From assembly GCA_964625685.1 (NCBI GenBank), contig CAZVBO010000002.1:55440-119439 (forward strand): 64,000 nucleotides of DNA. Reading direction: 5' to 3'. Below the pieces are notes generated by a model. The model was not told the origin of the DNA. It worked only from the letters and a program-made list of their open reading frames with translations, and made no database searches. Each line of letters starts with the position of its first letter. Within the stretch, counting starts at the first letter, position 1. Made by a program: the position numbers and the translations under genes. Source of the stretch: an uncultured Pseudomonadales bacterium. Lineage in GTDB: Bacteria; Patescibacteriota; Microgenomatia; UBA1400; PJMF01. Below, piece after piece: positions 1 to 64,000 of this stretch.

Positions 1-1144
1 TGTATAGAAAATCCCACTCTGAAACTAAATTGTGTTCCATTGGTCTATCTTTGTAGTAACTATAGGCAAAAGTTTCAACGCCCGATCCGAGCAGAGGATA
101 TCGTTTCCAAACATCAATTGCCCCTTTCCAAACAATCTTTCTAATCTCTCCCGAATCGGTGCCACCCACTTCCAATCTATCAACGGGATTCTGGGTTTGA
201 TCAGTGATCGGTGGCTCTTCGGTTGCTACTTCTTGATGAATAAGCTGAGACACACTGGGAGTATAGGGACTACCAAAGATGAGAATGGGAGTGGCTAAGC
301 CAAGGAATAAAAGACTGATTGATTTCCAAGGTAACATCGACCATTCAAAATGAAGTTTCTTTTTTCTAGAAAGAGCTGACAAGATTACGCCACCGAGGAA
401 CACTCCCAAACCTATTGCTAAGCCCAGAAAACCAGACCGGGATTTGGTAAAGAGAAGGGTTGTGGTCAGAAGAACAGTAATAGCAGCGAAACTTATTTTT
501 TTTATTTTTGAAGGTGAAATGGCACTCAAGGCAATCCCGAGTGGAATCAATACTATAGTATAAGCAGCTAACCAGTTGGGTTGCCCAAAAGTACCAAAAA
601 TTCGGTTTTGAACATCCTGAACCCAGCATGAGACTCCAAAGTTTTTGCCACCACTAATGAGCCAACAACTGGGAGAATGTCCAAAATGCTCAGGCAAAGT
701 GTAGACAGTCACACCGAAAGCACTCGCAAATAAGGTCAACAATAATCCCTTCACTTGGTTGCGACTTAGATTATTAGCTACTACATAATAAAAAGTAGTA
801 TAGGTAATAGTGGAAAGCAGTCCACCATTAAAGCGACCGTAGTAGCCTAGCAGAGAGGTACGTGGATGAATCGAAAAAATGGTTGACAAAATTTGAGATC
901 CTAAAAATAGGAGAATGGGGATATCGAAAGGGGTACGTTTGATTAAAATTTTTTCCTGAATTACCATTCGAGCCAACCAAAAACAAAGGAGGATAGCTAC
1001 TAATCCGTAAGTAACCATCATTTTATTAAACTCGAAAAGCTCATCATTTATCCAGGTAAACGTAAAAGGCAAGATAAAAATCAAAAAATGAGTCAAAACC
1101 AGAATGGTTTTCTGAAAAAATCTATCAAGCTGAGACGACGACAT
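1..1144 (-). CDS. O-antigen ligase/Wzy-like polytopic membrane protein; its 3' end runs off the left edge of the window
   Basis: Continuous reverse-strand reading frame from the ATG (complement of 1142-1144) down to position 1. The translation (MSSSQLDRFFQKTILVLTHFLIFILPFTF...GYYGRFNGGLLSTITYTTFYYVV...) is multi-TM with a large loop, typical of the Wzy_C/O-antigen ligase family. It is absent from the ORF track, probably because it is partial at the edge. Confidence 0.55.
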   Translation of the reverse strand, partial: MSSSQLDRFFQKTILVLTHFLIFILPFTFTWINDELFEFNKMMVTYGLVAILLCFWLARMVIQEKILIKRTPFDIPILLFLGSQILSTIFSIHPRTSLLGYYGRFNGGLLSTITYTTFYYVVANNLSRNQVKGLLLTLFASAFGVTVYTLPEHFGHSPSCWLISGGKNFGVSCWVQDVQNRIFGTFGQPNWLAAYTIVLIPLGIALSAISPSKIKKISFAAITVLLTTTLLFTKSRSGFLGLAIGLGVFLGGVILSALSRKKKLHFEWSMLPWKSISLLFLGLATPILIFGSPYTPSVSQLIHQEVATEEPPITDQTQNPVDRLEVGGTDSGEIRKIVWKGAIDVWKRYPLLGSGVETFAYSYYKDRPMEHNLVSEWDFLY

Positions 1145-1253
1145 ACTATGCAGTATAAGTGATTTAGGAGTAATCAGCTAGCGGTTAATATGGTACTATT
1201 AACAGTAATCCCTTACTAAGTAGAGGAGAGATTGTAAAAGGAGATTTACTCGT

Positions 1254-2024
1254 ATGGATACCAACCTGCCCCAAGATTCCAACATGGCCCCAACTCAACC
1301 GAATACACAGTCAACGAATTCCTATGTGGATTCTTATCAGCCACCTCAGTCATCGGTTGCAACTCCGGCTCCCGCCAGTGAGGCTCCGGTTACTGAACAT
1401 TACCAAACAGATTTTGCTTCACCCAGTCCAGCAGATGTTACCCCGGCTGCTCCTAGTGCTTCAATGCCAGCTGCCACTCCCACTGAAACTCCAGCAGTGA
1501 CCCCAGAACCAGTCTCAGCTACTTCTTCAACCCCAGCTTCGGCAACTCCAGTGAGTCCAAGCACTGAATCTGGTTCTTCTGAAACTCTGGAAGACCAAAA
1601 TATTTTCTTCTTATTAGGAGTAGAAGATGGAACGGAAGAAGAAAAAGAGTCATTTTTGGATGAATTGCAACAAGTTATTTGGGAAGATTTCTTAGAGAGT
1701 GATGTTGAGCTGTTAATTACCCAAGAAGAATTGACAGAGCTCAAAAAATTAATGGATAAGACGGATGTTTCAGAAGATCAAAAGCAAGAAGAAATTATTA
1801 CCTATTTAGAAAAACTCATTCCTGATTTAGAAGAAATCATGTTGGAAAAGGCCTTACAATTGAAAGAAGACATGGTGCGGGAACGAATTGTTGGAATGAA
1901 AGAGTACTTTGAAGGACAATCCGAAAAATTGTCAGCCATTGACGAAGCCGAAAGTCTGATCCAGAATGACAAATGGAGACAGGCTGCGGAAAAACTCAAC
2001 CACTTATTGCCGCCTGCTGAATAA
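1254..2024 (+). CDS. Hypothetical protein: Pro/Thr/Ser/Ala-rich low-complexity N-terminal half, acidic helical (coiled-coil-like) C-terminal half
   Basis: ORF of 256 aa lying immediately upstream of and co-directional with mreB-like; compositionally biased; no recognisable catalytic motif. Confidence 0.45.
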   Translation: MDTNLPQDSNMAPTQPNTQSTNSYVDSYQPPQSSVATPAPASEAPVTEHYQTDFASPSPADVTPAAPSASMPAATPTETPAVTPEPVSATSSTPASATPVSPSTESGSSETLEDQNIFFLLGVEDGTEEEKESFLDELQQVIWEDFLESDVELLITQEELTELKKLMDKTDVSEDQKQEEIITYLEKLIPDLEEIMLEKALQLKEDMVRERIVGMKEYFEGQSEKLSAIDEAESLIQNDKWRQAAEKLNHLLPPAE

Positions 2025-2030
2025 TTTTGT

Positions 2031-3044
2031 ATGAGCCGATTTAGTTACTTGGTTTCAAAATTGGTGTCTTTGACCCCGTTGAAAGTAGTTCATTTGGGTG
2101 TGGATTTGGGTTCTTTTAAGACACGAGTCATGGTAGGACGCAAGTTAGTATTTGATGAGCCTACCTGTATTGCTGTTCATGATTCGACTAAAGAAGTGGT
2201 GGCAGTTGGTAGTAAAGCTTTTTCATTATTGGGTCGAACGGCACCCTCAATTCAAGTAGTTTTTCCCCTGGAAAGAGATGCAATTCATAATCGTACTTTA
2301 CTGAAACTGTTTTTACAGGAGGTTTTGAAAAAAATAGAACCAGCCCCAGTTGTACGATTCCAAGCTAAAGTAGCTATTCCTTTAAGTTTGAGTTCGTCTC
2401 ATCAAACTGTTTTAGGGGGAATTTTTAAAGATTTAGGAGGCGATCAAGTTGAGTTTATTCACCGTGGCCAAGCTGTTTATCAGTCACTGTTACATCAAAA
2501 GAAGATTGGGGCTACCGGGTGTATCTTGATTATGGGGAATGGTTCCACTGACATCATGTTGCTGGCACAGGGAGAAGAATTGGCACAAAAATCTATTTTA
2601 GTAGGGGGACTTGATTACACTCAAGCGATCATCAAAACTATTCGTCAACAATATCATGTGGAGATTGGTTTACAACCCGCTTATTCAATTCGAGATGAAA
2701 TAGGGAGTATTAGTCAACGAAATCTCAAAAAACATACTACTGTGGTTAGAGGAAAGGACCTAGTCAGTTGTTTGCCGGTTACTTTGACTGTTACGGCTAG
2801 CGATTTTGAGGCAGAGTTTCAAAAGCTCACTCAAGAAATTACTCATCAAATTTTAGGACTCTTTAGTACTTTATCATCAGAATTGGTAAATGAAATTGTA
2901 GAAAGCGGTATTATTTTAACTGGTGGATCAAGTCAAATATTGGGGCTTGAAAATGTACTAACTGACGCACTTCATTGTAAAGTCAGTAAGATGCCTCAGT
3001 CAGAGTATGATGTAGTAAGGGGATTAGCCTATGCGTTGGGATAA
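2031..3044 (+). CDS. mreB: Actin-like ATPase, divergent MreB-like rod-shape protein
   Basis: Motifs GVDLGSFKTRV (phosphate-1-like), VVAVGSKAFSLLGRTAPSIQVVFPLERDAIHN (parallels MreB VAAVGxxAKxMLGRTPGNIxAIRPMKDGVIAD) and IILTGGSSQILGLENVL (MreB LTGGGALL); followed by mreC/mreD/PBP2. Confidence 0.7.
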   Translation: MSRFSYLVSKLVSLTPLKVVHLGVDLGSFKTRVMVGRKLVFDEPTCIAVHDSTKEVVAVGSKAFSLLGRTAPSIQVVFPLERDAIHNRTLLKLFLQEVLKKIEPAPVVRFQAKVAIPLSLSSSHQTVLGGIFKDLGGDQVEFIHRGQAVYQSLLHQKKIGATGCILIMGNGSTDIMLLAQGEELAQKSILVGGLDYTQAIIKTIRQQYHVEIGLQPAYSIRDEIGSISQRNLKKHTTVVRGKDLVSCLPVTLTVTASDFEAEFQKLTQEITHQILGLFSTLSSELVNEIVESGIILTGGSSQILGLENVLTDALHCKVSKMPQSEYDVVRGLAYALG

Positions 3045-3816
3045 TCATGACCGGTTAGTGTTTCCTAGATCCTATTTGAGTGTTTTGCTCGTTATTTTTA
3101 TTGCTGGAGTGTTACAGTTTGTAAATCTGGATCAACCTCTACGACAAGGTGGAGAAAAATTACTCTTACCATTACAAACCCAAACCGCTCGATTAGCCCG
3201 TTGGTTACTCGAACCCTATCAACTTTTTCAAAATGCATATCAAGCTAGTAATAAAATTGAAGATCTAGAGCTTCGATACTCTGAGGCCTTAGCCCAACTG
3301 GGAGAAATGAATGCTCTCAAAGAGGAAAATGAGGCTTTACGAGCTTTAGTGGAGAACACTGATCGGAAACTAACGCAGAATCTCATCTCCACGCCCATTA
3401 TTGCTTATGGTCAGCCTTCTATTGGCAGTGGGAGCCAAGAGGGAGTGATGGAAGGAGATTTAGTTTTATCTGCTCAGACGCTGGTGGGTCGAATTGGTAA
3501 AATATCAGATCATCAAGCTTTAGTAATTTTACTTTCTAGTGAAGAGACCCAACCAATTTTAGTGAAAACTGAACAGAATATAGAAGGAATTATCATTGGT
3601 GATGGCAAACATATTGTCTTAACTGAGATTCCAAGCGATGTTGAACTACAGCTTCAAGAACGAGTGGTGACTGCTGGTCAAGAAGGGATTCAAAAAGATA
3701 TTTTTGTAGGCAAAATTAGCTATATCAAAAAAGATCCTGCTTCCTCGACCCAGCAAGCCTATATTGAGCAGTTAGTTTCATTCTATGACTCTCGAATAGT
3801 GGAGGTAGTGAAATGA
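3031..3816 (+). CDS. mreC: Rod shape-determining protein MreC
   Basis: N-terminal TM segment, coiled-coil segment (EDLELRYSEALAQLGEMNALKEENEALRAL), C-terminal beta domain; position between mreB and mreD; 14-nt overlap with mreB. Confidence 0.7.
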   Translation: MRWDNHDRLVFPRSYLSVLLVIFIAGVLQFVNLDQPLRQGGEKLLLPLQTQTARLARWLLEPYQLFQNAYQASNKIEDLELRYSEALAQLGEMNALKEENEALRALVENTDRKLTQNLISTPIIAYGQPSIGSGSQEGVMEGDLVLSAQTLVGRIGKISDHQALVILLSSEETQPILVKTEQNIEGIIIGDGKHIVLTEIPSDVELQLQERVVTAGQEGIQKDIFVGKISYIKKDPASSTQQAYIEQLVSFYDSRIVEVVK

Positions 3817-4274
3817 ACGTCTGGTTGAAGAAAATATTGGAATTTAGTGGATTATTAGTTCTTTTGTCTTTAGAACATGCTTTTGGTTTACCTATTGCTT
3901 TTTTGATGGGACTATTTTTAGTAACAGCAGATATGTCCTCAGAGTTACGACTCTGGAGCAGTTTGGGATGGGGAATACCACTAGGTTTAATCTATGTACT
4001 TCCCTTTTGGCAGGCAATGGTGATTCTAGTAGGTGGCATCTTTTTATATGAATGGCTATCTAAATTTATGTCAGGAGAAATTCGTCGATTAATGGTAGTA
4101 GCAGGAATCCAAACCATCAGCTTGTGGGTGTTGACTTCATTCTCCGTCAATTGGGTGACAGTCAGTTATCATGGAGCAATTTTAGTGGGGACGACACTGC
4201 TTATTTTTTTGAGTCGTTTATGGAAGTATCGAAGTGGCAGCATTGGTTTCTCTCAAAGGTATAGGTTAAAATAG
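3813..4274 (+). CDS. mreD: Rod shape-determining protein MreD (small polytopic membrane protein)
   Basis: 153 aa, 4-5 hydrophobic helices, ATGA-style overlap with mreC, precedes PBP2. Confidence 0.55.
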   Translation: MNVWLKKILEFSGLLVLLSLEHAFGLPIAFLMGLFLVTADMSSELRLWSSLGWGIPLGLIYVLPFWQAMVILVGGIFLYEWLSKFMSGEIRRLMVVAGIQTISLWVLTSFSVNWVTVSYHGAILVGTTLLIFLSRLWKYRSGSIGFSQRYRLK

Positions 4275-4278
4275 GGTA

Positions 4279-6117
4279 ATGTTAAAAAAAATTTTTCCTC
4301 AGCAATGGGCGTTTCGACTCTACGTTTTTGGGTTAGCCCTGTTGGTCAGCTTTTTAGCGGTTCGGTTGGTGGATGTACAATTAGTCCGAGGAGAGACTTT
4401 TCTTAATCGAGCAGATAATAATCGATTTTTTGTGATGCCAGTGCTCGCATCTCGAGGTATTTTTTTGGACAGATATAATCAGCCATTAGTCCTCAATAAA
4501 AAGCAGTATTATCAACTTGAATCTCCCACCGCTTTATATTCGCAAATGACTCCTCTAGATTCTACTCAGGCGTTGAATGCTATAGCGAGTGATTCAAGTC
4601 GTGTCACTTCTCAGGAACAACGTAATTATCTCCATCCGACGGTACTATCTCCAGTATTAGGTTATGTGGGGAGCGTAACTGCTGAAGACTTAGAACAAAA
4701 CTCAAATTTATTACCCACCTCACTCATTGGAAAATCTGGATTAGAATTGAAGTTTAATGATCGCTTAATGGGCAAGAACGGGAGTACCTATTTTGAAATC
4801 AATGCAAATGGGGAACGGCAACGAGTTATTCGAAAAGTTGAACCAATTGCTGGGGAGAATATCCAAACTACTTTGGATCCTTATTTATCAGAAATTGCCT
4901 ATCAAGCTTTAGGAGACCAGCGAGGAAGTGTCATTATTGCCGATGCCAGTAATGGTCAAATTTTAACTTTACTCAGCAAACCCACTTTTGATGACAATAT
5001 CATGAGTACTCCTTATGCCGACCCAGAACAGGAAAAAGCACGAAAGAATGTAGTTAACGCGTGGTTCAATGATCCTTTAAAACCGTTTTTTAATCGAGCC
5101 ATTGGGGGGGCTTATCCACCAGGGTCAGTTTTTAAAATTGTGACCGCTCTAGCTGGCTTGGAAAATGAGAAGTTGACCGCTGATACTACCGTGACTGACG
5201 AAGGGAGTCTAGAAGTAGGCGATTATGAATACCGATCATGGTACTACTGGGGTTATGGCCGAGTAGAGGGGGAAATTAATGTGGTCGAAGCCTTAGCTCG
5301 AAGTAATGACATTTTCTTTTATAAAACAGCGGAATGGGTTGGGCCTGATTTATTAGCAGCCATGGCTCGTTCCTTTGGTTTCGGGCGGAAAGTTGGGATT
5401 GATTTAGCAGGTGAAGCAGCTGGGTTGGTGCCTGATCCGGCCTGGAAAGAACAGGCCACCGGAGAACAATGGTATCTAGGCAATACGTATCATTTTGGAA
5501 TTGGGCAAGGGGACCTGACGGTTACTCCGTTGCAGGTGAACCAGATGATTCAAACAGTGGGGAATAACGGTACGATGTGTACGCCCACACTGACCATTCA
5601 AGAAGGGAATAACTGTCATGAGATTGGAATTCAAGAACAGAATTTAAATTTGGTATTAGAAGGATTACTTGATGTGTGTTCGCCAGGGGGGACTGCTTTT
5701 CCTTTTTTCTCCTATAACGAAGCGGTAACTACTCCAGAGGCAGATGTGAAGGAGAGTTTGGCCAATGGAGCGGTAGCTTGTAAAACTGGAACTGCTGAGT
5801 GGGGTGAGGTAGATGAGAAAGGTTATCGAAAAACTCATGGTTGGTGGGTGGGAATTGTACCCGTTTCTCACGATAGAGTGATGAATACACTTCCCGAGAG
5901 TTGTCAGAATGAGGTTGAAGCTTCTAGTAATGATCTGCCGACTCCTTGTTCACTCCGTTCTGCTTGGTTGGATCAAGTGAAACAGCATGATTTTCCTTCT
6001 AGAGTGGTGATTACAGTCTTGGTAGAAAGCGATGAGACTGACCCTTATAAGGAAGGATCTGAGGATGCTGCTCCAGTTGGCAAACAAATTGTGGATTGGA
6101 TGATGGGTCAAATCTAG
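4279..6117 (+). CDS. mrdA: Penicillin-binding protein 2 (peptidoglycan D,D-transpeptidase of the elongasome)
   Basis: N-terminal TM anchor; transpeptidase active-site motifs SVFK (SxxK) and KTGTA (KTG); the SxN motif is less clear (SND is the nearest match); context mreBCD. Confidence 0.8.
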   Translation: MLKKIFPQQWAFRLYVFGLALLVSFLAVRLVDVQLVRGETFLNRADNNRFFVMPVLASRGIFLDRYNQPLVLNKKQYYQLESPTALYSQMTPLDSTQALNAIASDSSRVTSQEQRNYLHPTVLSPVLGYVGSVTAEDLEQNSNLLPTSLIGKSGLELKFNDRLMGKNGSTYFEINANGERQRVIRKVEPIAGENIQTTLDPYLSEIAYQALGDQRGSVIIADASNGQILTLLSKPTFDDNIMSTPYADPEQEKARKNVVNAWFNDPLKPFFNRAIGGAYPPGSVFKIVTALAGLENEKLTADTTVTDEGSLEVGDYEYRSWYYWGYGRVEGEINVVEALARSNDIFFYKTAEWVGPDLLAAMARSFGFGRKVGIDLAGEAAGLVPDPAWKEQATGEQWYLGNTYHFGIGQGDLTVTPLQVNQMIQTVGNNGTMCTPTLTIQEGNNCHEIGIQEQNLNLVLEGLLDVCSPGGTAFPFFSYNEAVTTPEADVKESLANGAVACKTGTAEWGEVDEKGYRKTHGWWVGIVPVSHDRVMNTLPESCQNEVEASSNDLPTPCSLRSAWLDQVKQHDFPSRVVITVLVESDETDPYKEGSEDAAPVGKQIVDWMMGQI

Positions 6118-6159
6118 ATTTCACTTAAAAGACACTTTTCTATCGTATATTTCCATGTT

Positions 6160-7329
6160 ATGGAATGGTGGAAAAAAGTGACCTATGACGACAAAAGAGT
6201 CTTAACTGCTCTATTATCTTGTGATGGGATTGGTCCCAAAACCATTGAGCATTTGCTGAATTTTCTGTGGCAAAGTCATTTCGCATTGATGGAATTTTGG
6301 GATGAACCCAAACTATGTTCGGATAATTTTCGTTTGTCAGAACGACAACTGATAGGGATTGAGAATTTTAAAAAAAAATACTCAATACATAATTATTTAA
6401 ATGAATTATCAGATAAAAATATTAAAGTAATTTTTCCTGATGAACTATTGTACCCGCCACTTTTACAGCAAATTCCCGATTACCCTGTGATGCTATTTGT
6501 GAAAGGTAATTTGGATTTTATTCATGATTTCCCCATAGCGGTAGTAGGGAGTCGAAGTATGACTGAATATGGTCAAATGGCGACCGATCTGATTGTGAGC
6601 CAACTGGTTAGTGTGGGAGCTCAGATTATTTCAGGAGGTATGTATGGGATTGACACTCAAGCACATCAGTCCTGTCTAAAATATGGTGGACCAACAGTCT
6701 GCGTTTTAGGATACGGTTTTGATTATGCTTATCCAGAAACCCACCAATTATTTTTTGAGGAATTGCTTCAACAGGGAGGCACCATTCTGACTGAATTTGC
6801 ACCAACTGTGTCACCTAAACCAGGGAATTTTCCTCGAAGGAACCGAATTGTAGCCGGGATGAGTTTAGGTACGGTGGTCATTGAAGCAGCTAAAAAAAGT
6901 GGTAGTCAAATTACAGCCAGATTGGCTGCAGAATATGGACGAGAGGTTTTTGCTGTACCTGGAAGTATTACTAATCCTTACACAGAAGGCACCAAAATTC
7001 TGATCAATGAAGGGGCAAAACTCGTCAGTTCCGCCACCGACATTCTAGAAGAACTGCACCAGCACTACACTTCTTTACCTGTTTTTGATTCTCATAAAAA
7101 TGTACTCAGTTTGCCAACAAAAAATGATCAAATAGAACAAAAAAATTTACCGGAATTTAGTTCTGATCACCACAAACAGCTCTTTGTGATACTCAAATCC
7201 CAATCGCACACTACGGATGAATTGTGTCAGATGTTACAATTACCCTTTGTCCAATTGAGCCCGTTATTAACCGAGTTGGAGCTTGAAGGCTTAATCGAAA
7301 ACAGGGGCGAAGTGTGGCAGTGTAAATAG
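6160..7329 (+). CDS. dprA: DNA processing protein DprA (Smf family)
   Basis: Rossmann-like core (VVGSRSMTEYGQMATDLIVSQL...ISGGMYGIDTQAHQSCL...VLGYGFDYAYP) and C-terminal winged-helix-like tail; classic dprA-topA adjacency. Confidence 0.8.
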   Translation: MEWWKKVTYDDKRVLTALLSCDGIGPKTIEHLLNFLWQSHFALMEFWDEPKLCSDNFRLSERQLIGIENFKKKYSIHNYLNELSDKNIKVIFPDELLYPPLLQQIPDYPVMLFVKGNLDFIHDFPIAVVGSRSMTEYGQMATDLIVSQLVSVGAQIISGGMYGIDTQAHQSCLKYGGPTVCVLGYGFDYAYPETHQLFFEELLQQGGTILTEFAPTVSPKPGNFPRRNRIVAGMSLGTVVIEAAKKSGSQITARLAAEYGREVFAVPGSITNPYTEGTKILINEGAKLVSSATDILEELHQHYTSLPVFDSHKNVLSLPTKNDQIEQKNLPEFSSDHHKQLFVILKSQSHTTDELCQMLQLPFVQLSPLLTELELEGLIENRGEVWQCK

Positions 7330-7366
7330 TGTACAATGAAACATTGTGACGAGGAAAAGGAAAGTT

Positions 7367-9562
7367 ATGAAGTTAGTTATTGTAGAATCACCAACTAAAG
7401 CCAAAAAATTAAAAGAATACTTGGGAAGAGATTTTCATATTGAGGCTTCGGTAGGACATGTGCGTGATTTGCCCAAGAAAAATTTGGGCATTGATATTGA
7501 ACATAATTTTGAACCCACGTATGAAGTCAGTGCTGATAAGAAAAAAGTGGTTTCTCAATTAAAAAAACTTTCTAAAACTGCTGATACGGTTTATCTGGCA
7601 ATGGACCCTGATCGCGAGGGGGAAGCCATTGCTTGGCATATTGAGCAACTACTGGGCAAGAAAAAGTTTTTGAGAGCTACCTTTCATGAAATCACCAAAT
7701 CAGCTGTTCAGGAAGCTATCAGTCATCCTGGTGAACTAAACATGAGTCTAGTTGATGCGCAACAGGCTCGTCGAGTTTTAGATCGATTAGTGGGGTATCA
7801 AATTTCACCGGTACTCTGGAAAAAAATCCGTCGTGGCTTATCAGCTGGTCGGGTTCAGTCAGTTGCCTTGAGATTAATTGTCGAGCGAGAGCGAGAAATT
7901 GCCGCTTTTGTCCCAGAAGAATATTGGGAAGTCGATGTATTATTGGCAGTGACAGAACAAGCTTTTTCTAGACAAAAAAAGAAACCAACTGAAAAACCGG
8001 GCTGGTTGGAAACCACACCGGCTGAAATGTTGGTGGGGAGAGTGATTGAAGTCAATCAAAAAAAGTACGAACCAAAAAAAGAAGAACAGGTAACAGATTT
8101 ATTACAAGCTTTGGAAAAAGCAAGTTATCAAGTGCAATCAGTCGAGCGAAAAGAGAGAAAACGCTCACCTTTTGCTCCTTTTACCACTTCAACTCTTCAA
8201 CAAGGAGCTGCCAATAAATTAGGTTTTACGAGTAAACAGACCATGACTTTGGCTCAACAACTCTATGAAGAAGGACTTATTACTTATCATCGAACAGATT
8301 CGGTGAACCTTTCAACTCAGGCTATTGGTACTGCTCGGGGGTTGATTCAACAGCAGTATGGTGAAAAATACCTGCCAGGGAAACCCAACTACTATAGTGC
8401 CAAATCAAAAAATGCCCAAGAAGCTCATGAAGCAATCCGTGTAACTGATCTTTCGATTGTTAAGGATGCCATTTTAGCCAAAAGTAGTAAGTACACGCCC
8501 AATCATGTAAAGTTATATGATTTGATCTGGCGGCGATTTGTTGCCAGCCAGATGACCGATGCCATCTATGATGGGACAACAATTACGACGCAGGCCAAAT
8601 TTACTGATTCTAACCTGAAGTCAGCAACCTTGAGAACCACAGGCTCAGTTTTAAAATTTGACGGTTGGATGAAACTCTTTCCTGGTGGAGAGGATAATTT
8701 ATTGCCTGAGGTTTCAGTAGATCAATCACTTCACTTCGAAGATCTTCATGGAGCTCAAAAATTTACGCAACCTCCAGCACGTTACAATGATGCCTCTTTG
8801 GTCAAAGAATTGGAAAAACGAGGCATTGGGCGACCCAGTACCTATGCCTCTATTATTTCTGTCTTGGAAGCTCGTGGCTATGTAACCCGCGATAAAAAAC
8901 GTTTTATCGCTTCTCCAGTAGGAATGACCGTCACCGATTTTTTGAATGACCACTTTGCGGAAATTATGGATTATGATTTTACTGCTGAAATGGAGGAAGA
9001 CTTAGATCGGGTTTCTCGTGGTGAAAAGGACTGGCGCAAAATTGTTAAAGAATTTTATGGTCCCTTTGAAAAACAAATTGACACGGTAATTGATAAAGCA
9101 GATCGAGTTCAAATTCCAGTAGAGAAGACAGGTGAAAAATGTCCTGACTGTTTGGAGAGACTAAAGAAAGGCGAAATCAATGAATCGGAAGTAGGTGAAG
9201 TAGTTATCCGATCTGGCCGGTTTGGCAAATTCAAGAGTTGTAGCCGATTTCCAGAATGTAAATATACGGAAAATATTGTCGAAACAGTGCCTGGCGTCAA
9301 GTGTCCACTCTGTGGAAAAGGCGATGTGATTGCTCGTAACACTCGCTGGGGAAGACAGTTCTATGGATGTAGTGAATATCCCAAATGTGATTGGGCCAGT
9401 TGGACTCCACCTAAACCCGGTGACAAAATTACACCAGCAGAGTGGAAGAAACAACAAGCGGCTCGAGCTGAGCGCAATGCTAAACGTAAAGCCACGATGG
9501 AAGCAAGGTATGGGAAATCAAAAGCTGGAAAACCAAAAGTAAAAAGCAAAAAAAAGAGTTGA
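7367..9562 (+). CDS. topA: DNA topoisomerase I
   Basis: TOPRIM N-terminus (MKLVIVESPTKAKKL...LAMDPDREGEAIAWH); active-site tyrosine region (YHRTDS-like: ITYHRTDSV); multiple C-terminal C4 zinc ribbons; Lys-rich tail. The ORF track starts at 7346, but an AGGAAA ribosome-binding site sits before the ATG at 7367. Confidence 0.88.
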   Translation: MKLVIVESPTKAKKLKEYLGRDFHIEASVGHVRDLPKKNLGIDIEHNFEPTYEVSADKKKVVSQLKKLSKTADTVYLAMDPDREGEAIAWHIEQLLGKKKFLRATFHEITKSAVQEAISHPGELNMSLVDAQQARRVLDRLVGYQISPVLWKKIRRGLSAGRVQSVALRLIVEREREIAAFVPEEYWEVDVLLAVTEQAFSRQKKKPTEKPGWLETTPAEMLVGRVIEVNQKKYEPKKEEQVTDLLQALEKASYQVQSVERKERKRSPFAPFTTSTLQQGAANKLGFTSKQTMTLAQQLYEEGLITYHRTDSVNLSTQAIGTARGLIQQQYGEKYLPGKPNYYSAKSKNAQEAHEAIRVTDLSIVKDAILAKSSKYTPNHVKLYDLIWRRFVASQMTDAIYDGTTITTQAKFTDSNLKSATLRTTGSVLKFDGWMKLFPGGEDNLLPEVSVDQSLHFEDLHGAQKFTQPPARYNDASLVKELEKRGIGRPSTYASIISVLEARGYVTRDKKRFIASPVGMTVTDFLNDHFAEIMDYDFTAEMEEDLDRVSRGEKDWRKIVKEFYGPFEKQIDTVIDKADRVQIPVEKTGEKCPDCLERLKKGEINESEVGEVVIRSGRFGKFKSCSRFPECKYTENIVETVPGVKCPLCGKGDVIARNTRWGRQFYGCSEYPKCDWASWTPPKPGDKITPAEWKKQQAARAERNAKRKATMEARYGKSKAGKPKVKSKKKS

Positions 9563-9636
9563 AAGAATAAAGTTACTAGTTACTGGTAATTGGAACTTGT
9601 TTGGATTTTGATATTTTTTATTAATCGAGTTTAACT

Positions 9637-10200
9637 ATGTCAAAAATTGCGCTTTTCGGTGGAGCGTTTGATCCGCCACATTTAGGTCACCAGGCTGTAA
9701 CAGCAGCTTTACTGGAAAAACAACTGGTAGATGAGGTCTGGTATGTACCAGTATTTCAGCATCCTTGGGCAGATAAATTGGGTAAACACCACATTTCAGA
9801 TTATCAGCAACGGGTCGAAATGCTGGAACTGATCACACAAAAAGGCAGCAGAGTTGCTCATTTTAAAGATGTCAGCTTTACCTATCCGACACTGCTTTAT
9901 TTTTCCCAAAAATACCCCGAATATAAATTTTGGTGGGTGATGGGTTCCGAATATTTGTCAAAGTTTAATCTCTTTTTGGAAGGTCACCCCAAACTAGTAG
10001 ACTTTCCATTTTTTATTTATCCTCGAGCAGGGTTTCCGATGAAACCTCTCTATGAAAATATGATCCCGGTTGAAGGAGTACAAGAAGTAACGATTGCTTC
10101 CACTCAAATTCGAGAAGCAGTCAAACAAGGGAATTCCATTTATGGTTTAGTAGACCCTCAGGTCAAAGCCTATCTTGACTCACATCAACTCTACTTATAG
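9637..10200 (+). CDS. nadD: Nicotinate-nucleotide adenylyltransferase
   Basis: N-terminal IALFGGAFDPPHLGH (the (H/T)xGH nucleotidyltransferase motif); 187 aa, typical NadD size. Confidence 0.8.
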   Translation: MSKIALFGGAFDPPHLGHQAVTAALLEKQLVDEVWYVPVFQHPWADKLGKHHISDYQQRVEMLELITQKGSRVAHFKDVSFTYPTLLYFSQKYPEYKFWWVMGSEYLSKFNLFLEGHPKLVDFPFFIYPRAGFPMKPLYENMIPVEGVQEVTIASTQIREAVKQGNSIYGLVDPQVKAYLDSHQLYL

Positions 10201-10371
10201 AGTGAGCTATATTAGTAAACTTAAAGACAGTTATGGATCAATTCATTATTTCTGCAATTTTGTCATTAACGGTGGTAGCGGGGATTGCTTCACTTTGGAC
10301 TCCTATTTCCAGTTTGGGAAGGTTGCTTTTTAAGTATCTCCAGAAACTTATTTCAGGACCAATTAACATGG

Positions 10372-10944
10372 ATGAACAGCATGAAAAGAAACGGTCATAA
10401 AATAATTTTTCACTCTCAAGATATTCCCGATCTTTTAGCGAAGATTGGTCGAGACAATAAAAAAATTGTTTTGACTCAAGGTTCTTTTGACATGATTCAT
10501 ATTGGACATGCTCGCTATCTGGCCGAAGCCAAAAAATATGGTGACATTTTGATTGTAGGTACCGACAGTGACAGTAAAATTCGTAAGCGAAAAGGTTTGG
10601 GTAGACCAATTGTGCCTCAAGAAGAACGATTAGAGATGCTGACCTACTTAAAAAGTGTAGATTATGTAGTTTTAAAACACATTGAAGATCCCAAATGGGG
10701 ATTAATTAAAACTGTTAAACCAGATATTCTGATTATTATTCAAGAAAACTATACCGGTGAGCAAATTCAAGAGTTAGAAAAATATTGTGGTGAAGTCATT
10801 ATTTTACCCAGAATGGCGACCACTTCCACCAGTGCTAAATTGAGAGCAGTTCAGATTGATGCTACCAATAAAATTCAAAAAACTCTTTCCGAGAAATTAC
10901 TCCATGCTTTGGAAGAGACTATTAAAGAAATAAATGGAGAGTAA
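10372..10944 (+). CDS. Cytidylyltransferase-like nucleotidyltransferase (RfaE domain II / TagD / archaeal-NMNAT-like fold)
   Basis: VLTQGSFDMIHIGHARYLAEAKKYGDILIVGTDSD...RPIVPQEERLEMLTYLKSVDYVV matches the G-x-FD-x-x-H-x-GH cytidylyltransferase signature. The track ORF starts at 10285, but that upstream part overlaps a possible 56-aa ORF and lacks homology, so I place the start at 10372 or 10381. Confidence 0.65.
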   Translation: MNSMKRNGHKIIFHSQDIPDLLAKIGRDNKKIVLTQGSFDMIHIGHARYLAEAKKYGDILIVGTDSDSKIRKRKGLGRPIVPQEERLEMLTYLKSVDYVVLKHIEDPKWGLIKTVKPDILIIIQENYTGEQIQELEKYCGEVIILPRMATTSTSAKLRAVQIDATNKIQKTLSEKLLHALEETIKEINGE

Positions 10945-10952
10945 CTCAAGAT

Positions 10953-11774
10953 ATGAAAGTCATTGTTGCCTATATTCCAGTTTTACATCAAGGGTATATT
11001 GAGTTTTTAGAAAAATATAAAGCCGATCGAGTATACGTATTAGGGAAAAGTATTACTCACCAATTTCGACCACTCCAAAAGGATATTAGGGCACTGTCAC
11101 CGGAAATGATTGTTACTTCTTTGAGAGCCTTAAAGTTAGCCAAGGAAGTTCAAGTTATAGAAGAGGAGGGATTACAGTCTCTAACCGCTAATGAAATCAT
11201 TATGCCTGATGAGGAAATTTGCCGACATTTGGCTGAAAAATATTTGGCGGATAAAAAAATAGTCTTTGATTCTATTTTTCTTCGCTGGGATTCCCAAAAG
11301 TCGCTCAGCCCACAGGAGGTGATGGCTGATAGTAAAGTGACTACTGATGATCTGACTGATAGATTTTTAATAGCAGCCACAGCTGAGGCTCAAAAAAGTG
11401 CAGATTGGTGGAGGCAAATAGGGGCAGTCATTGTCAAAGATGGTCAGATTCTTTTTTCTGGTCATAATCGTCACTTGCCCAGTGAGCAACAACCGTATAT
11501 TGATGGAGATCCTCGAGCTGATTTCCATAAAGGAGAGCATATTGATAAATCAACCGCTCTCCATGCTGAAGCAGGACTAATTGTAGAAGCTGCCAAACAA
11601 GGAGTTTCGCTTACTGGCGCTAGTTTATATGTGACTACCTTTCCTTGTCCTAATTGTGCCAAATTAGTGGCTCATAGTGGTATTAAAGAAGTCTACTTTA
11701 GAGAGGGTTATGCCATGGTTGACGGGGAACGAGTCATGCGGGATCAAGGTGTGAAGATTATTAAGGTAGAATAA
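10953..11774 (+). CDS. dCMP deaminase (CMP/dCMP deaminase zinc-binding domain) with an N-terminal extension of about 130 aa
   Basis: C-terminal HAEAGLIVEAAKQG...LYVTTFPCPNCAKLV is the H-x-E ... P-C-x-x-C deoxycytidylate deaminase zinc motif. The N-terminal 130 aa are extra relative to the roughly 150-190 aa ComEB/T4 cd enzymes. Confidence 0.75.
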   Translation: MKVIVAYIPVLHQGYIEFLEKYKADRVYVLGKSITHQFRPLQKDIRALSPEMIVTSLRALKLAKEVQVIEEEGLQSLTANEIIMPDEEICRHLAEKYLADKKIVFDSIFLRWDSQKSLSPQEVMADSKVTTDDLTDRFLIAATAEAQKSADWWRQIGAVIVKDGQILFSGHNRHLPSEQQPYIDGDPRADFHKGEHIDKSTALHAEAGLIVEAAKQGVSLTGASLYVTTFPCPNCAKLVAHSGIKEVYFREGYAMVDGERVMRDQGVKIIKVE

Positions 11775-11775
11775 C

Positions 11776-12261
11776 TTACTTTTTATTCTTCCCAATTTTA
11801 ACGCGAGTGGGTTCAAAATCAGGGGCATCAATATCAGGCACGATAAACTGAGCGTGGAGATGGGCCACCGTCCCTGCAGAATAGTCAGTATCACCAAACC
11901 GCATTGCAAATCCACCACCGGGTACATGAAAATGTTTTTCCGCCCAAGCCAAAAATTCGATTAGTTCTTTTCCTGCTTCAGGATTCAGCTCTGTCAGTTT
12001 AGTGGCGTGTTCTTTGTAAATAGCTAATAAATGAAGTTTAGTATGATCATACGGCCACTGATTGTAAGTTAGAATCCAATACTGGCCATCTTTGAGAATC
12101 TCTTGCTTATGATATTTCCAGAGATTCTCTAGACAAAAAGGACAGTGTTCTGCCTGAGCAATATTTTTCATGACCTGTTTTTGATCACCTTTACGGGAAT
12201 TATCAACATCGATAAATTGATTTTTATTCATAGGGTTTAGACTGCGACCGGAATATCCCAC
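11776..12261 (-). CDS. HIT-superfamily protein of the HxHxQ (GalT / Ap4A-phosphorylase-like) branch
   Basis: C-terminal AGTVAHLHAQFIVPD (H-phi-H-phi-Q triad variant); N-terminal HCPFCLE possible zinc ligands; overlaps thyA by 25 nt. Confidence 0.55.
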   Translation of the reverse strand: MGYSGRSLNPMNKNQFIDVDNSRKGDQKQVMKNIAQAEHCPFCLENLWKYHKQEILKDGQYWILTYNQWPYDHTKLHLLAIYKEHATKLTELNPEAGKELIEFLAWAEKHFHVPGGGFAMRFGDTDYSAGTVAHLHAQFIVPDIDAPDFEPTRVKIGKNKK

Positions 12262-13109
12262 ATACCAGGGTGAGGATTGTAGTCATAGACCTCAAAATCA
12301 TCTGGTCGGTAAGAGAATAGATCTTTCTTCTTATTAACAATTTTCATTTTTGGCAGTGGCCGAGTTTCCCGACTCAGTAATTCTTTGACTTTATCCAACT
12401 GATCCACATAAATATGAGCATCAGAAAAGCTGTGGATATATTCACCGACTTCATAACCCGTAACTTCTGCTAATGCCAAAGTTAGAGCGGAGTATTGAGC
12501 CAAGTTGGCCGGCAATCCGATAGGAATATCACAGGATCGCTGAAACATGTGTAAATAGAGTTTATTATTCAAAATTCGGATATTAATCCAACCATGACAA
12601 GGACAAACCACTACTTTTTGGGTTCTCCCTTTAATTCTCACATTATATTGAGGGATCCATGGTGAAATAAAGTGAGTTTTCAAAAAAGGGCGCTCTTTAA
12701 TTTGTTGCACAATAGCCTCAAATTGGTTAAAAGTTTCACCTTCGGCGGTAGGAAAGTCGTGGAAGGCTGCTCCATAAGAACCAGGTCCTAAATCTCCTGT
12801 CTCCAAGCCACGTTTTTTACATTTTTTTTCAGTAACCCATGATTTCCACCAAGTGCAGCCAAAAGTTTCGAGTTCAGCTTGAGTTCGAGCTCCATTGATA
12901 AAGCCAAACAGTTCTCCGATGGCTCCTTTCCACATTTTTTCACTAATTTTTCGCTCAGTAATCACTGGGACTTCTTTTGACAGATCAAAACGTAAAGTCA
13001 TGGGGGAGAGTAAAGTGATGGTATCTACTTCCATTTGAGATTCACTGCGGATGCCTTGTTCCATGACTAATTTGAGAAGTTGTTGGTATTGGGAGAGTGG
13101 TTGTGACAT
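12237..13109 (-). CDS. thyA: Thymidylate synthase (ThyA type)
   Basis: Catalytic-cysteine region VVCPCHGWINI (compare LPPCH) and DIPIGLPANLAQYSALTLALAEVTGYEVGEYIHSFSDAHIY; 290 aa. Confidence 0.88.
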   Translation of the reverse strand: MSQPLSQYQQLLKLVMEQGIRSESQMEVDTITLLSPMTLRFDLSKEVPVITERKISEKMWKGAIGELFGFINGARTQAELETFGCTWWKSWVTEKKCKKRGLETGDLGPGSYGAAFHDFPTAEGETFNQFEAIVQQIKERPFLKTHFISPWIPQYNVRIKGRTQKVVVCPCHGWINIRILNNKLYLHMFQRSCDIPIGLPANLAQYSALTLALAEVTGYEVGEYIHSFSDAHIYVDQLDKVKELLSRETRPLPKMKIVNKKKDLFSYRPDDFEVYDYNPHPGMWDIPVAV

Positions 13110-13142
13110 ACAGTTTCCACTATAGAGGATTTTATTTTTTTA

Positions 13143-15179
13143 TCAATTATTGGCTGCCTTCCATGCCCGCCATTTATTGCCGATAAGCGCTCTTAGATAC
13201 CACCAACCTTGACGAGGATGTTCCAGACAATAGGTGACTTGATCTTTACAGTTGGGTGCAAAATAAATTTTCAATTCTTGGTGAAAGGCATCTTGAGTTA
13301 CTTTCGCTGTCGTAGCCAGTGGTTCCTGATTGTAGAAATCTAAGAAGACCATCCCATTTCGACCGTGTTGTTTTTGACTCGACATACTCTCGACTTCGGG
13401 ATTGGTTTCCAGTTGGGGATAACTAGAAATTTGAACCGGGTATTGATATTTATCTCGAGGGTAGTAAACGAGCCGAACTGGATTTTGCCCCGCAATGGCA
13501 TATCGATTATTAATATAGATGGAACTCTGATCAGCATCGACTGGAGTGTTTTTCAATTCAGGGAAAAGGAGTGGGTACTTTTGAGTACGTTCAGTTGCAA
13601 GATCAATCTGGTCATGAATTTTGAGCTGATAGCCAGTCAATGATTCTTTTTTATCAGTTTCTACCAGTTCCCAAGCAGTTTGACCGTCTGCTGATTTCCA
13701 AGAAAATTGTTGAATAGTAGATGCTAAAATGGAATTGGTGAGTTCTGGCTTTTCTACATCCATAAAAATTTGATTTGGTTGAAAAATAATGACTGGTTGG
13801 TTATCTGAGGTTAGCCAGACTTCTGATCCATGTTGACTCATTTCCATGTTGCCCGTTTGATGTGAGTTGAGTAACCACCGGGTGGGGGAGAGATCATCAG
13901 GTTTACGATCCAACAGTGTATCGTTAGCCAAGGTATCAAAATTGAAAGAATCATCGTGATAAAAATAGCGAGAGCCGTCAACTAAAAAAGGAGCGACCCA
14001 CCAACCAAAAGAAGTAGCTTTGGTATCTTGGTATGGGTCGCTAAAGGTTGCGTCATACAAGCGAAAGTCAGAAATATACAACTGATCTTTACTGAGTCTG
14101 ACTCTGGCTCGATACTTAGGAGTAGTAATCCACCACGCTTTTTCAATACCTTCTTCGCCAAATTGACCCGCATAAACTTGAATAGGAGGCTGAGTTTGTT
14201 GGGTCAACCACTGATGGAACTGGTTTGCAGTGATTACTTGGTTTTGAAAGGAATCTTTGGTCCAGTCTTTAACAATATCCAACTGGTTAAAAAATTCAGT
14301 TTGGACTTCAGCTGGCATAGAATTTTCCAAACCAATTAAAGCAAAAGTATAATTGTTAGTGGGTTGATTGTGGGCTTGTTTGAGGAGTTTGGTAAAGTAA
14401 TCGATGGTCACTTTTCGTTGACCATAATCATTGGGTTGAGAAGTATAGGAATTAGTCGGATCACCATAATTCATCACTGGATCAGTAATGGTCTGTCTAA
14501 TAATAAGAGGTAGATTATTTTTTTCAGCACTAGGAATGAGTGGCCAGTTGGGGCTTGGCCAATAAGGATAATGGGGTGGTCCGCCATACAGAGAATAGGA
14601 ATCTGTACCCATTTGTTCGCGGGTAAGCTGATGAACTTTTACTCCATATTTTTCGGCGAGATATTGTAAAGACCAACTATCAATCATCCAAGCAGTAGTA
14701 GTGGTTGGGTATTGACCAAAATCACTCTTGAATTGAGCCATATAGGTGTCCAGCAGTTTTTGTCGATCAGTTTGATCATAGCCTATCAAGAATGCATGTT
14801 GAGCTTCGTACCAATTAGTTTCATTCCCATCATAAGCAACTTGACTTTCTTGGGCTAAAGAGGGCGTAATTTCCAAAAATCCACCCACTTCAAATTGGAT
14901 AGAATCTAGTTCTTTTAATTGATTTACAAAGTCTGGATTTTTGAGGGCGTCGTACCGAATGGTAAAGGTTGCTGCAAATTCAAGGGCTTTGAGTTTTTCA
15001 ATTTGCTGGTACAGTGATTCAGCGCTGCCCACATCACAGCACTCGGTACCGCGAACTTGGTTAACGATAAGGGTATAGTGAGGGGGCTCTGTTTGAGCAT
15101 CAGCACGGATAGAGCTATTAGAAAATAAACTTCCTATAAAGATAATGAAAGCTAGAAAAACAATAAATTTTTTTAACAT
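13143..15179 (-). CDS. Large secreted hypothetical protein (678 aa) with cleavable signal peptide; possibly glycan-active
   Basis: N-terminus MLKKFIVFLAFIIFIGSLFSNSSIRA is a Sec signal; rich in Trp/Tyr/Asn/Gln, typical of carbohydrate-binding or hydrolase folds; no motif I can name with confidence. Confidence 0.5.
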   Translation of the reverse strand: MLKKFIVFLAFIIFIGSLFSNSSIRADAQTEPPHYTLIVNQVRGTECCDVGSAESLYQQIEKLKALEFAATFTIRYDALKNPDFVNQLKELDSIQFEVGGFLEITPSLAQESQVAYDGNETNWYEAQHAFLIGYDQTDRQKLLDTYMAQFKSDFGQYPTTTTAWMIDSWSLQYLAEKYGVKVHQLTREQMGTDSYSLYGGPPHYPYWPSPNWPLIPSAEKNNLPLIIRQTITDPVMNYGDPTNSYTSQPNDYGQRKVTIDYFTKLLKQAHNQPTNNYTFALIGLENSMPAEVQTEFFNQLDIVKDWTKDSFQNQVITANQFHQWLTQQTQPPIQVYAGQFGEEGIEKAWWITTPKYRARVRLSKDQLYISDFRLYDATFSDPYQDTKATSFGWWVAPFLVDGSRYFYHDDSFNFDTLANDTLLDRKPDDLSPTRWLLNSHQTGNMEMSQHGSEVWLTSDNQPVIIFQPNQIFMDVEKPELTNSILASTIQQFSWKSADGQTAWELVETDKKESLTGYQLKIHDQIDLATERTQKYPLLFPELKNTPVDADQSSIYINNRYAIAGQNPVRLVYYPRDKYQYPVQISSYPQLETNPEVESMSSQKQHGRNGMVFLDFYNQEPLATTAKVTQDAFHQELKIYFAPNCKDQVTYCLEHPRQGWWYLRALIGNKWRAWKAANN

Positions 15180-15260
15180 GAACTTGATCAGCAGAATAAC
15201 AAATCAGAAGAGATTTGGCTAGCTTGGAATAAGAGCATATATGCTACACTAGCCAGAGTT

Positions 15261-15695
15261 ATGAAAGTTCTGATTAAGCGTTTTGACAAATCATTACCAT
15301 TGCCTGAATACAAATCTGCTGGTGCCGCTGCTATCGATCTATATGCTCGGGAAAATACGGTCATTAAACCCGGTTTGGTGGGGTATGTGCCGTTGAATAT
15401 CGCCCTACAAATTCCGGAAGGGCACTGGGTATTATTATCAGCTCGGAGCTCATTACATAAACGTGGGGTAATTCCCGCCAATGGCATTGGCGTAGGTGAT
15501 TATGATTACCGAGGTAATAATGATGAATATAAAGCAGCTTTGCTTAATTTTAGTCAAGAGAATGTTACAATTGAACGTGGCGAGAGAATTGTGCAGATGA
15601 TGGTTCTACCTCGAGAAAAAGTTGAATTTACGGAAGCTGTTCAATTTGAAGAAGCAGATCGAGGTGGGTTTGGTAGTACGGGGAGAAAAATATGA
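15261..15695 (+). CDS. dut: dUTP diphosphatase (trimeric dUTPase)
   Basis: AGAAAIDLYA, GLVGYVPLNI, SRSSL, GVIPANGIGVGDYDYRG and C-terminal RGGFGSTG map onto dUTPase motifs 1-5. Confidence 0.88.
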   Translation: MKVLIKRFDKSLPLPEYKSAGAAAIDLYARENTVIKPGLVGYVPLNIALQIPEGHWVLLSARSSLHKRGVIPANGIGVGDYDYRGNNDEYKAALLNFSQENVTIERGERIVQMMVLPREKVEFTEAVQFEEADRGGFGSTGRKI

Positions 15696-16303
15696 AAGTT
15701 TTACTTATTGCAGTTACTTCGATTGATGGCTTCATTGCTCAAGATCCTAACGTGGCTTCTACCAGTTGGACGAGCCCTGAAGATACTCAATGGTTTAATG
15801 AGCGAACTAAGCAAGCCCGTTTAGTAGTGATGGGTCGAAAGAGTTTCGCTACCGTACCAGAAAAATATCGACCTTTGTCTCATCGGGTAAATATTATTTA
15901 TTCTTCCAATAAAACAGAGGTAGAGCAGATGGTGAGAGAACCAGTACTTGAACTGACTGAAGATATGGCTCCTCAGCAATTTAAACAACTAATTGACCAA
16001 AGTGAAAATAATAAACCAGTCTTTGTAACCAGTTTAGAACCCCAACAACTGGTAAAGTTAGCAGCCGCTGCCGGCTTCGCTGAATTAGCACTGTGTGGGG
16101 GATCAAGTCTTTATAGTTTATTTATGAATGCGGGAGTAGTAGATACCCTCTTGGTGACGATTGAACCACACGTTTTTGGCAACGGAGTCAAATTATTTAG
16201 TGAAATGATTCAGCCCCTCAATGACAACTGGCAGCTCAAAAAAGTTCATCATTTGTCTGATCAGACAATTTTGTTGGAGTACACGAGAATGATTAATGAT
16301 TAA
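15692..16303 (+). CDS. Dihydrofolate reductase family protein (DHFR / RibD-C-like reductase)
   Basis: MKVLLIAVTSIDGFIA...SWTSPEDTQWFNERTKQARLVVMGRKSF matches the DHFR/RibD_C N-terminal pattern; ATGA overlap with dut; lies in the thyA neighbourhood. Confidence 0.65.
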   Translation: MKVLLIAVTSIDGFIAQDPNVASTSWTSPEDTQWFNERTKQARLVVMGRKSFATVPEKYRPLSHRVNIIYSSNKTEVEQMVREPVLELTEDMAPQQFKQLIDQSENNKPVFVTSLEPQQLVKLAAAAGFAELALCGGSSLYSLFMNAGVVDTLLVTIEPHVFGNGVKLFSEMIQPLNDNWQLKKVHHLSDQTILLEYTRMIND

Positions 16304-16346
16304 TGTCTACTGTTTAGGAAAAAAATTCAGGTCTCAAATTTCACCT

Positions 16347-16428
16347 GCCCGCAATGCTTTCAGCACCTGCCAGCAAATGCTGAGCATTAGACTCTGCAGG
16401 CTGGTAGCTGAAGCAGGCGGGAATTACA
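16347..16428 (+). other. GC-rich, multi-hairpin structured element in the convergent folA/purA intergenic region (candidate small RNA or complex terminator)
   Basis: Outer stem CCUGCCCGC / GCAGGCGGG (8/9 pairs including one G-U) encloses inner hairpins (UGCU-UUC-AGCA; CCAGC ... GCUGG). GC content is much higher than the surrounding AT-rich spacer. Confidence 0.35.
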
Positions 16429-16533
16429 AATAAATTCCAAGTTCCAAAATCCAGCCACTTGTAACTAGTCACGAGTAACTTTTTTCTTTACTTTCTGGTC
16501 TTTCAACTTTACTTTTATCTTTCCTCACCCTGG

Positions 16534-16554
16534 ATCCTGAGTCTAACTCAGGAT
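16534..16554. other. Perfect 9-bp stem / 3-nt loop hairpin (ATCCTGAGT-CTA-ACTCAGGAT) just downstream of purA
   Basis: Inverted repeat read directly. There is no adjacent U-run on either strand, so it is not a canonical intrinsic terminator; it may be an RNase or processing hairpin. Confidence 0.4.
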
Positions 16555-16601
16555 GACAATAAAGAAGTTTTTGGCTTCAAGCTTTTGGCTTTTCACTTCT
16601 C

Positions 16602-18056
16602 TTAAAACCACATCACGCTTTGATCCCGTTTCGGGCCCGTAGTCGCCATTAAAATTTTGACATTCAAACATTGTTGTAAGAATGCCAGATATTGTTGGGC
16701 TTCTTTTGGTAAATCTTTGGGTTTTGTAATGCCGGTAAGACTGGCACCATCCCAACTTGGTAATTCTAACCAAATGGGTTTCACATTATTTAAGAAGAGT
16801 TGATCAGGTTGATAACCCACTTCTTTACCATTTTTTTGATACCCAATACAGATTTTAATCGGTACATCAGGATAACTAATATCAAGATGGGTGACAACTA
16901 AATACTCAATTCGACCAATTTTCATTAAATATGACAACATGGGGATATCGACATGAATGATATCGCGAGGTCGCCCGGTGGTGGTGCCGTATTCATGAGC
17001 ATCATCTCGAATACGTTGTGCTAATTTACCCTTCATCTCACTGGGCAGCTTACGTGCTCCCACACTAGAATTATAAGTAGCTTTAGTGACAGCAGCTTTG
17101 AGGGAAATTAACTCAGGATCAATTATTCCTTGTGTTGAGGAAAAAATACCAGCCAACGTACAGTCGGAAGCAGTCACATCAGGATAGACCCCCCAGCGAA
17201 TATCCAATCCCATCGCTTGAGCCTTTTCAAACACAATCGGTGTATCTTTTTCCCAAGTTTTGTGAAGAAGTTCAGAGACAGGCTGAATAAATGGTTTCAA
17301 AACTTGACGAGCTTTTTCTAAACGATTAAGAAAGGTTTGTGGGGTGCCTACTTTGACCACACTGCCATCAATCCGAGCCACTTCAATTGTTTTGAGGTCT
17401 CCGCCCAAACCCTTAATCAAATCTCGATAGAGCAGATAGTGTTGGGTAAAAACTTCTTTCCAATTTGATTTTACAAAATCTCTCATTCGGAGAGGATGAC
17501 GGTAGGTAACATCGGCATAGGCCGGAGCGATCCCGCGTCCGGTGGAACCTTTAGAACCACTGGCCCGGGTTTTGAGGGCATTTTCATATGCTCGGTGAGT
17601 ATCTAGTGATAGTACCGCTAGTTCATCAATGATCAATTCAGCCGGAATTTTACCTTGGCAAGCTTGCTTGACGGACTCTAATTCGGTTACAAAATCTTCC
17701 GGATGTAGCACCATTTCTTTTCCAGAAATAACGGTACAACCCTTTTGAAGAATGCCAGCCCCAATTTGGTGAAGAGCGATTTTGGTGTCACCGACGGCTA
17801 CAGTGTGTCCTGCATTCGCTCCACCATTATCCCGATAATGAATCACTTTTTTTGATTTTGCTAAAAAAAGTGAAGTCAGTTCATCGGTAATACGGCCTTT
17901 GCCTTCATCTCCCAAAAATCCACCGACGACCGCAGCCGAATTCGGTCTCATTCCGGGTACTCGTAGGGGATTGGGTTTCAATTTTTGGGTAATGTTATCC
18001 AGCTCGCCTTTTTTATAGACTTGCTGGTAAATTTTTTTGACTTGGCTACTGGTCAT
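16602..18056 (-). CDS. purA: Adenylosuccinate synthetase
   Basis: GDEGKGRITD (P-loop-like GDEGKGK motif), GSTGRGIAPAY (GTTxRGIGPAY) and further GTP/IMP-site motifs; 484 aa, so somewhat longer than typical with insertions. Confidence 0.88.
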   Translation of the reverse strand: MTSSQVKKIYQQVYKKGELDNITQKLKPNPLRVPGMRPNSAAVVGGFLGDEGKGRITDELTSLFLAKSKKVIHYRDNGGANAGHTVAVGDTKIALHQIGAGILQKGCTVISGKEMVLHPEDFVTELESVKQACQGKIPAELIIDELAVLSLDTHRAYENALKTRASGSKGSTGRGIAPAYADVTYRHPLRMRDFVKSNWKEVFTQHYLLYRDLIKGLGGDLKTIEVARIDGSVVKVGTPQTFLNRLEKARQVLKPFIQPVSELLHKTWEKDTPIVFEKAQAMGLDIRWGVYPDVTASDCTLAGIFSSTQGIIDPELISLKAAVTKATYNSSVGARKLPSEMKGKLAQRIRDDAHEYGTTTGRPRDIIHVDIPMLSYLMKIGRIEYLVVTHLDISYPDVPIKICIGYQKNGKEVGYQPDQLFLNNVKPIWLELPSWDGASLTGITKPKDLPKEAQQYLAFLQQCLNVKILMATTGPKRDQSVMWF

Positions 18057-19468
18057 GATGCCTTTCGTTGAAGGTACTTGCTAAGTTGACGATGTGCTTT
18101 TTGGGCAATTTGGACACTCAGCCCAAGATATTTTTGAGGAGTAAGTTCACTTAGGTAAGTTCCCAGTTTTTGGGTGGTTTTTTGCCAATCAGCTTGACTA
18201 AATTCTTTACCCTTCAGCAGTGACATGGCGGTCTCATAGGCATGGGTATTTCCACTCGTTCGACCACTTACGTTTAACGCTTCAGCCAAAATATTCCAGT
18301 TAGCATTGAGATCAGCCGTCATTTGAGTGGTATTGACGGTAATCTGCTGAATACCACTGATGAGATTCTGATAGGCCAACAGAGAATGACCAAAAGCCAC
18401 ACCGATATTTCGGAGAACGGTACTATCAGATAAATCCCTTTGGAGTCGACTGATCGGAAGTTTCCGACTAAAACCTTCAAATAAGCTATTGGCTACTCCC
18501 AGGTTACCTTCACTATTTTCAAACTGAATGGGATTAATTTTTTGAGGCATAGTTGAAGAACCAACTTGACCCTTGGCATGATGTTGGACCAACCAGCCAT
18601 CACTAATATAACGCCACATATCCTGATTAAAATCAATCAAAATGGAGTTGAGTAAGTGATACTGTTGAAAGAGTTCGATCAAATCGTCAGCTGGATTAAT
18701 TTGAGTAGTAAAGTTGTTAGGAGTTAAACCCAGTGATTTGACAAATTTTCCTGAAAGAGTGAGCCAGTTAAGGTCAGGTTGAACAAAATAAAAAGAATTA
18801 AAACTCCCTATTGCACCACTCAGTTTTCCGGTTAGTTGGCAAGATTCCAGTTGTTGAATCTGATGTAAAAGACGCATCGCAAACACAGCCATTTCTTTGC
18901 CAAAAGTAGTGGGCACTGCACCCTGGCCGTGGGTTCGAGCCAGCATGGGTTGTTTTTGATATTTTTCAATCAAAGCAGCCAGCTCGATGAGTATTTTCTT
19001 GAGTTGGGGAAGTAATACTTGAGATTGGGAATCAATAATTTGTAATCTCCAGGCTAAATTGTTGATGTCTTCAGAAGTCAAACAATAGTGAAGATAAGGG
19101 ATCAGGTCTTTGAGTGAAGTTGTCTCAAATTGCTCTTTTAAAAAATATTCAATGGCCTTAATGTCATGATGAGTGGTTTGCTCGATGGTTTTAATGCGTT
19201 GAATTTGGTCCGGCTTAAGGGGAATGAGGTGGCGACATAATTTTTTTTCGGCAGGAGTGAGAGAACGGATAATTTTTTGTTCGCTTAGGAAAATAAAATA
19301 CCGGATTTCAATTTCACATCTTTTGTTAATGATGGCAGCTTCGCTAAAAAAAGAAGATAAACTTTGAGTTGCCGTATGATAACGACCATCAAGGGGAGAG
19401 AGTGCAGTTAGACTCATATCATCCATCAATCTATTTATAGCATAAAATAGAGGAACACAAGGAGCCAA
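18053..19468 (-). CDS. purB: Adenylosuccinate lyase
   Basis: Fumarate-lyase signature GSSTMPQKINPIQFENSEGN (compare SSAMPHKVNPIDFEN); 471 aa; 4-nt overlap with purA. Confidence 0.85.
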   Translation of the reverse strand: MAPCVPLFYAINRLMDDMSLTALSPLDGRYHTATQSLSSFFSEAAIINKRCEIEIRYFIFLSEQKIIRSLTPAEKKLCRHLIPLKPDQIQRIKTIEQTTHHDIKAIEYFLKEQFETTSLKDLIPYLHYCLTSEDINNLAWRLQIIDSQSQVLLPQLKKILIELAALIEKYQKQPMLARTHGQGAVPTTFGKEMAVFAMRLLHQIQQLESCQLTGKLSGAIGSFNSFYFVQPDLNWLTLSGKFVKSLGLTPNNFTTQINPADDLIELFQQYHLLNSILIDFNQDMWRYISDGWLVQHHAKGQVGSSTMPQKINPIQFENSEGNLGVANSLFEGFSRKLPISRLQRDLSDSTVLRNIGVAFGHSLLAYQNLISGIQQITVNTTQMTADLNANWNILAEALNVSGRTSGNTHAYETAMSLLKGKEFSQADWQKTTQKLGTYLSELTPQKYLGLSVQIAQKAHRQLSKYLQRKAS

Positions 19469-19538
19469 TTTGTTAGCTTCGTATTTTATTCGTATTGATT
19501 GTAAGAGTTTTCAGGCATAAAGTAATCAAGTTTTACTT

Positions 19539-20306
19539 ATGACTGAATTAGATACTCGTACCATCTTTAGTCTTCCGTATATTTATCGGGTTTATGGAGA
19601 CTTTTTACAAAAAAGGCCATTATTGTTGTGGAATAATACACAGCCAAGCCGTGTTACCAGAATGATGCTCAATGAAGTAGGAGAATTGAATGGTGGAGAG
19701 AATACTGGCTTTTTTAGTCATCCTGAGAATAGAGAAGACTATCGTCAACAAGAAGTTTCGGATATTTTTATTTTAGCCTTTTCCATTTTTTTAGCTATGC
19801 GAGTGGAAGAGGATGAGTTGCCGGTAACTCGGATTATGGCTCAAGTCGCTTTTTTTGCAAAAGAATATCGGGTTAGTTTGGTCGATGTAGAACAATCTTT
19901 TACTGTGCCAGCTCCTTTTAATGATAATCAAGATGAAGTATTTCACCGACTCCAAAAACATATTAATGAGCTGGCATCGCCGTTAATAGAGTCAGGTAAT
20001 CTCAAATCAGAGTTTACTCTTAAGAATCTTGAGCAGGATGTCCTATTCTCTCATCTAGAAAAGATTATGGCATTATGTGTGGTGCTTCATGCCTCTATGG
20101 GGTTGCACTTTTCTCGAGCTATTTATGAAAAAATTATCCGGAATATTTTGAAGTATGATCCGAGAGATTTAGAACTTCCAGTTGATTTTGAACAAATGAG
20201 TCCGGAAAGACAGGAAGAAATATTCCAACAAACAATGACAAAGATTAGGCAAAAATGGACCGAAGATGACAATGAACAATTTTATCGGCAATATCAAGTA
20301 ACTTAG
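19539..20306 (+). CDS. Hypothetical protein (all-alpha; weak MazG/NTP-pyrophosphohydrolase-like flavour)
   Basis: 255-aa ORF; the segment MMLNEVGELNGGEN resembles EEAGEL-type MazG/HisE motifs only weakly; located between purB and tmk. Confidence 0.4.
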   Translation: MTELDTRTIFSLPYIYRVYGDFLQKRPLLLWNNTQPSRVTRMMLNEVGELNGGENTGFFSHPENREDYRQQEVSDIFILAFSIFLAMRVEEDELPVTRIMAQVAFFAKEYRVSLVDVEQSFTVPAPFNDNQDEVFHRLQKHINELASPLIESGNLKSEFTLKNLEQDVLFSHLEKIMALCVVLHASMGLHFSRAIYEKIIRNILKYDPRDLELPVDFEQMSPERQEEIFQQTMTKIRQKWTEDDNEQFYRQYQVT

Positions 20307-20366
20307 TTCACATTTACAATTGTTCAAAAAATCAATATGATGGATAGCGATACGTAGAAAGGGAAT

Positions 20367-21002
20367 ATGAAACAAGGTATCTTAATTTCATTTGAAGGTA
20401 TGGAAGGCGCTGGCAAATCTACTCAATGTGCGCTTCTGTCTGAAAAAATGAAGGCTCAAGGGTATGAAACTGTTCTGATTCGTGAACCCGGTGGTGTTCC
20501 TATTTCCGAAGATATTCGCAATGTGGTATTGAGTGCTAAAAATAAAGAAATGGCAGTTACGACTGAGGTACTGTTATTTCAAGCAGCTCGGGCACAATTG
20601 TATGCTCAAGTGGTACTGCCGAGCCTAAAGGCGGGTAAAGTAGTGATTATGGATCGGACCCGTGATAGTAGTGTGATTTACCAAGGAATGGTACGAGGGG
20701 TAGGTATAGAGTTGATAGATTCTCTTAACGATTATTCCACTCAACAAACTTTGCCAGTACTGACTTTTTTGTTGGATGTTCCAGCAGAGGTGGGGATGGA
20801 ACGTATCACTAAATCTCGAGAACTTGATCGAATTGAAAGTGAAGGGGTGGAATTGCAAAAACAGGTTTGCCAGGCCTATTTAGACTATGCCCATCAGGAT
20901 AAATCAGGTAGATGGATAATGGTGGATGGTGAACAATCAATTGAAGAAATTTCTCAAGAAGTGTGGCAACAGGTTCAGACGAAACTCTTACCATCATCAT
21001 AA
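20367..21002 (+). CDS. tmk: Thymidylate (dTMP) kinase
   Basis: ISFEGMEGAGKSTQ P-loop, DRTRDSSVIYQG (DRY-like motif region) and lid region; 211 aa. Confidence 0.88.
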   Translation: MKQGILISFEGMEGAGKSTQCALLSEKMKAQGYETVLIREPGGVPISEDIRNVVLSAKNKEMAVTTEVLLFQAARAQLYAQVVLPSLKAGKVVIMDRTRDSSVIYQGMVRGVGIELIDSLNDYSTQQTLPVLTFLLDVPAEVGMERITKSRELDRIESEGVELQKQVCQAYLDYAHQDKSGRWIMVDGEQSIEEISQEVWQQVQTKLLPSS

Positions 21003-21114
21003 TTTTTCTCAAAAAAGAATAAGCGGAATATTGATTCAGTTGCCTGCATTAGCAAGTCTGAAACAGGGGGCATGGTATACTGACCTCAATAATTCTATTT
21101 ACTCAAGGAGCCGC

Positions 21115-21780
21115 ATGAATTTTTCAACTAAGACTCTCACCATTGCCTCTGTTATCGGTATTTCTGGATTGGTACTCAGTGGATGCAGTTTTCCTGGTCA
21201 GTCGGCCAACCAAAATGGAACTGCCACTCAACAACAAAATCAGCAAGAGGCCCAACAAATGGCTGCCGCCATCCAGAATGGTCAACCTGCTTATTGTCTA
21301 ATGACTAAACCAGGGACGAATGAAAAAATTGAATATTGGGTAAAAAATAAAAAAATGAGAATGATGGGTACTGGCATTTCTAACTCAGATGATTCGGCAG
21401 AGATGATGGGTAATATGATTAGTGATGGAGAGTATATTTACGTTTGGGGGGAGGGTCAAAGTACGGGGGTGAAAATGAAGATCCCTACTGAAGAAGAGCA
21501 AAGGCAATCGCAAGAACGATATCAAGAATATATGGACAAAATTCCATCTGAAGAAGGAAATTACGAACAACACTTAGAATCGGAATACCAAGATCAGGGC
21601 TATACCGTCAATTGTCAGTCGGAAACTATTGGGGATGATCAGTTTATGCCACCCACTAGTATCACCTTTACTGATATGGCAGTCATGATGAAGGCTATGC
21701 CCTCTGCTCCTGTCATGAATGAAGACGATCAAGCCGCTTTTGAAGAGATGATGAAACAGTATCAAGTTCAAGGTCAATAA
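21115..21780 (+). CDS. Lipoprotein, Gln/Glu/Met-rich, function unknown
   Basis: Signal peptide plus lipobox MNFSTKTLTIASVIGISGLVLSGCSF. RBS AAGGAG is 5 nt upstream of the ATG at 21115. The track ORF (20926) carries a 5' extension that overlaps tmk and is not supported. Confidence 0.6.
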   Translation: MNFSTKTLTIASVIGISGLVLSGCSFPGQSANQNGTATQQQNQQEAQQMAAAIQNGQPAYCLMTKPGTNEKIEYWVKNKKMRMMGTGISNSDDSAEMMGNMISDGEYIYVWGEGQSTGVKMKIPTEEEQRQSQERYQEYMDKIPSEEGNYEQHLESEYQDQGYTVNCQSETIGDDQFMPPTSITFTDMAVMMKAMPSAPVMNEDDQAAFEEMMKQYQVQGQ

Positions 21781-21902
21781 TTTTGGTTCTTGCATATCTC
21801 TTACTCAGGTTTTATCATGGGAATCCTAGTGCCAGTCACTAGGATTTTTTTTACCAGTCACTCAAATCATAAGTGCATTCAAGCACTTAGAATGTAATTA
21901 TT

Positions 21903-21928
21903 CCCGCGTCAGACGCGGGATTTTTTTT
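21903..21928 (+). terminator. Rho-independent terminator after the lipoprotein gene
   Basis: CCCGCGTCAGACGCGGG perfect 6-bp GC stem followed by T8. Confidence 0.75.
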
Positions 21929-21971
21929 AGCAATTAAAGAAGGGTTCCAGCTTTTGCCGGAATGATAAATC

Positions 21972-23603
21972 ATGTCCACCTACCAAAAAGTTTCATCATA
22001 TGAGGGTCGAAAAGGAGAAATCAAAAAAGTGGTGTTGCTGTATTCAGGGGGACTTGATACTTCGGTGATGTTGAAGTGGATTCAAGATGAGTATGAGGCA
22101 GAGGTGATTGCCTTGACGATTGATATCGGCCAACAAGCAGACGATTTAGAAAAGATCCGTCAAAAAGCTTTAAAATTAGGGGCTATTAAAGCCTTAGTGA
22201 TTGATGCTAAAAAAGAATTTGCGTATCACTATCTAGCCAAAGGCATTAAAGCCAATGCCAGTTATCAAGGGAAATATCATTTGAGTACGCCGATGGGTCG
22301 GCCACTGCTTTCGAAAATTGCGGTAGATGTAGCCCGTGAATATGGGGCAGATACGATTGCACATGGGTGTACAGGCAAGGGGAACGATCAGGTTAGAATT
22401 GAGGGTTCAATTTTGACTTTAGCTCCAGAAATGAAAATCATCGCTCCAGTACGAGAGTGGAGTATGGGTCGAGATGAAGAGTTGGCTTATGCGAAGAAAA
22501 ACCATATTCCTGTAAAGCAAACCAAAGCTTCTCCCTATTCTTATGACGATAATATGTGGGGGGTGACCGGAGAAAGTGGTGAAATTGAAAATCCAGCTTT
22601 AATTCCGCCACTGAATAAAATTTTGCAAGTCTGCCGTTTAGTCGAAGATACTCCTGATAAACCACAATATATCAAACTCCGGTTTGTGAAAGGTTTACCA
22701 GTTGAAGTTGATGGCAAACCAATGGATTTAGTGGATGTTATTTTGCATTTAAATAAAGTAGGAGCTAAACATGGAGTGGGGGTGACGCATCATATTGAAG
22801 ATCGATTGGTGGGTTTGAAAGTTCGAGGGATGTATGAGGCCCCAGCGGCAGAGATTATCATTAATGCTCATTTTAACTTAGAAAAATATGTCTCCACTCG
22901 GGAAGAAAATGAGTTCAAATCTTTGGTAGATACTAAGTGGGCCTATGTTTGTTATGGGGCACTTTGGTATGAGCCGTTGATGGATGACCTGAATGCTTAT
23001 ATTGAGCAGGTCAATAAAAAAGTTTCAGGCTTGGTCACAGTTAAACTCTTTAAAGGTCAAGCCGAGGTAGTCGCAGTTGATACTGCCAATACTATCTTTG
23101 ATGAAAAACTGGCTACATTTATGAAGAATGATGCTTTCAACCAAAATGCTTCTCCTGGTTTTATTGAAATTTATACTCTTCAAATGCGTTTAGCCCAAAA
23201 TACGGAGCGGTATGCCTTACTCACAATTGGTGAAGAAAGAAATAAGAAAAAGTTTCTACCGTTAGTCAAAGATTTACAGGAATTGGGTTTTAAATTTTAC
23301 GCTACAGAGAATACTCACAAATTCTTGAAAAAGCATAGAATTCCGTCAATTCAAGTTCATAAAATGTATAAAAAGGTCTATCCTTCATTAGAAGATGTAT
23401 TGAAACAAAATTTGTTCGATTTAATAATTCATGTTCCATATGACAAACAATTTGAAGAGTCTAAAGAAGATATAGAAGTCATTCATCGTTGGGCAGTGAG
23501 AAATAATATTAAGATTGTGGATCAATTTGATATCGCTAAAAAGCTCGTCGATGAATTAAAAAAACGCTTAGTTATGAGAAAGAATGGGAATGGGAAAAAG
23601 TAA
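21972..23603 (+). CDS. argG: Argininosuccinate synthase fused to a C-terminal MGS-like (methylglyoxal-synthase-like) regulatory domain
   Basis: N-terminal VVLLYSGGLDTSVMLKWIQDEY...IALTIDIGQ is the ArgG PP-loop. The C-terminal ~130 aa (ALLTIGEERNKKKFLPLVKDLQELGFKFYATENTHKFLKKHRIPSIQV...DLIIHVPYD...AVRNNIKIV) follow the MGS-like pattern seen in CarB C-terminus / PurH N-terminus. Confidence 0.75.
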   Translation: MSTYQKVSSYEGRKGEIKKVVLLYSGGLDTSVMLKWIQDEYEAEVIALTIDIGQQADDLEKIRQKALKLGAIKALVIDAKKEFAYHYLAKGIKANASYQGKYHLSTPMGRPLLSKIAVDVAREYGADTIAHGCTGKGNDQVRIEGSILTLAPEMKIIAPVREWSMGRDEELAYAKKNHIPVKQTKASPYSYDDNMWGVTGESGEIENPALIPPLNKILQVCRLVEDTPDKPQYIKLRFVKGLPVEVDGKPMDLVDVILHLNKVGAKHGVGVTHHIEDRLVGLKVRGMYEAPAAEIIINAHFNLEKYVSTREENEFKSLVDTKWAYVCYGALWYEPLMDDLNAYIEQVNKKVSGLVTVKLFKGQAEVVAVDTANTIFDEKLATFMKNDAFNQNASPGFIEIYTLQMRLAQNTERYALLTIGEERNKKKFLPLVKDLQELGFKFYATENTHKFLKKHRIPSIQVHKMYKKVYPSLEDVLKQNLFDLIIHVPYDKQFEESKEDIEVIHRWAVRNNIKIVDQFDIAKKLVDELKKRLVMRKNGNGKK

Positions 23604-24588
23604 AATGCAAGGTTGGAATTTTAAACCACTTATTTTAGAGGCGATTTCACAGCACGGAGGATGGGTGAATGCTCATGCTCATGTAGATCGAGCTTTTACC
23701 ATCAATCCAAATAGTCTTGAACTCTATAAGAAGCACTCACTTCAGGAAAAGTGGGATTTAGTTGATGAAGTAAAGCAAAATGCTACTGAAGAAGATTACT
23801 ATCGAAGATTTTCTCAAGCAATTGAAGTCATGATCTCTCAGGGAGTAACCGTGTTGGGTTCTTTTGTGGACATTGATCCTGTATGTGAAGATCGAGCAAT
23901 TAAGGCAGGCATTCGAGCACGGGAACACTATCAAAAAGATATTCAAGTAAAGTTTGGAATTCAGACTTTAAAAGGAGTTATTGAACCATCAGCCCGGTAT
24001 TGGTTTGATAGAGGCAGTGAATTAGTAGATATCATCGGTGGCTTACCCAAACGTGATGAGAGAGATTATGGAAAGGGTAAAGAACATATGGAACTCTTAC
24101 TAAGAAGAGGAAAAGAGATGGGGAAATTAGTTCATGTTCATGTTGATCAATTTAATACTCCTGATGATAAAGAAACAGAATTATTATGTGATTTAACCGC
24201 TGAATATGGTATGCAAAATCGAGTAGTAGCCATTCATGGAATTTCTTTGGGAGCACATTCAAAAACGTACCGTCAAAAAGTCTACCGAAAAATGAAGAAA
24301 AATGGAGTGATGATTATTGCTTGTCCGGTTGCATGGATAGATTCAGCTCGAACTGAAAAAAAGTTGCCTACTCATAATTCTTTAACTCCTATTGATGAGC
24401 TCATCCCAGCAGGAGTGACAGTAGCACTAGGAACTGATAATATCTGTGATTATATGGTGCCTTTTTGTGATGGAGATATGTGGCAAGAACTGATGTTATT
24501 GGCCACGGGAAATCGATATGTTGAAATTGATCAACTCGTATCAATTGCGACCACCAATGGTCGAAAGGTTTTGGGTTTAGCGCCATGA
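23584..24588 (+). CDS. Amidohydrolase-superfamily protein, cytosine-deaminase (CodA)-like; a divergent dihydroorotase is the alternative
   Basis: Metal-ligand motif GWVNAHAHVDRAF (HxH) plus later HVHVD and His/Asp positions in the order seen in CodA; first gene of a block that continues pyrD-upp-pyrE-pyrF with overlapping junctions. Confidence 0.5.
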   Translation: MGMGKSKMQGWNFKPLILEAISQHGGWVNAHAHVDRAFTINPNSLELYKKHSLQEKWDLVDEVKQNATEEDYYRRFSQAIEVMISQGVTVLGSFVDIDPVCEDRAIKAGIRAREHYQKDIQVKFGIQTLKGVIEPSARYWFDRGSELVDIIGGLPKRDERDYGKGKEHMELLLRRGKEMGKLVHVHVDQFNTPDDKETELLCDLTAEYGMQNRVVAIHGISLGAHSKTYRQKVYRKMKKNGVMIIACPVAWIDSARTEKKLPTHNSLTPIDELIPAGVTVALGTDNICDYMVPFCDGDMWQELMLLATGNRYVEIDQLVSIATTNGRKVLGLAP

Positions 24589-25661
24589 AAGTGCCATTTT
24601 ATGATCCCACTCTTTCTTATGAAGATAATTTAGAGCAAGGACCTTTTGGTGAGTTTGCTGAAGTTGGGATGATTGAGAGACATGACTACAATCCTACTTA
24701 TTCATTTTTGGGTTCAAAAGTATATACCCCTTTCGGAATTCCAGCTGGACCATTAATTAATGCTAATTTTGTAAGTGCGGCTTTTAAAAAGGGCTTTGAC
24801 ATCTGTGTCTATAAAACTGTTCGTAGTCGGGCCTTACCATGTCATCCTCAGCCGAATGTATTAGCAGTTCAGGTTGAGGGTGATTTAACTTTAGAAAAAG
24901 CACAAGGGGAATTGATTGCCACTTCAGATTACACAGAACCGCTGTCTATTACGAACTCTTTTGGAGTTCCATCTTTGGAACCAGAACAATGGCAACCAGA
25001 TATGAAAAAAGCGGTTGAAGCAGCTGGTGAAGGGCAAGTCATGGTAGGAAGTTTTCAAGGTACTAAATCTGAATCAGGGAATCCAGAAGATTTAGTCACT
25101 GATTATGTTTTGGCAGCCCAACTGGTCAAAGAAACCGGAGCGAAAATTCTTGAAGCTAATTTAAGTTGCCCTAATGAAGGGACAGCCGACTTGTTGTGTT
25201 TTGATGTAGACAGAGTAGAGGTCATTGCTCGTAAAATTAAAGAAGAAATTGGGAATACGCCTTTGCTGATGAAGTTTGCCTATTTTGAGTCAAATGAGCA
25301 GTTAGAAAAGTTGGTGAAGCATCTTGGGCCAATTATCGATGGATTTTCGGCCATTAACACCATTCCGGCTGCTATTGTCAATAGAGAAGGAGATCAAGCA
25401 CTTCCAGGTGAAGGCAGACTCCGAAGTGGAGTGTGCGGATCCAGTATCCAATGGGCTGGTTTAGATATGGTAAAACGACTCAATCGATTGAGGAGTCACC
25501 ACGAAATGAAGTTTACTATTGTCGGTGTGGGTGGAGTGATGTCAGTCGATGCTTACAAAGCATATCGGCAGGCAGGAGCCGACGCCGTGATGAGTGCTAC
25601 GGGAGCGATGTGGCACCCAGATTTAGGAAGGAAAATCTTTGAAGATGAACACCGGCGATAA
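24585..25661 (+). CDS. pyrD: Dihydroorotate dehydrogenase-like (class 1 DHODH / DHPD family TIM-barrel flavoprotein)
   Basis: ANLSCPN motif, catalytic-loop cysteine region, C-terminal IVGVGGVMSVDAYKAYRQAGADAVMSATGAMWHP FMN-binding end; 358 aa. Confidence 0.7.
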   Translation: MKVPFYDPTLSYEDNLEQGPFGEFAEVGMIERHDYNPTYSFLGSKVYTPFGIPAGPLINANFVSAAFKKGFDICVYKTVRSRALPCHPQPNVLAVQVEGDLTLEKAQGELIATSDYTEPLSITNSFGVPSLEPEQWQPDMKKAVEAAGEGQVMVGSFQGTKSESGNPEDLVTDYVLAAQLVKETGAKILEANLSCPNEGTADLLCFDVDRVEVIARKIKEEIGNTPLLMKFAYFESNEQLEKLVKHLGPIIDGFSAINTIPAAIVNREGDQALPGEGRLRSGVCGSSIQWAGLDMVKRLNRLRSHHEMKFTIVGVGGVMSVDAYKAYRQAGADAVMSATGAMWHPDLGRKIFEDEHRR

Positions 25662-26283
25662 CCAAGTCCATGTAATTGACCATCCTTTTGTTCAGGATTC
25701 ATTAACACATTTGCGCAATAAAGACACAAAGTTGCAAAAATTTCGGCATCACTCCGATAAAATTTGTCAACTATTATTTGCTGAAGCCATTCGAGGTTCA
25801 GAGTTTAGTGAAATTGAGATTGAGACTCCCTTAACGACCATGAAATCTCCCAAGTTGGCTGATGAAATTATTGTGGTTCCGGTACTGCGTGCAGGTTTAG
25901 CCATGCTCTTTGGAGCCATACACTTGTTGCCGAAGTCCAAAGTAGGGTTCATTGGCTTACAGCGAGATGAAAATACGGCCATAGCGAGTGAATACTACTG
26001 TAAATTTCCCCCCATCCAAGAAAACAGTGTAGTGATTGTGACTGATCCGATGTTGGCCACTGGGGGATCATCTATTCATTTATTACGTAAAGTCAGTCAA
26101 CAGCACCCCAAAGAAATGCGGTTAGTTTGTGTTTTGGCCGCTCCTGAAGGAATTGAAGCCGTTCACCAAGAATTTCCTGATGTTCAAATTTTTACCGCTG
26201 CCATTGATCAAAAGTTGAATGCCCAAAAATATATAGTCCCAGGACTTGGCGACTATGGTGATCGCTACTTTGGAACAGAATAA
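25639..26283 (+). CDS. upp: Uracil phosphoribosyltransferase
   Basis: VVIVTDPMLATGGS PRPP-binding motif and C-terminal YIVPGLGDYGDRYFGT, diagnostic of UPRTase. Confidence 0.85.
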   Translation: MKMNTGDNQVHVIDHPFVQDSLTHLRNKDTKLQKFRHHSDKICQLLFAEAIRGSEFSEIEIETPLTTMKSPKLADEIIVVPVLRAGLAMLFGAIHLLPKSKVGFIGLQRDENTAIASEYYCKFPPIQENSVVIVTDPMLATGGSSIHLLRKVSQQHPKEMRLVCVLAAPEGIEAVHQEFPDVQIFTAAIDQKLNAQKYIVPGLGDYGDRYFGTE

Positions 26284-26305
26284 ATTATTTTTTTAAAGGA
26301 AACTG

Positions 26306-26950
26306 ATGAAAAATTACCAACAGTCAGTAGCTAAGGCGTTACTTGATATTCAAGCAGTCCGATTTACTCCTCAAGAACCTGTTCGATTTAAATCAGGTTT
26401 GTTGTCACCAATTTATTTAGATAATCGCATTTTCCCTTTTTATCCAGTGGCATGGAGAAGAGTTTTAGCTGGATTCAAACAGATGATTGAATCAGAAAAA
26501 ATCCAATTTGATTTGATTGCTGGAGTGGAGTCAGCTGGTATTCCTCACAGCGCTGCACTAGGCTTTTCTTTAAAAAAACCTTCTGTTTTTGTTCGTAAAG
26601 CTCTGAAGGAACATGGAACTAAAAAAAGGGTTGAAGGAGGAAATGTTAAAGGAAAACAAGTTGTTTTGATTGAAGATCATATTACTACTGGCAGTAGTAG
26701 TCTAGCCGGTGTAGATGCTTTACGTACGGAAGGTGCAAAAGTTAAACATTGTTTAGCCATTACCAGTTACGAATTTGAAGTTGCGGATACTTTGTTTTCT
26801 AAATCAAAAGTGAAGCTTCATACCCTTACTAATTTTTCAATTATTTTAAATGAAGCTTTAAAACGAAAACTCTTTTCACTAGAAGAAAAGAGGATGATTG
26901 AAGATTGGTTTAAAGATAGTAACAAATGGGAAAAAAAGTATTTTGGATAA
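26306..26950 (+). CDS. pyrE: Orotate phosphoribosyltransferase
   Basis: KSGLLSPIYLDNR and QVVLIEDHITTGSS PRTase type-I motif; 214 aa. Confidence 0.8.
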   Translation: MKNYQQSVAKALLDIQAVRFTPQEPVRFKSGLLSPIYLDNRIFPFYPVAWRRVLAGFKQMIESEKIQFDLIAGVESAGIPHSAALGFSLKKPSVFVRKALKEHGTKKRVEGGNVKGKQVVLIEDHITTGSSSLAGVDALRTEGAKVKHCLAITSYEFEVADTLFSKSKVKLHTLTNFSIILNEALKRKLFSLEEKRMIEDWFKDSNKWEKKYFG

Positions 26951-26956
26951 ATCCTT

Positions 26957-27769
26957 ATGACTACTTTTCAACAAAAACTTGATCAAATTCAAACACAGTC
27001 AAATTCTTTGGTCTGTGTTGGCCTCGACAGTGACATCGCTAAATTACCATCGCGATTTCTAAAAGCAGAACATCCTCAATTTGAGTTTAATAAATGGATT
27101 ATTGATCAAACTCATGACTTAGTCTGTGCTTATAAACCGAATTCAGCTTTTTATGAAGCCCGAGGAGCAGCCGGATTGATCGAGTTGGAGATGACGCTTG
27201 AGTATTTGCACCACAACTATTCCGAAGTTATTACGATTGATGATGCTAAGCGGGCAGATATTGGGAATACCAACAATGGGTATGTTCAGGCTATTTTTGA
27301 CCAACTGGGTTTTGATGCCGTTACGCTACATCCCTACTTAGGTCAGGAAGCGCTGCAACCATTTTTAGATCGAGCGGATAAAGGGTGTATTATCTTGTGT
27401 CGAACCAGCAATCCTGGAGCAGGGGAGTTCCAGGATTTAGCAGTGGGAAAAACCAAAAAACCACTCTGGCAGACTATAGCCGAACAGGTGAACCAGACGT
27501 GGAATCAGCACCAAAACTGTTTGCTCGTTGTTGGCGCTACTTATCCACAAGAAATGAAGGTAATTCGTCAACTGGTGGGAGAAATGACATTTTTAGTCCC
27601 AGGAATTGGAGCTCAGGGAGGCGATATTGAGGCTGTGCTGGCTGTTGGCTTAAATTCGCAAAAGAGGGGGCTGATTATTAATTCCGCTCGGGCCATTATC
27701 TTTGCGGATGATCCCCGTCAAGAAACGCAAAAACTTCGCGATGAGATTAATAACTTCCGGAAAGTGTAA
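26957..27769 (+). CDS. pyrF: Orotidine-5'-phosphate decarboxylase (long / type 2 form)
   Basis: LVCVGLDSD (active-site Asp-x-Lys region in the long form), DDAKRADIGNT; 270 aa. Confidence 0.8.
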   Translation: MTTFQQKLDQIQTQSNSLVCVGLDSDIAKLPSRFLKAEHPQFEFNKWIIDQTHDLVCAYKPNSAFYEARGAAGLIELEMTLEYLHHNYSEVITIDDAKRADIGNTNNGYVQAIFDQLGFDAVTLHPYLGQEALQPFLDRADKGCIILCRTSNPGAGEFQDLAVGKTKKPLWQTIAEQVNQTWNQHQNCLLVVGATYPQEMKVIRQLVGEMTFLVPGIGAQGGDIEAVLAVGLNSQKRGLIINSARAIIFADDPRQETQKLRDEINNFRKV

Positions 27770-27910
27770 CTTTTTTCTTACTGTATCCATACTTTTCTGT
27801 TAAATACATACTAAATACATCAAAATATATCCTATATTTTTGGGGGTTGTCATATTTTTATTGATATAGTTTAATACCTATTAATCAAAAGTGAAGATTT
27901 TGAGGCGATG

Positions 27911-28090
27911 ACATCCAGATGTTTTCGCTCCCAAGCAACTGAATCTTGTACTGATCCTAGTACAGGAGAAAAACCAAGCGAGCTGAAACAGAGTGGATGT
28001 TTTTTTTTATAAAATTATGAAAAAGTGTAAGCAAAGTATCAATAATAAGAAAAAGGTTTAACTAAACCCCCGTTCGCTGCGGGGGTTTTT
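27911..28090 (+). repeat. Copy 1 of a conserved ~170-180-bp leader element ending in an intrinsic terminator (candidate cis-regulatory RNA)
   Basis: Near-identical to 30756-30926. Contains hairpin CTTGTACT-GATCCT-AGTACAGG, a 9-T run, a mini-ORF (28017-28061, MKKCKQSINNKKKV) and terminator AAACCCCCG-TTCGCT-GCGGGGGTTTTT (28066-28090), 16 nt before the ATG of the next gene. Confidence 0.8.
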
Positions 28091-28105
28091 GATAGAGGGA
28101 GAAAA

Positions 28106-28894
28106 ATGGTTACTCAGGAATACGAAATATTTTTATTAAGAGTACTCAAAGATTCATTGCATTTCACGGAATTACAACGGCTTTTAGAGTTACATCAGAA
28201 TAACTTGGAGCATGTTATTCTTGATTTAACCCCACAGCAACTCTGGCTTGTGGTAGAGAGGTGTGATGACCCTAGCCTTTTAAAGTTATTAACTCAAATT
28301 CGATTTGCAGGATCAGCTGAGTTGATGAATGACAACCCTGAAGAGCCTTTCATTCTTTGGGAACCGATGAATCGAGCTCCCGAGCCTTGGGTAGCTTTTG
28401 CCTTAGCCAAAGCAATAAAACTAGAAATACAAACTCCTAACGATACCCATATCATAACTATCCCTTCTTCTGGTAGTTGGCTGAAACCTGGAATGAAGGA
28501 AATATTTCCTGAAAACCCATATATAGACATCCTCCGAAAGGAAGATTTGGAACCGGATCAACCCTTTTTCTATGAGTTTGATGTCCCATCACATTCCCGT
28601 AATAGGGTTCCTCGCCTTATGGCTTTGCTGACAAACCCACTTGATTTAAAAGGTAAAAAGGTATTGGTAGTAGATGATGTTCTAGCTAGAGGTGATGCTG
28701 TGAAACATGTCAGTGAGATGCTCACTTTCTTTGGAGTGGAAGTAGTCCAATTTGGGGTAGTGATGAGTAAGATAATGCAGGGTGGTTCAAATCTGTTAGG
28801 TCAATTTGGGATTGAAAGGTCTACTACTTTAATTCCAGTTCAAGCAGTATTGAAGCGAGATGACCAATCTATTGATTATACTTTTAGTGAGTAA
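28106..28894 (+). CDS. Two-domain protein: unknown N-terminal domain (~150 aa) plus C-terminal type-I phosphoribosyltransferase domain
   Basis: C-terminal KGKKVLVVDDVLARGDAVKHV is the PRPP-binding motif of type I PRTases; the N-terminal half has no motif I recognise; RBS GAGGGAG upstream. Confidence 0.6.
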   Translation: MVTQEYEIFLLRVLKDSLHFTELQRLLELHQNNLEHVILDLTPQQLWLVVERCDDPSLLKLLTQIRFAGSAELMNDNPEEPFILWEPMNRAPEPWVAFALAKAIKLEIQTPNDTHIITIPSSGSWLKPGMKEIFPENPYIDILRKEDLEPDQPFFYEFDVPSHSRNRVPRLMALLTNPLDLKGKKVLVVDDVLARGDAVKHVSEMLTFFGVEVVQFGVVMSKIMQGGSNLLGQFGIERSTTLIPVQAVLKRDDQSIDYTFSE

Positions 28895-28899
28895 TATTT

Positions 28900-29217
28900 A
28901 TGCCATTTACACCTGATAATCCTTGTTTTGGTTGCCGACAAACTCAATTGGATGGAGAAAGAGTTGCGCCTTGCTGTTGGGATAATCAAATAATTATGGG
29001 TGTTATCAAGGCTATTCAATCTTTTCAGGGAAGACCTGGAGTAACTATTTATTCAACCTCCGATGAGATGGAAGTAAAAGTAGTTAATAATGGACCTTGT
29101 CCTCAACTCAACTTACAAACTGGAGCTTGTTTAATTCAAGGTCACAAGCCAGCTAGTTGTGAGAGTGTGGAACCTTACAATCATCGAATTTGTATTAAGA
29201 CTGATAAAAAGGAGTAA
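28900..29217 (+). CDS. Small Cys-rich protein, YkgJ-like CxxCxxCC putative Fe/Zn-chelating domain
   Basis: NPCFGCRQTQ...APCCWDN pattern (C-x2-C-x(n)-CC) plus additional Cys; 105 aa. Confidence 0.5.
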   Translation: MPFTPDNPCFGCRQTQLDGERVAPCCWDNQIIMGVIKAIQSFQGRPGVTIYSTSDEMEVKVVNNGPCPQLNLQTGACLIQGHKPASCESVEPYNHRICIKTDKKE

Positions 29218-29220
29218 AAA

Positions 29221-30732
29221 ATGATCGTCGTTATCGACTTTGGTTCTCAAACAGCCCATTTAATTGGCCGAAGACTCAGACAGTTAGGTATTGCAGTTGA
29301 GTATCTTGATCCTGCAAATGCTTTGAAACAAATAAAAAGACTTAAACCCTCTGGAATTATTTTTTCAGGTGGACCAAATAGTGTTTATGATCAAGGTGCA
29401 CCTACCACTGATTCTCAAATTTTAGAATTAAACATACCAATCTTTGGAATTTGTTATGGGTGGCAATTGATGGCTCAGATTATGGGCGGAAAAGTAGAAA
29501 ATACAGCCAAAGAATATGGACCAGAAACTTTAACGTATCAGAAGAACATATTTAATTTACCTGAAGAGAGTCCCCAAGTCTTTATGTCGCACGGAGATAC
29601 GGTAACTCAATGTCCCCAGGGTTTTGTTGTAGTTGCTTCAACGAAGAGTGTCGAAAATGCGGCAGTTATCAATAATAAAAAACAGATGATAGGAGTTCAA
29701 TTTCATCCCGAAGTGGATCACACTGAATATGGTCTAGAAGTCTTGAGGCATTTTGCAGAAAAAATGTGTGGGGAAATCACTTCTGAGATGAAGCTTGATC
29801 CCCAAAGTATTATTGAAGAAATTAAAGCAAAAGTTGGAACCAAAAAAGTTATTTGTGCTGTATCGGGTGGAGTTGATTCCACAGTGGCTGCTTCTTTGAT
29901 TGGTAAAGCGATAGGAAAGAATCTAATTCCGGTCTATGTTGAGAGTGGGTTGATGCGCCCTGAGACCAAAGAACATGTCATTAAAATCTTTACAGAGCAA
30001 ATTCATGCCAGTTTGGTAGTGGTTGAAGCCAAAGATCGGTTTATGACGGCTTTAGCTGGTAAAGCTGATCCCGAAGAAAAACGAAAAATTATTGGCAAAC
30101 TCTACGTGGATATTTTTCAAGAAGAATCAGAAAAACATGCAGGGGTAGCCTTTTTAGGTCAGGGTACAATTTACTCTGATGTAATTGAATCAAAGGGCTC
30201 GAAAGAAGCTTCTAAAATTAAATCTCACCACAATGTGGGGGGATTGCCTGATGAGGTAAAGTTTGAGCTTCTGGAGCCTGTGAGAAATTTCTACAAAGAT
30301 GAAGTTAGAGAATTGGGACGATTAATAGGTTTACCTGAAGAGCTTGTCATGCAACAACCATTTCCCGGTCCTGGATATGCGATTCGAATCCGAGGTAAAG
30401 TTACTGAAGAAAGATTGCAGAAAGAAATTATCGCTGATGGAATTGTAGTTGATGAAATTAAAAAAGCAGGTTTATACGAGCAAGTTTTCCAATGCTTTGC
30501 TATTATGACTGGTGCCTATAGTACTGCGGTCAAGGGAGATGCACGGGCTTTTGCCGAAGTAGTGGCTGTACGAGCCTACGAATCAAAAGACGTGATGACT
30601 TCTCAGTGGGCAAATATTCCTTATGAAGTTTTACAAAAGATTTCAAGTCGAATAGTCAATGAAGTCCCTGATGTATCAAGAGTAGTTTACGATATTACGA
30701 CTAAACCACCGGCCACCATGGAGTGGGAGTAA
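29221..30732 (+). CDS. guaA: GMP synthase (glutamine-hydrolysing), GATase plus ATP-pyrophosphatase domains
   Basis: GATase N-domain (ICYGWQLM catalytic Cys, HPEV His); PP-loop AVSGGVDSTVAASL; C-terminal dimerisation domain ending PPATMEWE; 503 aa. Confidence 0.9.
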   Translation: MIVVIDFGSQTAHLIGRRLRQLGIAVEYLDPANALKQIKRLKPSGIIFSGGPNSVYDQGAPTTDSQILELNIPIFGICYGWQLMAQIMGGKVENTAKEYGPETLTYQKNIFNLPEESPQVFMSHGDTVTQCPQGFVVVASTKSVENAAVINNKKQMIGVQFHPEVDHTEYGLEVLRHFAEKMCGEITSEMKLDPQSIIEEIKAKVGTKKVICAVSGGVDSTVAASLIGKAIGKNLIPVYVESGLMRPETKEHVIKIFTEQIHASLVVVEAKDRFMTALAGKADPEEKRKIIGKLYVDIFQEESEKHAGVAFLGQGTIYSDVIESKGSKEASKIKSHHNVGGLPDEVKFELLEPVRNFYKDEVRELGRLIGLPEELVMQQPFPGPGYAIRIRGKVTEERLQKEIIADGIVVDEIKKAGLYEQVFQCFAIMTGAYSTAVKGDARAFAEVVAVRAYESKDVMTSQWANIPYEVLQKISSRIVNEVPDVSRVVYDITTKPPATMEWE

Positions 30733-30755
30733 AAAGTAAATAATTTGTAGCGGAA

Positions 30756-30926
30756 ACATCTCGTTTTCGCTCCCAAGCAACTGAACCCTGTACTTTAGTA
30801 CAGGCGAAAAACCAAGCGAGCTAAAACAGAGTGGATGTTTTTTTTATAAAATTATGAAAAAGTGTAAGCAAAGTATCAATAATAGAAAAAGGTTTAACTA
30901 AACCCCCGTTCGCTGCGGGGGTTTTT
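30756..30926 (+). repeat. Copy 2 of the leader element, between guaA and the GNAT-like gene
   Basis: Same sequence blocks as copy 1 (TTTTCGCTCCCAAGCAACTGAA..., hairpin CCTGTAC-TTTA-GTACAGG, T-run, mini-ORF 30854-30901, identical terminator 30900-30926). About 90% identity, with indels. Confidence 0.8.
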
Positions 30927-30938
30927 AGTAAAGAAAAA

Positions 30939-31607
30939 ATGACAATTGAAATTAGACAAATTTTTGATGCCCAAGAACCTACAGAAATAGAATTAGCTTC
31001 TTTTGTCAGAGCCATTTGTGAGAACTTACAAAGATGTCCAGAGGAATTTGCACACATTGTTCGTCCCGTAAATACTCAGGATGAAGCAGAAGTGAAAGCT
31101 ATCGTGGCTTTAGTTCAGAGAAACTTCGGGGAACATCCCCACTATCAGATATCAGAGACAGAGGGAAATCATCCTCTTAATCAACGAGTAATCGCAAAAT
31201 ACAAAGAAGCAAATTCACTTAAGAACTTATGTGATTCTATGAATCAACCAAATGCCTTTCCCTTTCTGCTTGAACAAGATGGAGAAGTATTAGGGTTTAT
31301 ATTATGTAAAGTAGCAAATGATCAAACGTTAAGAGTTCATCGCTTACACACTTCACTTTCTGCTCCTGATAGGGGAGTGTTAGGAGCTGGCAAAGCTCTA
31401 CTCAATATGGCAGCAATGACGGCACGTAGACTAAATATTTCTACTTTAACTTCAACCGCTTCATATCCGGCAAAAGGATACTTTGAGCACTTAGGTTGGA
31501 GAGGTGAACTAGAACAGAATGAATTTCCTTTTGATGATGGGGAAACAGTAACTTTGACTCAATTTAGATGTTTTTTTGAAATACCAATAGACTTTGAAGG
31601 ATTTTGA
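30939..31607 (+). CDS. Hypothetical protein, probable GNAT-fold acetyltransferase
   Basis: Possible motif A DRGVLGAGKALLNMAAMTARRLNI (R/Q-x-x-G-x-G/A); 222 aa. Confidence 0.45.
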   Translation: MTIEIRQIFDAQEPTEIELASFVRAICENLQRCPEEFAHIVRPVNTQDEAEVKAIVALVQRNFGEHPHYQISETEGNHPLNQRVIAKYKEANSLKNLCDSMNQPNAFPFLLEQDGEVLGFILCKVANDQTLRVHRLHTSLSAPDRGVLGAGKALLNMAAMTARRLNISTLTSTASYPAKGYFEHLGWRGELEQNEFPFDDGETVTLTQFRCFFEIPIDFEGF

Positions 31608-31971
31608 TATGTCACTCTATACTAAATCAGCCCAACTACCACCTCAGAAAAAAGATGGTATTAGAATATGCATTATGAGAAGACCAGGTGATGAGATTCA
31701 ATGGGATATTTGGATTCCTCATTTAGCACCTTCTCATCAATTACTAACTGATTATCATCAAGGAAAAGTAGATTGGGATGGGTTTTGTGTTCAATTTCAA
31801 AAGGAAGTAATTAAAGATAAAAAAGAGTATCTTCAAGTTGTTATAGATTTAGCAAAACTTCACGATATTACACTTATTTGTTGGGAAGAGACCCCGGAAC
31901 GATGTCATCGGAGACTCATTGCTGAAGAGTGTAAAAAAATAAATACTTCTTTAGAGGTTGTTATCAAGTAA
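31594..31971 (+). CDS. DUF488-family protein
   Basis: 125 aa with the RICIMRRPGDE...W...LAPS..LL...CW..P..CHRRL pattern characteristic of DUF488. Confidence 0.5.
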   Translation: MKDFDMSLYTKSAQLPPQKKDGIRICIMRRPGDEIQWDIWIPHLAPSHQLLTDYHQGKVDWDGFCVQFQKEVIKDKKEYLQVVIDLAKLHDITLICWEETPERCHRRLIAEECKKINTSLEVVIK

Positions 31972-32774
31972 TGAGGAAGATAGAATCTTTCCCAGATCGT
32001 TTGATTATTGCTACAGGAAACCATCAAAAAGCTCGAGCTTATGAGCAATATCCATTTCCTTATATTGATACTTTAGATCCTGAAACAGACTGTGGTGTTG
32101 AAGAGTCACTCTCTTCTGATCCCAAAGAGGTAGCTTGGCAGAAGTCAAATATAGTAGTAGCTACGTTATTAGATTTATGGCCTAGTCAAAATAATTTTGT
32201 TGTTACAGGGAATGATGTAGCGGCTTTTTTTTCTACAACTTTTGAAGGTTTATTTAACTCTTTTCAACGAAAAGAATTAAAAAAGCTTATGCGGTACATA
32301 AGTAAACTTACCACAGATCGGGAACGGCAAAATTTTTTAGCGAGAAAACAAGAAGAAACACTCGTTATGTATTGCAATGGACAATTCCATTTTCGATGGA
32401 TAGTGGGCTTTTCAATTCAAGTTCCCAAAACAGATTTAAATATTACAGGTGAAGTTGATATTGTTGGTGTTTTTAATCCTTTAGCAGAATCTTTAGTTAT
32501 CCAGAGTTTTCAGGATAATAGTGCACTTCATATGAGTCCAAGAGTGCCTTTAGCTTTGGTGCTTGATCTATATGCTCATAAACTTTTTCGAAGAGAAGAG
32601 GATGGTTTACAACCAATTGATAATGCTACTGTCTATTCATTAGTGGTGAATGGAGTGTTACCATACAGTTCTTTTGAAGATTTGGTACTAAACAGGGAAA
32701 TTTTGGGTAAAACAAAAAATTATATAATAAAACCAATTCATTTAAGCACTGGGGAAAAACATGACATTGCATGA
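31971..32774 (+). CDS. Hypothetical protein; N-terminus weakly Ham1/RdgB (ITPase)-like
   Basis: LIIATGNHQKARAYEQ resembles the Ham1 N-terminal (L/V)ATGNxGK motif; the rest is not alignable by eye; 267 aa. Confidence 0.4.
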   Translation: MRKIESFPDRLIIATGNHQKARAYEQYPFPYIDTLDPETDCGVEESLSSDPKEVAWQKSNIVVATLLDLWPSQNNFVVTGNDVAAFFSTTFEGLFNSFQRKELKKLMRYISKLTTDRERQNFLARKQEETLVMYCNGQFHFRWIVGFSIQVPKTDLNITGEVDIVGVFNPLAESLVIQSFQDNSALHMSPRVPLALVLDLYAHKLFRREEDGLQPIDNATVYSLVVNGVLPYSSFEDLVLNREILGKTKNYIIKPIHLSTGEKHDIA

Positions 32775-33045
32775 TTTAGAAATTGCTCCTTACTCGTTAA
32801 GAGTCGATCAAGAAAAAAAGAGGAAAAGTGGCTGTGGTGTCTGATATATCACAGCTAGATCCAGATCATCAGGTTATTTGTTCGGATTGATCTTAGCCAG
32901 TATCGAGACGAAACGGAAATTTAGACTATGATTTGTGCGGGATTTCGCTCAGTAGAACCCGGATGTGAATCATCTCCCACAATGATACATCTTATCCAGA
33001 CTCTATCTGCGATGGTGGTATATCCTCAATCTGAGGAATCTGGTA

Positions 33046-33663
33046 ATGGTTAATTCTGAACAAACATATCCTAATATAGTTATTATGGGAAACGTTGCCT
33101 CAGGGAAAAGTACATTGCTCGAGGAGATAAATAATGATCCCCAAATTAAAACTATTGCCGCTGATGAATTATATCAGGACAATCCTTTCTTTAAGGGAGA
33201 TAAGTTTCAAGATCCCAAACGATGGTCATTTACTAGTAACACTTGGTTTTTACTTGAAAAGTTAAAAATATTGTCTGATATTGCAAAACTGACCAAATTT
33301 TCACCCGTACTTGTTGATAGCGGCTTTGAAATGTCATATGTATATGGATACTTTTGTTTACTGATGAATTATTATTCTCAAGAAGAATTTGATCTATTTG
33401 AAAAACTTTTTTTTGAACTTAGTTCATCTATAATGAAACCAACGTATATAGTCCGATTAATGACTCCAATTCCCTTACTCTTAGAGAGAATACGTAGGAG
33501 AGGAAGACAATATGAAATTGAAGCATACTCACTTACATATTTGATGAATTTAGAAGCAGCATTGGATTATACTGAAGGAGTATTTCCACAACATACCCCG
33601 GTTATTCAACTAGATTCCACTGAGGATAACCATGTTCTTATAAAGTCGTTACTCGGTATATAG
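33046..33663 (+). CDS. Deoxynucleoside kinase (dNK / dGK-dAK family)
   Basis: P-loop IVIMGNVASGKSTLLEEI, downstream ERS-like region and arginine-rich lid (RIRRRGRQYE); 205 aa. Confidence 0.7.
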   Translation: MVNSEQTYPNIVIMGNVASGKSTLLEEINNDPQIKTIAADELYQDNPFFKGDKFQDPKRWSFTSNTWFLLEKLKILSDIAKLTKFSPVLVDSGFEMSYVYGYFCLLMNYYSQEEFDLFEKLFFELSSSIMKPTYIVRLMTPIPLLLERIRRRGRQYEIEAYSLTYLMNLEAALDYTEGVFPQHTPVIQLDSTEDNHVLIKSLLGI

Positions 33664-33712
33664 ATTTTGTTCAACTTTTTATCTCTTTTGCTAGTGCTAC
33701 AATCGTGTAGCT

Positions 33713-34552
33713 ATGGCGTCACCTGAGTTAAGACTTACACTTTCTGAAAAAAGACATCTGATTGAATGTTTAGGACCAGTAGGGGATAAGTTATGGCTAA
33801 AACTTCGTTTTGATGAAACTGGGGAGGTATTAGAAGTCACAAGTTTAAATCATACCTTAAAACAAATTTGGCAGTTACTCAAGAATACAACTGAATTTGA
33901 TGGTCTTACTTTTAATCAGCTAGTTTTACCCTATATTCAACAGATTTTACAAAATCCAAGAAGTTTTACAGCTCGATTAGATAGTCCCAAAATCAAAACT
34001 TCTTCCGCTCACCAAGGGGAAACGGTGTTAGAGCATTTGGTTAAAGTATTAGAACATTTGCCGACTGATTTCTTGCGCAAATTTCCCCAAAGTGAAATGG
34101 AAGTCCCTCTCAATCGACAGATTGCTTTATTGAGATTCTTAGCCATAGTACACGATCTGGGAAAGATTATTTTCATTTGTGGTAATGGTCATAATGGAAT
34201 TGGTGTTGCTCACGCTCAAGTTTCAGTTTTACTCCTAAAAGGAGTAACAGACAAACTCTCTTTGTCTGAAGTAGAAAAAGATTTTTTATATCGAGCGGTG
34301 TGGAAACACCATTTTTTTGAAAAGTTAAACTATGGTTTGGTTAGCATTGATGAAGTGTTGGCAGAATTTCCTCATGATCTTCGTCAGTTTCTCCTCTTAG
34401 CTTTTGCTGATCCTTTAAGTATTGCTGGTTATGCCCATTTGAGCATAGGGGTGATTGATCGTATGGCAGAACATGGGTTACTTTCTCCAGATGAAGTGAG
34501 TTTCTTTTTAGCTCGATTTTATGAAGTTCAAGATAAACGAGCTGGTTTCTAA
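33713..34552 (+). CDS. HD-domain phosphohydrolase
   Basis: H...HD...K metal-binding pattern (LEHLVKVLEHL ... LAIVHDLGKIIF) with later His/Asp. Confidence 0.5.
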   Translation: MASPELRLTLSEKRHLIECLGPVGDKLWLKLRFDETGEVLEVTSLNHTLKQIWQLLKNTTEFDGLTFNQLVLPYIQQILQNPRSFTARLDSPKIKTSSAHQGETVLEHLVKVLEHLPTDFLRKFPQSEMEVPLNRQIALLRFLAIVHDLGKIIFICGNGHNGIGVAHAQVSVLLLKGVTDKLSLSEVEKDFLYRAVWKHHFFEKLNYGLVSIDEVLAEFPHDLRQFLLLAFADPLSIAGYAHLSIGVIDRMAEHGLLSPDEVSFFLARFYEVQDKRAGF

Positions 34553-34615
34553 TTTCCCCCTAGCTTTTTTAACCAGATGTTGCTAGTTTGAGTGGGTAAT
34601 AAATAGTACTTCATT

Positions 34616-35326
34616 ATGAGTGTTAATACGGAATTTGATATTCGATCGGTAGAACTTCTCTCGAAAAAGCAACTCCCACCTGGGTTTGAAGTCTTGTACA
34701 CCTGGGAATTTATTCAGCAAAAAATTAATGAATTGGTAGAAACCTTTTTGCGAGAATATAGCGAAGCTCTTATTCTTGAAGAGTTAAATGACGGTACCAA
34801 AAAATATAAAAAAATAGTTTTAATTCAAATTTTAGAGAGTGCTAGACTATTTGCAGCTGACCTGGAGGATAGATTAGTTGCAAAAGGTTTTGAAGTTGAG
34901 GTTAAAGGAGTCAAGATTCAAAGTTATCATGAACAAGAGCAAGGTGAACTCGAATTTGTTGATGGCGAAGAAAATATTACTAATATGGACCCACAGGTAT
35001 TATATTTAATTGTAGATGACATGCTAGACAGCGGTAAAACCATGTTAGGTATTTTAGAGAAAATTAAAGAGTTAAATAAGGAAGTTTTAAGCCTAATTGC
35101 GGTAACCCTATTAAAGAAACCAGGAGCTAAAAATAGTATTGAATATCCTTACTTATCGGCTTTTGAAATGGAGGAAAATCGTTGGATAGGTGGGTATTGG
35201 ATAAATATTGCCATGCCATTGCTTTTTGGGATTATGGATGCACGTAACTATCGCGACATTATTGCCAAAATTAAAAATTTTGAATCGTCAGAGAATATTC
35301 CCGTTGCCGAAATAGATGCTGCGTGA
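34616..35326 (+). CDS. Hypoxanthine/guanine phosphoribosyltransferase-like protein
   Basis: PRPP motif VLYLIVDDMLDSGKTM (compare HGPRT VLIVEDIIDSGLTL); 236 aa, with N-terminal and C-terminal extras. Confidence 0.6.
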   Translation: MSVNTEFDIRSVELLSKKQLPPGFEVLYTWEFIQQKINELVETFLREYSEALILEELNDGTKKYKKIVLIQILESARLFAADLEDRLVAKGFEVEVKGVKIQSYHEQEQGELEFVDGEENITNMDPQVLYLIVDDMLDSGKTMLGILEKIKELNKEVLSLIAVTLLKKPGAKNSIEYPYLSAFEMEENRWIGGYWINIAMPLLFGIMDARNYRDIIAKIKNFESSENIPVAEIDAA

Positions 35327-35457
35327 TACAACAATCACAGTGAATTTAAAAAAGAGTACCCATGATTAAATCCTATTTTTCTTTCCAATCTGCCTTTTCT
35401 ACTCTCTGATTTTCCTGATACATTGAAGTAATAAAAATGTAATTTTTAAGGAAAATC

Positions 35458-36771
35458 ATGTCACCAACCATCCAACAACTTATTCAACAAGAACAGCAAC
35501 GTCAAACCGAAAAAATCGGACTCATTCCTTCAGAAAATGCAACCTCTCCAGAGGTGTCTGAGGTTTTGTCCTCGTGTCTATCAAACAAATATGCCGAAGG
35601 ATACCCGAATAAGAGGTATTATGAAGGTAATCAGATTATTGACCAAATTGAACTTGAAGCCCAGGACAGAGTAAAAAAACTGTTCAAGGTTCCCTACGTC
35701 AATGTCCAACCGTATTCTGGAAGTCCTGCTAACTGGGCGATCTATTTTGCCCTAATGAAACCTGGAGATACCCTATTGGGTCTTAAATTGGCTGAGGGAG
35801 GACACTTAACTCACGGTCATCCAGATGTAACGGCTTCAGGACGGTTTTATCATTCAGTGCAATATGGCTTAAATACAGACTCTCGGATTGATTTTGACCA
35901 AGTCCGCCAGTTGGCTCATCAACATAAACCCAAAGTGATTGTGGCCGGAAATACAGCTTATCCATTTAAACTTGATTTTGAGCAGTTTCGCCAAATTGCC
36001 GATGAAGTAGGAGCTTGGTTGGTGGCGGATATTTCCCACGTCACGGGTCTAGTTATTGGTGGAGAACACCCTTCACCCGTTCCCTATGCAGATGTGGTGA
36101 TGACCACCACCCACAAAACTTTTCGAGGCCCACGAGGAGCTATGATTTTAGTAACAGATGTGGGGATGCAAAAAGACCCAAAACTGGGAGCCAAGATGGA
36201 TTCAGCTATTATTCCGGGTACGCAGGGAGGACCACACAATGCTACCACTGCTGCGATTGCGATTGCTGCTCAAGAGGCTCTGAAACCAGAATTTACAGAG
36301 TATGCCCAACAAATTCGGCGAAATGCTGATGCCTTGGCAGAGAGTTTACAAACTGAGGGATTAACCTTAGTCGGCGGTGGCACCGAAACCCATTTGATGC
36401 TAATTGATTTGTCTCAAAAAGGGTTTGGTTTGGGGAAACAGGTAGCTTTTGCGATGGATATGGCTGGTATCTATGCCAATGCTAATACGGTACCTCACGA
36501 ACCCAGTAGTCCTTTTTTCCCATCAGGCGTTAGAGTCGGCACACCTATGGTGACAACTCGCGGCATGAAAGAGGCGGAAATGAGACAAATTGGGCGATGG
36601 ATTGCTCAAGTGGTAAATCAGGTGGCTGAATTTAGCTTACCCGAAGATAAAAAAGCTCAAAAGAAATTTTTAACCGATTTTCAGACGCAAATGAAACAAG
36701 ATCAATTTTTGTTAAACATAGCGGCAGAGGTCAAACAATTGGCCACTCAATTTCCACTGTTTCAGTGGTAG
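35458..36771 (+). CDS. glyA: Serine hydroxymethyltransferase
   Basis: PLP-lysine region VVMTTTHKTFRGPRGAMIL, N-terminal SENATSPEV...YAEGYPNKRYYEG; 437 aa. Confidence 0.9.
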   Translation: MSPTIQQLIQQEQQRQTEKIGLIPSENATSPEVSEVLSSCLSNKYAEGYPNKRYYEGNQIIDQIELEAQDRVKKLFKVPYVNVQPYSGSPANWAIYFALMKPGDTLLGLKLAEGGHLTHGHPDVTASGRFYHSVQYGLNTDSRIDFDQVRQLAHQHKPKVIVAGNTAYPFKLDFEQFRQIADEVGAWLVADISHVTGLVIGGEHPSPVPYADVVMTTTHKTFRGPRGAMILVTDVGMQKDPKLGAKMDSAIIPGTQGGPHNATTAAIAIAAQEALKPEFTEYAQQIRRNADALAESLQTEGLTLVGGGTETHLMLIDLSQKGFGLGKQVAFAMDMAGIYANANTVPHEPSSPFFPSGVRVGTPMVTTRGMKEAEMRQIGRWIAQVVNQVAEFSLPEDKKAQKKFLTDFQTQMKQDQFLLNIAAEVKQLATQFPLFQW

Positions 36772-37482
36772 TTAGACGTGATGAGCCTCGATTAAGAACA
36801 AACCTTTGGCTTGTTGAAAGTGAATTTGTTTGCCTTTTTTCCAAAAGGTGAGTTGAAACTGATGATCTTCTAAAAATTTTTGGAGTTGAGCCAATTTCTG
36901 ACTGGGATGAGTGTGAAACTCAATCATCATAGACTGAATCTGGCTGACTTGGTCATGGAGGGACATCAACACTTTTTGCTCCATGCCTTCAATATCCAGT
37001 TTGAGAAAAATGAAGGGATTTTTGGTTTCTGCTTTAATTTTATTCAGGAAGAAAGACAAAGTTTGAGTAGTGACTGTTATATTTTCAGTTTGCTGTTCGC
37101 CGCTCCAAGCGTGAGGATGCAAACTAGCCGTGCTAAACCAATCAAATTCAGTATCAGCATGAAACTCAGCCTGGCCAGCGGTCTGAGCTAAAGCCACTTG
37201 ATAGGTTTCGACATTGTTCAGATTATTCTCCCAAATATTCTGTTCTAAAAGTTGATAGTTCACTGGGTGAGGTTCAATGGCAATGATCTTGGCCTGGGGA
37301 AACATTTTTTTAAAATAAACAGTAGATAAGCCTATATGTGCCCCAGCATCAATGACCCATAAATTTTCTGATTCAATATTAAGGTCATAGATTCGCTGAA
37401 TAAAGATTTCATTTTTGAGTTCATGAAATTCTTCTTGATTATGGTAGTGAATGGTGAAATTCTGAAGCTTAGTTGTTGGCAT
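36772..37482 (-). CDS. FkbM-family SAM-dependent methyltransferase
   Basis: VIDAGAHIGLSTVYFKKMFPQAKIIAIEPHPVNYQLLEQN matches the FkbM motif I/II layout; convergent with glyA, with zero spacing. Confidence 0.65.
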   Translation of the reverse strand: MPTTKLQNFTIHYHNQEEFHELKNEIFIQRIYDLNIESENLWVIDAGAHIGLSTVYFKKMFPQAKIIAIEPHPVNYQLLEQNIWENNLNNVETYQVALAQTAGQAEFHADTEFDWFSTASLHPHAWSGEQQTENITVTTQTLSFFLNKIKAETKNPFIFLKLDIEGMEQKVLMSLHDQVSQIQSMMIEFHTHPSQKLAQLQKFLEDHQFQLTFWKKGKQIHFQQAKGLFLIEAHHV

Positions 37483-37526
37483 TGAGTAGGGTAATTATCT
37501 CACATGGGAAAAAACTTCTTAATCGT

Positions 37527-37675
37527 CATCGCGGATCGCGCCAAACGCGAGTCCAAGATCTTTAAAATTGGTTGACTTTGTTAAAGATTCCACCTGCCTG
37601 CGCAGGCAGGAACTCGAGCCAGACTCGATCTGGAATGACGTAGGACTGAGGATTTTTGGTCCGCCAATTGGCGGA
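37527..37675. promoter_or_regulatory. Divergent promoter region (fkbM-like <- -> nfo) packed with perfect palindromes, candidate operators
   Basis: TCGCG-CCAAA-CGCGA (37536-37550), TCTTTAA...TTAAAGA (37559-37587), CCTGCCTGC|GCAGGCAGG (37593-37610, perfect 18-mer) and TCCGCCAA|TTGGCGGA (37660-37675, perfect 16-mer), all GC-rich in an AT-rich spacer. Confidence 0.45.
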
Positions 37676-37734
37676 TTGGAATTTAGCCTCTATCGTGAGA
37701 CACTCTATAGTAAAGAAGTAGAAGAGAGTACAGT

Positions 37735-38625
37735 ATGAGAAAAATTGGTGGACATGTCTCAGCAAGTGGTGGTTTAGACAAAGCAGTTGATCGGGCCGCT
37801 GATATCGGGGCGAATTGTTTACAGCTTTTTTCGGGTAGTCCACGGGTGTGGGCTCGTAAGTCCTTATCAGAAATCAATACAGAAAAATTGTTCTCAAAAC
37901 AACAAAATTTAAGCGTCTCACCAATCATTACTCATTCTCTTTATTTGATTAATTTAGCTTCCGATAATGAGGCTTTGGTCGAAAAATCAATCAACGCCTT
38001 AATTTATGATATGAAGTTTGATGCACAAATTCAGGGAGCAGGGATTGTGGTACACGTGGGCAGTCATACGGGTCGAGGTTGGGAAGAAGTGAACCAAAAG
38101 GTCGTGGAACGAATTGGCCAAATCATTGACCAAAGTCCTCAGGAGGCAACCTTTTTAATCGAAAACTCGGCAGGACAAGGTGGAAAGTTGCATAGTGATC
38201 TGGAAGATATTCGGTGGACATTTGACCAATTACCTGAAATGGTTGAACAAGGAAGACTTGGTTGGTGTTTTGACACTTGTCATGGTTTTGCTAATGGCTA
38301 TCAACTGGGAGACTCTACACCCTCTATTTCAGACAAATCAAAACACGAATCAAAAGGTTTGGCCAGTGATAAAATTTCCGAATTGAATTTATGGTCAACT
38401 CTCAAGTGTATTCATGTCAATGACAGTAAGGATCCATTTGGTTCGGGTAGAGACCGGCATGAAAATATCGGCGATGGTCAAATTCCTCTCGAGGATTTAC
38501 AATACTTCCTCAATTTAGATCAGGTGACCGCAATTCCCCTCATTACCGAAGTTCCCGGTATTGATGGAAAAGGTCCAGATCAAGAAAATATTGAGCGAAT
38601 TAAAAAGTTAGTTGGTGAAACTTAA
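37735..38625 (+). CDS. nfo: Endonuclease IV (AP endonuclease family 2, TIM barrel)
   Basis: IGGHVSASGG...AADIGANCLQLF...HSLYLINLAS...VVHVGSH metal-ligand pattern; 296 aa. Confidence 0.85.
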   Translation: MRKIGGHVSASGGLDKAVDRAADIGANCLQLFSGSPRVWARKSLSEINTEKLFSKQQNLSVSPIITHSLYLINLASDNEALVEKSINALIYDMKFDAQIQGAGIVVHVGSHTGRGWEEVNQKVVERIGQIIDQSPQEATFLIENSAGQGGKLHSDLEDIRWTFDQLPEMVEQGRLGWCFDTCHGFANGYQLGDSTPSISDKSKHESKGLASDKISELNLWSTLKCIHVNDSKDPFGSGRDRHENIGDGQIPLEDLQYFLNLDQVTAIPLITEVPGIDGKGPDQENIERIKKLVGET

Positions 38626-38641
38626 ATTACATTCATAACCT

Positions 38642-39568
38642 ATGATTATTTTAGATGGGATTACTCTAGCTCAACAACGTGAGGCAACATTACGAGAAAA
38701 AGTAGACTCCTTACCTACTAGTAGTTCTCAACCAACTATTGCAGCAGTTCTTTTTACAGAAGATCCGGGAAGCGTCCTCTATACCTCTAAAAAATCAGAG
38801 GCAGCTCAACGGGTAGGAATGGGTTATCAAATATTTCCTTTTTCGATGTTGGAAGAAATTTCAGTAGTCCAAGCCCAAATTCAAAGTCTCAATGATAACC
38901 CGCAAATTACCGGTATCATTATTCAAAAGCCAACTCGCAAAATATGGCAGGATGTCTATCGTCAACGCTTCTCAGGAGAAGAGTTGTCCAAATTAGGGTT
39001 GAATTTTAATGCTTGGTGGATGAGCTTGATTTCAGAAATTAATCCTCACAAAGACGTCGATGGGTTACATCCCAGTACCCTCAAAGCACTTCAAGAAAAT
39101 ACTTGGCAAGAGGAGGGGAAAGTCTTACCGGCTACCTGTCGAGCTGTCATTAGTTTGTTGGAAGAAGCTGATCAAGGACTTCATAGTATTTTTCAGTCGG
39201 AGACTCAATTTGTGATTTTAGGAAAATCTGACCTCTTAGGTCAGCCTCTCTTTTATTATTTAAAAAATCAGGATCTATCAGTTTCACTTATTGGCAGCAA
39301 AGATTTGGCTCGACGCCAAGAAATGGGTACAGACTTACGTGATACTGATGTAGTAATTAGTGCAACTGGTCGACCCAATTTAATTACGGGTGGGATGCTT
39401 AAACCTGGTTGTGTGGTGATTGATGTAGGTGAACCACAAGGTGATGTTGACTTTGAAAGTGTCAAAGACAAAGTTGCGGTCATTACTCCTGTACCAGGTG
39501 GAGTAGGACCGATGACAGTAGTTTGTTTACTAGAAAATTGTTACCAACTCTTTATTTCCCATAACTGA
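38642..39568 (+). CDS. folD: Bifunctional 5,10-methylene-THF dehydrogenase / methenyl-THF cyclohydrolase
   Basis: MIILDGITLAQ start, C-terminal TPVPGGVGPMTVVCLLEN; 308 aa. Confidence 0.8.
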   Translation: MIILDGITLAQQREATLREKVDSLPTSSSQPTIAAVLFTEDPGSVLYTSKKSEAAQRVGMGYQIFPFSMLEEISVVQAQIQSLNDNPQITGIIIQKPTRKIWQDVYRQRFSGEELSKLGLNFNAWWMSLISEINPHKDVDGLHPSTLKALQENTWQEEGKVLPATCRAVISLLEEADQGLHSIFQSETQFVILGKSDLLGQPLFYYLKNQDLSVSLIGSKDLARRQEMGTDLRDTDVVISATGRPNLITGGMLKPGCVVIDVGEPQGDVDFESVKDKVAVITPVPGGVGPMTVVCLLENCYQLFISHN

Positions 39569-39613
39569 TTTTCTCTAGAGTGTGTTATAATTCAGTCCTT
39601 AAATAATAGTATG

Positions 39614-39679
39614 GGCTAGGTGGCAGCTAATCTGTCCTGATTTTTCTCCACTAGCCTTCTTGTCACTTTTAGCGACAAG
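39614..39679 (+). promoter_or_regulatory. Two hairpins in the rpsB 5' leader (possible S2 autoregulatory structure)
   Basis: GGCTAGGTGG ... CCACTAGCC (39614-39656) and CTTGTC-ACTTTTAGC-GACAAG (39659-39679), directly upstream of the rpsB ATG. Confidence 0.35.
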
Positions 39680-39694
39680 AGAACAAGGACATCT

Positions 39695-40417
39695 ATGACT
39701 GAAGTTGATCTCAACTCACTTCCTCAGGTGGCTCCCGAAATTGATTTAACCGCTTTACTGGAAGCTGGCTGTCATTTTGGTCACCAAAGTAAAAAATGGC
39801 ATCCTTCCATGCAGAAATGGATTTATGGTGAGAAAAATGGAGTGCATTTATTTGATTTAGTCAAAACCGCTAGTCAATTACAGTTGGCTTACAACTATGC
39901 TTATCAACTTGGTAAGTCCGGCAAAGTCATGGTTTTAGTGGGTACCAAACGCCAAGCTCGGGATATTGTTAAAGAAGCAGCTACTCGGGCTAAACTCCCT
40001 TATATTGCGGCTCGTTGGTTGGGTGGATTCTTGACGAATTGGGAACAAGTCAAAAAATCTCTCAAAAAGATGATTTCGATTGAAGAAGGTTTACAAAGTG
40101 GTAAATTTGATAGCTATACCAAATATGAGCGTGTTCAACTCGAAAAAGAAGCTGGCCGGCTTGACCGATTTTTCGGTGGTTTGCGAGCGTTAACAAAAGA
40201 ACCAGATGCTATTTTTGTGATTGATGCTTCCCGCGAAAAAGTAGCTGTCAAAGAAGCAGTCATTACTGAAACTCCAATTATGGGCATTATTGATAGTAAC
40301 ACTGACTGCCGACCGATTGATGTCGTTATTCCTGCCAATGATGATGCGGTCAAAAGTATTTCACTTTTGGTGAATACCGTAGTTGATGGCTACTTAGCAG
40401 GAAAAAATAGTAAATAA
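39695..40417 (+). CDS. rpsB: 30S ribosomal protein S2
   Basis: LLEAGCHFGHQSKKWHPSMQKWIYGEKNGVHLFDL... canonical S2; 240 aa. Confidence 0.9.
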   Translation: MTEVDLNSLPQVAPEIDLTALLEAGCHFGHQSKKWHPSMQKWIYGEKNGVHLFDLVKTASQLQLAYNYAYQLGKSGKVMVLVGTKRQARDIVKEAATRAKLPYIAARWLGGFLTNWEQVKKSLKKMISIEEGLQSGKFDSYTKYERVQLEKEAGRLDRFFGGLRALTKEPDAIFVIDASREKVAVKEAVITETPIMGIIDSNTDCRPIDVVIPANDDAVKSISLLVNTVVDGYLAGKNSK

Positions 40418-40435
40418 ATTTTTGGGAGAGAAACT

Positions 40436-40894
40436 ATGAATTACACAGCAGCTGATATCAAAAGTTTGCGAGAAGAGACCGGTGCAGGCATGATGGATTG
40501 TAAAAAGGCTTTGGAAGAATCAAATGGGAACATGGACCAAGCTCGTGAATGGATTAAACAGCGTGGACTAATCAAGGCTGAAAAAAAAGCTGATCGTGAA
40601 GCCACAGAAGGTTTTATTGCTCACTACGTGCACAATGATCACAAGACTGCCGCTTTAGTCGAAATTCTCTGCGAAACTGATTTTGTGGCTCGCAATGATG
40701 AATTTCAAAAAATGGCGACAGACGTGGCTATGCAAGTGGTCGCGATGAACCCAGAAAACGTAGAAGAACTCTTAGCCCAGGATTTTATTAAAGATGCTGA
40801 TATGACCATAGAAGAATTGGTCAAACAGCTGAGTGGCAAGATTGGCGAGAGATTTATTGTCAATCGTTTTGTCCGTTATCAAGTGGGAGAGTAA
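40436..40894 (+). CDS. tsf: Elongation factor Ts, unusually short (152 aa)
   Basis: N-terminal UBA-like domain (IKSLREETGAGMMDCKKALEESNGNMDQAREWIKQRGL) and one core/dimerisation segment; rpsB-tsf synteny. Confidence 0.8.
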   Translation: MNYTAADIKSLREETGAGMMDCKKALEESNGNMDQAREWIKQRGLIKAEKKADREATEGFIAHYVHNDHKTAALVEILCETDFVARNDEFQKMATDVAMQVVAMNPENVEELLAQDFIKDADMTIEELVKQLSGKIGERFIVNRFVRYQVGE

Positions 40895-40910
40895 TCTCAT
40901 ATTTTTTATG

Positions 40911-40939
40911 AAAGCATAACCCCGTACTATTAAAAGTAC
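40911..40939 (+). terminator. Rho-independent terminator after tsf
   Basis: CCCCGTACT-ATTAAA-AGTACGGGG followed by TTTTT. Confidence 0.75.
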
Positions 40940-40982
40940 GGGGTTTTTGTACCTATTCCCATTTTGATAAAAAAAAGTTAAG

Positions 40983-41627
40983 ATGAGTTACCTCAAGAAA
41001 AAAATGAGAAAAAGGAGAAATATGGGAGAAAGTTTATCATACGAGCCAAAGAGCTCCGAAAAGGGTCGCGGACTAGCAGGAAAAATAAAAGCTCTCTTTG
41101 AAAGAGGACGATCAGAAAAGTCCTTAGTTGGTGAGGACAGTGAACAACTTGCTGTGGAAAAAAAGATAGTCAGTGTCACTCAAGAAATAGTGGCATTACT
41201 AGGGAAGTTAGACTATGCACAAAAAGTGTTATCTGCGGCTGAGAGTGGGCAGGGAAATGTGGATCCAGACATTACACCTACAGTATACCAAAAACTTAAA
41301 CACCAGTTAGAGGACATCTTGTATCAGAAATTATCAGAAAATCCTGATTTACTCGAGGAAATTGAGCGTGATACCCCTCGATTTATTACTCATGTAGAAG
41401 GAGAACTGAAAAGATTAGGAGTGGACTGGAAATATTCCCTCCCAAAAATAGTAGGTTTACAACCAGATATTCGTGGACCTAAAGTATCTGAAAGATCAAC
41501 TCTCCCAGAAATACTAGATCCTTATCACAACCCCCAGATTGAAGAATACATGCAACAAGCTTTAGAAGATATGGGATTACCAGTTCGTTTTAGAGACACT
41601 AAAGAGGTCGAAAATACGAATTATTAA
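40983..41627 (+). CDS. Hypothetical protein (Lys/Arg-rich N-terminus; possibly starts at the internal Met, MGESLSY)
   Basis: ORF of 214 aa; no recognisable motif. Confidence 0.4.
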   Translation: MSYLKKKMRKRRNMGESLSYEPKSSEKGRGLAGKIKALFERGRSEKSLVGEDSEQLAVEKKIVSVTQEIVALLGKLDYAQKVLSAAESGQGNVDPDITPTVYQKLKHQLEDILYQKLSENPDLLEEIERDTPRFITHVEGELKRLGVDWKYSLPKIVGLQPDIRGPKVSERSTLPEILDPYHNPQIEEYMQQALEDMGLPVRFRDTKEVENTNY

Positions 41628-41663
41628 CGAAGCACGAAAAGATCCATATATTCTTCTGATATA

Positions 41664-42236
41664 ATGCGTTTCCTAAATAGGAAACGCATAGTTATGCCAG
41701 AAAATGAATTAAAAAATCCGAATAATGGCCAAATTTCTGTTGAAGAAGCTATAATAATCACCACTACAGAACTCTCTCGATTTGTGGCTGATATCCATGC
41801 AAATTATAGTAAGTTAGCTAGTGTGGGAGATATTAACAAGGTAAAAAGTATATTACGTGATCGTGATCCACTATTTTCACTAAATTCTATAGTTATTTTT
41901 TTAACCTCTGATGAATTTAAAGAACATCCCAAACTTGGAATCATTCAAACTTTTTTGGATGTTGTCAGATTTATAACCAATGTTAGTTCTCAAATTAACT
42001 ATCCTTCTTTGCAAGAACCATTAGCCCAAGAATTCGCAGTGAACTTAAGTATTTGGTACCACACTATCTGGGATTTTTTACAGAAAAATGGAACGAGTTT
42101 ATCTCCAGAAGTACTAATCGAGTTTCAAAAAATTCTTACTTTTATCGAGAACCAACCGCACCTGAATTCTTTACCGTCTAGTAGAGTCTTGAATACTTCT
42201 TTATCAGAAAAAATGAGATCAGTATTTTCCACTTAG
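41664..42236 (+). CDS. Hypothetical protein
   Basis: ORF of 190 aa; no recognisable motif. Confidence 0.4.
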   Translation: MRFLNRKRIVMPENELKNPNNGQISVEEAIIITTTELSRFVADIHANYSKLASVGDINKVKSILRDRDPLFSLNSIVIFLTSDEFKEHPKLGIIQTFLDVVRFITNVSSQINYPSLQEPLAQEFAVNLSIWYHTIWDFLQKNGTSLSPEVLIEFQKILTFIENQPHLNSLPSSRVLNTSLSEKMRSVFST

Positions 42237-42306
42237 GTGATTGGTAAAAAGAGAGGTTCCTTTTTCCCACTTGCTCATTCCCAGCCCTTGTTGTTAGGAT
42301 CCCTCT

Positions 42307-42921
42307 ATGGCAAAACTTCCACGCGCTGTTGACAGACTGATCGAAAAATTTGAACGACTTCCCGGAGTGGGCCCTAAATCGGCTCAGCGCCTGGTTTTTT
42401 ACCTCCTGCATAATCCAGAAAGTGAGTTGCAGGATTTTTCTGATCGATTGCTGGCTTTAAAACGAGAAACGGTCTTATGTAGCCACTGTCATAATGTATC
42501 GGAAAATGATCCCTGTAGCGTCTGTGACGATGTCACCCGAGATAAAACTCGATTGATGGTGGTGGAACAACCCCTTGATATGCTGGCAGTAGAAAAGTCG
42601 GATCGGTACAATGGTCTCTATCATGTGCTGCACGGAGCCATTTCCCCCCTCAATAATATTGGTCCCAGCCAACTCTATTTGACCGACATCGTGAATCGAT
42701 TGGAAGGAGTAGAGGAACTCATTTTGGCTACCAATCCCACCATGGAAGGTGAAGCCACTGCCCTTTACATTAAAGAATTGGTCGAAAACGCCGTTGCTTC
42801 TCAGGATCTTGCTGAGATCCAGATCACCCGGATTGGACACGGTCTACCGATTGGGGCAGATATAGAGTATGCCGATAGCCAAACCATTGCTCGTGCCTTA
42901 GAAGGTCGACGGGGAATTTAA
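42307..42921 (+). CDS. recR: Recombination protein RecR
   Basis: N-terminal HhH (LIEKFERLPGVGPKSAQRLVFYLL), C4 zinc finger CSHCHNVSENDPCSVC, Toprim domain; 204 aa. Confidence 0.88.
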   Translation: MAKLPRAVDRLIEKFERLPGVGPKSAQRLVFYLLHNPESELQDFSDRLLALKRETVLCSHCHNVSENDPCSVCDDVTRDKTRLMVVEQPLDMLAVEKSDRYNGLYHVLHGAISPLNNIGPSQLYLTDIVNRLEGVEELILATNPTMEGEATALYIKELVENAVASQDLAEIQITRIGHGLPIGADIEYADSQTIARALEGRRGI

Positions 42922-43148
42922 CAGCAGTCTTACACTTCTCTTGCTAAAGTGATCCCTTTTTATATAGAGACGCATCTTGTTCCAGATGGATGTTTTTGAT
43001 ATAGTTTTTGCTACATGAGTTCGCTCTGGCAATTAAAAAAGAGACCTAGTCTTTTTACCTAAATGGGTTGAAAGATTGGGTCTTTTTTATCAGTTATTTT
43101 CCTTGACTCTTGCCCAATAGAGCTAAAAGGGAAGTAAGGAGGTTGATA

Positions 43149-43514
43149 ATGAAAGTTATCATCCAGTCGAACACATTGAAGGTGACGGAGGCACTACGAA
43201 TTTTTATTCAAAAACAAATTCGCAAGTTAGCCCGCTGTGGTCAAAAGATCCAACAAGTGACCGTATACTTGGATTGCGTCAAACGCAAGAAAAATGCCGC
43301 TGATGCCACTACCGTGCAGTTTCAGATTACGACCGCTAAAAATAGCTTTGTAGTCAAGAAACAAGCGCACGACATGTACGTGGCTATCAGTGAAGTCGCA
43401 GATAGAGCTACTCGCTTACTGAGGGAGAAGCGTCATAAATATCTTGATAATAAAAGAAAAATATCGCCAAAGCTTAAACTTTTAGAAAACTTTGATTTAG
43501 CTTGGGTAGAATAG
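43149..43514 (+). CDS. hpf: Ribosome hibernation-promoting factor / RaiA-family (sigma-54 modulation protein-like)
   Basis: MKVIIQSNTLKVTEALRIFIQKQIRKL... matches the HPF/YfiA beta-alpha-beta fold signature; strong RBS AAGGAGG 6 nt upstream of the ATG at 43149. The track ORF from 43110 is an unsupported extension. Confidence 0.7.
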   Translation: MKVIIQSNTLKVTEALRIFIQKQIRKLARCGQKIQQVTVYLDCVKRKKNAADATTVQFQITTAKNSFVVKKQAHDMYVAISEVADRATRLLREKRHKYLDNKRKISPKLKLLENFDLAWVE

Positions 43515-43558
43515 CCTCGGTAAATTTCAAAGATCAAATTTAATAAATAGTTATCCAT

Positions 43559-43630
43559 GTCATCCCCTCGAAAGAGGGGATCTGGGATAGCAGTAGTGTT
43601 TTTCCAGATTCCCGTTTTCACGGGAATGAC
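43559..43630 (+). other. Cloverleaf-like structured element (candidate small ncRNA or regulatory RNA), not a tRNA
   Basis: GTCAT[CCCCTC-GAAA-GAGGGG]ATCTGG[18-nt loop]CCAGAT[TCCCG-TTTTCA-CGGGA]ATGAC: an outer 5-bp stem closes three nested perfect hairpins. The flanks carry a duplicated AGTAGTGTT motif. Confidence 0.4.
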
Positions 43631-43688
43631 GAGTAGTGTTGTTGACTTCCTCTTGTGTCTGTTTGTTTGAAACGGTATCTTAGTCTAT

Positions 43689-44060
43689 ATGACCGATGAT
43701 ACGCAAACCGCTCCAACTTCTTCAGACTCGCCAAAAGCCAATGCACAAGATCCATTAAGTGTCTTGGAAGACATTTTGAATGAAGCCAAAGAGCGAACCG
43801 CTGGAGGAGCCCAAACGACAGAAGAACAAGCAGCAGCAGAAGCGGCCAAACGAGCCGCCATTGAACGGCAAGAAGCAGAACGAAAAAAACAAGACGCATT
43901 AGCTCTGCAGGCAGAAATTGAGAAAATGAAGCAGATTTCAGAAATGCCACAGGAGCAGGCTCGGCTTCGACAAGAACAACAACAAGATGCTGATGCTGCA
44001 GAAGCTAAACAATCACATCAGACCAATCAAATTCGTCAATTAGGTCATACTAAAATTTAA
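43689..44060 (+). CDS. Hypothetical Ala/Glu/Gln-rich coiled-coil protein
   Basis: 123-aa low-complexity helical ORF; the antisense ORF 43618-43950 is more likely spurious. Confidence 0.4.
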   Translation: MTDDTQTAPTSSDSPKANAQDPLSVLEDILNEAKERTAGGAQTTEEQAAAEAAKRAAIERQEAERKKQDALALQAEIEKMKQISEMPQEQARLRQEQQQDADAAEAKQSHQTNQIRQLGHTKI

Positions 44061-44062
44061 AT

Positions 44063-44680
44063 ATGCCGACTCCACCCAAAACAACAGCCCGACCTCGACC
44101 CAGTGGTGGTTTTAATGATAATTTTGGCGATGAATTTGGCGAGCATTTAGATGAGAATGCGATGCAGGCGGCAATGCAACAAAAAGCGACTAATCAACAG
44201 GCAGCTGATCCCCAGACTGCTCCTGTCCAGCAAAATTCTTCACAAGCAACCCAACCAACCCCGCCCAGAGAAGTGGGAACTCTCGGGGAGGAATTAGTCA
44301 AACGACCACTCAAAGATATCGCTCGGGAATTATTATCTTTTTTTGATATTCATAAATTATTAAACATCAATCCTCAAACTGATACTCCCGAAGAGCAAGC
44401 TAAAAAGAAGCAAATGCATCATCGGTTGCAACAATTAAATCAAGAACAACAGCAAGTGGTTCAGCAAAAATATCGAGCCGAAATGGAAAAGAAAAAACAG
44501 GAAGAAGAAGAGAAAGAAATGAAAAAACGTCAAGCCGAAGCGGCAAAGCAACAAGAGATTGCGCCGCCGTCGAGTCCGAAAAAAGGTCCGGTTGGTCCTG
44601 GAAGTTCAGGGAAAAAACGAGCTGTAGATAAATTAGAACAGGATCGAAAAACACTGAGTGGTCCGGCAAGTGTGAATTAG
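44063..44680 (+). CDS. Hypothetical Gln/Glu/Lys-rich coiled-coil protein
   Basis: 205 aa, separated by 2 nt from the previous ORF; compositional bias similar to its neighbour. Confidence 0.4.
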   Translation: MPTPPKTTARPRPSGGFNDNFGDEFGEHLDENAMQAAMQQKATNQQAADPQTAPVQQNSSQATQPTPPREVGTLGEELVKRPLKDIARELLSFFDIHKLLNINPQTDTPEEQAKKKQMHHRLQQLNQEQQQVVQQKYRAEMEKKKQEEEEKEMKKRQAEAAKQQEIAPPSSPKKGPVGPGSSGKKRAVDKLEQDRKTLSGPASVN

Positions 44681-44688
44681 GAGGCAAA

Positions 44689-45249
44689 ATGGCACTGGAA
44701 GACACACTGCAACCAGAAAAAGTATCACAGCTTTATGATAGGTATGATGAATTTTTAGCCGATTCAGAAGCATTATTACGATCTGTTAAAACGACAATAG
44801 TAAATCCTGAAGTCAAAAATAACTTGCTCAATAGTTTGATTATTCAAACCAGAGCAAATAAACTATTACGTAGTCTAAACTTATTTACTGCTAGCCTTAG
44901 AGAACAGCAAGATAGTTGGCCACATTCTGATCAAGTATATGATAAAATTCGATTGTTTTTAGATTCTCGAGGTAAGTCGCTGGGAACTTTTAATCGAATA
45001 AAACAAGTTTTTTCTCTTGAAAGACAATTCGAAAACTTGTTATTAAAGAAAGAATTAACTCCAGAAGTAGTTAAAAGCCTTATAACTCATGTTTTTTCGA
45101 AAATGAAGGTTATTCAAACTTCAATTGATATAGTTGAAAAGCCACCGGATGTTAAAATAGATCGCATTGAAAGTGCCTTGTCTGATGTTAAGGCAATCAT
45201 GATGATTTTATTGCCAGAGGAAAAATCAAATGAGCCAATTAAAAGATAA
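44689..45249 (+). CDS. Hypothetical protein
   Basis: ORF of 186 aa, RBS GGAGG upstream. Confidence 0.45.
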   Translation: MALEDTLQPEKVSQLYDRYDEFLADSEALLRSVKTTIVNPEVKNNLLNSLIIQTRANKLLRSLNLFTASLREQQDSWPHSDQVYDKIRLFLDSRGKSLGTFNRIKQVFSLERQFENLLLKKELTPEVVKSLITHVFSKMKVIQTSIDIVEKPPDVKIDRIESALSDVKAIMMILLPEEKSNEPIKR

Positions 45250-45676
45250 ATATCTTAGCAGAGGGACTTTTACCATTGATCAACTCAGGCAAAAACAAAC
45301 AGGGTATCTTGAAGCAATGTTGATTGAGGCTCCCAGACTTGAAAAAACAATTCAAAAACTTCATGAGCTAAGTAATGATAAAAACCTCTCGAAGAGACAA
45401 GAGCAGAGTTTGATGGATATTATTGAAAATATAATGAAGGTTGAATATCTATTACCTTTCGTTTCTCCTTTTTTAAAATATATTCTAGTTACAAGACTGC
45501 TTCATTTTTCTCAAATTAATCTTGAAGCTTTTGAAGAAGAGTTTAGTTACTATAGGGATATACATCTAACAGATCAGAGAGGAGACAATGCTATTTGGCA
45601 TGCGATCAAGAGTATGGTTGGCTATGGTGCGATAATAGTAGATGAAAATGGAAACCCAATTAATGAAACTCTATAA
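45230..45676 (+). CDS. Hypothetical protein
   Basis: ORF of 148 aa overlapping its neighbours. Confidence 0.4.
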   Translation: MSQLKDKYLSRGTFTIDQLRQKQTGYLEAMLIEAPRLEKTIQKLHELSNDKNLSKRQEQSLMDIIENIMKVEYLLPFVSPFLKYILVTRLLHFSQINLEAFEEEFSYYRDIHLTDQRGDNAIWHAIKSMVGYGAIIVDENGNPINETL

Positions 45677-47108
45677 CACCCTGTCCCGCCAAGTTGAAGA
45701 AGTTGAGCCCATTCATTCTGGAAAGATTGGTTTATATGCTTGTGGCTTTACGGTGTATGACTATACCCATCTCGGTCATTTACGAAAATATACCATGGAT
45801 GATGTTTTGATCCGCACGCTGCGCCACGCAGGATTTGAAGTGCGATTTGTTCAGAATATTACCGATGTCGGTCATCTAGCCAGTGATGAAGACACCGGTG
45901 AAGATAAATTGGAAAAAGGCGCCAAAAAATATGGCGAAAGTGTGTGGGATATTGCACATAAATTTGAAGATTATTTTTTCCGATCTATGGATTTAATGGG
46001 AAATGTACGCCCTGATGTCAGTTGCCGTGCAACTGAACACATACCTGAGCAACTGGCTATGGTTTTAGAGCTAGAGAAGAAAGGGTACACCTACGTGATT
46101 GAAGGCGACGGAGTTTATTTTGACACCAGTAAGATAGATGACTATGGGAAACTGGCCCGCTTAGATCTGAAACATCTCAAAGAAGGAGCGAGAGTAGAGG
46201 CAGTTCAAGGGAAACGCAATCCCACTGATTTTGCGCTGTGGAAGTTTGAAAGACCAGGGGAAAATCGAGCCATGAGTTGGCCGAGTCCGTGGGCAGAAAA
46301 AAGTTTCCCTGGTTGGCATATTGAATGTAGTGCCATGAGTACAGAGTATCTGGGAGATCAATTCGATATCCATACCGGAGGAATCGACCATATACCCGTT
46401 CATCACACCAATGAAATTGCCCAAGCCGAAGCGGCTACCGGTAAAAAACCATTTGTTCGCTACTGGGTTCACCACAATTTCCTCCAAGTTGAAGGGGAGA
46501 AAATGAGTAAGTCACTGGGAAATTTTTATACGATTGACGATATTCTAGAAAAAGGTTTTTCTCCTCAAGAATTAAGATTATTGTTCTTGGGGAGTCACTA
46601 TCGAAGTGAACTCAACTTTACGTGGGAGGCATTAGCGGGAGCTCAGAAAGCTTGGGAGAGACTGATCTCGCGAGTTCAATCTTTGTTAACAGAAATGGAT
46701 CAACAGCCCGCTCCAGAAAGTAAAAGATCTGATGTGGCTCAGGGTTTTGCTAGACAATTTTGGTCATTTATGCAAGATGATCTCAAAACGCCTGAAGCCA
46801 TGAGTGTGGTGTGGGAAGTACTCAAAAATGATCAATTGTCTGCAGGTGAAAAAATTGGATTATTATTTGAATTTGATCAGGTATTAGGTTTAAAGCTAAA
46901 TGAAAATCAGCCTGATATAAAAGTGAGTCAAGAAACTTTCCCCGCAACTATTAAACACTTAATTGAGCAGAGAGCTCAAGCCCGAGAAAACAAAGATTGG
47001 CAGCAGGCAGATCAATTACGAGATGAACTGGCTCAGCGAGGCTATGAAGTGATAGATACGGCTGAGGGACAAGAAGTCCAAAAGTTTAAAGACAAAAGAA
47101 TAAAGTAA
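45663..47108 (+). CDS. cysS: Cysteinyl-tRNA synthetase
   Basis: MKLYNTLSRQVEE..., HIGH-type motif YTHLGH, zinc-ligand Cys (YACGFTVYDY) and KMSKS motif KMSKSLGN. The track start at 45642 adds 7 residues; 45663 matches the canonical CysRS N-terminus. Confidence 0.88.
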   Translation: MKLYNTLSRQVEEVEPIHSGKIGLYACGFTVYDYTHLGHLRKYTMDDVLIRTLRHAGFEVRFVQNITDVGHLASDEDTGEDKLEKGAKKYGESVWDIAHKFEDYFFRSMDLMGNVRPDVSCRATEHIPEQLAMVLELEKKGYTYVIEGDGVYFDTSKIDDYGKLARLDLKHLKEGARVEAVQGKRNPTDFALWKFERPGENRAMSWPSPWAEKSFPGWHIECSAMSTEYLGDQFDIHTGGIDHIPVHHTNEIAQAEAATGKKPFVRYWVHHNFLQVEGEKMSKSLGNFYTIDDILEKGFSPQELRLLFLGSHYRSELNFTWEALAGAQKAWERLISRVQSLLTEMDQQPAPESKRSDVAQGFARQFWSFMQDDLKTPEAMSVVWEVLKNDQLSAGEKIGLLFEFDQVLGLKLNENQPDIKVSQETFPATIKHLIEQRAQARENKDWQQADQLRDELAQRGYEVIDTAEGQEVQKFKDKRIK

Positions 47109-47194
47109 AAAATTGAGATTTGACCTTTGAATTTTGTTTGAAATTTGGGTATTGGAGTTGGGACTTTCTGCTTTATTCTTTGCTCTTTTAACTT

Positions 47195-47881
47195 TCAAAT
47201 GAGTCTCCGCTGACTCAGTGACACATATTGCCCCTTAGCAATAATGACATGATCAATCAGTTGGATGCCGAGTAATTTACCCGCTTTTTGAATTTTTTTG
47301 GTAAAAGTAATATCTTCTTCACTCGGTTCTGGATTTCCTGAAGGGTGATTGTGAACCAAAATAATTCCCAAGCAGGGAATCTTTAAAGCATCAGCAAAAA
47401 CATCGCGAGGTTCAATAATAATTTGATTGAGACTTCCAATACTAATTAATTGTTTTTTTAAGAGTTGATGCCGGGCATCCAAGTAGAGACAGTAGAGTTT
47501 TTCCCGATGAGAATCAGTTAAATGGTGAGTTTCTTGAAACACATCTTCTGGAGTTAAAATACTCTTTTGAGTTGAAGGTTGAAAGACCCTTTTACCTAGT
47601 TCAAAAGTAGCTAAAATTTGACCAGCTTTAATGGGGCCAATTCCTTTCAATTTAGTTAAATCTTGAAACGAAGTTCCAGCCAAATCCTTTAAGCTACTAT
47701 AACTCCTGGTCAAACGTTGGGAGAGTTGCAGCACATTTTCTGACTTGGTGCCTGAAGCTAGAATCAACGCCAGTAATTCAGGAGTAGTTAAAGCAGCTAC
47801 TCCATATTCCATCAGTTTTTCTCTTGGTTTTAAAAAATGAGGTAAATGTTTTAAAGAATGATGACTCATATCCATAACCAT
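47195..47881 (-). CDS. radC: RadC-family JAMM-motif protein (DNA repair protein RadC / UPF0758)
   Basis: HhH N-terminus (REKLMEYGVAALTTPELLALIL), JAMM motif HNHPSGNPEPSEED. The track ORF extends to 48007, but the conserved N-terminus begins near the Met at 47881. Confidence 0.75.
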   Translation of the reverse strand: MVMDMSHHSLKHLPHFLKPREKLMEYGVAALTTPELLALILASGTKSENVLQLSQRLTRSYSSLKDLAGTSFQDLTKLKGIGPIKAGQILATFELGKRVFQPSTQKSILTPEDVFQETHHLTDSHREKLYCLYLDARHQLLKKQLISIGSLNQIIIEPRDVFADALKIPCLGIILVHNHPSGNPEPSEEDITFTKKIQKAGKLLGIQLIDHVIIAKGQYVSLSQRRLI

Positions 47882-47978
47882 ATTCCTCAAAAATGACAAA
47901 TCGATGACAAATATATCTTGATCTTCTGTGCTAAACAGAAGATAATAATTTCTTACATAACTAATTATTTTTTGAACT

Positions 47979-49169
47979 ATGAAAAAATTTCTTCTTTTAT
48001 CAGTCATTGTAAGTGGATTTCTCTGGGTTTCTCCTGCCAGCGCTCAAATGATGCAACAAAATCAATTTCAGGCAGCAGATGAGTCTCACATGATGGTGGA
48101 ATCTGAAGGCAGGGTAGAGGGTCCACATTTCCGATTTGATAGTACCGTTGTCATCTCTGAAAATTTAAGTGGTGATGTGTACGCAGCTGGTGAAAAAGTG
48201 GTCATCAATAGTGATATCGATGGTGATCTAATGGTAGCAGGGAAAGATGTCATTATTAATGGAAATGTATCTCAAGATGTTCGTGCTGCTGGGATGAATG
48301 TAACCATTAATGGCGTGGTAGGCGGAAATGTTTCAGTAGCCGGAGCCACTGTTGATTTTGGACCTCAAAGTCAGGTGATGGGCAGTATGATTGGGGGAAT
48401 GCAGAGTGCACAACTGAATGGTCAGGTTCGTGGTAATGTCTATATGGCAGCTGAAGATTACGATGTAAATGGCGAATTTAATCAGGATGTAATGATGCAC
48501 GCTGGTCGCTTGAATTTAATGAAAGGAGCTCATATTAAAGGAAATCTGACGGCGAAGTTGGAAAGTCCTGAAGCTCAAGTGGTCAACGACCAAGCTCAAA
48601 TTGATGGTCAAAAAGATATTCAAACCTATGTTGCCCCAGAAAGAAATCGAGAGCGTGATCGCCAAGCTTCTCAAGCTTGGACCGGAATCAAAACGTCGGG
48701 ACTCGTGATGAGTTTAATTGTTGGATTCATTACGGCAGCAGTCTTGCTCTATCTTTTCCCTCAAGCTTTTCGTTTGCTATCAAGTGAAGTGCAAACCAAT
48801 ACCATGGGAAGTCTCGGCTGGGGTTTTGCTTATACCATCTTGGCTCCTATTGCCATGATTCTATTGGCAGTAACGTTAGTAGGTTTACCATTGGCTGGTT
48901 TATTATTAGTGACTTACATTCTGAGTTGTGTCTTTGCTCATTGGGTAGTTTCACTCGCAGTAGGTCAAGCTATTTTCAAAAAATATAAATTCAGCTGGCT
49001 AAAGAATCAATATGCCCAATTATTTGGTGGTTTATTGGTATTGGGAGTGATTGGATTAATTCCCGTAGTAGGTTGGTGGGTACAGTTAGTGGTGTTCTTT
49101 ATCGGGATGGGAGCCATTTACCTCACCTTCAAGAACTCCATTCGTAAAAAAGGTGTATCTAAAAAATAA
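47979..49169 (+). CDS. Secreted and membrane-anchored beta-helix repeat protein (bactofilin / polymer-forming-cytoskeletal-like repeats)
   Basis: Signal peptide MKKFLLLSVIVSGFLWVSPASA; repeated G-D/N-V...AG..V.ING motifs typical of left-handed beta-helix (CcmA/bactofilin DUF583-like); C-terminal block of 3-4 TM helices. Confidence 0.55.
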   Translation: MKKFLLLSVIVSGFLWVSPASAQMMQQNQFQAADESHMMVESEGRVEGPHFRFDSTVVISENLSGDVYAAGEKVVINSDIDGDLMVAGKDVIINGNVSQDVRAAGMNVTINGVVGGNVSVAGATVDFGPQSQVMGSMIGGMQSAQLNGQVRGNVYMAAEDYDVNGEFNQDVMMHAGRLNLMKGAHIKGNLTAKLESPEAQVVNDQAQIDGQKDIQTYVAPERNRERDRQASQAWTGIKTSGLVMSLIVGFITAAVLLYLFPQAFRLLSSEVQTNTMGSLGWGFAYTILAPIAMILLAVTLVGLPLAGLLLVTYILSCVFAHWVVSLAVGQAIFKKYKFSWLKNQYAQLFGGLLVLGVIGLIPVVGWWVQLVVFFIGMGAIYLTFKNSIRKKGVSKK

Positions 49170-49214
49170 TTAAAACAGAAAGCTCTATGCCGAAATCTAC
49201 TAATCCGAAAAAAA

Positions 49215-49400
49215 TTGTATCGTCCGCTTAAGGGCAGAAAAATTGGGGGAGTCGCACTCGCTTTTGCTAACTACTTTAATATTGATATTATCCTGGTTCG
49301 TCTGATTTGGCTCTTTTTATTAGTTCCAGGTGGTTTACCAGCATTTATCCCGTATTTGATCTGTTGGGTAGTGATTCCTGATGAGAAGGATGTGCGCTAA
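49215..49400 (+). CDS. PspC-domain protein (phage-shock-protein-C-like small membrane protein)
   Basis: GVALAFANYFNIDIILVRLIWLFLL matches the PspC domain core (GVCGGLAxYFGIDxxLVRLxFVLL). Confidence 0.6.
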   Translation: MYRPLKGRKIGGVALAFANYFNIDIILVRLIWLFLLVPGGLPAFIPYLICWVVIPDEKDVR

Positions 49401-49570
49401 GGCGGTATAATACCTCCCATATGTCACTCTCAATAGCAATAGAGGGGTAGCTAATAGACATGGGATTCCCTTCGAGTTTACTATCAAGCTTCCCAAACCA
49501 AGAAAAGCACGAAAGATAACAAAGAGGGACGAATTAGGTCGTATAATATGGACGAAAGCTAAATAGTCGA

Positions 49571-49580
49571 CTTATCTACT
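49571..49580 (+). promoter_or_regulatory. Site 1 of the recurring island 10-mer CTTATCTACT (immediately 5' of the ATG at 49582)
   Basis: Exact 10-mer, also present at 52959-52968 and as its reverse complement at 62163-62172. Confidence 0.4.
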
Positions 49581-49581
49581 T

Positions 49582-50334
49582 ATGAATAGGGAAATAATAA
49601 TAAAAAAAATAAAAGCTGTTGGATTTTTCGATTTTACTAATTGGGTTCAAAATAACAAAGAGCTTACAATCGCTCTAATTATTGTTTTTATAATATTTAT
49701 TGATATTTCTAATCTAGACGCTTCTTTTCACAAGGCTTTTTGTTTATCTCTAACAATATTACCAACATCAGTTGTTTGCCCAGATTTTTATGATATTCCT
49801 ATTTGGTCTTTTTTTGAAGTTGCCGGTGTAATAGCGACTGTTGTTGTTGCACTTTGGTCAGTAAATATTGGATTGAAACAAGCGAATAAGCAAGAAAAAA
49901 GTGCACAGGAAATCAAAATGGACCAGGACATGCCAATTATTTTTTTGAATCCTGAACCACAGCCGAAGTTACACAAAAATGGTGAAGTGTGTCTAGAGCT
50001 TATGAATGTTGGTAAGGGGATTGCCAAAGATGTATATGTATATATTGAAGACATTTTGGTTGAAGGAAATTTTTCAATGCTCACCGCCTCACCTGATAAT
50101 TTATCTGAACTAAAGATAAAATTTATTGCTTCTGATTCTTCACCTGAAAGGCAAAAGGCTATAGCACAAAAAATTCAACATTTTTCAGAAAAAAAGGATT
50201 TGCAAATGAAAATTACCTACTCTGACATTCACGGCCGATCATTTGTTACAGATCAAATAATATTTGAAAAAAACCAAGTTGGCGACTACATGCACAACAG
50301 GGGAAAGTGGTCGTTCCGAAAGGTTCAGTCATGA
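49582..50334 (+). CDS. Hypothetical membrane protein (2 N-terminal TM helices plus soluble domain); first gene of the accessory island operon
   Basis: 250 aa; ATGA overlap with the next gene. Confidence 0.45.
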   Translation: MNREIIIKKIKAVGFFDFTNWVQNNKELTIALIIVFIIFIDISNLDASFHKAFCLSLTILPTSVVCPDFYDIPIWSFFEVAGVIATVVVALWSVNIGLKQANKQEKSAQEIKMDQDMPIIFLNPEPQPKLHKNGEVCLELMNVGKGIAKDVYVYIEDILVEGNFSMLTASPDNLSELKIKFIASDSSPERQKAIAQKIQHFSEKKDLQMKITYSDIHGRSFVTDQIIFEKNQVGDYMHNRGKWSFRKVQS

Positions 50335-51095
50335 ACACCTTCCTCCAATTAGCAAAACATATTCTTGAACAAGTTGGTCAACCTCTTCATTACAAAGAAA
50401 TCACTCAAAAAGCCATAGAGCAGGGCCTTCAAACAGAAGGGGCAACTCCTTGGGCCACCATGAATGCTCAAATCGCCACTGACATCAAAAAGAACGGTGA
50501 AGATTCACTCTTTTATCGAAGTGAGCCAGGTTTTTATGGTCTCAATCAAGAAGGTGTGCCTAAAGTGGCTGTTTCAGAAGTAAAGGCCAAGATTACCGGT
50601 GCCTTGCATAAAGTCACCTCTGACCTCAACACTAAGCAAAAAGGCGATATTGCCGAAGCCAGAGTGGCAGAACTGATTACTTTGTATGGTGATGAGGGTC
50701 TTTCTTGTTACCGTCCAATTAGTGATGACGAAGGCATAGATATTATTGTCAAAAAAAGAGGTGATCTCGATGTAGCTTATGTTCAGGTCAAATCAACCTT
50801 TGGCAATGGCTCTGATCGTTTTGTGTGCAGTGTCAAAGAGGACAAAATCGTCAACAAAAGAAGAATGCTGATGGTCTTTGTGTACTTTGATTTGACTGAC
50901 GGTGATATTCATGAGCATGTTTTTTGTGTGCCAGCATCTGAATTTTTGAAGCTCACTCACAATGAAAATAAAAAGCCAGGTCATCGAGTTTTTACGGTCA
51001 GCCTCAATAGTCCAGACAAATCAAAATATGCCAAGTATTTGATCGAAAAAAGAGAATTGGCTAATAAAATTCTTGAAATAATGAATGAAACATAA
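50331..51095 (+). CDS. HARE-HTH (winged-helix) plus PD-(D/E)xK nuclease, Mrr-like restriction-endonuclease-fold protein
   Basis: The N-terminus MNTFLQLAKHILEQVGQPLHYKEITQKAIEQGL...TPWATMNAQI...LFYRSEPGFYGL follows the HARE-HTH pattern (as in the RpoE-delta N-terminus / Mrr_N). The C-terminus GDIAEARVAELITLYGDEG...SDDEGIDIIVKK...VAYVQVKS has D ... E-x-K/Q-x-K catalytic spacing like Mrr-cat. Confidence 0.6.
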   Translation: MNTFLQLAKHILEQVGQPLHYKEITQKAIEQGLQTEGATPWATMNAQIATDIKKNGEDSLFYRSEPGFYGLNQEGVPKVAVSEVKAKITGALHKVTSDLNTKQKGDIAEARVAELITLYGDEGLSCYRPISDDEGIDIIVKKRGDLDVAYVQVKSTFGNGSDRFVCSVKEDKIVNKRRMLMVFVYFDLTDGDIHEHVFCVPASEFLKLTHNENKKPGHRVFTVSLNSPDKSKYAKYLIEKRELANKILEIMNET

Positions 51096-52608
51096 AGCAC
51101 ACCTAACTGCATCTGATTTATACAACTACATTCAGTGTCCTCATCGTGTATGGCGTGATATATACGGTCCTCAACAAGAAAAACTCAAAGAAACAAATCC
51201 ATTTGTAGAAATGCTCTGGGAAAAGGGTGTTCAGCACGAAAAAGAAGTGTTGGGCAGGATGGGGGAGTTAGTTGATTTGGGAAAAGGGGACCAACAAGAG
51301 CGTATCCAAGCTACCAAAAAGGCGATGGATGATGGCGTGGACTTACTTTATCAGCCAGTAATAGTTCATGAAAATCTTTTAGGTATTCCGGACTTTTTGA
51401 AAAAGTTAGATGACGGCACGTATATGGCCGTTGATGTGAAGAGTGGTAGGGGCTTTGAAGGCACAGATGATGATACTTCTGAAAATGGTCCTAAGCTCAA
51501 AAAACACTACGCTGTTCAGTTGGCTTTATATACAGAAATTTTAGAAAAGAACGGATTTAGCAATGGCCACAGACAGGCAATTATTTATGATATTGAACAC
51601 AAAGAAGTGTTATATGAATTGGACCGCCAAATTGGCGTGCGGGACCAAAGAAGCTATTGGCAATATTACCAGTGGCTCAAAGTTGAAGTTTGGAATTTGA
51701 TCTCAAATCAAAAAAGCAATGACCCTGCAATGGCGGGAATTTGCAAACTTTGTCCGTGGTACAACAGTTGCAGTTCGTGGGTCAAAGCTAACGATGACAC
51801 CACTGGCTTATTCTACGTTGGCAGAAGTGTGAGAGACACTTTGAGAAGTGATATTGGTTTGACAACTATTCACGATGCTCAAAACATTGATGTGAATGAT
51901 CTCATGGCAGAGAAGGCTAAGGACAAGCAGTTTTTACAAAGAATTGGAGAGAAAACACTTGAGAAGATCAAGATTAGAGCTGAGATTATGGCTAATAAAT
52001 TGCCACCAGTTCTTTATGATGAATTAGATCTGCCAGATATGGAATATGAGCTTTTCTTTGATATTGAGGATGATCCAACTCAAGCATTTGTTTATTTGCA
52101 TGGTGTCTACGAAAGAACCTCAAAAGGGGAGCGGTTTATTCCATTTGTGGCTTCAAGCGTGACACCAGAAGCAGAGGCTCAAGCTTGGCAAGAGTTTTGG
52201 AATTATATTCGTTCACTGCCACAGGATGATTTTGCCTTGTATTACTATTCTCACCATGAAGAGACAACTTACAAGAAAATGGCTGATCTCTATCCGCACG
52301 TTGCTACAAGAGAAGATGTTGAGTGGCTATATCAAGATTCAAGAGCGATAGATTTGTACAGGGTCATCAGTAAATCAACTGATTGGCCTGTTGGCAGTTA
52401 TTCTCTCAAGAGTATTGCCAAGTATTTAGGTTTCAGTTGGCGTGACAAGACACCATCAGGGGCACTTTCTATCCAGTGGTATAACGGCTATCTAAAAACA
52501 GGTGATCAGGCTATTTTGGAGCGTATTTTGCTCTATAACGAGGATGATTGTATTGCCACTTTGGTGATCAAAGATGCCTTGATGAAAATGGTCCCAACTA
52601 ATTCTTAG
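51085..52608 (+). CDS. RecB-family / Cas4-like PD-(D/E)xK nuclease with Fe-S cysteine cluster, fused to a C-terminal RNase-H-like (YprB-type) domain (COG2251 / TM0106-like)
   Basis: The N-terminus TASDLYNYIQCPHRVWRD is the Cas4/Dna2-type start and CKLCPWYNSC the Cys cluster. The C-terminal half, with LFFDIEDDP (DnaQ-like motif-I DxE), fits the RNase_H_2 fold. Confidence 0.6.
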   Translation: MKHKAHLTASDLYNYIQCPHRVWRDIYGPQQEKLKETNPFVEMLWEKGVQHEKEVLGRMGELVDLGKGDQQERIQATKKAMDDGVDLLYQPVIVHENLLGIPDFLKKLDDGTYMAVDVKSGRGFEGTDDDTSENGPKLKKHYAVQLALYTEILEKNGFSNGHRQAIIYDIEHKEVLYELDRQIGVRDQRSYWQYYQWLKVEVWNLISNQKSNDPAMAGICKLCPWYNSCSSWVKANDDTTGLFYVGRSVRDTLRSDIGLTTIHDAQNIDVNDLMAEKAKDKQFLQRIGEKTLEKIKIRAEIMANKLPPVLYDELDLPDMEYELFFDIEDDPTQAFVYLHGVYERTSKGERFIPFVASSVTPEAEAQAWQEFWNYIRSLPQDDFALYYYSHHEETTYKKMADLYPHVATREDVEWLYQDSRAIDLYRVISKSTDWPVGSYSLKSIAKYLGFSWRDKTPSGALSIQWYNGYLKTGDQAILERILLYNEDDCIATLVIKDALMKMVPTNS

Positions 52609-52644
52609 CTTGCAACTTTTCTACATTTGTCCCTAATATGAAGC

Positions 52645-52917
52645 ATGAGGTTTTTTGTAAATTCCAAGCTTCTAGGTGATGACCTAAAAATTGAAGAGAT
52701 TGAGTCAGCATCTGCTATTGAGAGCGAAGTAGTTTTTCAGTTTGATGGTAAAAAGATTTTCGGTAGGCTTGATTTTGATCAAAGTTCTTTGCCTAGTTTT
52801 ATTGTATTGAATAGTTGCTCAGGGACTGAAAAATATCCAGTCAATCAGATTGAACAGTTTCAGGTCCTTGATGAAGGAATTGCAGATTACTTTGGTCCAC
52901 CTATCTTTACTCAATAA
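52645..52917 (+). CDS. Small hypothetical protein (90 aa)
   Basis: ORF between the nuclease operon and hsdR; no motif. Confidence 0.35.
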   Translation: MRFFVNSKLLGDDLKIEEIESASAIESEVVFQFDGKKIFGRLDFDQSSLPSFIVLNSCSGTEKYPVNQIEQFQVLDEGIADYFGPPIFTQ

Positions 52918-52954
52918 AAAGAGATCATTTTGTGCTACGGCTAGGACCACATTT

Positions 52955-52968
52955 GGTTTATAATCTAC
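52955..52968 (+). promoter_or_regulatory. Site 2 of the island motif: tandem ATCTACT-T-ATCTACT containing CTTATCTACT, next to a TTATAAT -10-like box upstream of hsdR
   Basis: Read directly: TTTATAATCTACTTATCTACTTTTAG, 44 nt before the hsdR ATG. Confidence 0.4.
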
Positions 52969-53011
52969 TTATCTACTTTTAGTAAGAATTCAGTCGAGAG
53001 AACACTGCCTT

Positions 53012-55408
53012 ATGGACAAATCACAACTATCTGAACGAGACATATGTACCAAATTTATTACGCCAGCAGTACAGCAGGCCGGTTGGGACGTTGATTCACA
53101 AATCCGTGAAGAAGTCAGTTTCACAAAGGGTCGCATCATTGTTAGAGATAAGGTGATTGCCAGAGGTAAACCAAAAAGAGCAGATTACATTCTTTACTAT
53201 AAAGAAAATTTTCCAATTGCCTTGATTGAAGCCAAGGACAACAAGCACTCAGTGGGTGATGGCATGCAACAGGGCCTTGAGTATGCTGAAACCTTGGATA
53301 TTCCTTTTGTGTTTAGCTCAAATGGAGATGCTTTCATAGCTCATGACAGAACTGGTATGTCAGCTGATACGGAAAAGCAGATTCGACTAGATGAATTCCC
53401 AAGCCCTCAAGAGCTGTATCAGCGATACTTGCGTTGGAAAAACATTGATATGGTCGAGGAGCAGATTCTGACCACAGACTACTACTATGACGCTCGTGGC
53501 AAATCACCTCGTTATTATCAACAAATTGCCATCAATAGAACTATTGAAGCAGTGGCCAATGATCAAAAGCGAATCATGTTGGTTATGGCCACCGGTACAG
53601 GGAAAACATACACAGCCTTTCAGATTATGTGGCGTTTGTGGAAGTCAGGGGCCAAAAAGAGAATTTTGTTCTTAGCGGACCGCAACATCCTTATTGATCA
53701 AGCAAAGACCAATGATTTCATTCCATTTGGTGACAAAATGACCAAGATCAGTAATCGCCAGATTGATAAGTCATATGAACTCTACCTTTCCTTGTATCAA
53801 GCTGTGACGGGCAATGAGGAAGAAAAGAACATCTACAAACAATTCAGTCCTGATTTCTTTGATTTGATTATTGTGGATGAGTGTCATCGAGGTAGTGCCA
53901 GAGCAGATTCAGCGTGGAGAGAGATTCTTGAATACTTTGACCATGCTACCCAAATCGGTTTGACTGCCACCCCAAAAGAAACAAAAGATGTCTCAAATAT
54001 TGATTACTTTGGTGAGCCGGTTTACACCTATTCACTCAAGCAAGGTATTGAGGATGGCTTTTTGGCACCTTATAAAGTGGTCCGTTACACCATTGATCGT
54101 GATGTTGAAGGCTACCGTCCAGAGCCTCATAAAAGAGATATTTATGGGGAAGAAGTTCCTGATGAGGTGTATTATGGCCATGATTTTGATCGCAAGCTGA
54201 TTATCGATGACCGAACCAAACTGGTAGCTAAGAAAGTAACTGAATACTTAGAAGCTAATGAAGCATTTGCCAAGACAATCGTGTTCTGTATCGACATCGA
54301 ACATGCCGAAAGAATGAGAAGAGCTTTGATCAATGAAAACCAAGAACGCTACCAAGAGAACTCTAAATACATCATGCGAATTACTGGTGACAATGAGCAG
54401 GGAAAAGCAGAATTAGACGGTTTTATTGATCCTGAGAGCAAATATCCAGTCATTGTGACTACTTCTAAGTTATTGACCACAGGTGTTGATGCTCAAACTT
54501 GTAAGTTAGTGGTCCTTGATGCTCCGATCAAATCAATGACCGAGTTCAAACAAATTGTAGGACGTGGTACGAGACTTCGTGAGGATCATGACAAGTTCTA
54601 CTTCACAATTATGGATTTCCGTAATGCTACGGATAACTTTGCAGATCCTGATTTTGATGGCGAGCCAGTGCAAATTTATGAACCAGTTTTGCCAGCAAAA
54701 ATTGAAGGGGTCCAACCCGTCAAAACACAGTCTGTTTCAACCGATGAACTAGATATTTCAGAAGTTTTGTATGATCCACAGCGTGTTGATGCCATGACAC
54801 TGAGAGATTCAGCCGGTGAAGTGGGGTATCGAACTGGTGGAGTTCACAAATACCACCTCAATGATGTAGAAGTGATGGTCTCAAGTGAGAAAATTCAATT
54901 TTATGATGAGGGTGGCAAACTTGTTTCAGAGTCACTGGAAGAGTATTCAGCCAAAAACTTGAAGAGGCTCTATCCTGAGCTAGCCGATTTCCAACGAGCT
55001 TGGGCGGAAGCTGAAAACAAAACGGTCTTGATTCACAGTTTAGTTGAGAATGGCTTTTTTATTGATGAGCTTCTAGAAAAAGTTGATCCCGCATTAGATA
55101 TTTTTGATTTGGTTCTGAGCGTTGCGTATAAGCAAGAAGCAAGCATGACTCGGTCCCAAAGAGCTCAGCAAGTACGAGGAAGTGAATTTTTCAATCAATA
55201 TCAAGATACACAAAAAGAGCTATTGCTTGATCTTTTGAGTGTGTATGAACAAGAAGGTATTGTGGCAATTGAGGACGTTGAATTGCTTAGGGTTGAACCA
55301 TTCACCAAGTATGGATCACCGGTTGAGATACTTGGGACCATTTTTTCTGGAAGAAATGAATATTTATTAGCATTAGCAGATATGAAGAAGCACTTATACA
55401 AAGGTTAG
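53012..55408 (+). CDS. hsdR: Type I restriction enzyme R subunit (endonuclease / SF2 translocase), compact form
   Basis: N-terminal HsdR nuclease domain (SERDICTKFITPAVQQAGW..., PD-(D/E)xK: ADYILY...IALIEAKD); helicase motifs I MATGTGKTYTAF, II VDECHRGS, later motifs (TATP, QIVGRGTRL). 798 aa, so it lacks a long C-terminal helical domain. Confidence 0.88.
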   Translation: MDKSQLSERDICTKFITPAVQQAGWDVDSQIREEVSFTKGRIIVRDKVIARGKPKRADYILYYKENFPIALIEAKDNKHSVGDGMQQGLEYAETLDIPFVFSSNGDAFIAHDRTGMSADTEKQIRLDEFPSPQELYQRYLRWKNIDMVEEQILTTDYYYDARGKSPRYYQQIAINRTIEAVANDQKRIMLVMATGTGKTYTAFQIMWRLWKSGAKKRILFLADRNILIDQAKTNDFIPFGDKMTKISNRQIDKSYELYLSLYQAVTGNEEEKNIYKQFSPDFFDLIIVDECHRGSARADSAWREILEYFDHATQIGLTATPKETKDVSNIDYFGEPVYTYSLKQGIEDGFLAPYKVVRYTIDRDVEGYRPEPHKRDIYGEEVPDEVYYGHDFDRKLIIDDRTKLVAKKVTEYLEANEAFAKTIVFCIDIEHAERMRRALINENQERYQENSKYIMRITGDNEQGKAELDGFIDPESKYPVIVTTSKLLTTGVDAQTCKLVVLDAPIKSMTEFKQIVGRGTRLREDHDKFYFTIMDFRNATDNFADPDFDGEPVQIYEPVLPAKIEGVQPVKTQSVSTDELDISEVLYDPQRVDAMTLRDSAGEVGYRTGGVHKYHLNDVEVMVSSEKIQFYDEGGKLVSESLEEYSAKNLKRLYPELADFQRAWAEAENKTVLIHSLVENGFFIDELLEKVDPALDIFDLVLSVAYKQEASMTRSQRAQQVRGSEFFNQYQDTQKELLLDLLSVYEQEGIVAIEDVELLRVEPFTKYGSPVEILGTIFSGRNEYLLALADMKKHLYKG

Positions 55409-55411
55409 ATT

Positions 55412-56845
55412 ATGGCACTTTCAACAAAGATCAAAACGATTCAAAACATCATGCGTCAAGACAGTGGTGTCGATGGTGATGCTCAGAGAATTTCGCAATT
55501 AGGCTGGTTGATATTCCTCAAGATTTTTGACGATCGTGAGCGAGAGCTTGAGATCATGAAAGGGGATTATGAATCACCAATGCCAGAAGAGTTGAGATGG
55601 CGAAATTGGGCATTGGACGAAGAAGGTATTACTGGTGATGAGTTATTGAACTTTGTAAACAATGACCTTTTCCCTAAGTTGAAGAACCTTGAAGTCAAAT
55701 CTACCGATGATAAAAAGGCACTTATTTTACGGTCCGTGTTTGAAGATGCTTTCAACTACATGAAGTCAGGGACCTTACTTCGTCAGGTAATCAACGAGCT
55801 GAATGATATTGACTTTGCTAGTTCAAATGACAGACATGTATTCAATGATGTGTATGAAAAAATCCTCAAGGACTTGCAGAGTGCCGGAAATGCCGGTGAG
55901 TTTTACACCCCTCGTGCAGTTACTCAATTTATTGTGGACATGGTGGATCCAAAGCTTGGCGAAAAAGTATTTGACCCCGCTTGTGGTACCGGTGGTTTTT
56001 TGACATCGGTAATTGAGCATGTTCGCAAGAATGAAGTCAAAACGGGTGAAGACAACGAAGCTTTGGCAAATTCAATATATGCAGTAGAAAAGAAACCACT
56101 GCCTCATTTGCTTTGTACAACCAATATGATTCTTCATGGTATTGATGATCCAAGCAATATTGTCAGAGGTAATTCATTGGTTCGTCCTTTGCGTGATTAC
56201 ACCGAAGATGATAGGGTCCATGTGATCGTGACTAATCCACCGTTTGGTGGGACCGAAGAAGATGGAATTGAACTTGGCTTTCCAAAGAAGTTCCAAACAA
56301 GGGAAACTGCTGATTTGTTTTTGGTCCTGATTATTCATTTACTCAAAGAGAATGGTCGAGTGGGTATAGTTTTGCCAGATGGTTCTTTATCTGGTGAAGG
56401 TGTCAAACAGAGAATCAGAGAGCATTTGCTCAATAAATGTAATTTACACACGATTATTCGTTTGCCAAACAGCGTCTTCAAGCCATATGCCACTGTTAGT
56501 ACTAATTTATTGTTTTTCTCAAAGGGTGAGCCAACCAAAGAAGTTTGGTATTACGAGCACCAACTTCCAGACGGATACAAAAGCTATTCAAAGACAAAAC
56601 CAATTCAACTAAGTGAATTTGATGTTATCAAAAAATGGTGGAGCAACAGAGAAGAAGGTCCTTTTTCATGGAAGGTTGGCATCAAAGATATTGAAGAAAA
56701 AGGTTTCAACTTAGATATCAAGAATCCAAATATCAAACGAAAGAAAATTGAACAATCACCAGAAGAAATCATTTCAGAGATTCGAGAGAATCAGAGTCAA
56801 ATTGATCAATTGTTGAGTGAGATTGAGGAACTAATCAAATCATGA
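55412..56845 (+). CDS. hsdM: Type I restriction-modification N6-adenine DNA methyltransferase subunit
   Basis: HsdM N-terminal domain (LGWLIFLKIFDDRE), SAM motif I DPACGTGGFL, catalytic NPPFGG (VTNPPFGGTEE). Confidence 0.9.
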   Translation: MALSTKIKTIQNIMRQDSGVDGDAQRISQLGWLIFLKIFDDRERELEIMKGDYESPMPEELRWRNWALDEEGITGDELLNFVNNDLFPKLKNLEVKSTDDKKALILRSVFEDAFNYMKSGTLLRQVINELNDIDFASSNDRHVFNDVYEKILKDLQSAGNAGEFYTPRAVTQFIVDMVDPKLGEKVFDPACGTGGFLTSVIEHVRKNEVKTGEDNEALANSIYAVEKKPLPHLLCTTNMILHGIDDPSNIVRGNSLVRPLRDYTEDDRVHVIVTNPPFGGTEEDGIELGFPKKFQTRETADLFLVLIIHLLKENGRVGIVLPDGSLSGEGVKQRIREHLLNKCNLHTIIRLPNSVFKPYATVSTNLLFFSKGEPTKEVWYYEHQLPDGYKSYSKTKPIQLSEFDVIKKWWSNREEGPFSWKVGIKDIEEKGFNLDIKNPNIKRKKIEQSPEEIISEIRENQSQIDQLLSEIEELIKS

Positions 56846-58032
56846 GCTATACATTAGATGAACTATGCCATATAGAAAAAGGCAAAATTGGCATTACAAA
56901 AGCCGTTGATGGTGAATATCCATTAGTTACCACTGGTGAAGATTTTGGAACACACAATGAATACCATTTTGAAGGTCCTGCTGTATGTGTGCCACTAGTT
57001 TCTTCAACTGGCCACGGACACGCTAGCATCAAGAGATTGCACTATATTGAAGGAAAGTTTGCTTGTGGAAATATTTTGGCAGTACTGATTCCAAAGGATC
57101 CAAGTAAGTTGTCAGCGAAGTTTTTATACACCTATCTTACTGTTCACAAACAGGAAAAATTGGTGAGAAAAATGAAGGGGGCGGCTAATGTATCTTTGAC
57201 TTTGACAAATTTGAAAAAAGTGAAAATTGAGGACTTGCCTTCGCTGAAAGAACAGGAAAAAATATCTAGCATTTATTCGTCTATTGATAAATTTTCTTTG
57301 GAATTTTTAAAAAAAATTGAATTCAACAAAACAAGAACTAGTACTCTAAAAAATAAGGTTATTGATTTGGCTGTGTTTGGCCATTTTTTACCATATTCAA
57401 ATAATGATTATTCATTTTCAGATGATTTTGATCACTTAGTTCCAAACAAGTGGTCATTTTCTAGCTTAGAGGATATAGCAGAATTCATTGATTATAGAGG
57501 CAAGACTCCAAAAAAAGTTGATACTGGTATTAGGTTGGTCACTGCTAAAAATGTAAAGCTCGGATATTTTTCATATGAGCCAGCAGAATATATGGAATCT
57601 CATGCTTATGATGATTGGATGACAAGAGGGTTTCCTCAAAAGAATGATGTTTTATTTACCACAGAGGCCCCATTAGCTAATACATGTTTATACCCGTTTG
57701 AGCACACAGAGAAAATTGCTTTAGCACAGAGAATCATTACATTGCACCCATATAATGATAGTGATTATATAAAAAGCAGATATTTGTTTTATTGCTTATT
57801 AGCACCTTCAATAAGAAGAAAAATTCAGGCAAAAGCAACTGGTACGGCCGCTTTAGGAATTAGATCTAGTAGGCTAAAAAAAATTATTTTTCCAGTACCT
57901 TCTCAAGATGAGATGCTGAAAATTGTGAATTTTTTGGAAGTTTTCTTTGAGTTCATTGAACAAATTGGATCAAAGGTTTCAGACAATGAAGAAATCATCG
58001 ATAAACTAAAAAATCAATCTTACAAAGGATAG
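56842..58032 (+). CDS. hsdS: Type I R-M specificity subunit with two target-recognition domains
   Basis: Central conserved repeat LKKVKIEDLPSLKEQEKISSIYSSIDKF and C-terminal IIFPVPSQDEMLKIVNFLEVFFEFIEQI flank two variable TRDs; 4-nt overlap with hsdM. Confidence 0.85.
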   Translation: MSYTLDELCHIEKGKIGITKAVDGEYPLVTTGEDFGTHNEYHFEGPAVCVPLVSSTGHGHASIKRLHYIEGKFACGNILAVLIPKDPSKLSAKFLYTYLTVHKQEKLVRKMKGAANVSLTLTNLKKVKIEDLPSLKEQEKISSIYSSIDKFSLEFLKKIEFNKTRTSTLKNKVIDLAVFGHFLPYSNNDYSFSDDFDHLVPNKWSFSSLEDIAEFIDYRGKTPKKVDTGIRLVTAKNVKLGYFSYEPAEYMESHAYDDWMTRGFPQKNDVLFTTEAPLANTCLYPFEHTEKIALAQRIITLHPYNDSDYIKSRYLFYCLLAPSIRRKIQAKATGTAALGIRSSRLKKIIFPVPSQDEMLKIVNFLEVFFEFIEQIGSKVSDNEEIIDKLKNQSYKG

Positions 58033-58040
58033 TGACATAA

Positions 58041-61010
58041 ATGAAATCTGATTACTTCACCCCTGACGGCTATCTATCAGCTCAAAAAGTTCGAGATGTG
58101 CTCAAGAACGTTGAGTATGAGGGTAAAAAATTATCAGAGGAAAAGGTGGGGGACATAGTTGAACAATTTTGGTTTCAGGATTACTACTCCAATTTTATTT
58201 GTATCCCAGACGTTTTTGAGTTCCTTCAAGAGTATTTAGAAGAGTATGGGCCAGAAGTAAAGAGAATCGATTTCTATCGATACCACTTTTCAAAGGTTGT
58301 TACTGACGATAAAAAAAAGTCCAGCTTAGAGCTAATCTCTGTTGATTTTGAAACAAAGCAACGCAATGACATAAATCAAGACCTTTTGCAGGAAGTTCTT
58401 GATAAACATGAGATCACTAATATTTCATTTGAGTGGTTACTTGAGAAGAAGTTCATTTGGCAAATAGAAGATAAATTTGAATGGCGTCACCACACATATA
58501 CTGAGTTCTTTGCTTCTGAATACATCCTCAAGCAAAAAGAGCCGATCAAAGTTGTTGATGAGTTAGCAGTTTTGAATGTTGAAGCTGACAACTCAAAAAA
58601 CATCAAGCCTTCGTGGCATGGTGTGATCAAGTTTTTACTTCAAAGCGAAATTTCCCATGATGCGTTGAACTGGCTTATTGGATTGATCAAAGAAAACCCA
58701 CTCAATTTGAGTGAAGATCTGACAAACATCATCAGCATGTTTGCTCCTCACGATTTAGATGATTCTGAAAAATCAGAGGTTTTCAATATTATTTATGACA
58801 CCTATCAAGAAAGAATGGTTTGGTTACCGGTCTGGGCAAGAACAGGGTTGGCTAAGTTTTTTACAACCACACAGTTAGAGAAATTTGAAAAGCACTTAGA
58901 AGCTACTGATGATGAGGTCGAAACATATGTCCATCGTGGCAACGTGGTGGCAGTAGTGGGTGAATTGATTGAGATAGGAATTATTAGTGATAAAAAACAA
59001 ATTGGCTTATGGAAGGATAGATTTGTTGAGTACGCCTTGGATGAAAATGATAATGGGGTACTGCAAAGGCACAGTCTTCATGCTCTTAGGCAGTTCAAAG
59101 AAAAAGATGGCCAACTGATCCTCAAGCTAAGAAAAAACCTGAATTCGTCAGATACTTTGGTTCGAGATGCATTTATTCAGTACTGCTCAGAGTCGGCCCC
59201 AAATACAAAAGAGGCAATAGACGTTTTTGCTGATGCATATGGCGAAGGAATGTCTCGTGTGTATAGCAGACACGGTATGTATGAAATTTCTTCATTGGAA
59301 GGCTTCACATATCTAATCGACAAACTAATAGACAATAGCAATTTCTTACATGAGTTTATTGATTCTGAATCAATCTTTGATGGTGAAAGAAAAGATCCCG
59401 ATGCAGAGTTTGTTCAAAAGATTATTGACTCGGCGAGGTCAAATACAGGTTTTGCTAAAAAGTTGAGCGATCTATTGAAGGAGGTCATAAAGAATGACGA
59501 AATATACCAGGTAGAACGTTCATATTTTGTTAGAAATATTAGTTTATTTCTTTTTGATGACCGCGACAGAGGTATTGAGTTTATCAAAGACGTAATTAGT
59601 GAAGAAGACATTACAAGGCATTTTGTTCATAACTTTTTTGACATACTTCCGGAAGTTTTGACGTCTGAGAATTGGCAAGAAATATTTGAAATTTTAGAAG
59701 CAACGGATATTGAATATGTTGATCGCCACCTTGAGAGAGTTTCGTATGGTCTTAGGTTTAGAAAAGAAGCTGGTGGTAAAGAACTATTTGAAGAGATTGC
59801 CCAAAAAAGAGGGTATAAGATCGAGAAACCAAGAGATTATGAGAAAGAAGAGAAAAAGAGGCAGGATGAGCTCTACAAAGAATTCAAATTCAAGATAGAA
59901 CCTGACAAGGGTCGGTTCATGGGAGATGTCTTTGAATATTACCTCAATAATGCAGAGGTTATTGAAGAGAGATGGTCTGATTATGAAGAAGAGCGAATGC
60001 TGTTCTTGGCTTACGAAGATGGTATCAAGAGGTTAGACCCAAGAGATTTTAGAGTCACATTTGAAGAGAAGAAAAAACGAGGAGGACGTTTTAGGTGGTC
60101 CAGTCAGGCCGCTTTTTATGGCGAAATGATCAAGGTTGTTCAGCGGATGAGACCTGATTTACTGGAAGAACCAGCTGTAAGACAACACATTATCGATTTC
60201 ACTCCGTATTGCTATTCTGATGACTACAAAGTGGTCCATGAGCTAATTACTGAGATTGAACCAAGTGATATTAGTTGGCTCGTTGAGCTCTACAAAAATG
60301 AAGATGATGATCGCCGGTATTTGGTCCCTGAATCATTTATTTATTTTCTTGAGAGCTTATTGGACCACAAACAAAATGTCACTAGTGCCATTCCAACACT
60401 TAGAACATTTATTCTTGATGAAAACATCTCGGATTGGGTAAGTCGAAGTGCTTTGGAGTTGCTAGGCAAAATTGAAGCATCAAGTAAGGATTACCAAGAT
60501 TTTCTTCAAGAGGTATTTGAAAAAACTGAATACGACAAAGTAAAAGAGGAAGCAAATAGGCAATTGATTGTTTTATTTGAAGAAGAAGAAGCGATTCAAT
60601 GGAGATTTGAGCAAATCAAAGCAAAAGTTTCTCCATTCAAGAGAGAAGAAGGTGTTCACTCGGTTGGTGAACTGGAAAGTGAGCTTGATTCAAGATCATT
60701 TATATCACCTCTTTGTGAGGTAAAGACAGAAAAAATACTCAAAGATTTTTTGAAGCTTTTTGAATATGTATTAGTTAAGTATGAAACGGATGAGGGATAT
60801 TCTGCCTACCTTGAATATGTTTGGGCAGCAATTATTAGATTTGTTTATAAATTTGACGAAGAACAGTTCTTTGACTTATACGCTAGATTGAAAAAATATG
60901 TTGAGGAGTCAGAGATTTCTAGTAAGAAGAGGCCTTACCTTGAGTATTCATTGCAGAAAACCAAAACAGATTTTATAAATAAAATGGCACTTGAAGGGAG
61001 AAATGAGTAG
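58041..61010 (+). CDS. Large (989 aa) all-alpha / HEAT-like repeat protein of unknown function, tightly coupled downstream of hsdS
   Basis: No Walker A/B. Possible N-terminal PD-(D/E)xK-like strand motifs (CIPD ... ISVDFETK). Segment FEWRHHTYTEFFASEYIL resembles the F-x-H-x-S/T-x-x-E-F-L-A-A winged-helix signature that follows STAND NTPase cores. PBS-lyase/HEAT-like repeats (e.g. VLQRHSLHALRQF, DWVSRSALELLGKI). Confidence 0.55.
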   Translation: MKSDYFTPDGYLSAQKVRDVLKNVEYEGKKLSEEKVGDIVEQFWFQDYYSNFICIPDVFEFLQEYLEEYGPEVKRIDFYRYHFSKVVTDDKKKSSLELISVDFETKQRNDINQDLLQEVLDKHEITNISFEWLLEKKFIWQIEDKFEWRHHTYTEFFASEYILKQKEPIKVVDELAVLNVEADNSKNIKPSWHGVIKFLLQSEISHDALNWLIGLIKENPLNLSEDLTNIISMFAPHDLDDSEKSEVFNIIYDTYQERMVWLPVWARTGLAKFFTTTQLEKFEKHLEATDDEVETYVHRGNVVAVVGELIEIGIISDKKQIGLWKDRFVEYALDENDNGVLQRHSLHALRQFKEKDGQLILKLRKNLNSSDTLVRDAFIQYCSESAPNTKEAIDVFADAYGEGMSRVYSRHGMYEISSLEGFTYLIDKLIDNSNFLHEFIDSESIFDGERKDPDAEFVQKIIDSARSNTGFAKKLSDLLKEVIKNDEIYQVERSYFVRNISLFLFDDRDRGIEFIKDVISEEDITRHFVHNFFDILPEVLTSENWQEIFEILEATDIEYVDRHLERVSYGLRFRKEAGGKELFEEIAQKRGYKIEKPRDYEKEEKKRQDELYKEFKFKIEPDKGRFMGDVFEYYLNNAEVIEERWSDYEEERMLFLAYEDGIKRLDPRDFRVTFEEKKKRGGRFRWSSQAAFYGEMIKVVQRMRPDLLEEPAVRQHIIDFTPYCYSDDYKVVHELITEIEPSDISWLVELYKNEDDDRRYLVPESFIYFLESLLDHKQNVTSAIPTLRTFILDENISDWVSRSALELLGKIEASSKDYQDFLQEVFEKTEYDKVKEEANRQLIVLFEEEEAIQWRFEQIKAKVSPFKREEGVHSVGELESELDSRSFISPLCEVKTEKILKDFLKLFEYVLVKYETDEGYSAYLEYVWAAIIRFVYKFDEEQFFDLYARLKKYVEESEISSKKRPYLEYSLQKTKTDFINKMALEGRNE

Positions 61011-61833
61011 TTCTTCCTTACCAATCCATGATGATTTTTCAAACAATCCTTTTGGTTTGCCTGATCCACCGACACCTAGGATTCCAACTGATCCATTAGA
61101 AAAAATTATCTATGCCTTTGAAGCTTGTCGTGGTGGAATACAACAAAGTCAGTTTCCTAATTACTCAGTAGATTCAATAATATGGTGTTTCAGGGCATTT
61201 GAATTGGTAAACAAGCTCAATGGGGAAGTGACTCAAAATGGTAAGAATCAGATTGAGAAATGGAAAAAACAGAAAAATATAGATTCAATGGATCAGGTGA
61301 CGGCCCTTTTTATAAGGAAGAAAGCAGAATTACCTGAATTTGAACTCGAAATAGAAAATCACTTTGATAACAAACATGTATATGTTGATTACTTTAGACA
61401 TACTTCACCGACTGATAAACTCCATTGGTTGAATTTTCTAATATATTTGGGATTTATAGACAATTCTGACTATAAACTCATTGATGTGTGTGACAGAAAT
61501 GGAAAAAGATATAAGTGGACTGAATCAGGTAAACTTTTTATTACAAAAATTAGAGAAGCAATTTCTCCAAAGGAAATCTTTTCAGATGGAGTAATCACTG
61601 AAGAACTAAACTGGCACGAAAAGACAAGAAAGTTTTTGTCAAAGATTCCCAAGTGGTTTTGGTCAATTCCTATCTTGATGATTCTACTAATTTTGCTTTT
61701 TTTTGCCAAACATTGGCTTCCCGTATTTTGTCCGATTGTAACTAAAGACAAAAGTACTTATCAGGTATTCAAATCGATAGAAATTGGACCTATCAATGGT
61801 TCTGAATTATGTGAGCCAATTCCGGAAAACTAG
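60991..61833 (+). CDS. Hypothetical protein with a single C-terminal TM anchor (280 aa), overlapping the 989-aa gene by 20 nt
   Basis: Soluble N-terminal domain then KWFWSIPILMILLILLFFAKHWL TM helix; translationally coupled to the upstream gene. Confidence 0.45.
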   Translation: MKGEMSSSSLPIHDDFSNNPFGLPDPPTPRIPTDPLEKIIYAFEACRGGIQQSQFPNYSVDSIIWCFRAFELVNKLNGEVTQNGKNQIEKWKKQKNIDSMDQVTALFIRKKAELPEFELEIENHFDNKHVYVDYFRHTSPTDKLHWLNFLIYLGFIDNSDYKLIDVCDRNGKRYKWTESGKLFITKIREAISPKEIFSDGVITEELNWHEKTRKFLSKIPKWFWSIPILMILLILLFFAKHWLPVFCPIVTKDKSTYQVFKSIEIGPINGSELCEPIPEN

Positions 61834-62120
61834 AGTAATTCAAGAATCTTATCTGCAACTTCCTCACCATCATTCCATTTCAGTTTGATTTTGTGAGTTT
61901 TACCGCCCGTTGTTTCAATCAAAACCCATTTGAAACCCTTGATATTGAAAGGGTTGATCTTTGAACTGCCGTCAGCGTTGGTAGAGGTGATGACGTTGGC
62001 GATTTGTTTTGTTGGAATGGAGATTTTATTGAAGCTGAGCTTTTTTCCGATAACCACTTTTGCAGGGTAGATCTCAATCCAATCAAGGACTAATTGTTTC
62101 TTTAGTAGTTTATTTTCCAT
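61830..62120 (-). CDS. Small hypothetical protein (96 aa), reverse strand
   Basis: ORF with reasonable codon usage; convergent with the 280-aa gene (4-nt overlap). Confidence 0.35.
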   Translation of the reverse strand: MENKLLKKQLVLDWIEIYPAKVVIGKKLSFNKISIPTKQIANVITSTNADGSSKINPFNIKGFKWVLIETTGGKTHKIKLKWNDGEEVADKILELL

Positions 62121-62162
62121 AGTAGGTTGCTTTCTATATTGCTTTGAATTATAGATCTAAAA

Positions 62163-62178
62163 AGTAGATAAGTCTACT
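62163..62178 (+). promoter_or_regulatory. Site 3 of the island motif: inverted repeat AGTAGA-TAAG-TCTACT (contains the reverse complement of CTTATCTACT) in the promoter of the XRE-HTH gene
   Basis: Read directly, 40 nt upstream of the ATG at 62218; lies between divergent genes. Confidence 0.45.
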
Positions 62179-62217
62179 AATAGTGCGTTTATCTTTAGTG
62201 CGTAAGGGTCTGTAATC

Positions 62218-62448
62218 GTGGATATGCTAAGCAAATCCCGTTTCACTCAAATCGTAGGTCAAAATATTCGAAAAGTTCGTTTAGATAAGGGGATGACTCA
62301 AGATGAGCTTTCTCACGAATGTGGGTTTTACAGAACCTATATCAACTTAGTTGAAACTGCTCACAGGACCCCATCTTCATTCACTTTGTTCAAAATAGCA
62401 AAGGCTCTAAAGGTCTCGGTTGATGACCTTTATCCAACCACGGTTTAG
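62218..62448 (+). CDS. XRE-family (Cro/C1-type) helix-turn-helix transcriptional regulator
   Basis: QNIRKVRLDKGMTQDELSHECGFYRTYINLVETAHRTPSSFTLFKIAKALKVSVDDLY is a canonical HTH_3/XRE domain; 76 aa. Confidence 0.8.
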   Translation: MDMLSKSRFTQIVGQNIRKVRLDKGMTQDELSHECGFYRTYINLVETAHRTPSSFTLFKIAKALKVSVDDLYPTTV

Positions 62449-62606
62449 GTAAAATCTACAAAGTTACCGTATTTCTCATTTTCCTCAAGTAGTGGTTGGG
62501 TAGAACGCCGGTTGGATGACGGTGAAAACGGCATATACCGTTTTTTTGAAGCACGTCATAAAATATATCAAAATGACACAAGATGAAATGATGACAGAAT
62601 GCAAAA

Positions 62607-63380
62607 ATGAATCAGAAAAGTGACAAGTGGATTTCGAATCCAACCACAAAATATGATGAGCTAATACTCGGTGATGATGAAGCGATATCAAAGTACTCCT
62701 ATTCATTGTGTGCGGTCTTAGTTAGACTTGGATCATTTCAATATGAGTTGAAAAAGTTTAGAGAAAGCTTGGGTATAAACAAAATCTACGAATTGCCCAA
62801 GAATTTTCGTTATAAAGAACTCGGATATTGGCTAGATAGCCTAGATTTAGATTATTCAAGGCTACTTGAAGCAGGCGATTTTATTTGTTTTTTGTACAGA
62901 TTGCCCAATGACTGGCAAATGTCATTTATGTGTGCAATTGTTGCAGATTTTTTACCAATTCCAATCGAATTGCCGGCCATTGAGATATATAAGCCAAATA
63001 ACTACTTATCACTTGCCAAAAATAATTTTCCAACTTCTTTGTCGAGATATCCAGCACTTATCATCAAGAAAAATATCTCACCGACAAAGATGAGGACTTG
63101 GATCCTAGAAAATAGCAATCAAGTAAGAGATGCAACTAATCCTCTTTATGACGAGAACCTGATACGGAATGAAGAGAAAACCATCATTTGGGGGGCAATT
63201 GCGAGTCAAGTTTTTATAGATTATCCCAAAATAGATCGAGAATTTGTAGATAAGTGCGAGAAGCTAGCGAAAGATATAAACATTGATTTGGGGCTTCCGG
63301 GTACTAATGAAATTTTCAACCATAAAGAGCGATTTGAAGAAGCCATAGCTAAGTCAGATTTCCTCAAGCACAGTAGTTAG
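62607..63380 (+). CDS. Hypothetical protein (257 aa)
   Basis: ORF in the island downstream of the XRE regulator; no motif recognised. Confidence 0.4.
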   Translation: MNQKSDKWISNPTTKYDELILGDDEAISKYSYSLCAVLVRLGSFQYELKKFRESLGINKIYELPKNFRYKELGYWLDSLDLDYSRLLEAGDFICFLYRLPNDWQMSFMCAIVADFLPIPIELPAIEIYKPNNYLSLAKNNFPTSLSRYPALIIKKNISPTKMRTWILENSNQVRDATNPLYDENLIRNEEKTIIWGAIASQVFIDYPKIDREFVDKCEKLAKDINIDLGLPGTNEIFNHKERFEEAIAKSDFLKHSS

Positions 63381-63842
63381 ACTAGTTGCCGTTTTTATCA
63401 AAAAAGTTTTTTTCACCATAATCATGCTCAATGAGAGATATAGAACTTCTCTACGAGCAAAGCACAGAAATGACACCAGAAGACTTGGATGTCATTTTTG
63501 ACATGCTTTTTGAGATGGTTTGGGAATCTCTTCAAAAAAAGTCGGCAGAAGCATAGCCCTTGTGTTGAATAGACGACTCAAAATAGCTATTCAGAGGTAA
63601 GGGACTCGATGGCAAGACACCTATACTAGATGACTGTATTTTGACTGACAAGGTTTGGTAAGCACTGATAAAACCCTTTGACCATGACAAGAATCATGGG
63701 GGTGGCACACAAGACTGTTAGAACACACGCACAAATACATCTAGGCAGGATGAGGAGTCCAGAAGAGGGAAATACAACTAGGGGGCCGAAGGCCCTAAGA
63801 GAAAAGTCGACTAGTAAATAGTAATAAAAAAAGAAAGGAAAG

Positions 63843-64000
63843 TATGAAATATCATACAGTTGTACCTTATTTGAAAAATGAGGATAAAACATTCCAGTTG
63901 CGTCTGCATATTGGGTGGAGGTCTTTTTTGCTTGAACAAAGAGCCCTAACTGGGAAAAAAATGAAAGATATTGTTGAAGAATTATTAGTTGATCACTTCA
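63843..64000 (+). CDS. Hypothetical protein, 5' partial (continues beyond the window)
   Basis: ATG at 63843 preceded by AAAGGAAAG RBS; open to the end of the window (MKYHTVVPYLKNEDKTFQLRLHIGW...). Confidence 0.35.

Follow-up and report, generated by a model that had tools for sequence, protein, structure and literature searches.

A CarB-type effector domain on argininosuccinate synthase and a candidate citrulline-to-pyrimidine operon in Patescibacteria

Introduction

The classical pathway to UMP runs through CarAB, PyrB and PyrC to PyrD, PyrE and PyrF, drawing C2 and N3 of the pyrimidine ring from carbamoyl phosphate, and N1 and C4–C6 from aspartate. Carbamoyl-phosphate synthetases, bacterial CarB and human CPS1 alike, carry a C-terminal allosteric domain of the MGS-like family, and a review singles out T977 and K993 of CarB as crucial both to the binding of UMP and to inhibition by it (PMC6245113). 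Not every organism with the end of this pathway has its beginning. Haemophilus influenzae is without the three early pyrimidine enzymes and survives in pyrimidine-poor niches by unknown means (2026 review, PMC13328217); the literature treats it as a uracil auxotroph.

Two further enzymes bear on the locus described here. Type 1 argininosuccinate synthase (ArgG; EC 6.3.4.5), represented by the Thermus thermophilus enzyme (1J1Z), joins citrulline to aspartate at the expense of ATP. AtzC (N-isopropylammelide isopropylaminohydrolase) takes an N-alkylamine off a six-membered ring and, like the cytosine deaminase CodA, is a two-domain amidohydrolase of about 400–430 aa. Here we analyze a gene in which an ArgG is fused to an MGS-like domain (ArgG-MGS), together with its surroundings in a 64-kb stretch of DNA (hereafter the window, at its full length). 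A full-text literature search found no paper on the ArgG-MGS fusion or on the reaction that we propose below for the amidohydrolase encoded next to it.

Results

ArgG-MGS heads a conserved pyrimidine operon

ArgG-MGS opens a conserved operon, in which it is followed by an amidohydrolase (hereafter AH), a dihydroorotate dehydrogenase (DHODH), in some cases uracil phosphoribosyltransferase (Upp), then PyrE and PyrF. In the window, the operon and its parts are as follows:

21902..21920, + strand: terminator-like hairpin (8 pairs, 6 of them GC, then T8), closing the upstream gene
21972..23603, + strand: ArgG-MGS fusion gene, an ATG-to-stop ORF of 543 aa
22026..23192, + strand: argininosuccinate synthase core, residues 19–407, with PP-loop YSGGLDTS
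23208..23576, + strand: MGS-like domain of the CarB-allosteric type, residues 413–535 in the structural model (Pfam match 428–515)
23605..24588, + strand: amidohydrolase AH, 327 aa, NCBIfam PRK06886 'hypothetical protein'
24585..25661, + strand: divergent DHODH-like protein, 358 aa, with the catalytic-Cys motif NLSCPN
25639..26283, + strand: uracil phosphoribosyltransferase (Upp)
26306..26950, + strand: phosphoribosyltransferase in the position of PyrE (orotate phosphoribosyltransferase)
26957..27769, + strand: orotidine-5'-phosphate decarboxylase (PyrF), the last gene of the operon

The hairpin upstream of ArgG-MGS indicates that the operon begins a new transcription unit. Between neighbouring genes there are gaps or overlaps of 1–22 nt. 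AH starts 1 nt past the ArgG-MGS stop codon, with an alternative ATG at 23584 that overlaps argG, and the last 4 nt of AH double as the first 4 nt of the DHODH gene. The DHODH matches PF01180 (DHO_dh; 49.8 bits vs 27) and its NLSCPN motif aligns with class-1 enzymes; we consider it a divergent member because it misses every NCBIfam equivalog cutoff. An Rfam scan of the DNA returned no RNA element, and a promoter scan did no better than on shuffled sequence.

The first-pass annotation of this DNA had placed the gene among nucleotide-metabolism genes with no other arg genes nearby. Both observations stand, and the second extends to the full 64 kb: tblastn with ArgH, OTC, CarA, CarB, PyrB and PyrC found none of these genes, the lone match being a weak one of the CarA amidotransferase domain to guaA. 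What the annotation had missed was a pyrimidine operon with no CarAB, PyrB or PyrC in it. We also considered a phage or giant-virus origin for this nucleotide island and rejected it; the window encodes MreB/C, PBP2, TopA, ribosomal protein S2 and CysRS, and the close homologues are without exception from Patescibacteria.

The core is a canonical ArgG

Pfam assigns residues 19–180 of the fusion to Arginosuc_synth (E 7.8e-68) and residues 189–407 to Arginosuc_syn_C (E 2.6e-65), in agreement with the earlier estimate that the core ends near residue 400. The NCBIfam equivalogs PRK00509 and TIGR00032 were exceeded by a wide margin (503.7 bits vs a cutoff of 334, and 460 vs 268.2), the equivalog match spanning model positions 3–398 of 401. 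Thermus ArgG aligns end-to-end with residues 19–412 (E 4e-96) at 41% identity to the core. The PP-loop (SGGxDTS) is present as YSGGLDTS at residues 24–31.

For the substrate site we used a ligand list that we take to be that of the UniProt/HAMAP annotation; the residue identities on it match the Thermus sequence. By this comparison, ArgG-MGS keeps 9 of 11 substrate ligands. The citrulline and aspartate ligands retained are Y102, T134, N138, D139, R142, S190, E276 and Y288 (Thermus Y84, T116, N120, D121, R124, S173, E258 and Y270). Two positions are altered, Thermus S89 to Pro and S182 to Thr, and ArgG of Mycobacterium tuberculosis (4U7J) has Ala at both. The core is thus predicted to be a catalytically canonical ArgG, making argininosuccinate from citrulline, aspartate and ATP.

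The tail is a CarB-type MGS domain with a conserved phosphate pocket

The earlier annotation had proposed an MGS-like fold for the remaining residues on the strength of three strings, LLTIGEERNKKKFLPLVKDLQELGFKFYATENTHKFL, DLIIHVPYD and IKIV, all of which are present in the 543-aa product. Profile searches bear the proposal out, placing the tail in the MGS/CarB allosteric family rather than with the ArgG oligomerisation helix or another fold. PF02142 (MGS) matches residues 428–515 (E 6.2e-13; 49.1 bits vs a gathering score of 24.1) and is covered over positions 2–92 of 94. NCBIfam aligns residues 414–533 with positions 936–1050 of the carbamoyl-phosphate synthase large subunit, and the closest PDB sequence match is the allosteric domain of human CPS1 (2yvq, E 1.6e-6). 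The AlphaFold model concurs: residues 413–535 form an alpha/beta domain (pLDDT 85–92) with five predicted strands (413–419, 440–445, 459–463, 484–488 and 514–516) alternating with helices. The model has an overall pLDDT of 73, drops below 50 at residues 394–396, just before the last ArgG helix, and gives the interdomain geometry with low confidence.

The tail resembles the C-termini of CPR CarB proteins (E 1e-15 to 1e-21) more closely than it does E. coli CarB, and a search of 1.84 billion representatives returned relatives, mostly fragments, that are the C-ends of either ArgG or CarB. To K993 and T977 of E. coli CarB we added K954 and T974, which we take, from the IMP complex, to line the same phosphate pocket. 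Among 81 distinct fusion tails, 37–68% identical to that of the window, the equivalents of K954, T974, T977 and K993 are conserved in 81, 81, 80 and 81, respectively, the sole exception at these positions being one change of T977 to Ser. At the ribose contacts, N1015 is conserved in 66 of the 81 tails and is His in the window protein, and T1017 is Pro in 74. Taken together, these comparisons identify the tail as a CarB-derived MGS domain whose phosphate-ligand pocket is, as judged from its residues, intact. Near-invariance of the pocket in otherwise divergent tails argues for a working ligand site. With His in place of N1015 in the window protein, UMP is not necessarily the effector.

AH resembles AtzC and cytosine deaminase but is probably neither a cytosine deaminase nor a dihydroorotase

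AH is a barrel-only, mononuclear subtype-III amidohydrolase of the cytosine-deaminase/AtzC-like kind, with its metal ligands present (H24, H26, H179, H211 and D278). In a PDB fold search, its closest matches were a 5-methylcytosine/cytosine deaminase (TM 0.84) and AtzC (TM 0.80). It is unlikely to deaminate cytosine: CodA Glu217 and Asp314 are replaced by Gln182 and Asn279, both invariant in the AH family, and AH scores 78–90 bits against NCBIfam cytosine-deaminase models whose cutoffs are 403–483. We also set aside dihydroorotase, which is absent from the 50 best fold matches and for which NCBIfam lists no model matching AH.

The resemblance to AtzC and CodA lies in the HxH, His, His, Asp set of the mononuclear barrel (TM 0.80–0.85) and, for AtzC, in an Asp-Asn pair that AH has likewise. 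That pair is all that AH shares with the AtzC pocket (His219, Lys65, Gln160, Asn304 and Trp309), and the FxQ substrate motif is not kept. Identity to the two enzymes is 20–25% (about 20% for AtzC), and AH, at 327 aa, is without their extra domain.

ArgG-MGS and AH travel together, mostly without the early pyrimidine genes

The first-pass annotation had called an ArgG-MGS fusion unusual. The architecture is not rare: at a threshold of at least 73% identity we found more than 120 clusters, along with 366 confirmed metagenomic stretches, and the fusion is the standard form of ArgG in many Patescibacteria. Linkage to AH is close. When the ArgG-MGS tail was used to retrieve 80 metagenomic loci, 64 of them had AH, immediately downstream in 48, and conversely ArgG-MGS adjoins AH in 17 of 20 Patescibacteria genomic sources found through AH. 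DHODH lies directly after AH in 29 loci; 11 of these have a canonical PyrD in the same position, which points to dihydroorotate as the product of AH. A 471-aa protein (P0122) that looked like an MGS-AH fusion proved to be a gene-calling artefact, with tail and AH in different frames on L092.

Within 8 kb, CarAB, PyrB or PyrC turned up in just 2 of the 64 metagenomic loci that contain AH, and most clusters have no ArgH, OTC, PyrB or CarAB within 8–10 kb; these counts apply to the related loci (8–10 kb around) and to the 64-kb window. There are exceptions. CarAB and/or PyrB together with a true dihydroorotase lie beside ArgG-MGS and AH in L012, L016, L018 and L043 and in those two metagenomic loci, and in L012 and L016 the true dihydroorotases, which are short, coexist with AH. 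We therefore dropped the idea that ArgG-MGS and AH always replace CarAB, PyrB and PyrC; four genomic loci carry the complete classical set alongside. Further genes for making argininosuccinate or citrulline also keep company with AH. A DDAH/arginine-dihydrolase-like gene accompanies ArgG-MGS and AH in L011, L015, L016, L017 and L020; among the 80 metagenomic loci there are 6 more such cases. In L008 an ArgH lies beside AH with no ArgG.

Of the 80 fusion loci, 12 lack AH despite having room for it. Among these, L118 and L123 have ArgH, and L169 and L170 have CarAB/PyrB/PyrC, which is what one would expect around an ordinary arginine enzyme.

Beyond Patescibacteria, AH occurs across Pasteurellaceae at 63–66% identity, H. 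influenzae included. There it stands alone, with pyrE 2–4 kb away in 12 of 63 loci. Conserved inverted repeats upstream of the Pasteurellaceae genes showed no match, by eye, to an ArgR or PurR consensus.

Discussion

A candidate route from citrulline to UMP

We hypothesize that ArgG-MGS is the nucleotide-regulated entry to a route for making pyrimidines without carbamoyl-phosphate synthetase, aspartate transcarbamoylase or dihydroorotase, and we give this reading roughly even chances. In the first step, ArgG-MGS would use ATP to join the ureido group of citrulline to aspartate, producing argininosuccinate. AH would then detach the guanidino carbon from the delta-nitrogen of ornithine by hydrolysis, releasing dihydroorotate and ornithine. 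Its substrate would be argininosuccinate or the six-membered cyclic anhydride of argininosuccinate, which is dihydroorotate with an N-alkyl-imino group at C2, and its chemistry would resemble that of AtzC or cytosine deaminase. DHODH, PyrE and PyrF would take dihydroorotate on to UMP. If AH converts argininosuccinate to dihydroorotate, then carbamoyl phosphate, aspartate transcarbamoylase and dihydroorotase are not needed. Through the MGS domain, which comes from the first enzyme of the classical pathway, a nucleotide monophosphate would be able to slow this new first step; UMP is the simplest candidate, and IMP may be another. Citrulline could come from arginine through the DDAH/arginine-dihydrolase-like enzyme of some clusters, or from a host. 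Six loci have classical genes as neighbours of ArgG-MGS and AH, so that a real route would not be a replacement in every case. The Gln that AH has where cytosine deaminase has its catalytic Glu may also weigh against the proposal.

A broader version holds that a PRK06886-type AH turns argininosuccinate into dihydroorotate and ornithine in many Patescibacteria and in Pasteurellaceae, including H. influenzae, the CarB sensor on ArgG being the feedback control of the Patescibacteria. Argininosuccinate would then be supplied either by ArgG or by ArgH running backwards. We hold this extension more tentatively, at somewhat short of an even chance. If uracil auxotrophy holds in citrulline-containing media, the route would be at best insufficient in H. 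influenzae.

Alternative explanations

The alternative that survives best, although we think it unlikely, is that the argininosuccinate from ArgG-MGS goes only into making or recycling arginine, by way of an ArgH encoded elsewhere, and that the MGS domain balances fluxes. The pyr-gene setting would follow from both pathways drawing on carbamoyl phosphate and aspartate, pyrimidine or purine nucleotides would act on the MGS domain, and AH would have an unrelated role in pyrimidine metabolism, for example as a non-orthologous dihydroorotase or as a salvage deaminase feeding Upp. The fully canonical ArgG core, as predicted from its residues, speaks for this explanation, and the fusion does adjoin ArgH in L016, L118, L123, L147 and L165 and CarAB, PyrB or PyrC in L012, L016, L018, L043, L169 and L170. 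The window operon includes upp, and AH occupies the pre-PyrD slot normally held by PyrC. However, neither the 64-kb window nor most related loci have argH, and OTC, PyrB and CarAB are likewise missing around most clusters. In L011, L015, L017 and L020, which have the DDAH-like gene and no ArgH, a path from arginine through citrulline to argininosuccinate would either lead nowhere or cycle futilely. A dihydroorotase role for AH is hard to reconcile with its retention where a true dihydroorotase exists, with fold neighbours that are mononuclear deaminases and AtzC, and with its presence in Pasteurellaceae, to which a dihydroorotase is of no use without PyrB; a cytosine-deaminase role runs against the low model scores and the loss of Glu217 and Asp314.

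We regard it as improbable that AH instead acts on the arginine side, ArgG-MGS being a regulated arginine/citrulline enzyme whose adjacency to pyr genes is secondary. AH might in that case be a non-orthologous arginine (guanidino) deiminase giving citrulline to ArgG and, in Pasteurellaceae, to the OTC/carbamate-kinase pair; or it might be a repair enzyme that reopens spontaneous cyclic anhydrides of argininosuccinate. Hydrolytic deamination of amidines and guanidines is typical chemistry for its amidohydrolase clade, AH is tightly linked to ArgG, and the Pasteurellaceae genes stand alone. This explanation gives no account of the 29 loci with DHODH directly after AH, often with overlapping stop and start codons, or of an operon that continues with PyrE and PyrF. 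Moreover, the DDAH/arginine-dihydrolase-like gene where it co-occurs with AH would already supply citrulline, and a conversion of arginine to citrulline to argininosuccinate without ArgH yields no product.

Finally, an MGS tail that serves structure or oligomerisation alone and regulates nothing in response to a ligand would fit the poorly defined interdomain geometry of the model but is very improbable, since a phosphate pocket invariant save for one Thr-to-Ser change is hard to explain without ligand binding.

Implications

The fusion by itself clearly illustrates the passage of a regulatory module from one enzyme to another, here of CarB's effector domain to ArgG. The main interest, in our view, lies in the operon context rather than in the fusion. 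If the citrulline route is true, it would be a new way to the pyrimidine ring, with citrulline or arginine as the carbamoyl donor, and would account for pyrD, pyrE and pyrF being kept in genome-reduced Patescibacteria and in Pasteurellaceae when the early enzymes are missing. It would answer how H. influenzae obtains pyrimidines in poor niches such as cerebrospinal fluid, a question raised in PMC13328217, and would say what a widespread family of 'hypothetical' amidohydrolases does. Reconstructions of CPR metabolism, in which such an ArgG is now read as a stray arginine gene, would change, and the route could indicate a pathogen-specific drug target.

Comparison with known systems

ArgG-MGS shares with type 1 ArgG the PP-loop, the citrulline ligands and GKGNDQ, the motif for aspartate. 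Unlike type 1 ArgG, it carries about 130 additional C-terminal residues, the MGS domain, and it heads a pyrimidine operon, usually without argH.

The tail is of the same Pfam family as the allosteric domain of CarB and CPS1, its best NCBIfam and PDB matches, and has the same phosphate-pocket residues. In both settings, the domain is a C-terminal add-on to an enzyme that uses ATP and commits both nitrogen and carbon to the arginine/pyrimidine branch. In CarB, however, it sits on an ATP-grasp enzyme, whereas here it sits on an N-type ATP pyrophosphatase, and the residues that complete the ornithine site of CarB are in a CarB domain that ArgG-MGS does not have.

AtzC carries out a reaction of the type proposed for AH, the removal of an N-alkylamine from a six-membered ring. 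With the classical pathway, the operon shares the genes for the last three steps, and aspartate would remain the source of N1 and C4–C6. The first three classical enzymes are absent from most clusters, where ArgG-MGS and AH stand in their place, and the proposed route would draw C2 and N3 from the ureido group of citrulline instead of from carbamoyl phosphate.

ArgG-MGS opens an operon that ends in pyrF

The first-pass annotation held that an argininosuccinate synthase in the window carries an MGS-like tail from about residue 400. Both the observation and the domain assignment stand, with Pfam, NCBIfam, the PDB and an AlphaFold model in agreement. The open reading frame is real, and its product (hereafter ArgG-MGS) is the first of six genes that follow a hairpin and are separated by gaps or overlaps of 1-22 nt. 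Their order is ArgG-MGS, AH (a cytosine-deaminase/AtzC-like amidohydrolase), dihydroorotate dehydrogenase (DHODH), Upp, a phosphoribosyltransferase in the PyrE position and PyrF.

Features of the ArgG-MGS operon
21902-21920: strong terminator-like hairpin preceding the ArgG-MGS gene
21972-23603 (+): ArgG-MGS, 543 aa
ArgG-MGS residues 19-180: ArgG N-terminal domain (Pfam, E 7.8e-68)
ArgG-MGS residues 189-407: ArgG C-terminal domain (Pfam, E 2.6e-65)
ArgG-MGS residues 428-515: MGS-like domain (Pfam, E 6.2e-13; 49 bits vs gathering score 24)
23605-24588: AH, 327 aa (NCBIfam PRK06886 'hypothetical protein', 507 bits)
24585-25661: divergent dihydroorotate dehydrogenase with the catalytic motif NLSCPN

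No CarA, CarB, PyrB, PyrC, ArgH or OTC was found anywhere in the 64-kb window, which is cellular chromosome of the candidate phyla radiation (CPR, Patescibacteria) and encodes MreB/C, PBP2, DprA, TopA, ribosomal protein S2, CysRS and a type I restriction-modification system. The last is complete (HsdR, HsdM, HsdS; 53012-58032), and the next gene (58041-61010) encodes a 989-aa protein whose sole match, a weak one, is to HEAT repeats. The operon lies in an unusually dense nucleotide-metabolism island (10953-36771), almost all on one strand, that also encodes dCMP deaminase, ThyA, dUTPase, DHFR, a PurA-like protein, PurB, Tmk, two more phosphoribosyltransferases, GuaA, GNAT, a deoxynucleoside kinase (dNK), an HD hydrolase and SHMT; one related locus (L004) has a similar arrangement. 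Its adenylosuccinate-synthetase homologue (16602-18056 (-)), a candidate PurA or PurZ-like enzyme, is long (484 aa, of which ~40 form an extension at the N-terminus) and adjoins PurB and a 255-aa ORF (19539-20306 (+)) for which Pfam gave no significant match, the sole match falling below cutoff (15.1 bits vs 25).

The ArgG-MGS core scores 503.7 bits against an argG equivalog cutoff of 334 (NCBIfam) and matches Thermus ArgG in the PDB (E 4e-96). We compared it with the substrate ligands of Thermus ArgG given in UniProt/HAMAP annotation, a list whose residue identities match the Thermus sequence. In the alignment, Y84, T116, N120, D121, R124, S173, E258 and Y270 are kept, and S89 and S182 are changed to Pro and Thr; M. 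tuberculosis ArgG, a bona fide enzyme, has Ala at both changed positions. Ligand residues are invariant or nearly so among 43 fusion homologues. On these grounds, the core should convert citrulline, aspartate and ATP to argininosuccinate.

The best 120 database matches, all 490-560 aa with the same three Pfam domains and 72-100% identical, are named only 'argininosuccinate synthase' and come from Pacebacteria, Woesebacteria or 'Patescibacteria group'. A metagenome scan using the junction and tail confirmed the fusion in 366 stretches. Several MAGs with a clearly Patescibacteria-type operon (those of L007, L011, L012, L014, L016, L040, L043 and L078) are filed under 'uncultured Gammaproteobacteria' or 'Pseudomonadales', and that of L045 under 'Casimicrobiaceae'; these names are probably taxonomic mislabels.

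The tail retains a putative phosphate-ligand pocket

NCBIfam places the tail at positions 936-1050 of the large subunit of carbamoyl-phosphate synthase, and in the PDB the tail matches the human CPS1 allosteric domain 2yvq (E 1.6e-6). Residues 413-535 are modelled with pLDDT 85-92 as five predicted strands in beta-alpha alternation. At 26-34% identity (E 1e-15 to 1e-21), the tail is closer to Patescibacteria CarB C-termini than to E. coli CarB. An alignment of 12 fusion tails with residues 928-1073 of E. coli CarB left only these columns invariant throughout: K954, T974, T977, L981, K993, P999, D1025 and A1033 (E. coli CarB numbering). T977 and K993 are crucial for UMP inhibition and UMP binding, according to a review of CPSase regulation (PMC6245113). 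Across a broader sample, 81 distinct tails with 37-68% identity to that of the window, the equivalents of K954, T974 and K993 are present in all 81, that of T977 in 80 and that of N1015 in 66, the window having His at the last. K954 and T974 also contact the IMP phosphate in the CarB crystal structure. Judged from these sequences, selection has clearly preserved a putative phosphate-ligand pocket in the tail.

Short stand-alone MGS/CarB C-terminal matches lie between AH and PyrD, or adjoin PyrD, in some metagenomic pyrimidine clusters (L125 5822-6184, L154 4736-5539, L143 9451-9813), which suggests that some of these operons also encode the MGS domain as a small protein of its own.

AH travels with an argininosuccinate-making enzyme

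AH relatives are encoded in 485 of 185,579 species genomes, the best 80 of which are Patescibacteria MAGs and Pasteurellaceae. Starting from AH, we found ArgG-MGS within 3 kb in 17 of 20 Patescibacteria sources; in one locus (L008), ArgH rather than ArgG adjoins AH. The reverse survey used the ArgG-MGS tail to find 80 metagenomic fusion loci. AH is present in 64 of these, immediately downstream on the same strand in 48, and the sample is diverse, since its AH proteins are 38-75% identical to that of the window. DHODH directly follows AH in 29 loci (18 of the window type, 11 canonical PyrD), and nine further loci end too soon to show whether it does. CarAB, PyrB or PyrC occurs within 8 kb in only 2 of the 64 AH-containing loci. 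AH thus accompanies an argininosuccinate-making enzyme in nearly all CPR loci examined, and usually also a dihydroorotate-consuming one. An exception to the usual order is L116 (5112-8559), in which AH is missing from its place and ArgG-MGS runs straight on into window-type DHODH and PyrE.

In L011, L015, L016, L017, L020 and six metagenomic loci, ArgG-MGS and AH are joined by a DDAH/arginine-dihydrolase-like gene (NF045659, 248 bits vs a cutoff of 300) that could supply citrulline from arginine or methylarginine. The copy in L016 (11875-12687, 270 aa) adjoins an EamA-family transporter.

Four genomic loci (L012, L016, L018, L043) encode ArgG-MGS and AH alongside CarA, full-length CarB, PyrB, dihydroorotase and PyrD; two metagenomic ones (L169, L170) have ArgG-MGS with CarAB/PyrB/PyrC and no AH, and two more (L118, L123) have ArgG-MGS with ArgH. 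Given these classical genes, ArgG-MGS plus AH does not in every case stand in for the classical early steps. The dihydroorotase of the four genomic clusters is of the genuine short type (pyrC_multi, 255 bits), and its coexistence with AH rules out AH as simply 'the' dihydroorotase of these organisms.

The window AH is 63-66% identical to that of essentially the whole Pasteurellaceae family; H. influenzae, Aggregatibacter actinomycetemcomitans, Pasteurella multocida, Mannheimia and Actinobacillus pleuropneumoniae all encode it. In this family the gene stands alone, though 12 of 63 loci have pyrE at a distance of 2-4 kb. According to a 2026 review (PMC13328217), H. influenzae is without three early-stage pyrimidine enzymes but persists where pyrimidines are restricted, as in CSF; the review calls its pyrimidine source unclear and names pathway intermediates as one option. 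Two conserved inverted repeats, AATGTTAT...N24...ATAACATT and TCAATG-N6-8-CATTGA, lie ~100-130 nt upstream of the Pasteurellaceae AH start (for example in L024, L052, L067 and L074, and in L022, L025, L031 and L041). Neither matched an ArgR or PurR box by eye; they may be operators or upstream terminators.

A possible citrulline-derived route to dihydroorotate

By sequence, the closest solved relatives of AH are cytosine deaminase (E 1e-20) and AtzC (E 1e-15), the latter being N-isopropylammelide isopropylaminohydrolase. The confident AH model (pLDDT 89.6), a barrel only, superposes best on 5-methylcytosine/cytosine deaminase (TM 0.84) and AtzC (TM 0.80), followed by imidazolonepropionase, isocytosine deaminase and triazine hydrolases; no dihydroorotase appears among its top 50 fold matches. 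Across the family, the mononuclear ligands H24, H26, H179 and D278 and the catalytic His211 are conserved.

Our preferred reading, which we hold at slightly less than even odds, is that ArgG-MGS and AH together could make dihydroorotate from citrulline. ArgG-MGS would join the citrulline ureido carbon to the aspartate amino group, yielding argininosuccinate. Argininosuccinate cyclises readily to anhydrides, as the argininosuccinic-aciduria literature describes, and the six-membered anhydride corresponds to dihydroorotate with the ornithine delta-nitrogen in place of the C2 oxygen. Attack on C2 by a metal-bound hydroxide of AH, as in AtzC or cytosine deaminase, would release ornithine and leave dihydroorotate, exactly what the next operon gene would use. 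Such a route would explain the two-way ArgG-AH linkage, the adjacency of AH to DHODH (canonical PyrD included), the usual absence of CarAB, PyrB and PyrC, the citrulline- and argininosuccinate-forming neighbours where ArgH is missing, the fact that Pasteurellaceae keep AH along with pyrD/E/F, and the transfer onto ArgG of the domain that regulates the classical first enzyme.

Counted against this route are the classical genes found alongside ArgG-MGS and AH at some loci, where two routes would run in parallel (de novo from bicarbonate, and salvage of the arginine/citrulline carbamoyl group), and the reported uracil auxotrophy of H. influenzae. We think it unlikely, if worth serious weight, that ArgG-MGS is an ordinary arginine enzyme with nucleotide cross-regulation and that AH does something else in pyrimidine metabolism. 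That AH belongs to the arginine side, whether as deiminase or as anhydride-repair enzyme, seems improbable beside its DHODH neighbours. A purely structural tail is highly improbable beside the conserved pocket residues.

Comparison with known enzymes

The ArgG-MGS architecture is already visible in precomputed Pfam annotations; full-text literature searches turned up no account of this architecture, nor of argininosuccinate being converted to dihydroorotate. At the sequence level ArgG-MGS is a known enzyme in a new form, and the pathway to which ArgG-MGS and AH point would be new. At the AH active site, CodA has Glu217 and Asp314 where AH has Gln182 and Asn279, the latter matched by Asn304 of AtzC. 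The nearest solved relatives of AH act on six-membered N-heterocycles, hydrolysing an exocyclic C-N bond, and AtzC expels an alkylamine rather than ammonia.

Follow-up and report, generated by a model that had tools for sequence, protein, structure and literature searches.

A candidate transcription-termination switch at guanine-nucleotide salvage operons of Patescibacteria

What do two near-identical sequences on either side of a GMP synthase gene (guaA) do in a bacterium that has to live on salvaged nucleotides? The CPR, or Patescibacteria, are ultra-small cells that make up a huge and mostly uncultured share of bacterial diversity; their genomes are tiny, they lack de novo nucleotide synthesis and depend on salvage, and to our knowledge almost nothing is known about their gene regulation. 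In the window, by which we mean the whole 64-kb stretch of DNA analyzed here, the repeat pair had initially been read as a riboswitch or attenuator leader tied to purine or PRPP metabolism, with a duplicated sRNA gene and the direct repeats of a 2.8-kb cassette as alternatives.

The repeat pair and its history

Copy 1 (27903-28095) and copy 2 (30748-30931) are 91-96% identical within the 64-kb window. The first description, two copies of ~170-180 nt at ~90% identity, was accurate: MAFFT gives a mean column identity of 91% for 27880-28110 against 30722-30943, ungapped blocks of the two copies are 87-96% identical, and a 22-mer (TTTTCGCTCCCAAGCAACTGAA) and a 24-mer (CCCCCGTTCGCTGCGGGGGTTTTT) each occur exactly twice in the 64 kb, with a shuffle expectation of 0. 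Each copy does lie directly 5' of a start codon, copy 1 stopping shortly before the ATG at 28106 (PRTase-domain protein) and copy 2 before the ATG at 30939 (GNAT protein). While the repeats themselves are real, their starts had to be moved ~8 nt further 5', to 27903 and 30748, so as to take in the conserved leader strand ahead of stem P1. The component parts named at the outset are present as well: two CCAAGC blocks, a central hairpin, an ACAUCC/GGAUGU pairing followed by U8-9, a mini-ORF, and a GC-rich hairpin with U5. With the fold derived below, the parts are placed as follows.

27847 to 27875, + strand: predicted sigma-70-like promoter of copy 1 (TTGTCA-N17-TTTAAT), the best hexamer match at 10/12 of the consensus, ending 28 nt 5' of the leader
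27903 to 28008, + strand: conserved core of copy 1 (leader, P1, P2, internal loop, P3 and U-tract), 102.6 bits with model R2
27904 to 27912, + strand: leader, or predicted anti-terminator strand, of copy 1 (GGCGAUGAC), with 27921-27929 as its alternative partner
27910 to 27917, + strand: P1 5' strand of copy 1 (GACAUCCA), partner 27994-28001
27920 to 27930, + strand: P2 5' strand of copy 1 (UGUUUUCGCUC), common to P2 and the anti-terminator
27931 to 27943, + strand: 5' side of the internal loop of copy 1 (CCAAGCAACUGAA), its CCAAG invariant in 8/8 copies
27944 to 27967, + strand: variable hairpin P3 of copy 1, with compensatory changes at 8/9 P3 pairs
27968 to 27979, + strand: 3' side of the internal loop of copy 1 (GAAAAACCAAGC), within which AAACCAAG is invariant
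27980 to 27990, + strand: P2 3' strand of copy 1 (GAGCUGAAACA), from covariation and predicted fold
27994 to 28008, + strand: P1 3' strand of copy 1 (UGGAUGUU) running into a U9 tract, the conserved intrinsic terminator (U7-9 directly after P1 in 8/8 copies)
28009 to 28095, + strand: lineage-specific 3' module of copy 1, with a mini-ORF at 28017-28061 (MKKCKQSINNKKKV and stop) and a second terminator hairpin with U5 at 28064-28090
30748 to 30845, + strand: conserved core of copy 2, 98.3 bits with R2, starting 16 nt past the guaA stop codon; no promoter of its own (best promoter-like score at most 7/12)
30749 to 30757, + strand: leader of copy 2 (predicted fold, as for the stems and loops that follow)
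30756 to 30761 and 30833 to 30838, + strand: P1 of copy 2
30763 to 30772 and 30818 to 30827, + strand: P2 of copy 2
30773 to 30785 and 30806 to 30817, + strand: internal loop strands of copy 2
30786 to 30805, + strand: P3 of copy 2
30838 to 30845, + strand: U8 tract of copy 2
30846 to 30931, + strand: lineage-specific 3' module of copy 2, with a mini-ORF at 30854-30901 (MKKCKQSINNRKRFN and stop) and a second terminator at 30903-30926

Only the 5' ~105 nt of the repeat form the conserved element, which we found in eight copies in six related CPR genomes: the two of the window, two in L001 (L001A and L001B), and one each in L049, L053, L054 and L057, the last four ahead of differently arranged operons. 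The eight score 70-107 bits with R2, and all else in 479 kb, including 45 chance pattern loci and guaA loci of the Gottesmanbacteria type, reaches at most 20.3 bits; the reverse strand of the window scores 11-13 bits. The phylogenetic depth of these eight copies from six closely related genomes is shallow, as is evident from the few genomes, the identical GCUC/GAGC in P2 and the near-identical loops.

L001 carries copies at both syntenic sites, and these are orthologous to their window counterparts in the 5' segment (90% and 97%) and strongly different from each other, with 54% identity in the 3' segment. Between copies 1 and 2 of the window, identity is uneven, 76% over the 5' third but 86-96% where the hairpin starts and beyond, and the two are alike even in sequence that has no conservation outside this genome. 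Since the 3' module of copy 2 is 96% identical to that of copy 1 but only 48% identical to the orthologous L001B flank, the comparison indicates that part of copy 2, from P3 to the second terminator, was overwritten by copy-1 sequence in a gene-conversion tract, which accounts for the near-identity of the pair. The difference between the two window hairpins, initially taken as a sign of selection on structure, is weak evidence given that both copies were recently homogenized; the real covariation comes from the other genomes. Likewise, the two copies bracket guaA in the window as described, but this arrangement is limited to the window/L001 lineage and is not general. Assemblies made from short reads of the same strain are interrupted at the two copies.

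A covarying fold and a competing leader helix

The fold is unbranched (model branch points, 0) and consists of P1, P2, a large internal loop and a variable P3. The loop has an invariant CCAAG on both strands and, in total, ~25 near-invariant unpaired nucleotides. P1-P2-P3 is predicted from each sequence alone in 8/8 copies, being in copy 1 the single-sequence MFE with z = -4.1, and P1, P2 and the base of P3 are also what RNAalifold finds when given a plain MAFFT alignment. In alignment A5, which had been fitted to the model, 91.8% of cells are paired, against 77.7% in shuffled and 43-58% in slid controls, compensatory changes occur in 15/25 pairs, and five measures were reached by 0/500 shuffles. 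Among the modelled P1 pairs, 5/6 have compensatory changes across genomes, with variants such as ACAUCC/GGAUGU, CACUUG/CAAGUG and CACC/GGUG; the P3 sequence is unrelated in L001A, L049, L053, L054 and L057; and the P2 segment GCUC/GAGC is identical in all eight copies, with no covariation there. G-U pairs identify the + strand as the functional one. A conserved structured domain with covarying stems and conserved unpaired nucleotides is what a riboswitch should have.

A U7-9 tract directly follows P1 in 8/8 copies, as in an intrinsic terminator, and with P1 continuing straight into it, the sensor itself is the terminator. Against this stands a conserved leader strand, AGCGRAARC, that can alternatively pair with the 5' half of P2, making the predicted terminator and anti-terminator structures mutually exclusive, as those of a riboswitch would be. 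The leader:P2 helix has 94.4% of cells paired across the eight copies versus 42-51% in slid controls, a pairing score that 39/500 shuffles reached, and its one compensatory pair (AU 5, GC 2, GU 1) involves a P2-strand column (24) that shows the same U-to-C change within P2 (24-128, UA 6 / CG 2). The leader helix is the predicted MFE of the nascent prefix in 8/8 copies, whereas at full length the terminator fold becomes the MFE, lying 2.0-8.5 kcal/mol below the best fold constrained to the leader helix. As the terminator fold is favored without ligand, switching has to be kinetic. These results displace the proposal that the distal CCCCCG terminator is the expression platform: the conserved platform is P1 and the U-run of the 5' domain.

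Gene association and rival explanations

The genes next to the two window copies, identified with Pfam and, for the first operon, also NCBIfam, are the following.

28106 to 30732, + strand: operon under copy 1, with an Xpt-like PRTase (28106-28894), a CxxCxxCC protein (28900-29217) and GMP synthase guaA (29221-30732)
30939 to 32774, + strand: genes 3' of copy 2, with a GNAT acetyltransferase (30939-31607), a DUF488 protein (31594-31971) and a 267-aa protein of unknown function (31971-32774)

Six of the eight copies head operons that combine guaA with an Xpt-like or Hpt-like PRTase, adenosine deaminase (add) or IMPDH (guaB), and the remaining two, copy 2 and L001B, sit directly 3' of guaA. The order is Xpt-like PRTase-guaA in the window, L001 and L049, Hpt/Gpt-like PRTase-guaA-IMPDH in L057, and adenosine deaminase-IMPDH-guaA, with no PRTase, in L053 and L054. 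The window PRTase has an unexplained N-terminal extension of ~100 aa, and GNAT and DUF488 have no obvious purine link. No copy lies near purA and its neighboring gene (16602-19468, minus strand), so that this AMP-branch gene carries none. The element always has the orientation of the downstream gene and lies 9-97 nt ahead of its ATG, a sense 5'-leader position before genes of one coherent metabolic theme that is again typical of riboswitches. Promoter-like sites end 21-38 nt 5' of the leader in five operon-heading copies, copy 1 of the window and those of L049, L053, L054 and L057, the latter four with 8-9/12 consensus matches; the copy 1 site is also conserved in L001. In L001A, the sixth operon-heading copy, a MITE-like insertion lies between promoter and leader; the insertion has 19-nt TIRs and is quite unlike the switch element. 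Copy 2 and L001B are without a promoter of their own. In L057, the upstream genes are divergent, and the element there is thus not a 3' UTR.

None of the 4227 families of Rfam 15 matched the core at gathering score or E <= 10 in scans of the window, of the core by itself and of the relatives; such weak hits as there are amount to snoRNA and lncRNA noise, and a SAM-I riboswitch was detected at 41 bits in the same lineage. The initial impression that no known riboswitch consensus fits is thereby borne out, and our literature searches returned no description of such an RNA element. The purine riboswitch RF00167 and its guanine-II, xanthine-II and 2'-dG variants gave no covariance-model match, and their three-stem junction, common to all RF00167 classes (PMC9295807), is absent in 8/8 copies. 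Guanine-I is a transcription-terminating OFF switch (PMC9295807), also for guaA (PMC5393184). Like that family, our element is positioned in leaders of genes for purine salvage and GMP synthesis (xpt, PRTases, guaA), and by analogy its physiological role is likely the same. Unlike it, the element is unbranched and has no sequence or covariance-model similarity, and its own P1 is the terminator stem with the competing strand upstream, whereas RF00167 members have a separate downstream expression platform. Xanthine-I (the NMT1 motif) gave no match at E <= 10 either, and its J1-2a/J2a-1 nucleotides are not found in the core. NMT1 is a purine-sensing, rod-like two-stem RNA and an OFF switch with conserved nucleotides in a bulge between the stems, found only in Proteobacteria, where it controls translation, almost never comes with terminators and is associated with genes for the oxidation and transport of purines (PMC7373994). 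In its general topology, two stems and a bulge, NMT1 is similar to our element, but the two have unrelated loop sequences. Models of ykkC subtype 2 (PRPP / ppGpp / NDP), ZTP, preQ1, c-di-GMP, T-box and the PyrR site were equally without a match at E <= 10. The ykkC subtype 2 RNAs (PRPP, ppGpp, ADP/CDP) are nucleotide or PRPP sensors that control purine and nucleotide genes via terminators, and those for PRPP are ON switches; they share the ykkC scaffold, a different fold, and the architecture of our element predicts OFF.

Taken together, the ~105-nt core is, with a probability that we put at roughly 0.6, a cis-acting transcription-termination switch of guanine-nucleotide salvage operons, most likely a new class of OFF riboswitch for a guanine-family end product (guanine, GMP, GDP, GTP or a close relative). 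The original leader reading tied to purine/PRPP metabolism gains support from the relatives' loci, the covariation of P1, P2 and P3 and the lack of an Rfam match, and the wider genome search proposed along with it has placed the core at five relatives' loci, in every case before or directly after guanine-nucleotide salvage genes and with covarying stems. We infer that the effector is a small molecule and which molecule it is, and likewise that control is in the OFF direction and in what order the kinetic steps follow. In the model, transcription would start ~25-40 nt 5' of the leader, and AGCGRAARC would pair first with GYUUUCGCU, trapping the P2 5' strand and keeping the P1 5' strand in the hairpin loop. 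P3 would fold next; with the 3' loop strand and the P2 3' strand emerging, the effector could bind the CCAAG/CCAAG internal loop and help P2 to oust the leader helix, after which P1 would close against the U7-9 tract and the RNA polymerase terminate. Without effector, the leader helix would last long enough for read-through. Copy 1, with its own promoter, would gate the operon of the Xpt-like PRTase, CxxC protein and guaA; copy 2, read from the guaA transcript, would gate passage to the next genes. More tentatively, one may envisage the first riboswitch class confined to CPR/Patescibacteria, in which a guanine nucleotide (GMP, GDP, GTP or (p)ppGpp, not the free base) is held in a quasi-two-fold-symmetric CCAAG loop on an "inverted" platform with an upstream anti-terminator, and through which organisms living entirely on salvaged purines would exert their main feedback control over GMP synthesis.

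An RNA-binding protein that senses a purine nucleotide or PRPP could instead stabilize the terminator fold, acting as PyrR or TRAP do, for example as a dimer bound to both CCAAG blocks; we regard this as unlikely, though worth keeping in mind. PRTase-fold proteins such as PyrR are RNA-binding attenuators, and the pyr leaders of PyrR resemble our element as nucleotide-pathway leaders with competing terminator and anti-terminator helices and often a PRTase-fold gene next; the quasi-two-fold symmetry of a loop with CCAAG on both strands would suit a dimeric protein, and a PRTase, in the window the one with the extension, is the first gene after 4/8 copies. PyrR, however, binds a defined stem-loop, and the Rfam model of that site has no match here; the downstream PRTases are not PyrR, as PyrR models score 16-26 bits, against a cutoff of 138. 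Nor are the first-gene PRTases one family, pairwise comparison of the Xpt-like and Hpt/Gpt-like proteins yielding E-values of 0.003-0.025 or a match over no more than 46 aa, and two operons (L053, L054) have none at all. That the first genes after the copies come from different protein families counts against autoregulation by the first gene's product, and ~25 near-invariant unpaired nucleotides within a single internal loop are typical of metabolite pockets. An attenuator mediated by ribosomes on a leader peptide is rejected, the core being without an ORF and the mini-ORF being downstream and found only in the window copies and L001A.

It is improbable that the copies are trans-acting small RNA genes or riboswitch-derived sRNAs, with a functional ~125-nt transcript ending at the U-tract and an incidental or secondary proximity to guaA. 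The promoter-like site and terminator of copy 1 do delimit a discrete transcript of ~130 nt, and terminated riboswitch leaders can work as sRNAs in other bacteria; but the fixed orientation and distance to an ATG, the gene association kept in six genomes despite differing operon orders and the absence of promoters at copy 2 and L001B all speak for action in cis, and the conserved anti-terminator alternative would be purposeless in a stand-alone sRNA. Still less probable is that the copies simply serve the upstream genes (pyrF, guaA) as ordinary intrinsic terminators and are conserved by chance, even if the core is in every case a long hairpin with U7-9 after it, copy 2 closely follows guaA, and pairing between the A-rich leader and the U-tract is possible, as in a bidirectional terminator. 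The upstream genes of L057 are on the opposite strand, a promoter-like site separates upstream gene and element in five copies, and in genomes whose stems have fully diverged, plain terminators would retain neither the invariant unpaired nucleotides nor a conserved competing helix; an ordinary terminator with a separate downstream promoter would have no room in L001B, L049 and L053, with only 9-31 nt to the ATG. The least credible reading takes the copies for terminal direct repeats of a recent 2.8-kb cassette, or for a recent neutral duplication or a repetitive element that regulates nothing. The high identity in the window, extending to sequence unconserved elsewhere, and the assembly breaks are what one would then see, but the identity is explained by the conversion tract. 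Two copies in 64 kb, with neither terminal inverted repeats nor a transposase, do not make a mobile element or MITE, and a mobile-cassette repeat is excluded by the divergent copies at the same two sites in L001 and the single copies in four other genomes. Both of the alternatives first offered are thus disfavored.

If the switch is real, a lineage-specific RNA acting on the route from salvage to GMP (adenosine deaminase, IMPDH, purine PRTases, GMP synthase) would offer a direct handle on CPR regulation. The purine-sensing RNAs, which as far as we know have so far all had a three-stem junction or the NMT1 scaffold, would gain a new fold, and its design would be unusually compact since one helix is both sensor and terminator. 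A review on the genetics of Patescibacteria sees promise in riboswitches for the inducible expression system still to be developed there (PMC11665869), and a native switch would be a natural start. More generally, the case shows that one genome window and a handful of metagenomic relatives can suffice to recover riboswitch candidates that are rare and narrowly distributed.

A lineage-specific mini-ORF and second terminator

In the window copies, the core is followed by a mini-ORF of 14 or 15 codons (MKKCKQSINNKKKV and MKKCKQSINNRKRFN) and then a GC-rich hairpin with U5. The CCCCCG terminator is absent from every relative examined, and the mini-ORF is absent in L049, L053, L054, L057 and L001B; the combination, as in the window copies, occurs in this genome only, and judging from this comparison, the two are a recent addition to it. 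A second strong terminator after each window copy would block expression regardless of the switch unless it is bypassed; speculatively, a ribosome halting 2-8 nt before the second hairpin could mask that hairpin. L001A has a downstream mini-ORF too, encoding a different peptide.

The repeat and its copies in relatives

Just upstream of the operon that contains guaA, and again just after guaA, the window carries two direct copies of a repeat of ~185 nt (27903-28095 and 30748-30931), and we put at roughly 0.85 the probability that its 5' ~105 nt, the core, is a conserved, structured leader that acts in cis as a termination switch on GMP-salvage operons. The element is located between a pyrimidine block (pyrD-upp-pyrE-pyrF) and a PRTase-guaA block, and start codons lie 11-16 nt past the end of each copy: the ATG at 28106, after copy 1, opens a gene for a 262-aa PRTase-domain protein, with a CxxCxxCC protein gene and guaA behind it, and the ATG at 30939, after copy 2, opens a GNAT gene followed by DUF488. 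Mean column identity between the copies is 91% over wider intervals (MAFFT), with ungapped blocks at 87-96%, and of two diagnostic strings, each has exactly two occurrences in the 64 kb and none in shuffles. The parts that the initial annotation had read in the repeat are present, namely two CCAAGC blocks, a central hairpin, and ACAUCC/GGAUGU followed by U8-9, and both copies likewise hold the mini-ORF of 14 or 15 codons and the GC-rich hairpin plus U5 that it had described.

Features of the core in copy 1 (window coordinates, + strand)
27904-27912: leader strand, consensus AGCGRAARC
27910-27917 with 27994-28001: stem P1
27920-27930 with 27980-27990: stem P2, with a conserved C·Y mismatch inside
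27931-27943: internal loop, 5' side, CCAAGCAACUGAA
27944-27967: P3, a variable hairpin
27968-27979: internal loop, 3' side, GAAAAACCAAGC
28000-28008: U-tract, overlapping the end of P1

A covariance model (CM) search with filters off found exactly two copies in the window, the reverse strands of both scoring 11-13 bits; a candidate third copy at 43033-43094 (18 bits, E about 0.2-1) was rejected as an ordinary, intergenic, bidirectional-terminator-like hairpin plus T-run, and the PurA gene pair (PurA plus a second gene, 16602-19468, minus strand) carries no copy. As judged from its sequence, the window is DNA of a cellular CPR bacterium: its genes include those for a PBP, topoisomerase I, PurA, ArgG, SHMT, CysRS and a type I restriction enzyme, one strand carries most of them, GC is 35-43% (mean about 39%), and the nearest named GuaA relatives are all Patescibacteria (Gottesmanbacteria, Pacebacteria and 'Patescibacteria group'). 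Phage or plasmid origin was rejected, a 3.4-kb region having no megablast match to phages and plasmids.

The 262-aa PRTase has two homologues among 5.8 billion proteins. Through one of them a syntenic Logan contig, L001, was reached (74% amino acid identity); it carries the element at both corresponding sites (L001A before and L001B after guaA), but of its length the 5' ~105 nt alone, and the central hairpins are wholly different in sequence. Since these homologues were too few, further relatives were sought through GuaA homologues (~70% identity), of which P0006 is syntenic and the nearest after L001; three more genomes, with a single copy each, were obtained in this way (L049, L057 and L053).

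Single copies in relatives
L049: before PRTase-X-guaA
L057: before PRTase-guaA-IMPDH, within a divergent intergenic region
L053: before adenosine deaminase-IMPDH-guaA
L054 and L055: before adenosine deaminase-IMPDH-guaA, at 443-541 in L054 and the same in L055; found by the covariance model

The total is eight distinct copies in six genomes, scoring 70-107 bits with the second covariance model (R2), and all other sequence in 479 kb stays at or below 20.3 bits, Gottesmanbacteria-type guaA loci included (no copy in L050-52 and L058-61 by CM search). Exact and degenerate pattern scans of viral contigs gave no match; with the pattern CCAAGCAACNGAA-N20-50-AAACCAAGC, genome contigs gave 19 matches and metagenome contigs 26 loci, and all 45 were dismissed as chance or coding-repeat matches, having no flanking P2 helix and U-tract and scoring no higher than 20.3 bits. 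The loop pattern used is stricter than the real variation and misses the variants CCAAGUAAC, CCAAGACAC and CCAAGUU. The eight copies represent one narrow, sparsely sampled lineage. An 82-aa gene call that overlaps the RNA element (L054:328-576, and the same in L055) is probably spurious; unannotated 82-aa ORFs also occur near upp/dNK in L050-L052 and L061, where the CM detects no copy. Two Logan short-read contigs of the window strain with identical guaA (L047 and L048, 2.5-2.9 kb) have their downstream (3') ends within copy 2 or its module, which suggests that assemblies break at the repeat, and metagenome assemblies may hence show the element and its surroundings too rarely.

Structure of the core and a competing helix

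The sequence CCAAG is invariant on both strands of the internal loop in all eight copies and, with the strands set antiparallel, can be read as a quasi-symmetric arrangement of C-G, A·A, A·A and G-C. P3, on the other hand, varies in size: at its smallest it has 6 bp and a 3-nt loop, at its largest a branched insert of ~55 nt. Because MAFFT alone misaligns P3, owing to a 1-nt loop indel and the long inserts, covariation was measured on a CM-based alignment, which is fitted to the model and biased to that extent, and two independent checks were made alongside. On this alignment 91.8% of cells are paired, versus 77.7% in shuffles and 43-58% with slid partners, and the stems covary across relatives, as the initial annotation had proposed to check: 15 of the 25 pairs show compensatory changes (P1 5/6, distal P2 2/6, P3 8/9), the four pairs of GCUC/GAGC being invariant and uninformative, and none of 500 shuffles attains any of five covariation measures. 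Folded singly, each sequence adopts the same P1-P2-P3 architecture (z-scores -2.0 to -5.3), and P1, P2 and the basal part of P3 also emerge when RNAalifold is given the plain MAFFT alignment. That the + strand is the functional one follows from the G-U pairs in P1 and P3.

The leader strand can in addition pair, by complementarity, with the 5' strand of P2 (GYUUUCGCU). The resulting helix, a putative anti-terminator, is incompatible with P2 and encloses the 5' strand of P1 within its loop. It is paired in 94.4% of cells across the eight copies, versus 42-51% in slid controls, on an alignment that is not fitted to it, as the leader columns were modelled as unpaired. One of its pairs, 9-24, is compensatory (AU in five copies, GC in two, GU in one); column 24, on the P2 strand, undergoes the same U-to-C change here and in the P2 pair 24-128 (UA in six, CG in two), so both partners track it. 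Support for the helix is nonetheless modest, since 39 of the 500 shuffles attain its score. When the transcript is folded up to the 3' CCAAG, the leader hairpin plus P3 is the minimum free energy structure in 8/8 copies; in the full-length RNA, the terminator fold is more stable, by 2.0-8.5 kcal/mol, than the best structure in which the leader helix is enforced. The modelled energy landscape is that expected of a termination switch under kinetic control: during transcription the anti-terminator would form first, and the terminator would replace it solely via strand displacement starting at the conserved loop.

Downstream genes, known families and the probable effector

In copy 1, L049, L053, L054 and L057, the five operon-heading copies in which no insertion separates promoter and leader, there are promoter-like sites (8-10 of 12) whose ends lie 21-38 nt before the leader; copy 2 and L001B, a few nt past guaA, have no promoter-like site. 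The distance from U-tract to next ATG is 9-97 nt. Directly downstream stands an Xpt-like gene in the window, L001 and L049, an Hpt/Gpt-like gene in L057 and an adenosine deaminase gene in L053 and L054, and the encoded proteins, unrelated or distantly related, all channel salvaged purines towards GMP; guaA is present in every operon and a CBS-less IMPDH in three, and the L001 copy after guaA is followed by a 294-aa protein, an HD protein and an Hpt-like PRTase.

The core has no match in Rfam 15 (4227 families), at gathering score or at E <= 10, in searches that took in the entire window (gathering score), the region (E <= 10), the cores of the window and L053 in isolation, and loci of five relatives; the covariance-model check suggested by the initial annotation thus places it in no known family. 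Weak matches (18-25 bits) are confined to the module 3' of the core and are terminator-like noise (rimP and Phe/Trp leaders). Rfam models do reach this lineage, as a SAM-I (S-box) riboswitch was found before metK in L049 (2322-2435; 41.2 bits, E = 2e-8), where it is missed at default thresholds (gathering score 44.4), and known riboswitches may, in their CPR versions, be systematically missed. Guanine-I, guanine-II, xanthine-II and 2'-dG riboswitches use a three-stem junction (PMC9295807), whereas the core folds without a branch. The proteobacterial xanthine-I RNA (NMT1) combines two stems with a conserved bulge, controls translation and is linked to purine oxidation (PMC7373994). Full-text literature searches on CPR riboswitches, guaA-associated candidates and guanine-nucleotide riboswitches likewise turned up no account of the motif. 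From these comparisons we suggest that the core functions like a guanine-type OFF riboswitch outside the known families.

What the switch senses is probably a small molecule that binds the RNA directly, which would make it a true riboswitch and, given the modelled folds, an OFF switch, with guanine or a guanine nucleotide as the most likely ligand. A protein effector appears less likely. PyrR leaders require PyrR, and PyrR is not evident in the loci here. An sRNA gene, a plain terminator and the direct repeats of an inserted cassette are, even taken jointly, quite improbable; the last of these, raised in the initial annotation, is removed by the mosaic make-up of copy 2 described below.

Several features of the controlled loci deserve mention. 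In L001, a MITE-like insertion of ~164 nt (9660-9823), bounded by 19-nt terminal inverted repeats that match perfectly (TAGACTTGTAGCTAAATAA / TTATTTAGCTACAAGTCTA), separates the conserved promoter-like region from the L001A leader and is absent from the same spot in the window; its effect would be a longer leader, or one cut off from its promoter. The window PRTase (28106-28894) has a domain that is weakly Xpt-like (36 bits versus a cut-off of 177) after an N-terminal extension of ~100 aa without Pfam or NCBIfam match, and its domain order recalls that of B. subtilis PurR, an N-terminal DNA-binding domain plus a PRTase fold; by this analogy it could be a regulator instead of an enzyme. The 105-aa CxxCxxCC-type, putative zinc/iron-chelating protein between PRTase and guaA (28900-29217) is kept in L001 (102 aa), replaced in L049 by other unknown proteins (180 aa) and missing in L057. 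A 267-aa protein (window 31971-32774) and the 294-aa protein after L001B (L001:12770-13654) have in common a (V/I)x(C/A)TGNxQK stretch resembling the N-terminal motif of Ham1/ITPase, an identity that was not established (BLASTP E = 0.31, no Pfam match); if the two are homologous, the window GNAT-DUF488 genes would have been inserted between copy 2 and the gene that it ancestrally targeted. The motif-controlled IMPDHs (L053:3832-4992, L054:1611-2768, L057:6543-7619) are 358-386 aa long and have no CBS/Bateman domain match, and the motif-less L050 locus encodes a 483-aa IMPDH with CBS. Control might have moved to the RNA level with the loss of this nucleotide-sensing module; the correlation is imperfect, L058 being CBS-less with no motif copy in the 21.5-kb locus examined.

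Origin of the similarity between the window copies

Segment by segment, the identities between window and L001 copies change partners along the repeat.

Identity by segment (w1, w2: window copies 1 and 2)
5' segment (leader to 5' loop): w1 vs L001A 90%; w2 vs L001B 97%; w1 vs w2 76%
P3 to U-tract: w1 vs L001A 74%; w2 vs L001B 57%; w1 vs w2 86%
50 nt after U-tract: w1 vs L001A 67%; w2 vs L001B 48%; w1 vs w2 96%

Copy 2 is therefore a mosaic. Its 5' third represents the ancestral post-guaA copy, and the part from P3 through the second terminator has been overwritten by copy-1-type sequence, through gene conversion or recombination within the lineage, the exchange point falling inside the invariant CCAAGCAACUGAA block. 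Such a conversion explains the 90% identity reported initially, and it leaves the differing hairpins of the window copies, then taken as a sign of selection on structure, as weak evidence; the evidence proper for such selection lies in the other genomes.

Among the copies compared, the mini-ORF and the CCCCCG...GGGGG-U5 terminator (window 28009-28095 and 30846-30931) are confined to the window genome: L049, L053, L054, L057 and L001B have neither, and in L001A the second terminator is missing and a related AT-rich stretch encodes another peptide, MKNDSQIIINRGRQNGC, overlapping the main start codon. As the mini-ORF is not conserved, a conserved leader peptide was rejected. In both window copies, despite a frame-shifting 1-nt indel, its stop lies 2-8 nt before the hairpin, at a distance from which a terminating ribosome could mask the hairpin, and the second terminator might in this way be translation-dependent.

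Follow-up and report, generated by a model that had tools for sequence, protein, structure and literature searches.

The element at positions 43559–43630 of the window, which is the whole 64-kb stretch of DNA analyzed here, consists of two inverted, tagged palindromes of a known and widespread DNA repeat; it is not a new structured RNA. With high confidence, we assign it as a head-to-head heterodimer (tags outward) of CGTC/TGTC-tagged palindromic units, which belong to the CGTC-1 REP / dRS3-NTS / SRM family. The host is of a lineage in which this known repeat family had no earlier mention as far as two surveys (PMC11893778, PMC3733652) and a literature search show; the search for REPs in Patescibacteria returned nothing relevant.

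Architecture of the element

The initial annotation described the element as four nested stems, and the pairing is present in the sequence exactly as claimed, including a first hairpin with a GAAA loop. The parts of this pairing are as follows:

43559–43563, outer stem, 5′ half, GTCAT
43564–43579, first hairpin, CCCCTC-GAAA-GAGGGG
43580–43609, central stem, ATCTGG-18 nt-CCAGAT
43610–43625, second hairpin, TCCCG-TTTTCA-CGGGA
43626–43630, outer stem, 3′ half, ATGAC

The element is a pseudo-palindrome, in which one 28-nt unit occurs twice, inverted, around an 18-nt spacer. The left unit reads TGTCATCCCCTCGAAAGAGGGGATCTGG on the plus strand and the right unit reads CGTCATTCCCGTGAAAACGGGAATCTGG on the minus strand. 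In terms of these units, the region is organized as follows:

43558–43585, plus strand, left unit TGTC-ATCCCCTC-GAAA-GAGGGGAT-CTGG; TGTC tag, 8-bp stem starting with AT, 4-nt loop, C plus tail; NTS/SRM-like, of CGTC-1 REP type
43586–43603, spacer GATAGCAGTAGTGTTTTT, 18 nt, AT-rich, containing the first AGTAGTGTT copy
43604–43631, minus strand, right unit CGTC-ATTCCCGT-GAAA-ACGGGAAT-CTGG, read on the minus strand
43632–43640, plus strand, second AGTAGTGTT copy, immediately past the right unit

The two tags, located at 43558–43561 and 43628–43631, face outward, and 26 nt separates the two palindromes. Each unit forms a small hairpin, with the 8-bp stems ATCCCCTC/GAGGGGAT and ATTCCCGT/ACGGGAAT and 4-nt loops; the 'AT' of each stem is taken from the adjoining stems. 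The three hairpins were initially given stems of 5–6 bp; the pairing itself is correct, but the stems of the small hairpins are really 8 bp in length, with loops of 4 nt. The outer stem GTCAT/ATGAC is the 5′ end common to both units and the central stem ATCTGG/CCAGAT is the 3′ end common to both units; these two stems of the cloverleaf exist because the two unit copies are inverted.

Three base pairs distinguish the arms (C-G/T-A, T-A/G-C and C-G/T-A). Every change is double and compensatory, and the GAAA loop is constant. As the differences are all compensatory, weaken the long hairpin that the two arms can form and spare each small hairpin, it is the unit hairpin that is conserved, not a four-way junction. 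The element is base-for-base identical in eight more independent assemblies, therefore it is no assembly artefact.

The 9-nt sequence AGTAGTGTT is present at 43592–43600 and at 43632–43640, bracketing the right unit. The duplication in and after the central loop, noticed at the outset, is thus real, but it is not significant alone: a direct repeat of this length was found in 241 of 5000 shuffles and in 63 of 734 real 174-nt windows (p ∼0.05–0.09). It resembles a target-site duplication, but owing to this lack of significance we did not retain it as one; the second copy may be the trace of a unit insertion or duplication, or may be due to chance. Allowing up to three mismatches, no further copies of either arm were found within the 64-kb window, and a blastn search of a plasmid collection gave no match.

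Both arms resemble NTS and CGTC-1 REP units

Each arm consists of a GTC tag, an 8-bp stem opening with AT, a GAAA loop and a C right after the palindrome, followed by YRG. A full-text search with the core sequence led us to Chenal et al. 2025 (PMC11893778), in which the Neisseria Transformation Sequence (NTS) is given as CGTCATTCCCGCGMAVGCGGGAATCYRG, encompassing the dRS3 repeat ATTCCC-N8-GGGAAT. NTS sensu stricto was searched there with at most one mismatch to CGTCATTCCCGCGMAVGCGGGAATCYRG, and the Ssn-related motif (SRM) with the degenerate sequence HGTCWYN(0-2)YYVSBRHN(0-5)WNVSBRGN(0-2)RNCYNB (PMC11893778).

The right arm (minus strand, 43631 to 43604) is an exact match to the SRM regex, for which the mean by chance is 0.145 matches per window (200 simulated windows). 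It is identical to the NTS consensus at 26 of 28 positions; the two differing bases, C12T and G17A, pair together and make one compensatory pair (C-G to T-A). The right arm is also a perfect dRS3, ATTCCC-N8-GGGAAT. The left arm has five mismatches to NTS, one of them being the tag variant T1 and the other four making up two compensatory pairs (T-A to C-G and G-C to T-A), and it fails the SRM regex at one single stem pair (T-A where S-S is required), which is again a compensatory change. With two mismatches in the right arm and five in the left arm, the units are NTS-like/SRM and not strict NTS. In the published system, cleavage requires the three nucleotides that precede the palindrome on its 5′ side, i.e. 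the GTC side, and binding requires the C that directly follows it on the 3′ side (PMC11893778). Both arms read GTC-AT...AT-C, and thereby retain the positions on which both activities of Ssn depend.

The same features are found in the CGTC-tagged REPs of Di Nocera et al. 2013, the tag of which is CGTC, TGTC or CCTC, with TGTC being a common variant (PMC3733652). The stems of these REPs are 8–9 bp in length and start with AT, the loops are of 4–5 nt, and the tail is of 3 nt, most commonly CCA (PMC3733652). In their head-to-head (HH) dimers the tags are on the outside and the spacer is usually 20–100 bp; CGTC-1 is dRS3 in Neisseria and is equivalent to RPE-6 in Rickettsia conorii (PMC3733652). 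Both arms of the window element carry a TGTC or CGTC tag, an 8-bp AT-starting stem, a 4-nt loop and a CTG tail, and the element accordingly classifies as a CGTC-1 HH heterodimer.

Like NTS and SRM, the arms in the window are oriented hairpin repeats in intergenic DNA. Different from the published hosts, which are Pseudomonadati, the host here is a candidate-phyla-radiation (CPR; Microgenomates-like) bacterium; its RecR (42307–42921) has its best matches, of ∼75% identity, in Patescibacteria/Microgenomates MAGs. Further differences are the apparent copy number, which is very low in this host, the lack of ssn in the ∼77 kb examined, and the left arm, which falls just outside the published regex. 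Like the CGTC-1 HH dimers, the element has a spacer of ∼20 nt, tags facing outward and unlike stems in its two halves, can adopt either separate hairpins or one large stem-loop, and is extragenic, just 3′ of an ORF. Its CTG tail differs from the commonest one, CCA, and its phylum is absent from the five in that survey (PMC3733652).

Distribution of the unit in metagenomes

We scanned the pattern GTCATNCCCNNGAAANNGGGNATCTGG, which has 21 fixed bases and fits both arms, against metagenome and viral contigs. It matches at least 120 metagenome contigs; in the viral contigs there were 0 matches. The commonest form among the matches listed is GTCATTCCCGCGAAAGCGGGAATCTGG. Among the 119 unique matches listed, GTCAT is preceded by T in 58 and by C in 53, and the three stem pairs that the pattern leaves free covary, with hardly any departure from Watson-Crick pairing (TA 93/CG 20, GC 100/AT 8 and CG 83/TA 28). 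An inverted, ATGAC-tagged perfect palindrome is located no more than 160 nt away in 38 of these 119 (about one-third), forming a doublet like that of the window. For the matches listed, the gap from ATCTGG to the partner palindrome ranges from 0 to 113 nt, with a median of ∼18 nt; the equivalent distance in the window is 22 nt.

The form of the unit is equally uniform. Among the 195 GTCAT-tagged palindromes at the matched loci listed, 184 have 8-bp stems, 175 have 4-nt loops and 110 carry the TGTC tag; by frequency, the right-arm stem ATTCCCGT ranks second among their stem variants. The GC content of the host contigs among the matches listed spans 31–68%, indicating that the hosts are from many unrelated taxa.

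Several other arrangements were observed at these loci. Twelve of them (L043, L046, L052, L063, L064, L095, L103, L106, L108, L114, L129 and L132) share a conserved AGATTGGACATTTT extension behind an NTS-like unit, and for 9 of the 12 a contig end is less than 600 nt away. The extension probably marks the border of some multicopy element, which might be an IS that has the repeat as its target or as its cargo. A sequence of ∼6.6 kb recurs in L023, L024, L054, L122 and L127, bounded by direct unit copies with identical flanks. In L023, unit copies are located at both contig ends (7–33 and 6650–6676), and the recurrent element is possibly circular or else terminally redundant. Five contigs (L013, L055, L065, L081 and L109) each contain several GTCAT-tagged units of mixed stem types, for example GTCATTGCGAGGAG beside the NTS type; these clusters resemble BIME/NIME-like arrays.

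Related elements in the window and in relatives

GTCAT-tagged palindromes are present at three loci of the window, and the ∼77 kb of the genome that we examined contains two dimers, one canonical and the other mosaic, plus a solitary unit. Besides the canonical dimer, these are:

16530–16558, minus strand, solitary unit TGTC-ATCCTGAGT-TAG-ACTCAGGAT-CCAG (TGTCATCCTGAGTTAGACTCAGGATCCAG), with a 9-bp stem and a CCA tail
37525–37639, second GTCAT...ATGAC head-to-head element, with a mosaic interior and four hairpins, including the perfect palindrome CCTGCCTGCGCAGGCAGG

The solitary unit sits between two convergent genes, one RibD_C/DHFR-like gene and purA, and fits the CGTC-tagged REPs with 9-bp stems and CCA tail described in PMC3733652. 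The same intergenic region also contains, at 16346–16425, a long imperfect hairpin lacking the GTCAT tag, which is the second most stable 80-nt fold of the window (−39.3 kcal/mol).

The outer units of the 37525–37639 element, GTCAT-N4-GA-TCGNG-N5-CNCGA-GT, covary (TCGCG/CGCGA versus TCGAG/CTCGA). The element is flanked by two divergent genes, encoding an FkbM-type methyltransferase (36772–37482, minus strand) and an AP-endonuclease-type protein (37735–38625, plus strand). Additional palindromes are located beyond it, at 37645–37672.

The nearest relative found, locus L009, has the same gene order around hpf, with 90% identity in RecR, 91% in the hpf product and 73% in the downstream protein. 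Its hpf spacer carries a different element, 97 nt in length (L009 4378–4474), which starts with GTCAT and ends with ATGAC; the interior of this element is homologous to that of 37525–37639 in the window (88% over 43 nt, E 1e-7). The interiors of the hpf spacers of the window and L009 are non-homologous, and alignment is confined to the ∼60 nt that lead up to the downstream gene (window 43641–43688, L009 4550–4599, ACTTCC.CTTGTGTCT...TGAAACGGTATCTTAGTCTATATG); this conserved stretch may be the promoter or a 5′-UTR signal of the downstream gene. In L011 (GCA_015657875.1), a more distant relative, the hpf spacer is 43 nt in length and has no element. No element was present in L012, a distant locus reached via the downstream protein. 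L009 has a further CGTCAT-tagged element with palindrome CCTGCCTGCGCAGGCAGG (CCTGCCTGCGCAGGCAG) at 8087–8117, directly after cysS, and the equivalent site of the window (47109 onward) has no element. The L009 contig breaks inside the CCTGCCTGCGCAGGCAGG palindrome of its post-cysS element, which suggests a multicopy repeat. Taken together, the differing elements and sites in the window, L009 and L011 indicate a small, fast-changing set of GTCAT-tagged elements that are gained and lost between relatives.

Neisseria intergenic mosaic elements (NIMEs) are RS segments located between dRS3 inverted repeats. Like NIMEs, the elements described here bracket intergenic segments with inverted dRS3-type units, and the interiors of 37525–37639 and of the L009 element are mosaic, with shared hairpin modules such as CCTGCCTGCGCAGGCAGG. 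Different from NIMEs, they are much smaller and far fewer.

This turnover also bears on whether the element is a true REPIN or MITE, i.e. a non-autonomous element mobilized by a RAYT/IS200-type tyrosine transposase or another transposase. REPINs, as outlined in PMC3337134, are two inverted REPs able to form one long hairpin. The window element has this architecture, with two inverted palindromic units, a short spacer and a long imperfect hairpin; its presence varies between relatives, one L009 copy lies at a contig break, and the 9-nt direct repeat could be a flanking one. However, the direct repeat is not significant, and the tag is CGTC/TGTC and not of the GTAG type found in REPINs, which are accompanied by a single-copy RAYT gene; no such gene was seen here. 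No Y1 (PF01797-type) or other transposase was present in the Pfam gene lists of the annotated parts. Moreover, the CGTC families were reported without any transposase-gene association (PMC3733652 Table 1) and were linked to ssn instead (PMC11893778). We therefore consider a strict REPIN or MITE extremely unlikely, and retain the assignment to the CGTC-1/NTS family.

Folding and stability

As RNA, the element has a minimum free energy of −38.9 kcal/mol, compared to −18.3 ± 3.1 kcal/mol for shuffled sequences (z = −6.7; 0 of 200 shuffles were as good), confirming that it is structured beyond chance. When both strands of the 64 kb were scanned, it was the most stable 80-nt window. The RNAfold optimum at −38.9 kcal/mol is one single long imperfect hairpin. 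At −28.1 kcal/mol, the cloverleaf is 10.8 kcal/mol worse than this hairpin. With DNA parameters, the optimum is three separate hairpins without the closing stem. The plus strand, which is the transcribed one, folds better than the minus strand (−38.9 versus −31.9 kcal/mol). This advantage is due to G-U pairs, and the gap is an automatic consequence of the arms differing by transitions.

ARAGORN identified 0 tRNA or tmRNA genes in the 64-kb window; both were ruled out, in agreement with the earlier view that the element is not a tRNA. The comparison with Rfam that was proposed at the start matched no family: Rfam 15 gave 0 matches at gathering score on the whole window, and a local scan at an E of 10 or less gave only chance-level matches of 15–16 bits. 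No Rfam family, ribozymes included, was therefore retained.

The initial annotation considered the element a cloverleaf RNA, possibly a small ncRNA. A dedicated structured RNA that is transcribed together with hpf, or following it, and acts as RNA, either as small ncRNA or as four-way junction in the 3′-UTR, would agree with the very stable and significant fold, the better folding of the transcribed strand, the location between co-directional genes 45 nt past the hpf stop and the GNRA-type GAAA loops. However, the cloverleaf is disfavored relative to the long hairpin, the strand difference follows automatically from the transitions, and Rfam provided no match even at E ≤10. The stems are those of two inverted 28-nt DNA repeats, and the unit appears in either orientation, across unrelated settings, on at least 120 contigs from many taxa. 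The characterized partner of the unit, SsnA, binds ssDNA and not RNA (PMC11893778). Conservation in relatives had been named beforehand as a point on which the RNA could fall, and conservation is lacking at this locus: another element occupies it in L009, and L011 shows nothing but its 43-nt spacer. Altogether, these observations make a dedicated RNA exceedingly improbable and argue for a pair of DNA repeats.

The hpf context

The hpf gene (Ribosomal_S30AE, Pfam 6.5e-12) is located at 43149–43514, and the element begins 45 nt past its stop codon. On the other side, it lies 59 nt before the gene of a 123-residue protein (43689–44060); the two flanking genes are co-directional. A search with 5-residue words identified no word-sharing homologue of the hpf protein besides itself, and a scan of genome contigs was also empty. 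With the downstream protein, the genome contigs yielded the single distant locus L012. This protein belongs to no Pfam family; it is conserved beside hpf across the clade (49 homologues) and has the motifs PL.VLEDILN.AK at its N-terminus and IRQLGHTKI at its C-terminus.

Since the dimer follows the hpf stop by 45 nt and lies on the strand that is transcribed, a hairpin of ∼−39 kcal/mol would be expected in the hpf mRNA. Such a hairpin could protect the 3′ end of the transcript or attenuate read-through, like other REP dimers, although this would be a side effect and not the reason for the existence of the sequence. The element may have a secondary role at the RNA level. The proposals of a protein-binding scaffold or a 3′-UTR stability element, made at the outset for an RNA, both touch on known or proposed roles of REP-type sequences, and in that sense part of them survives.

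A stronger version would make the element mainly a terminator or 3′-end protective hairpin for hpf, i.e. a REP-type sequence that was co-opted and is kept in place by this role. REP stabilization of upstream mRNA is established in E. coli, and this counts for the 3′-end role, as do the strong hairpin immediately downstream of the hpf stop and the occupation of the same spacer in the window and L009, by different elements. Most CGTC REPs lie close behind the 3′ end of an ORF, with the neighboring genes either unidirectional or convergent, and their transcription is assumed (PMC3733652). On the other hand, no U-tract is present past the stem, which is followed by CGAGUAGUGUUGUUGAC, and the terminator scan reported no site; an intrinsic (rho-independent) terminator was thus rejected. 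The ordinary terminator-like hairpins of the window, such as those at 43040–43085 (after recR) and ∼40895–40940 (after tsf), which have 11–16 bp, differ from it in form. The related element at 37525–37639 is located between divergent genes, where a terminator would be senseless, and L011 manages with a 43-nt spacer. The lack of both U-tract and terminator call, together with the position of the 37525–37639 element, indicates that termination is at best a local side effect; we regard a main role in termination or 3′-end protection as very unlikely.

Ssn nuclease and possible mechanism

SsnA, the nuclease that acts on NTS, is a 94-residue single-domain GIY-YIG protein (cd10448) (PMC11893778). 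It binds and cuts NTS solely as ssDNA and is inactive on dsDNA, RNA and the reverse strand; the cut site is a few nucleotides 5′ of the tag (PMC11893778). In N. meningitidis, the Ssn-NTS system lowers the integration of transforming DNA that bears NTS (PMC11893778). The ssn gene is carried by 81% of the genomes with more than 200 SRMs and is often flanked by repeats, and the units accumulate where ssn is present (PMC11893778).

We searched for ssn with a regex and with phmmer, using the Ssn-like ORF of metagenome locus L068 as query, on all ORFs of at least 40 residues, and also inspected the Pfam gene lists. As positive control, the search recovered the 95-residue GIY-YIG ORF in L068. Neither the window nor its ∼13 kb of added flank (L133/L134) yielded a GIY-YIG gene of the Ssn type, and the L009, L011 and L012 loci were likewise negative. 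The window contains dprA (6160–7329), and since DprA is encoded, uptake and processing of DNA are plausible. A complete type I restriction-modification system is located at 53012–58032 of the window, and immediately beyond the end of the window, L134 16167–17870 encodes a large serine recombinase.

The units in this host, of which the density is low, could be the targets of an Ssn-type enzyme encoded beyond the ∼77 kb examined, or could be relics of past activity or transfer. A bolder proposal is that a genome-reduced CPR bacterium, probably capable of DNA uptake given its dprA, would run an active Ssn-NTS system on a site near-identical to that of Neisseria, with the dimer behind hpf perhaps serving in addition as an RNA 3′-end stabilizer. 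We consider this rather unlikely. If it were true, an active Ssn-NTS system in CPR would imply that the nuclease-repeat pair has spread across phyla, and the system would police incoming ssDNA in an organism that depends on DNA uptake.

Implications

An inverted pair of tagged palindromes automatically yields a 'perfect four-way junction' and can be mistaken for a novel RNA, which calls for caution in the annotation of such elements. For the repeat family itself, the present finding means that NTS/CGTC-REP units reach the Patescibacteria/CPR, which are absent from both surveys, with one unit that is a single base pair off the Neisseria consensus. Provided that a cognate ssn exists there, the co-evolution of Ssn with its repeats and the control of transformation could be studied in CPR genomes as well.
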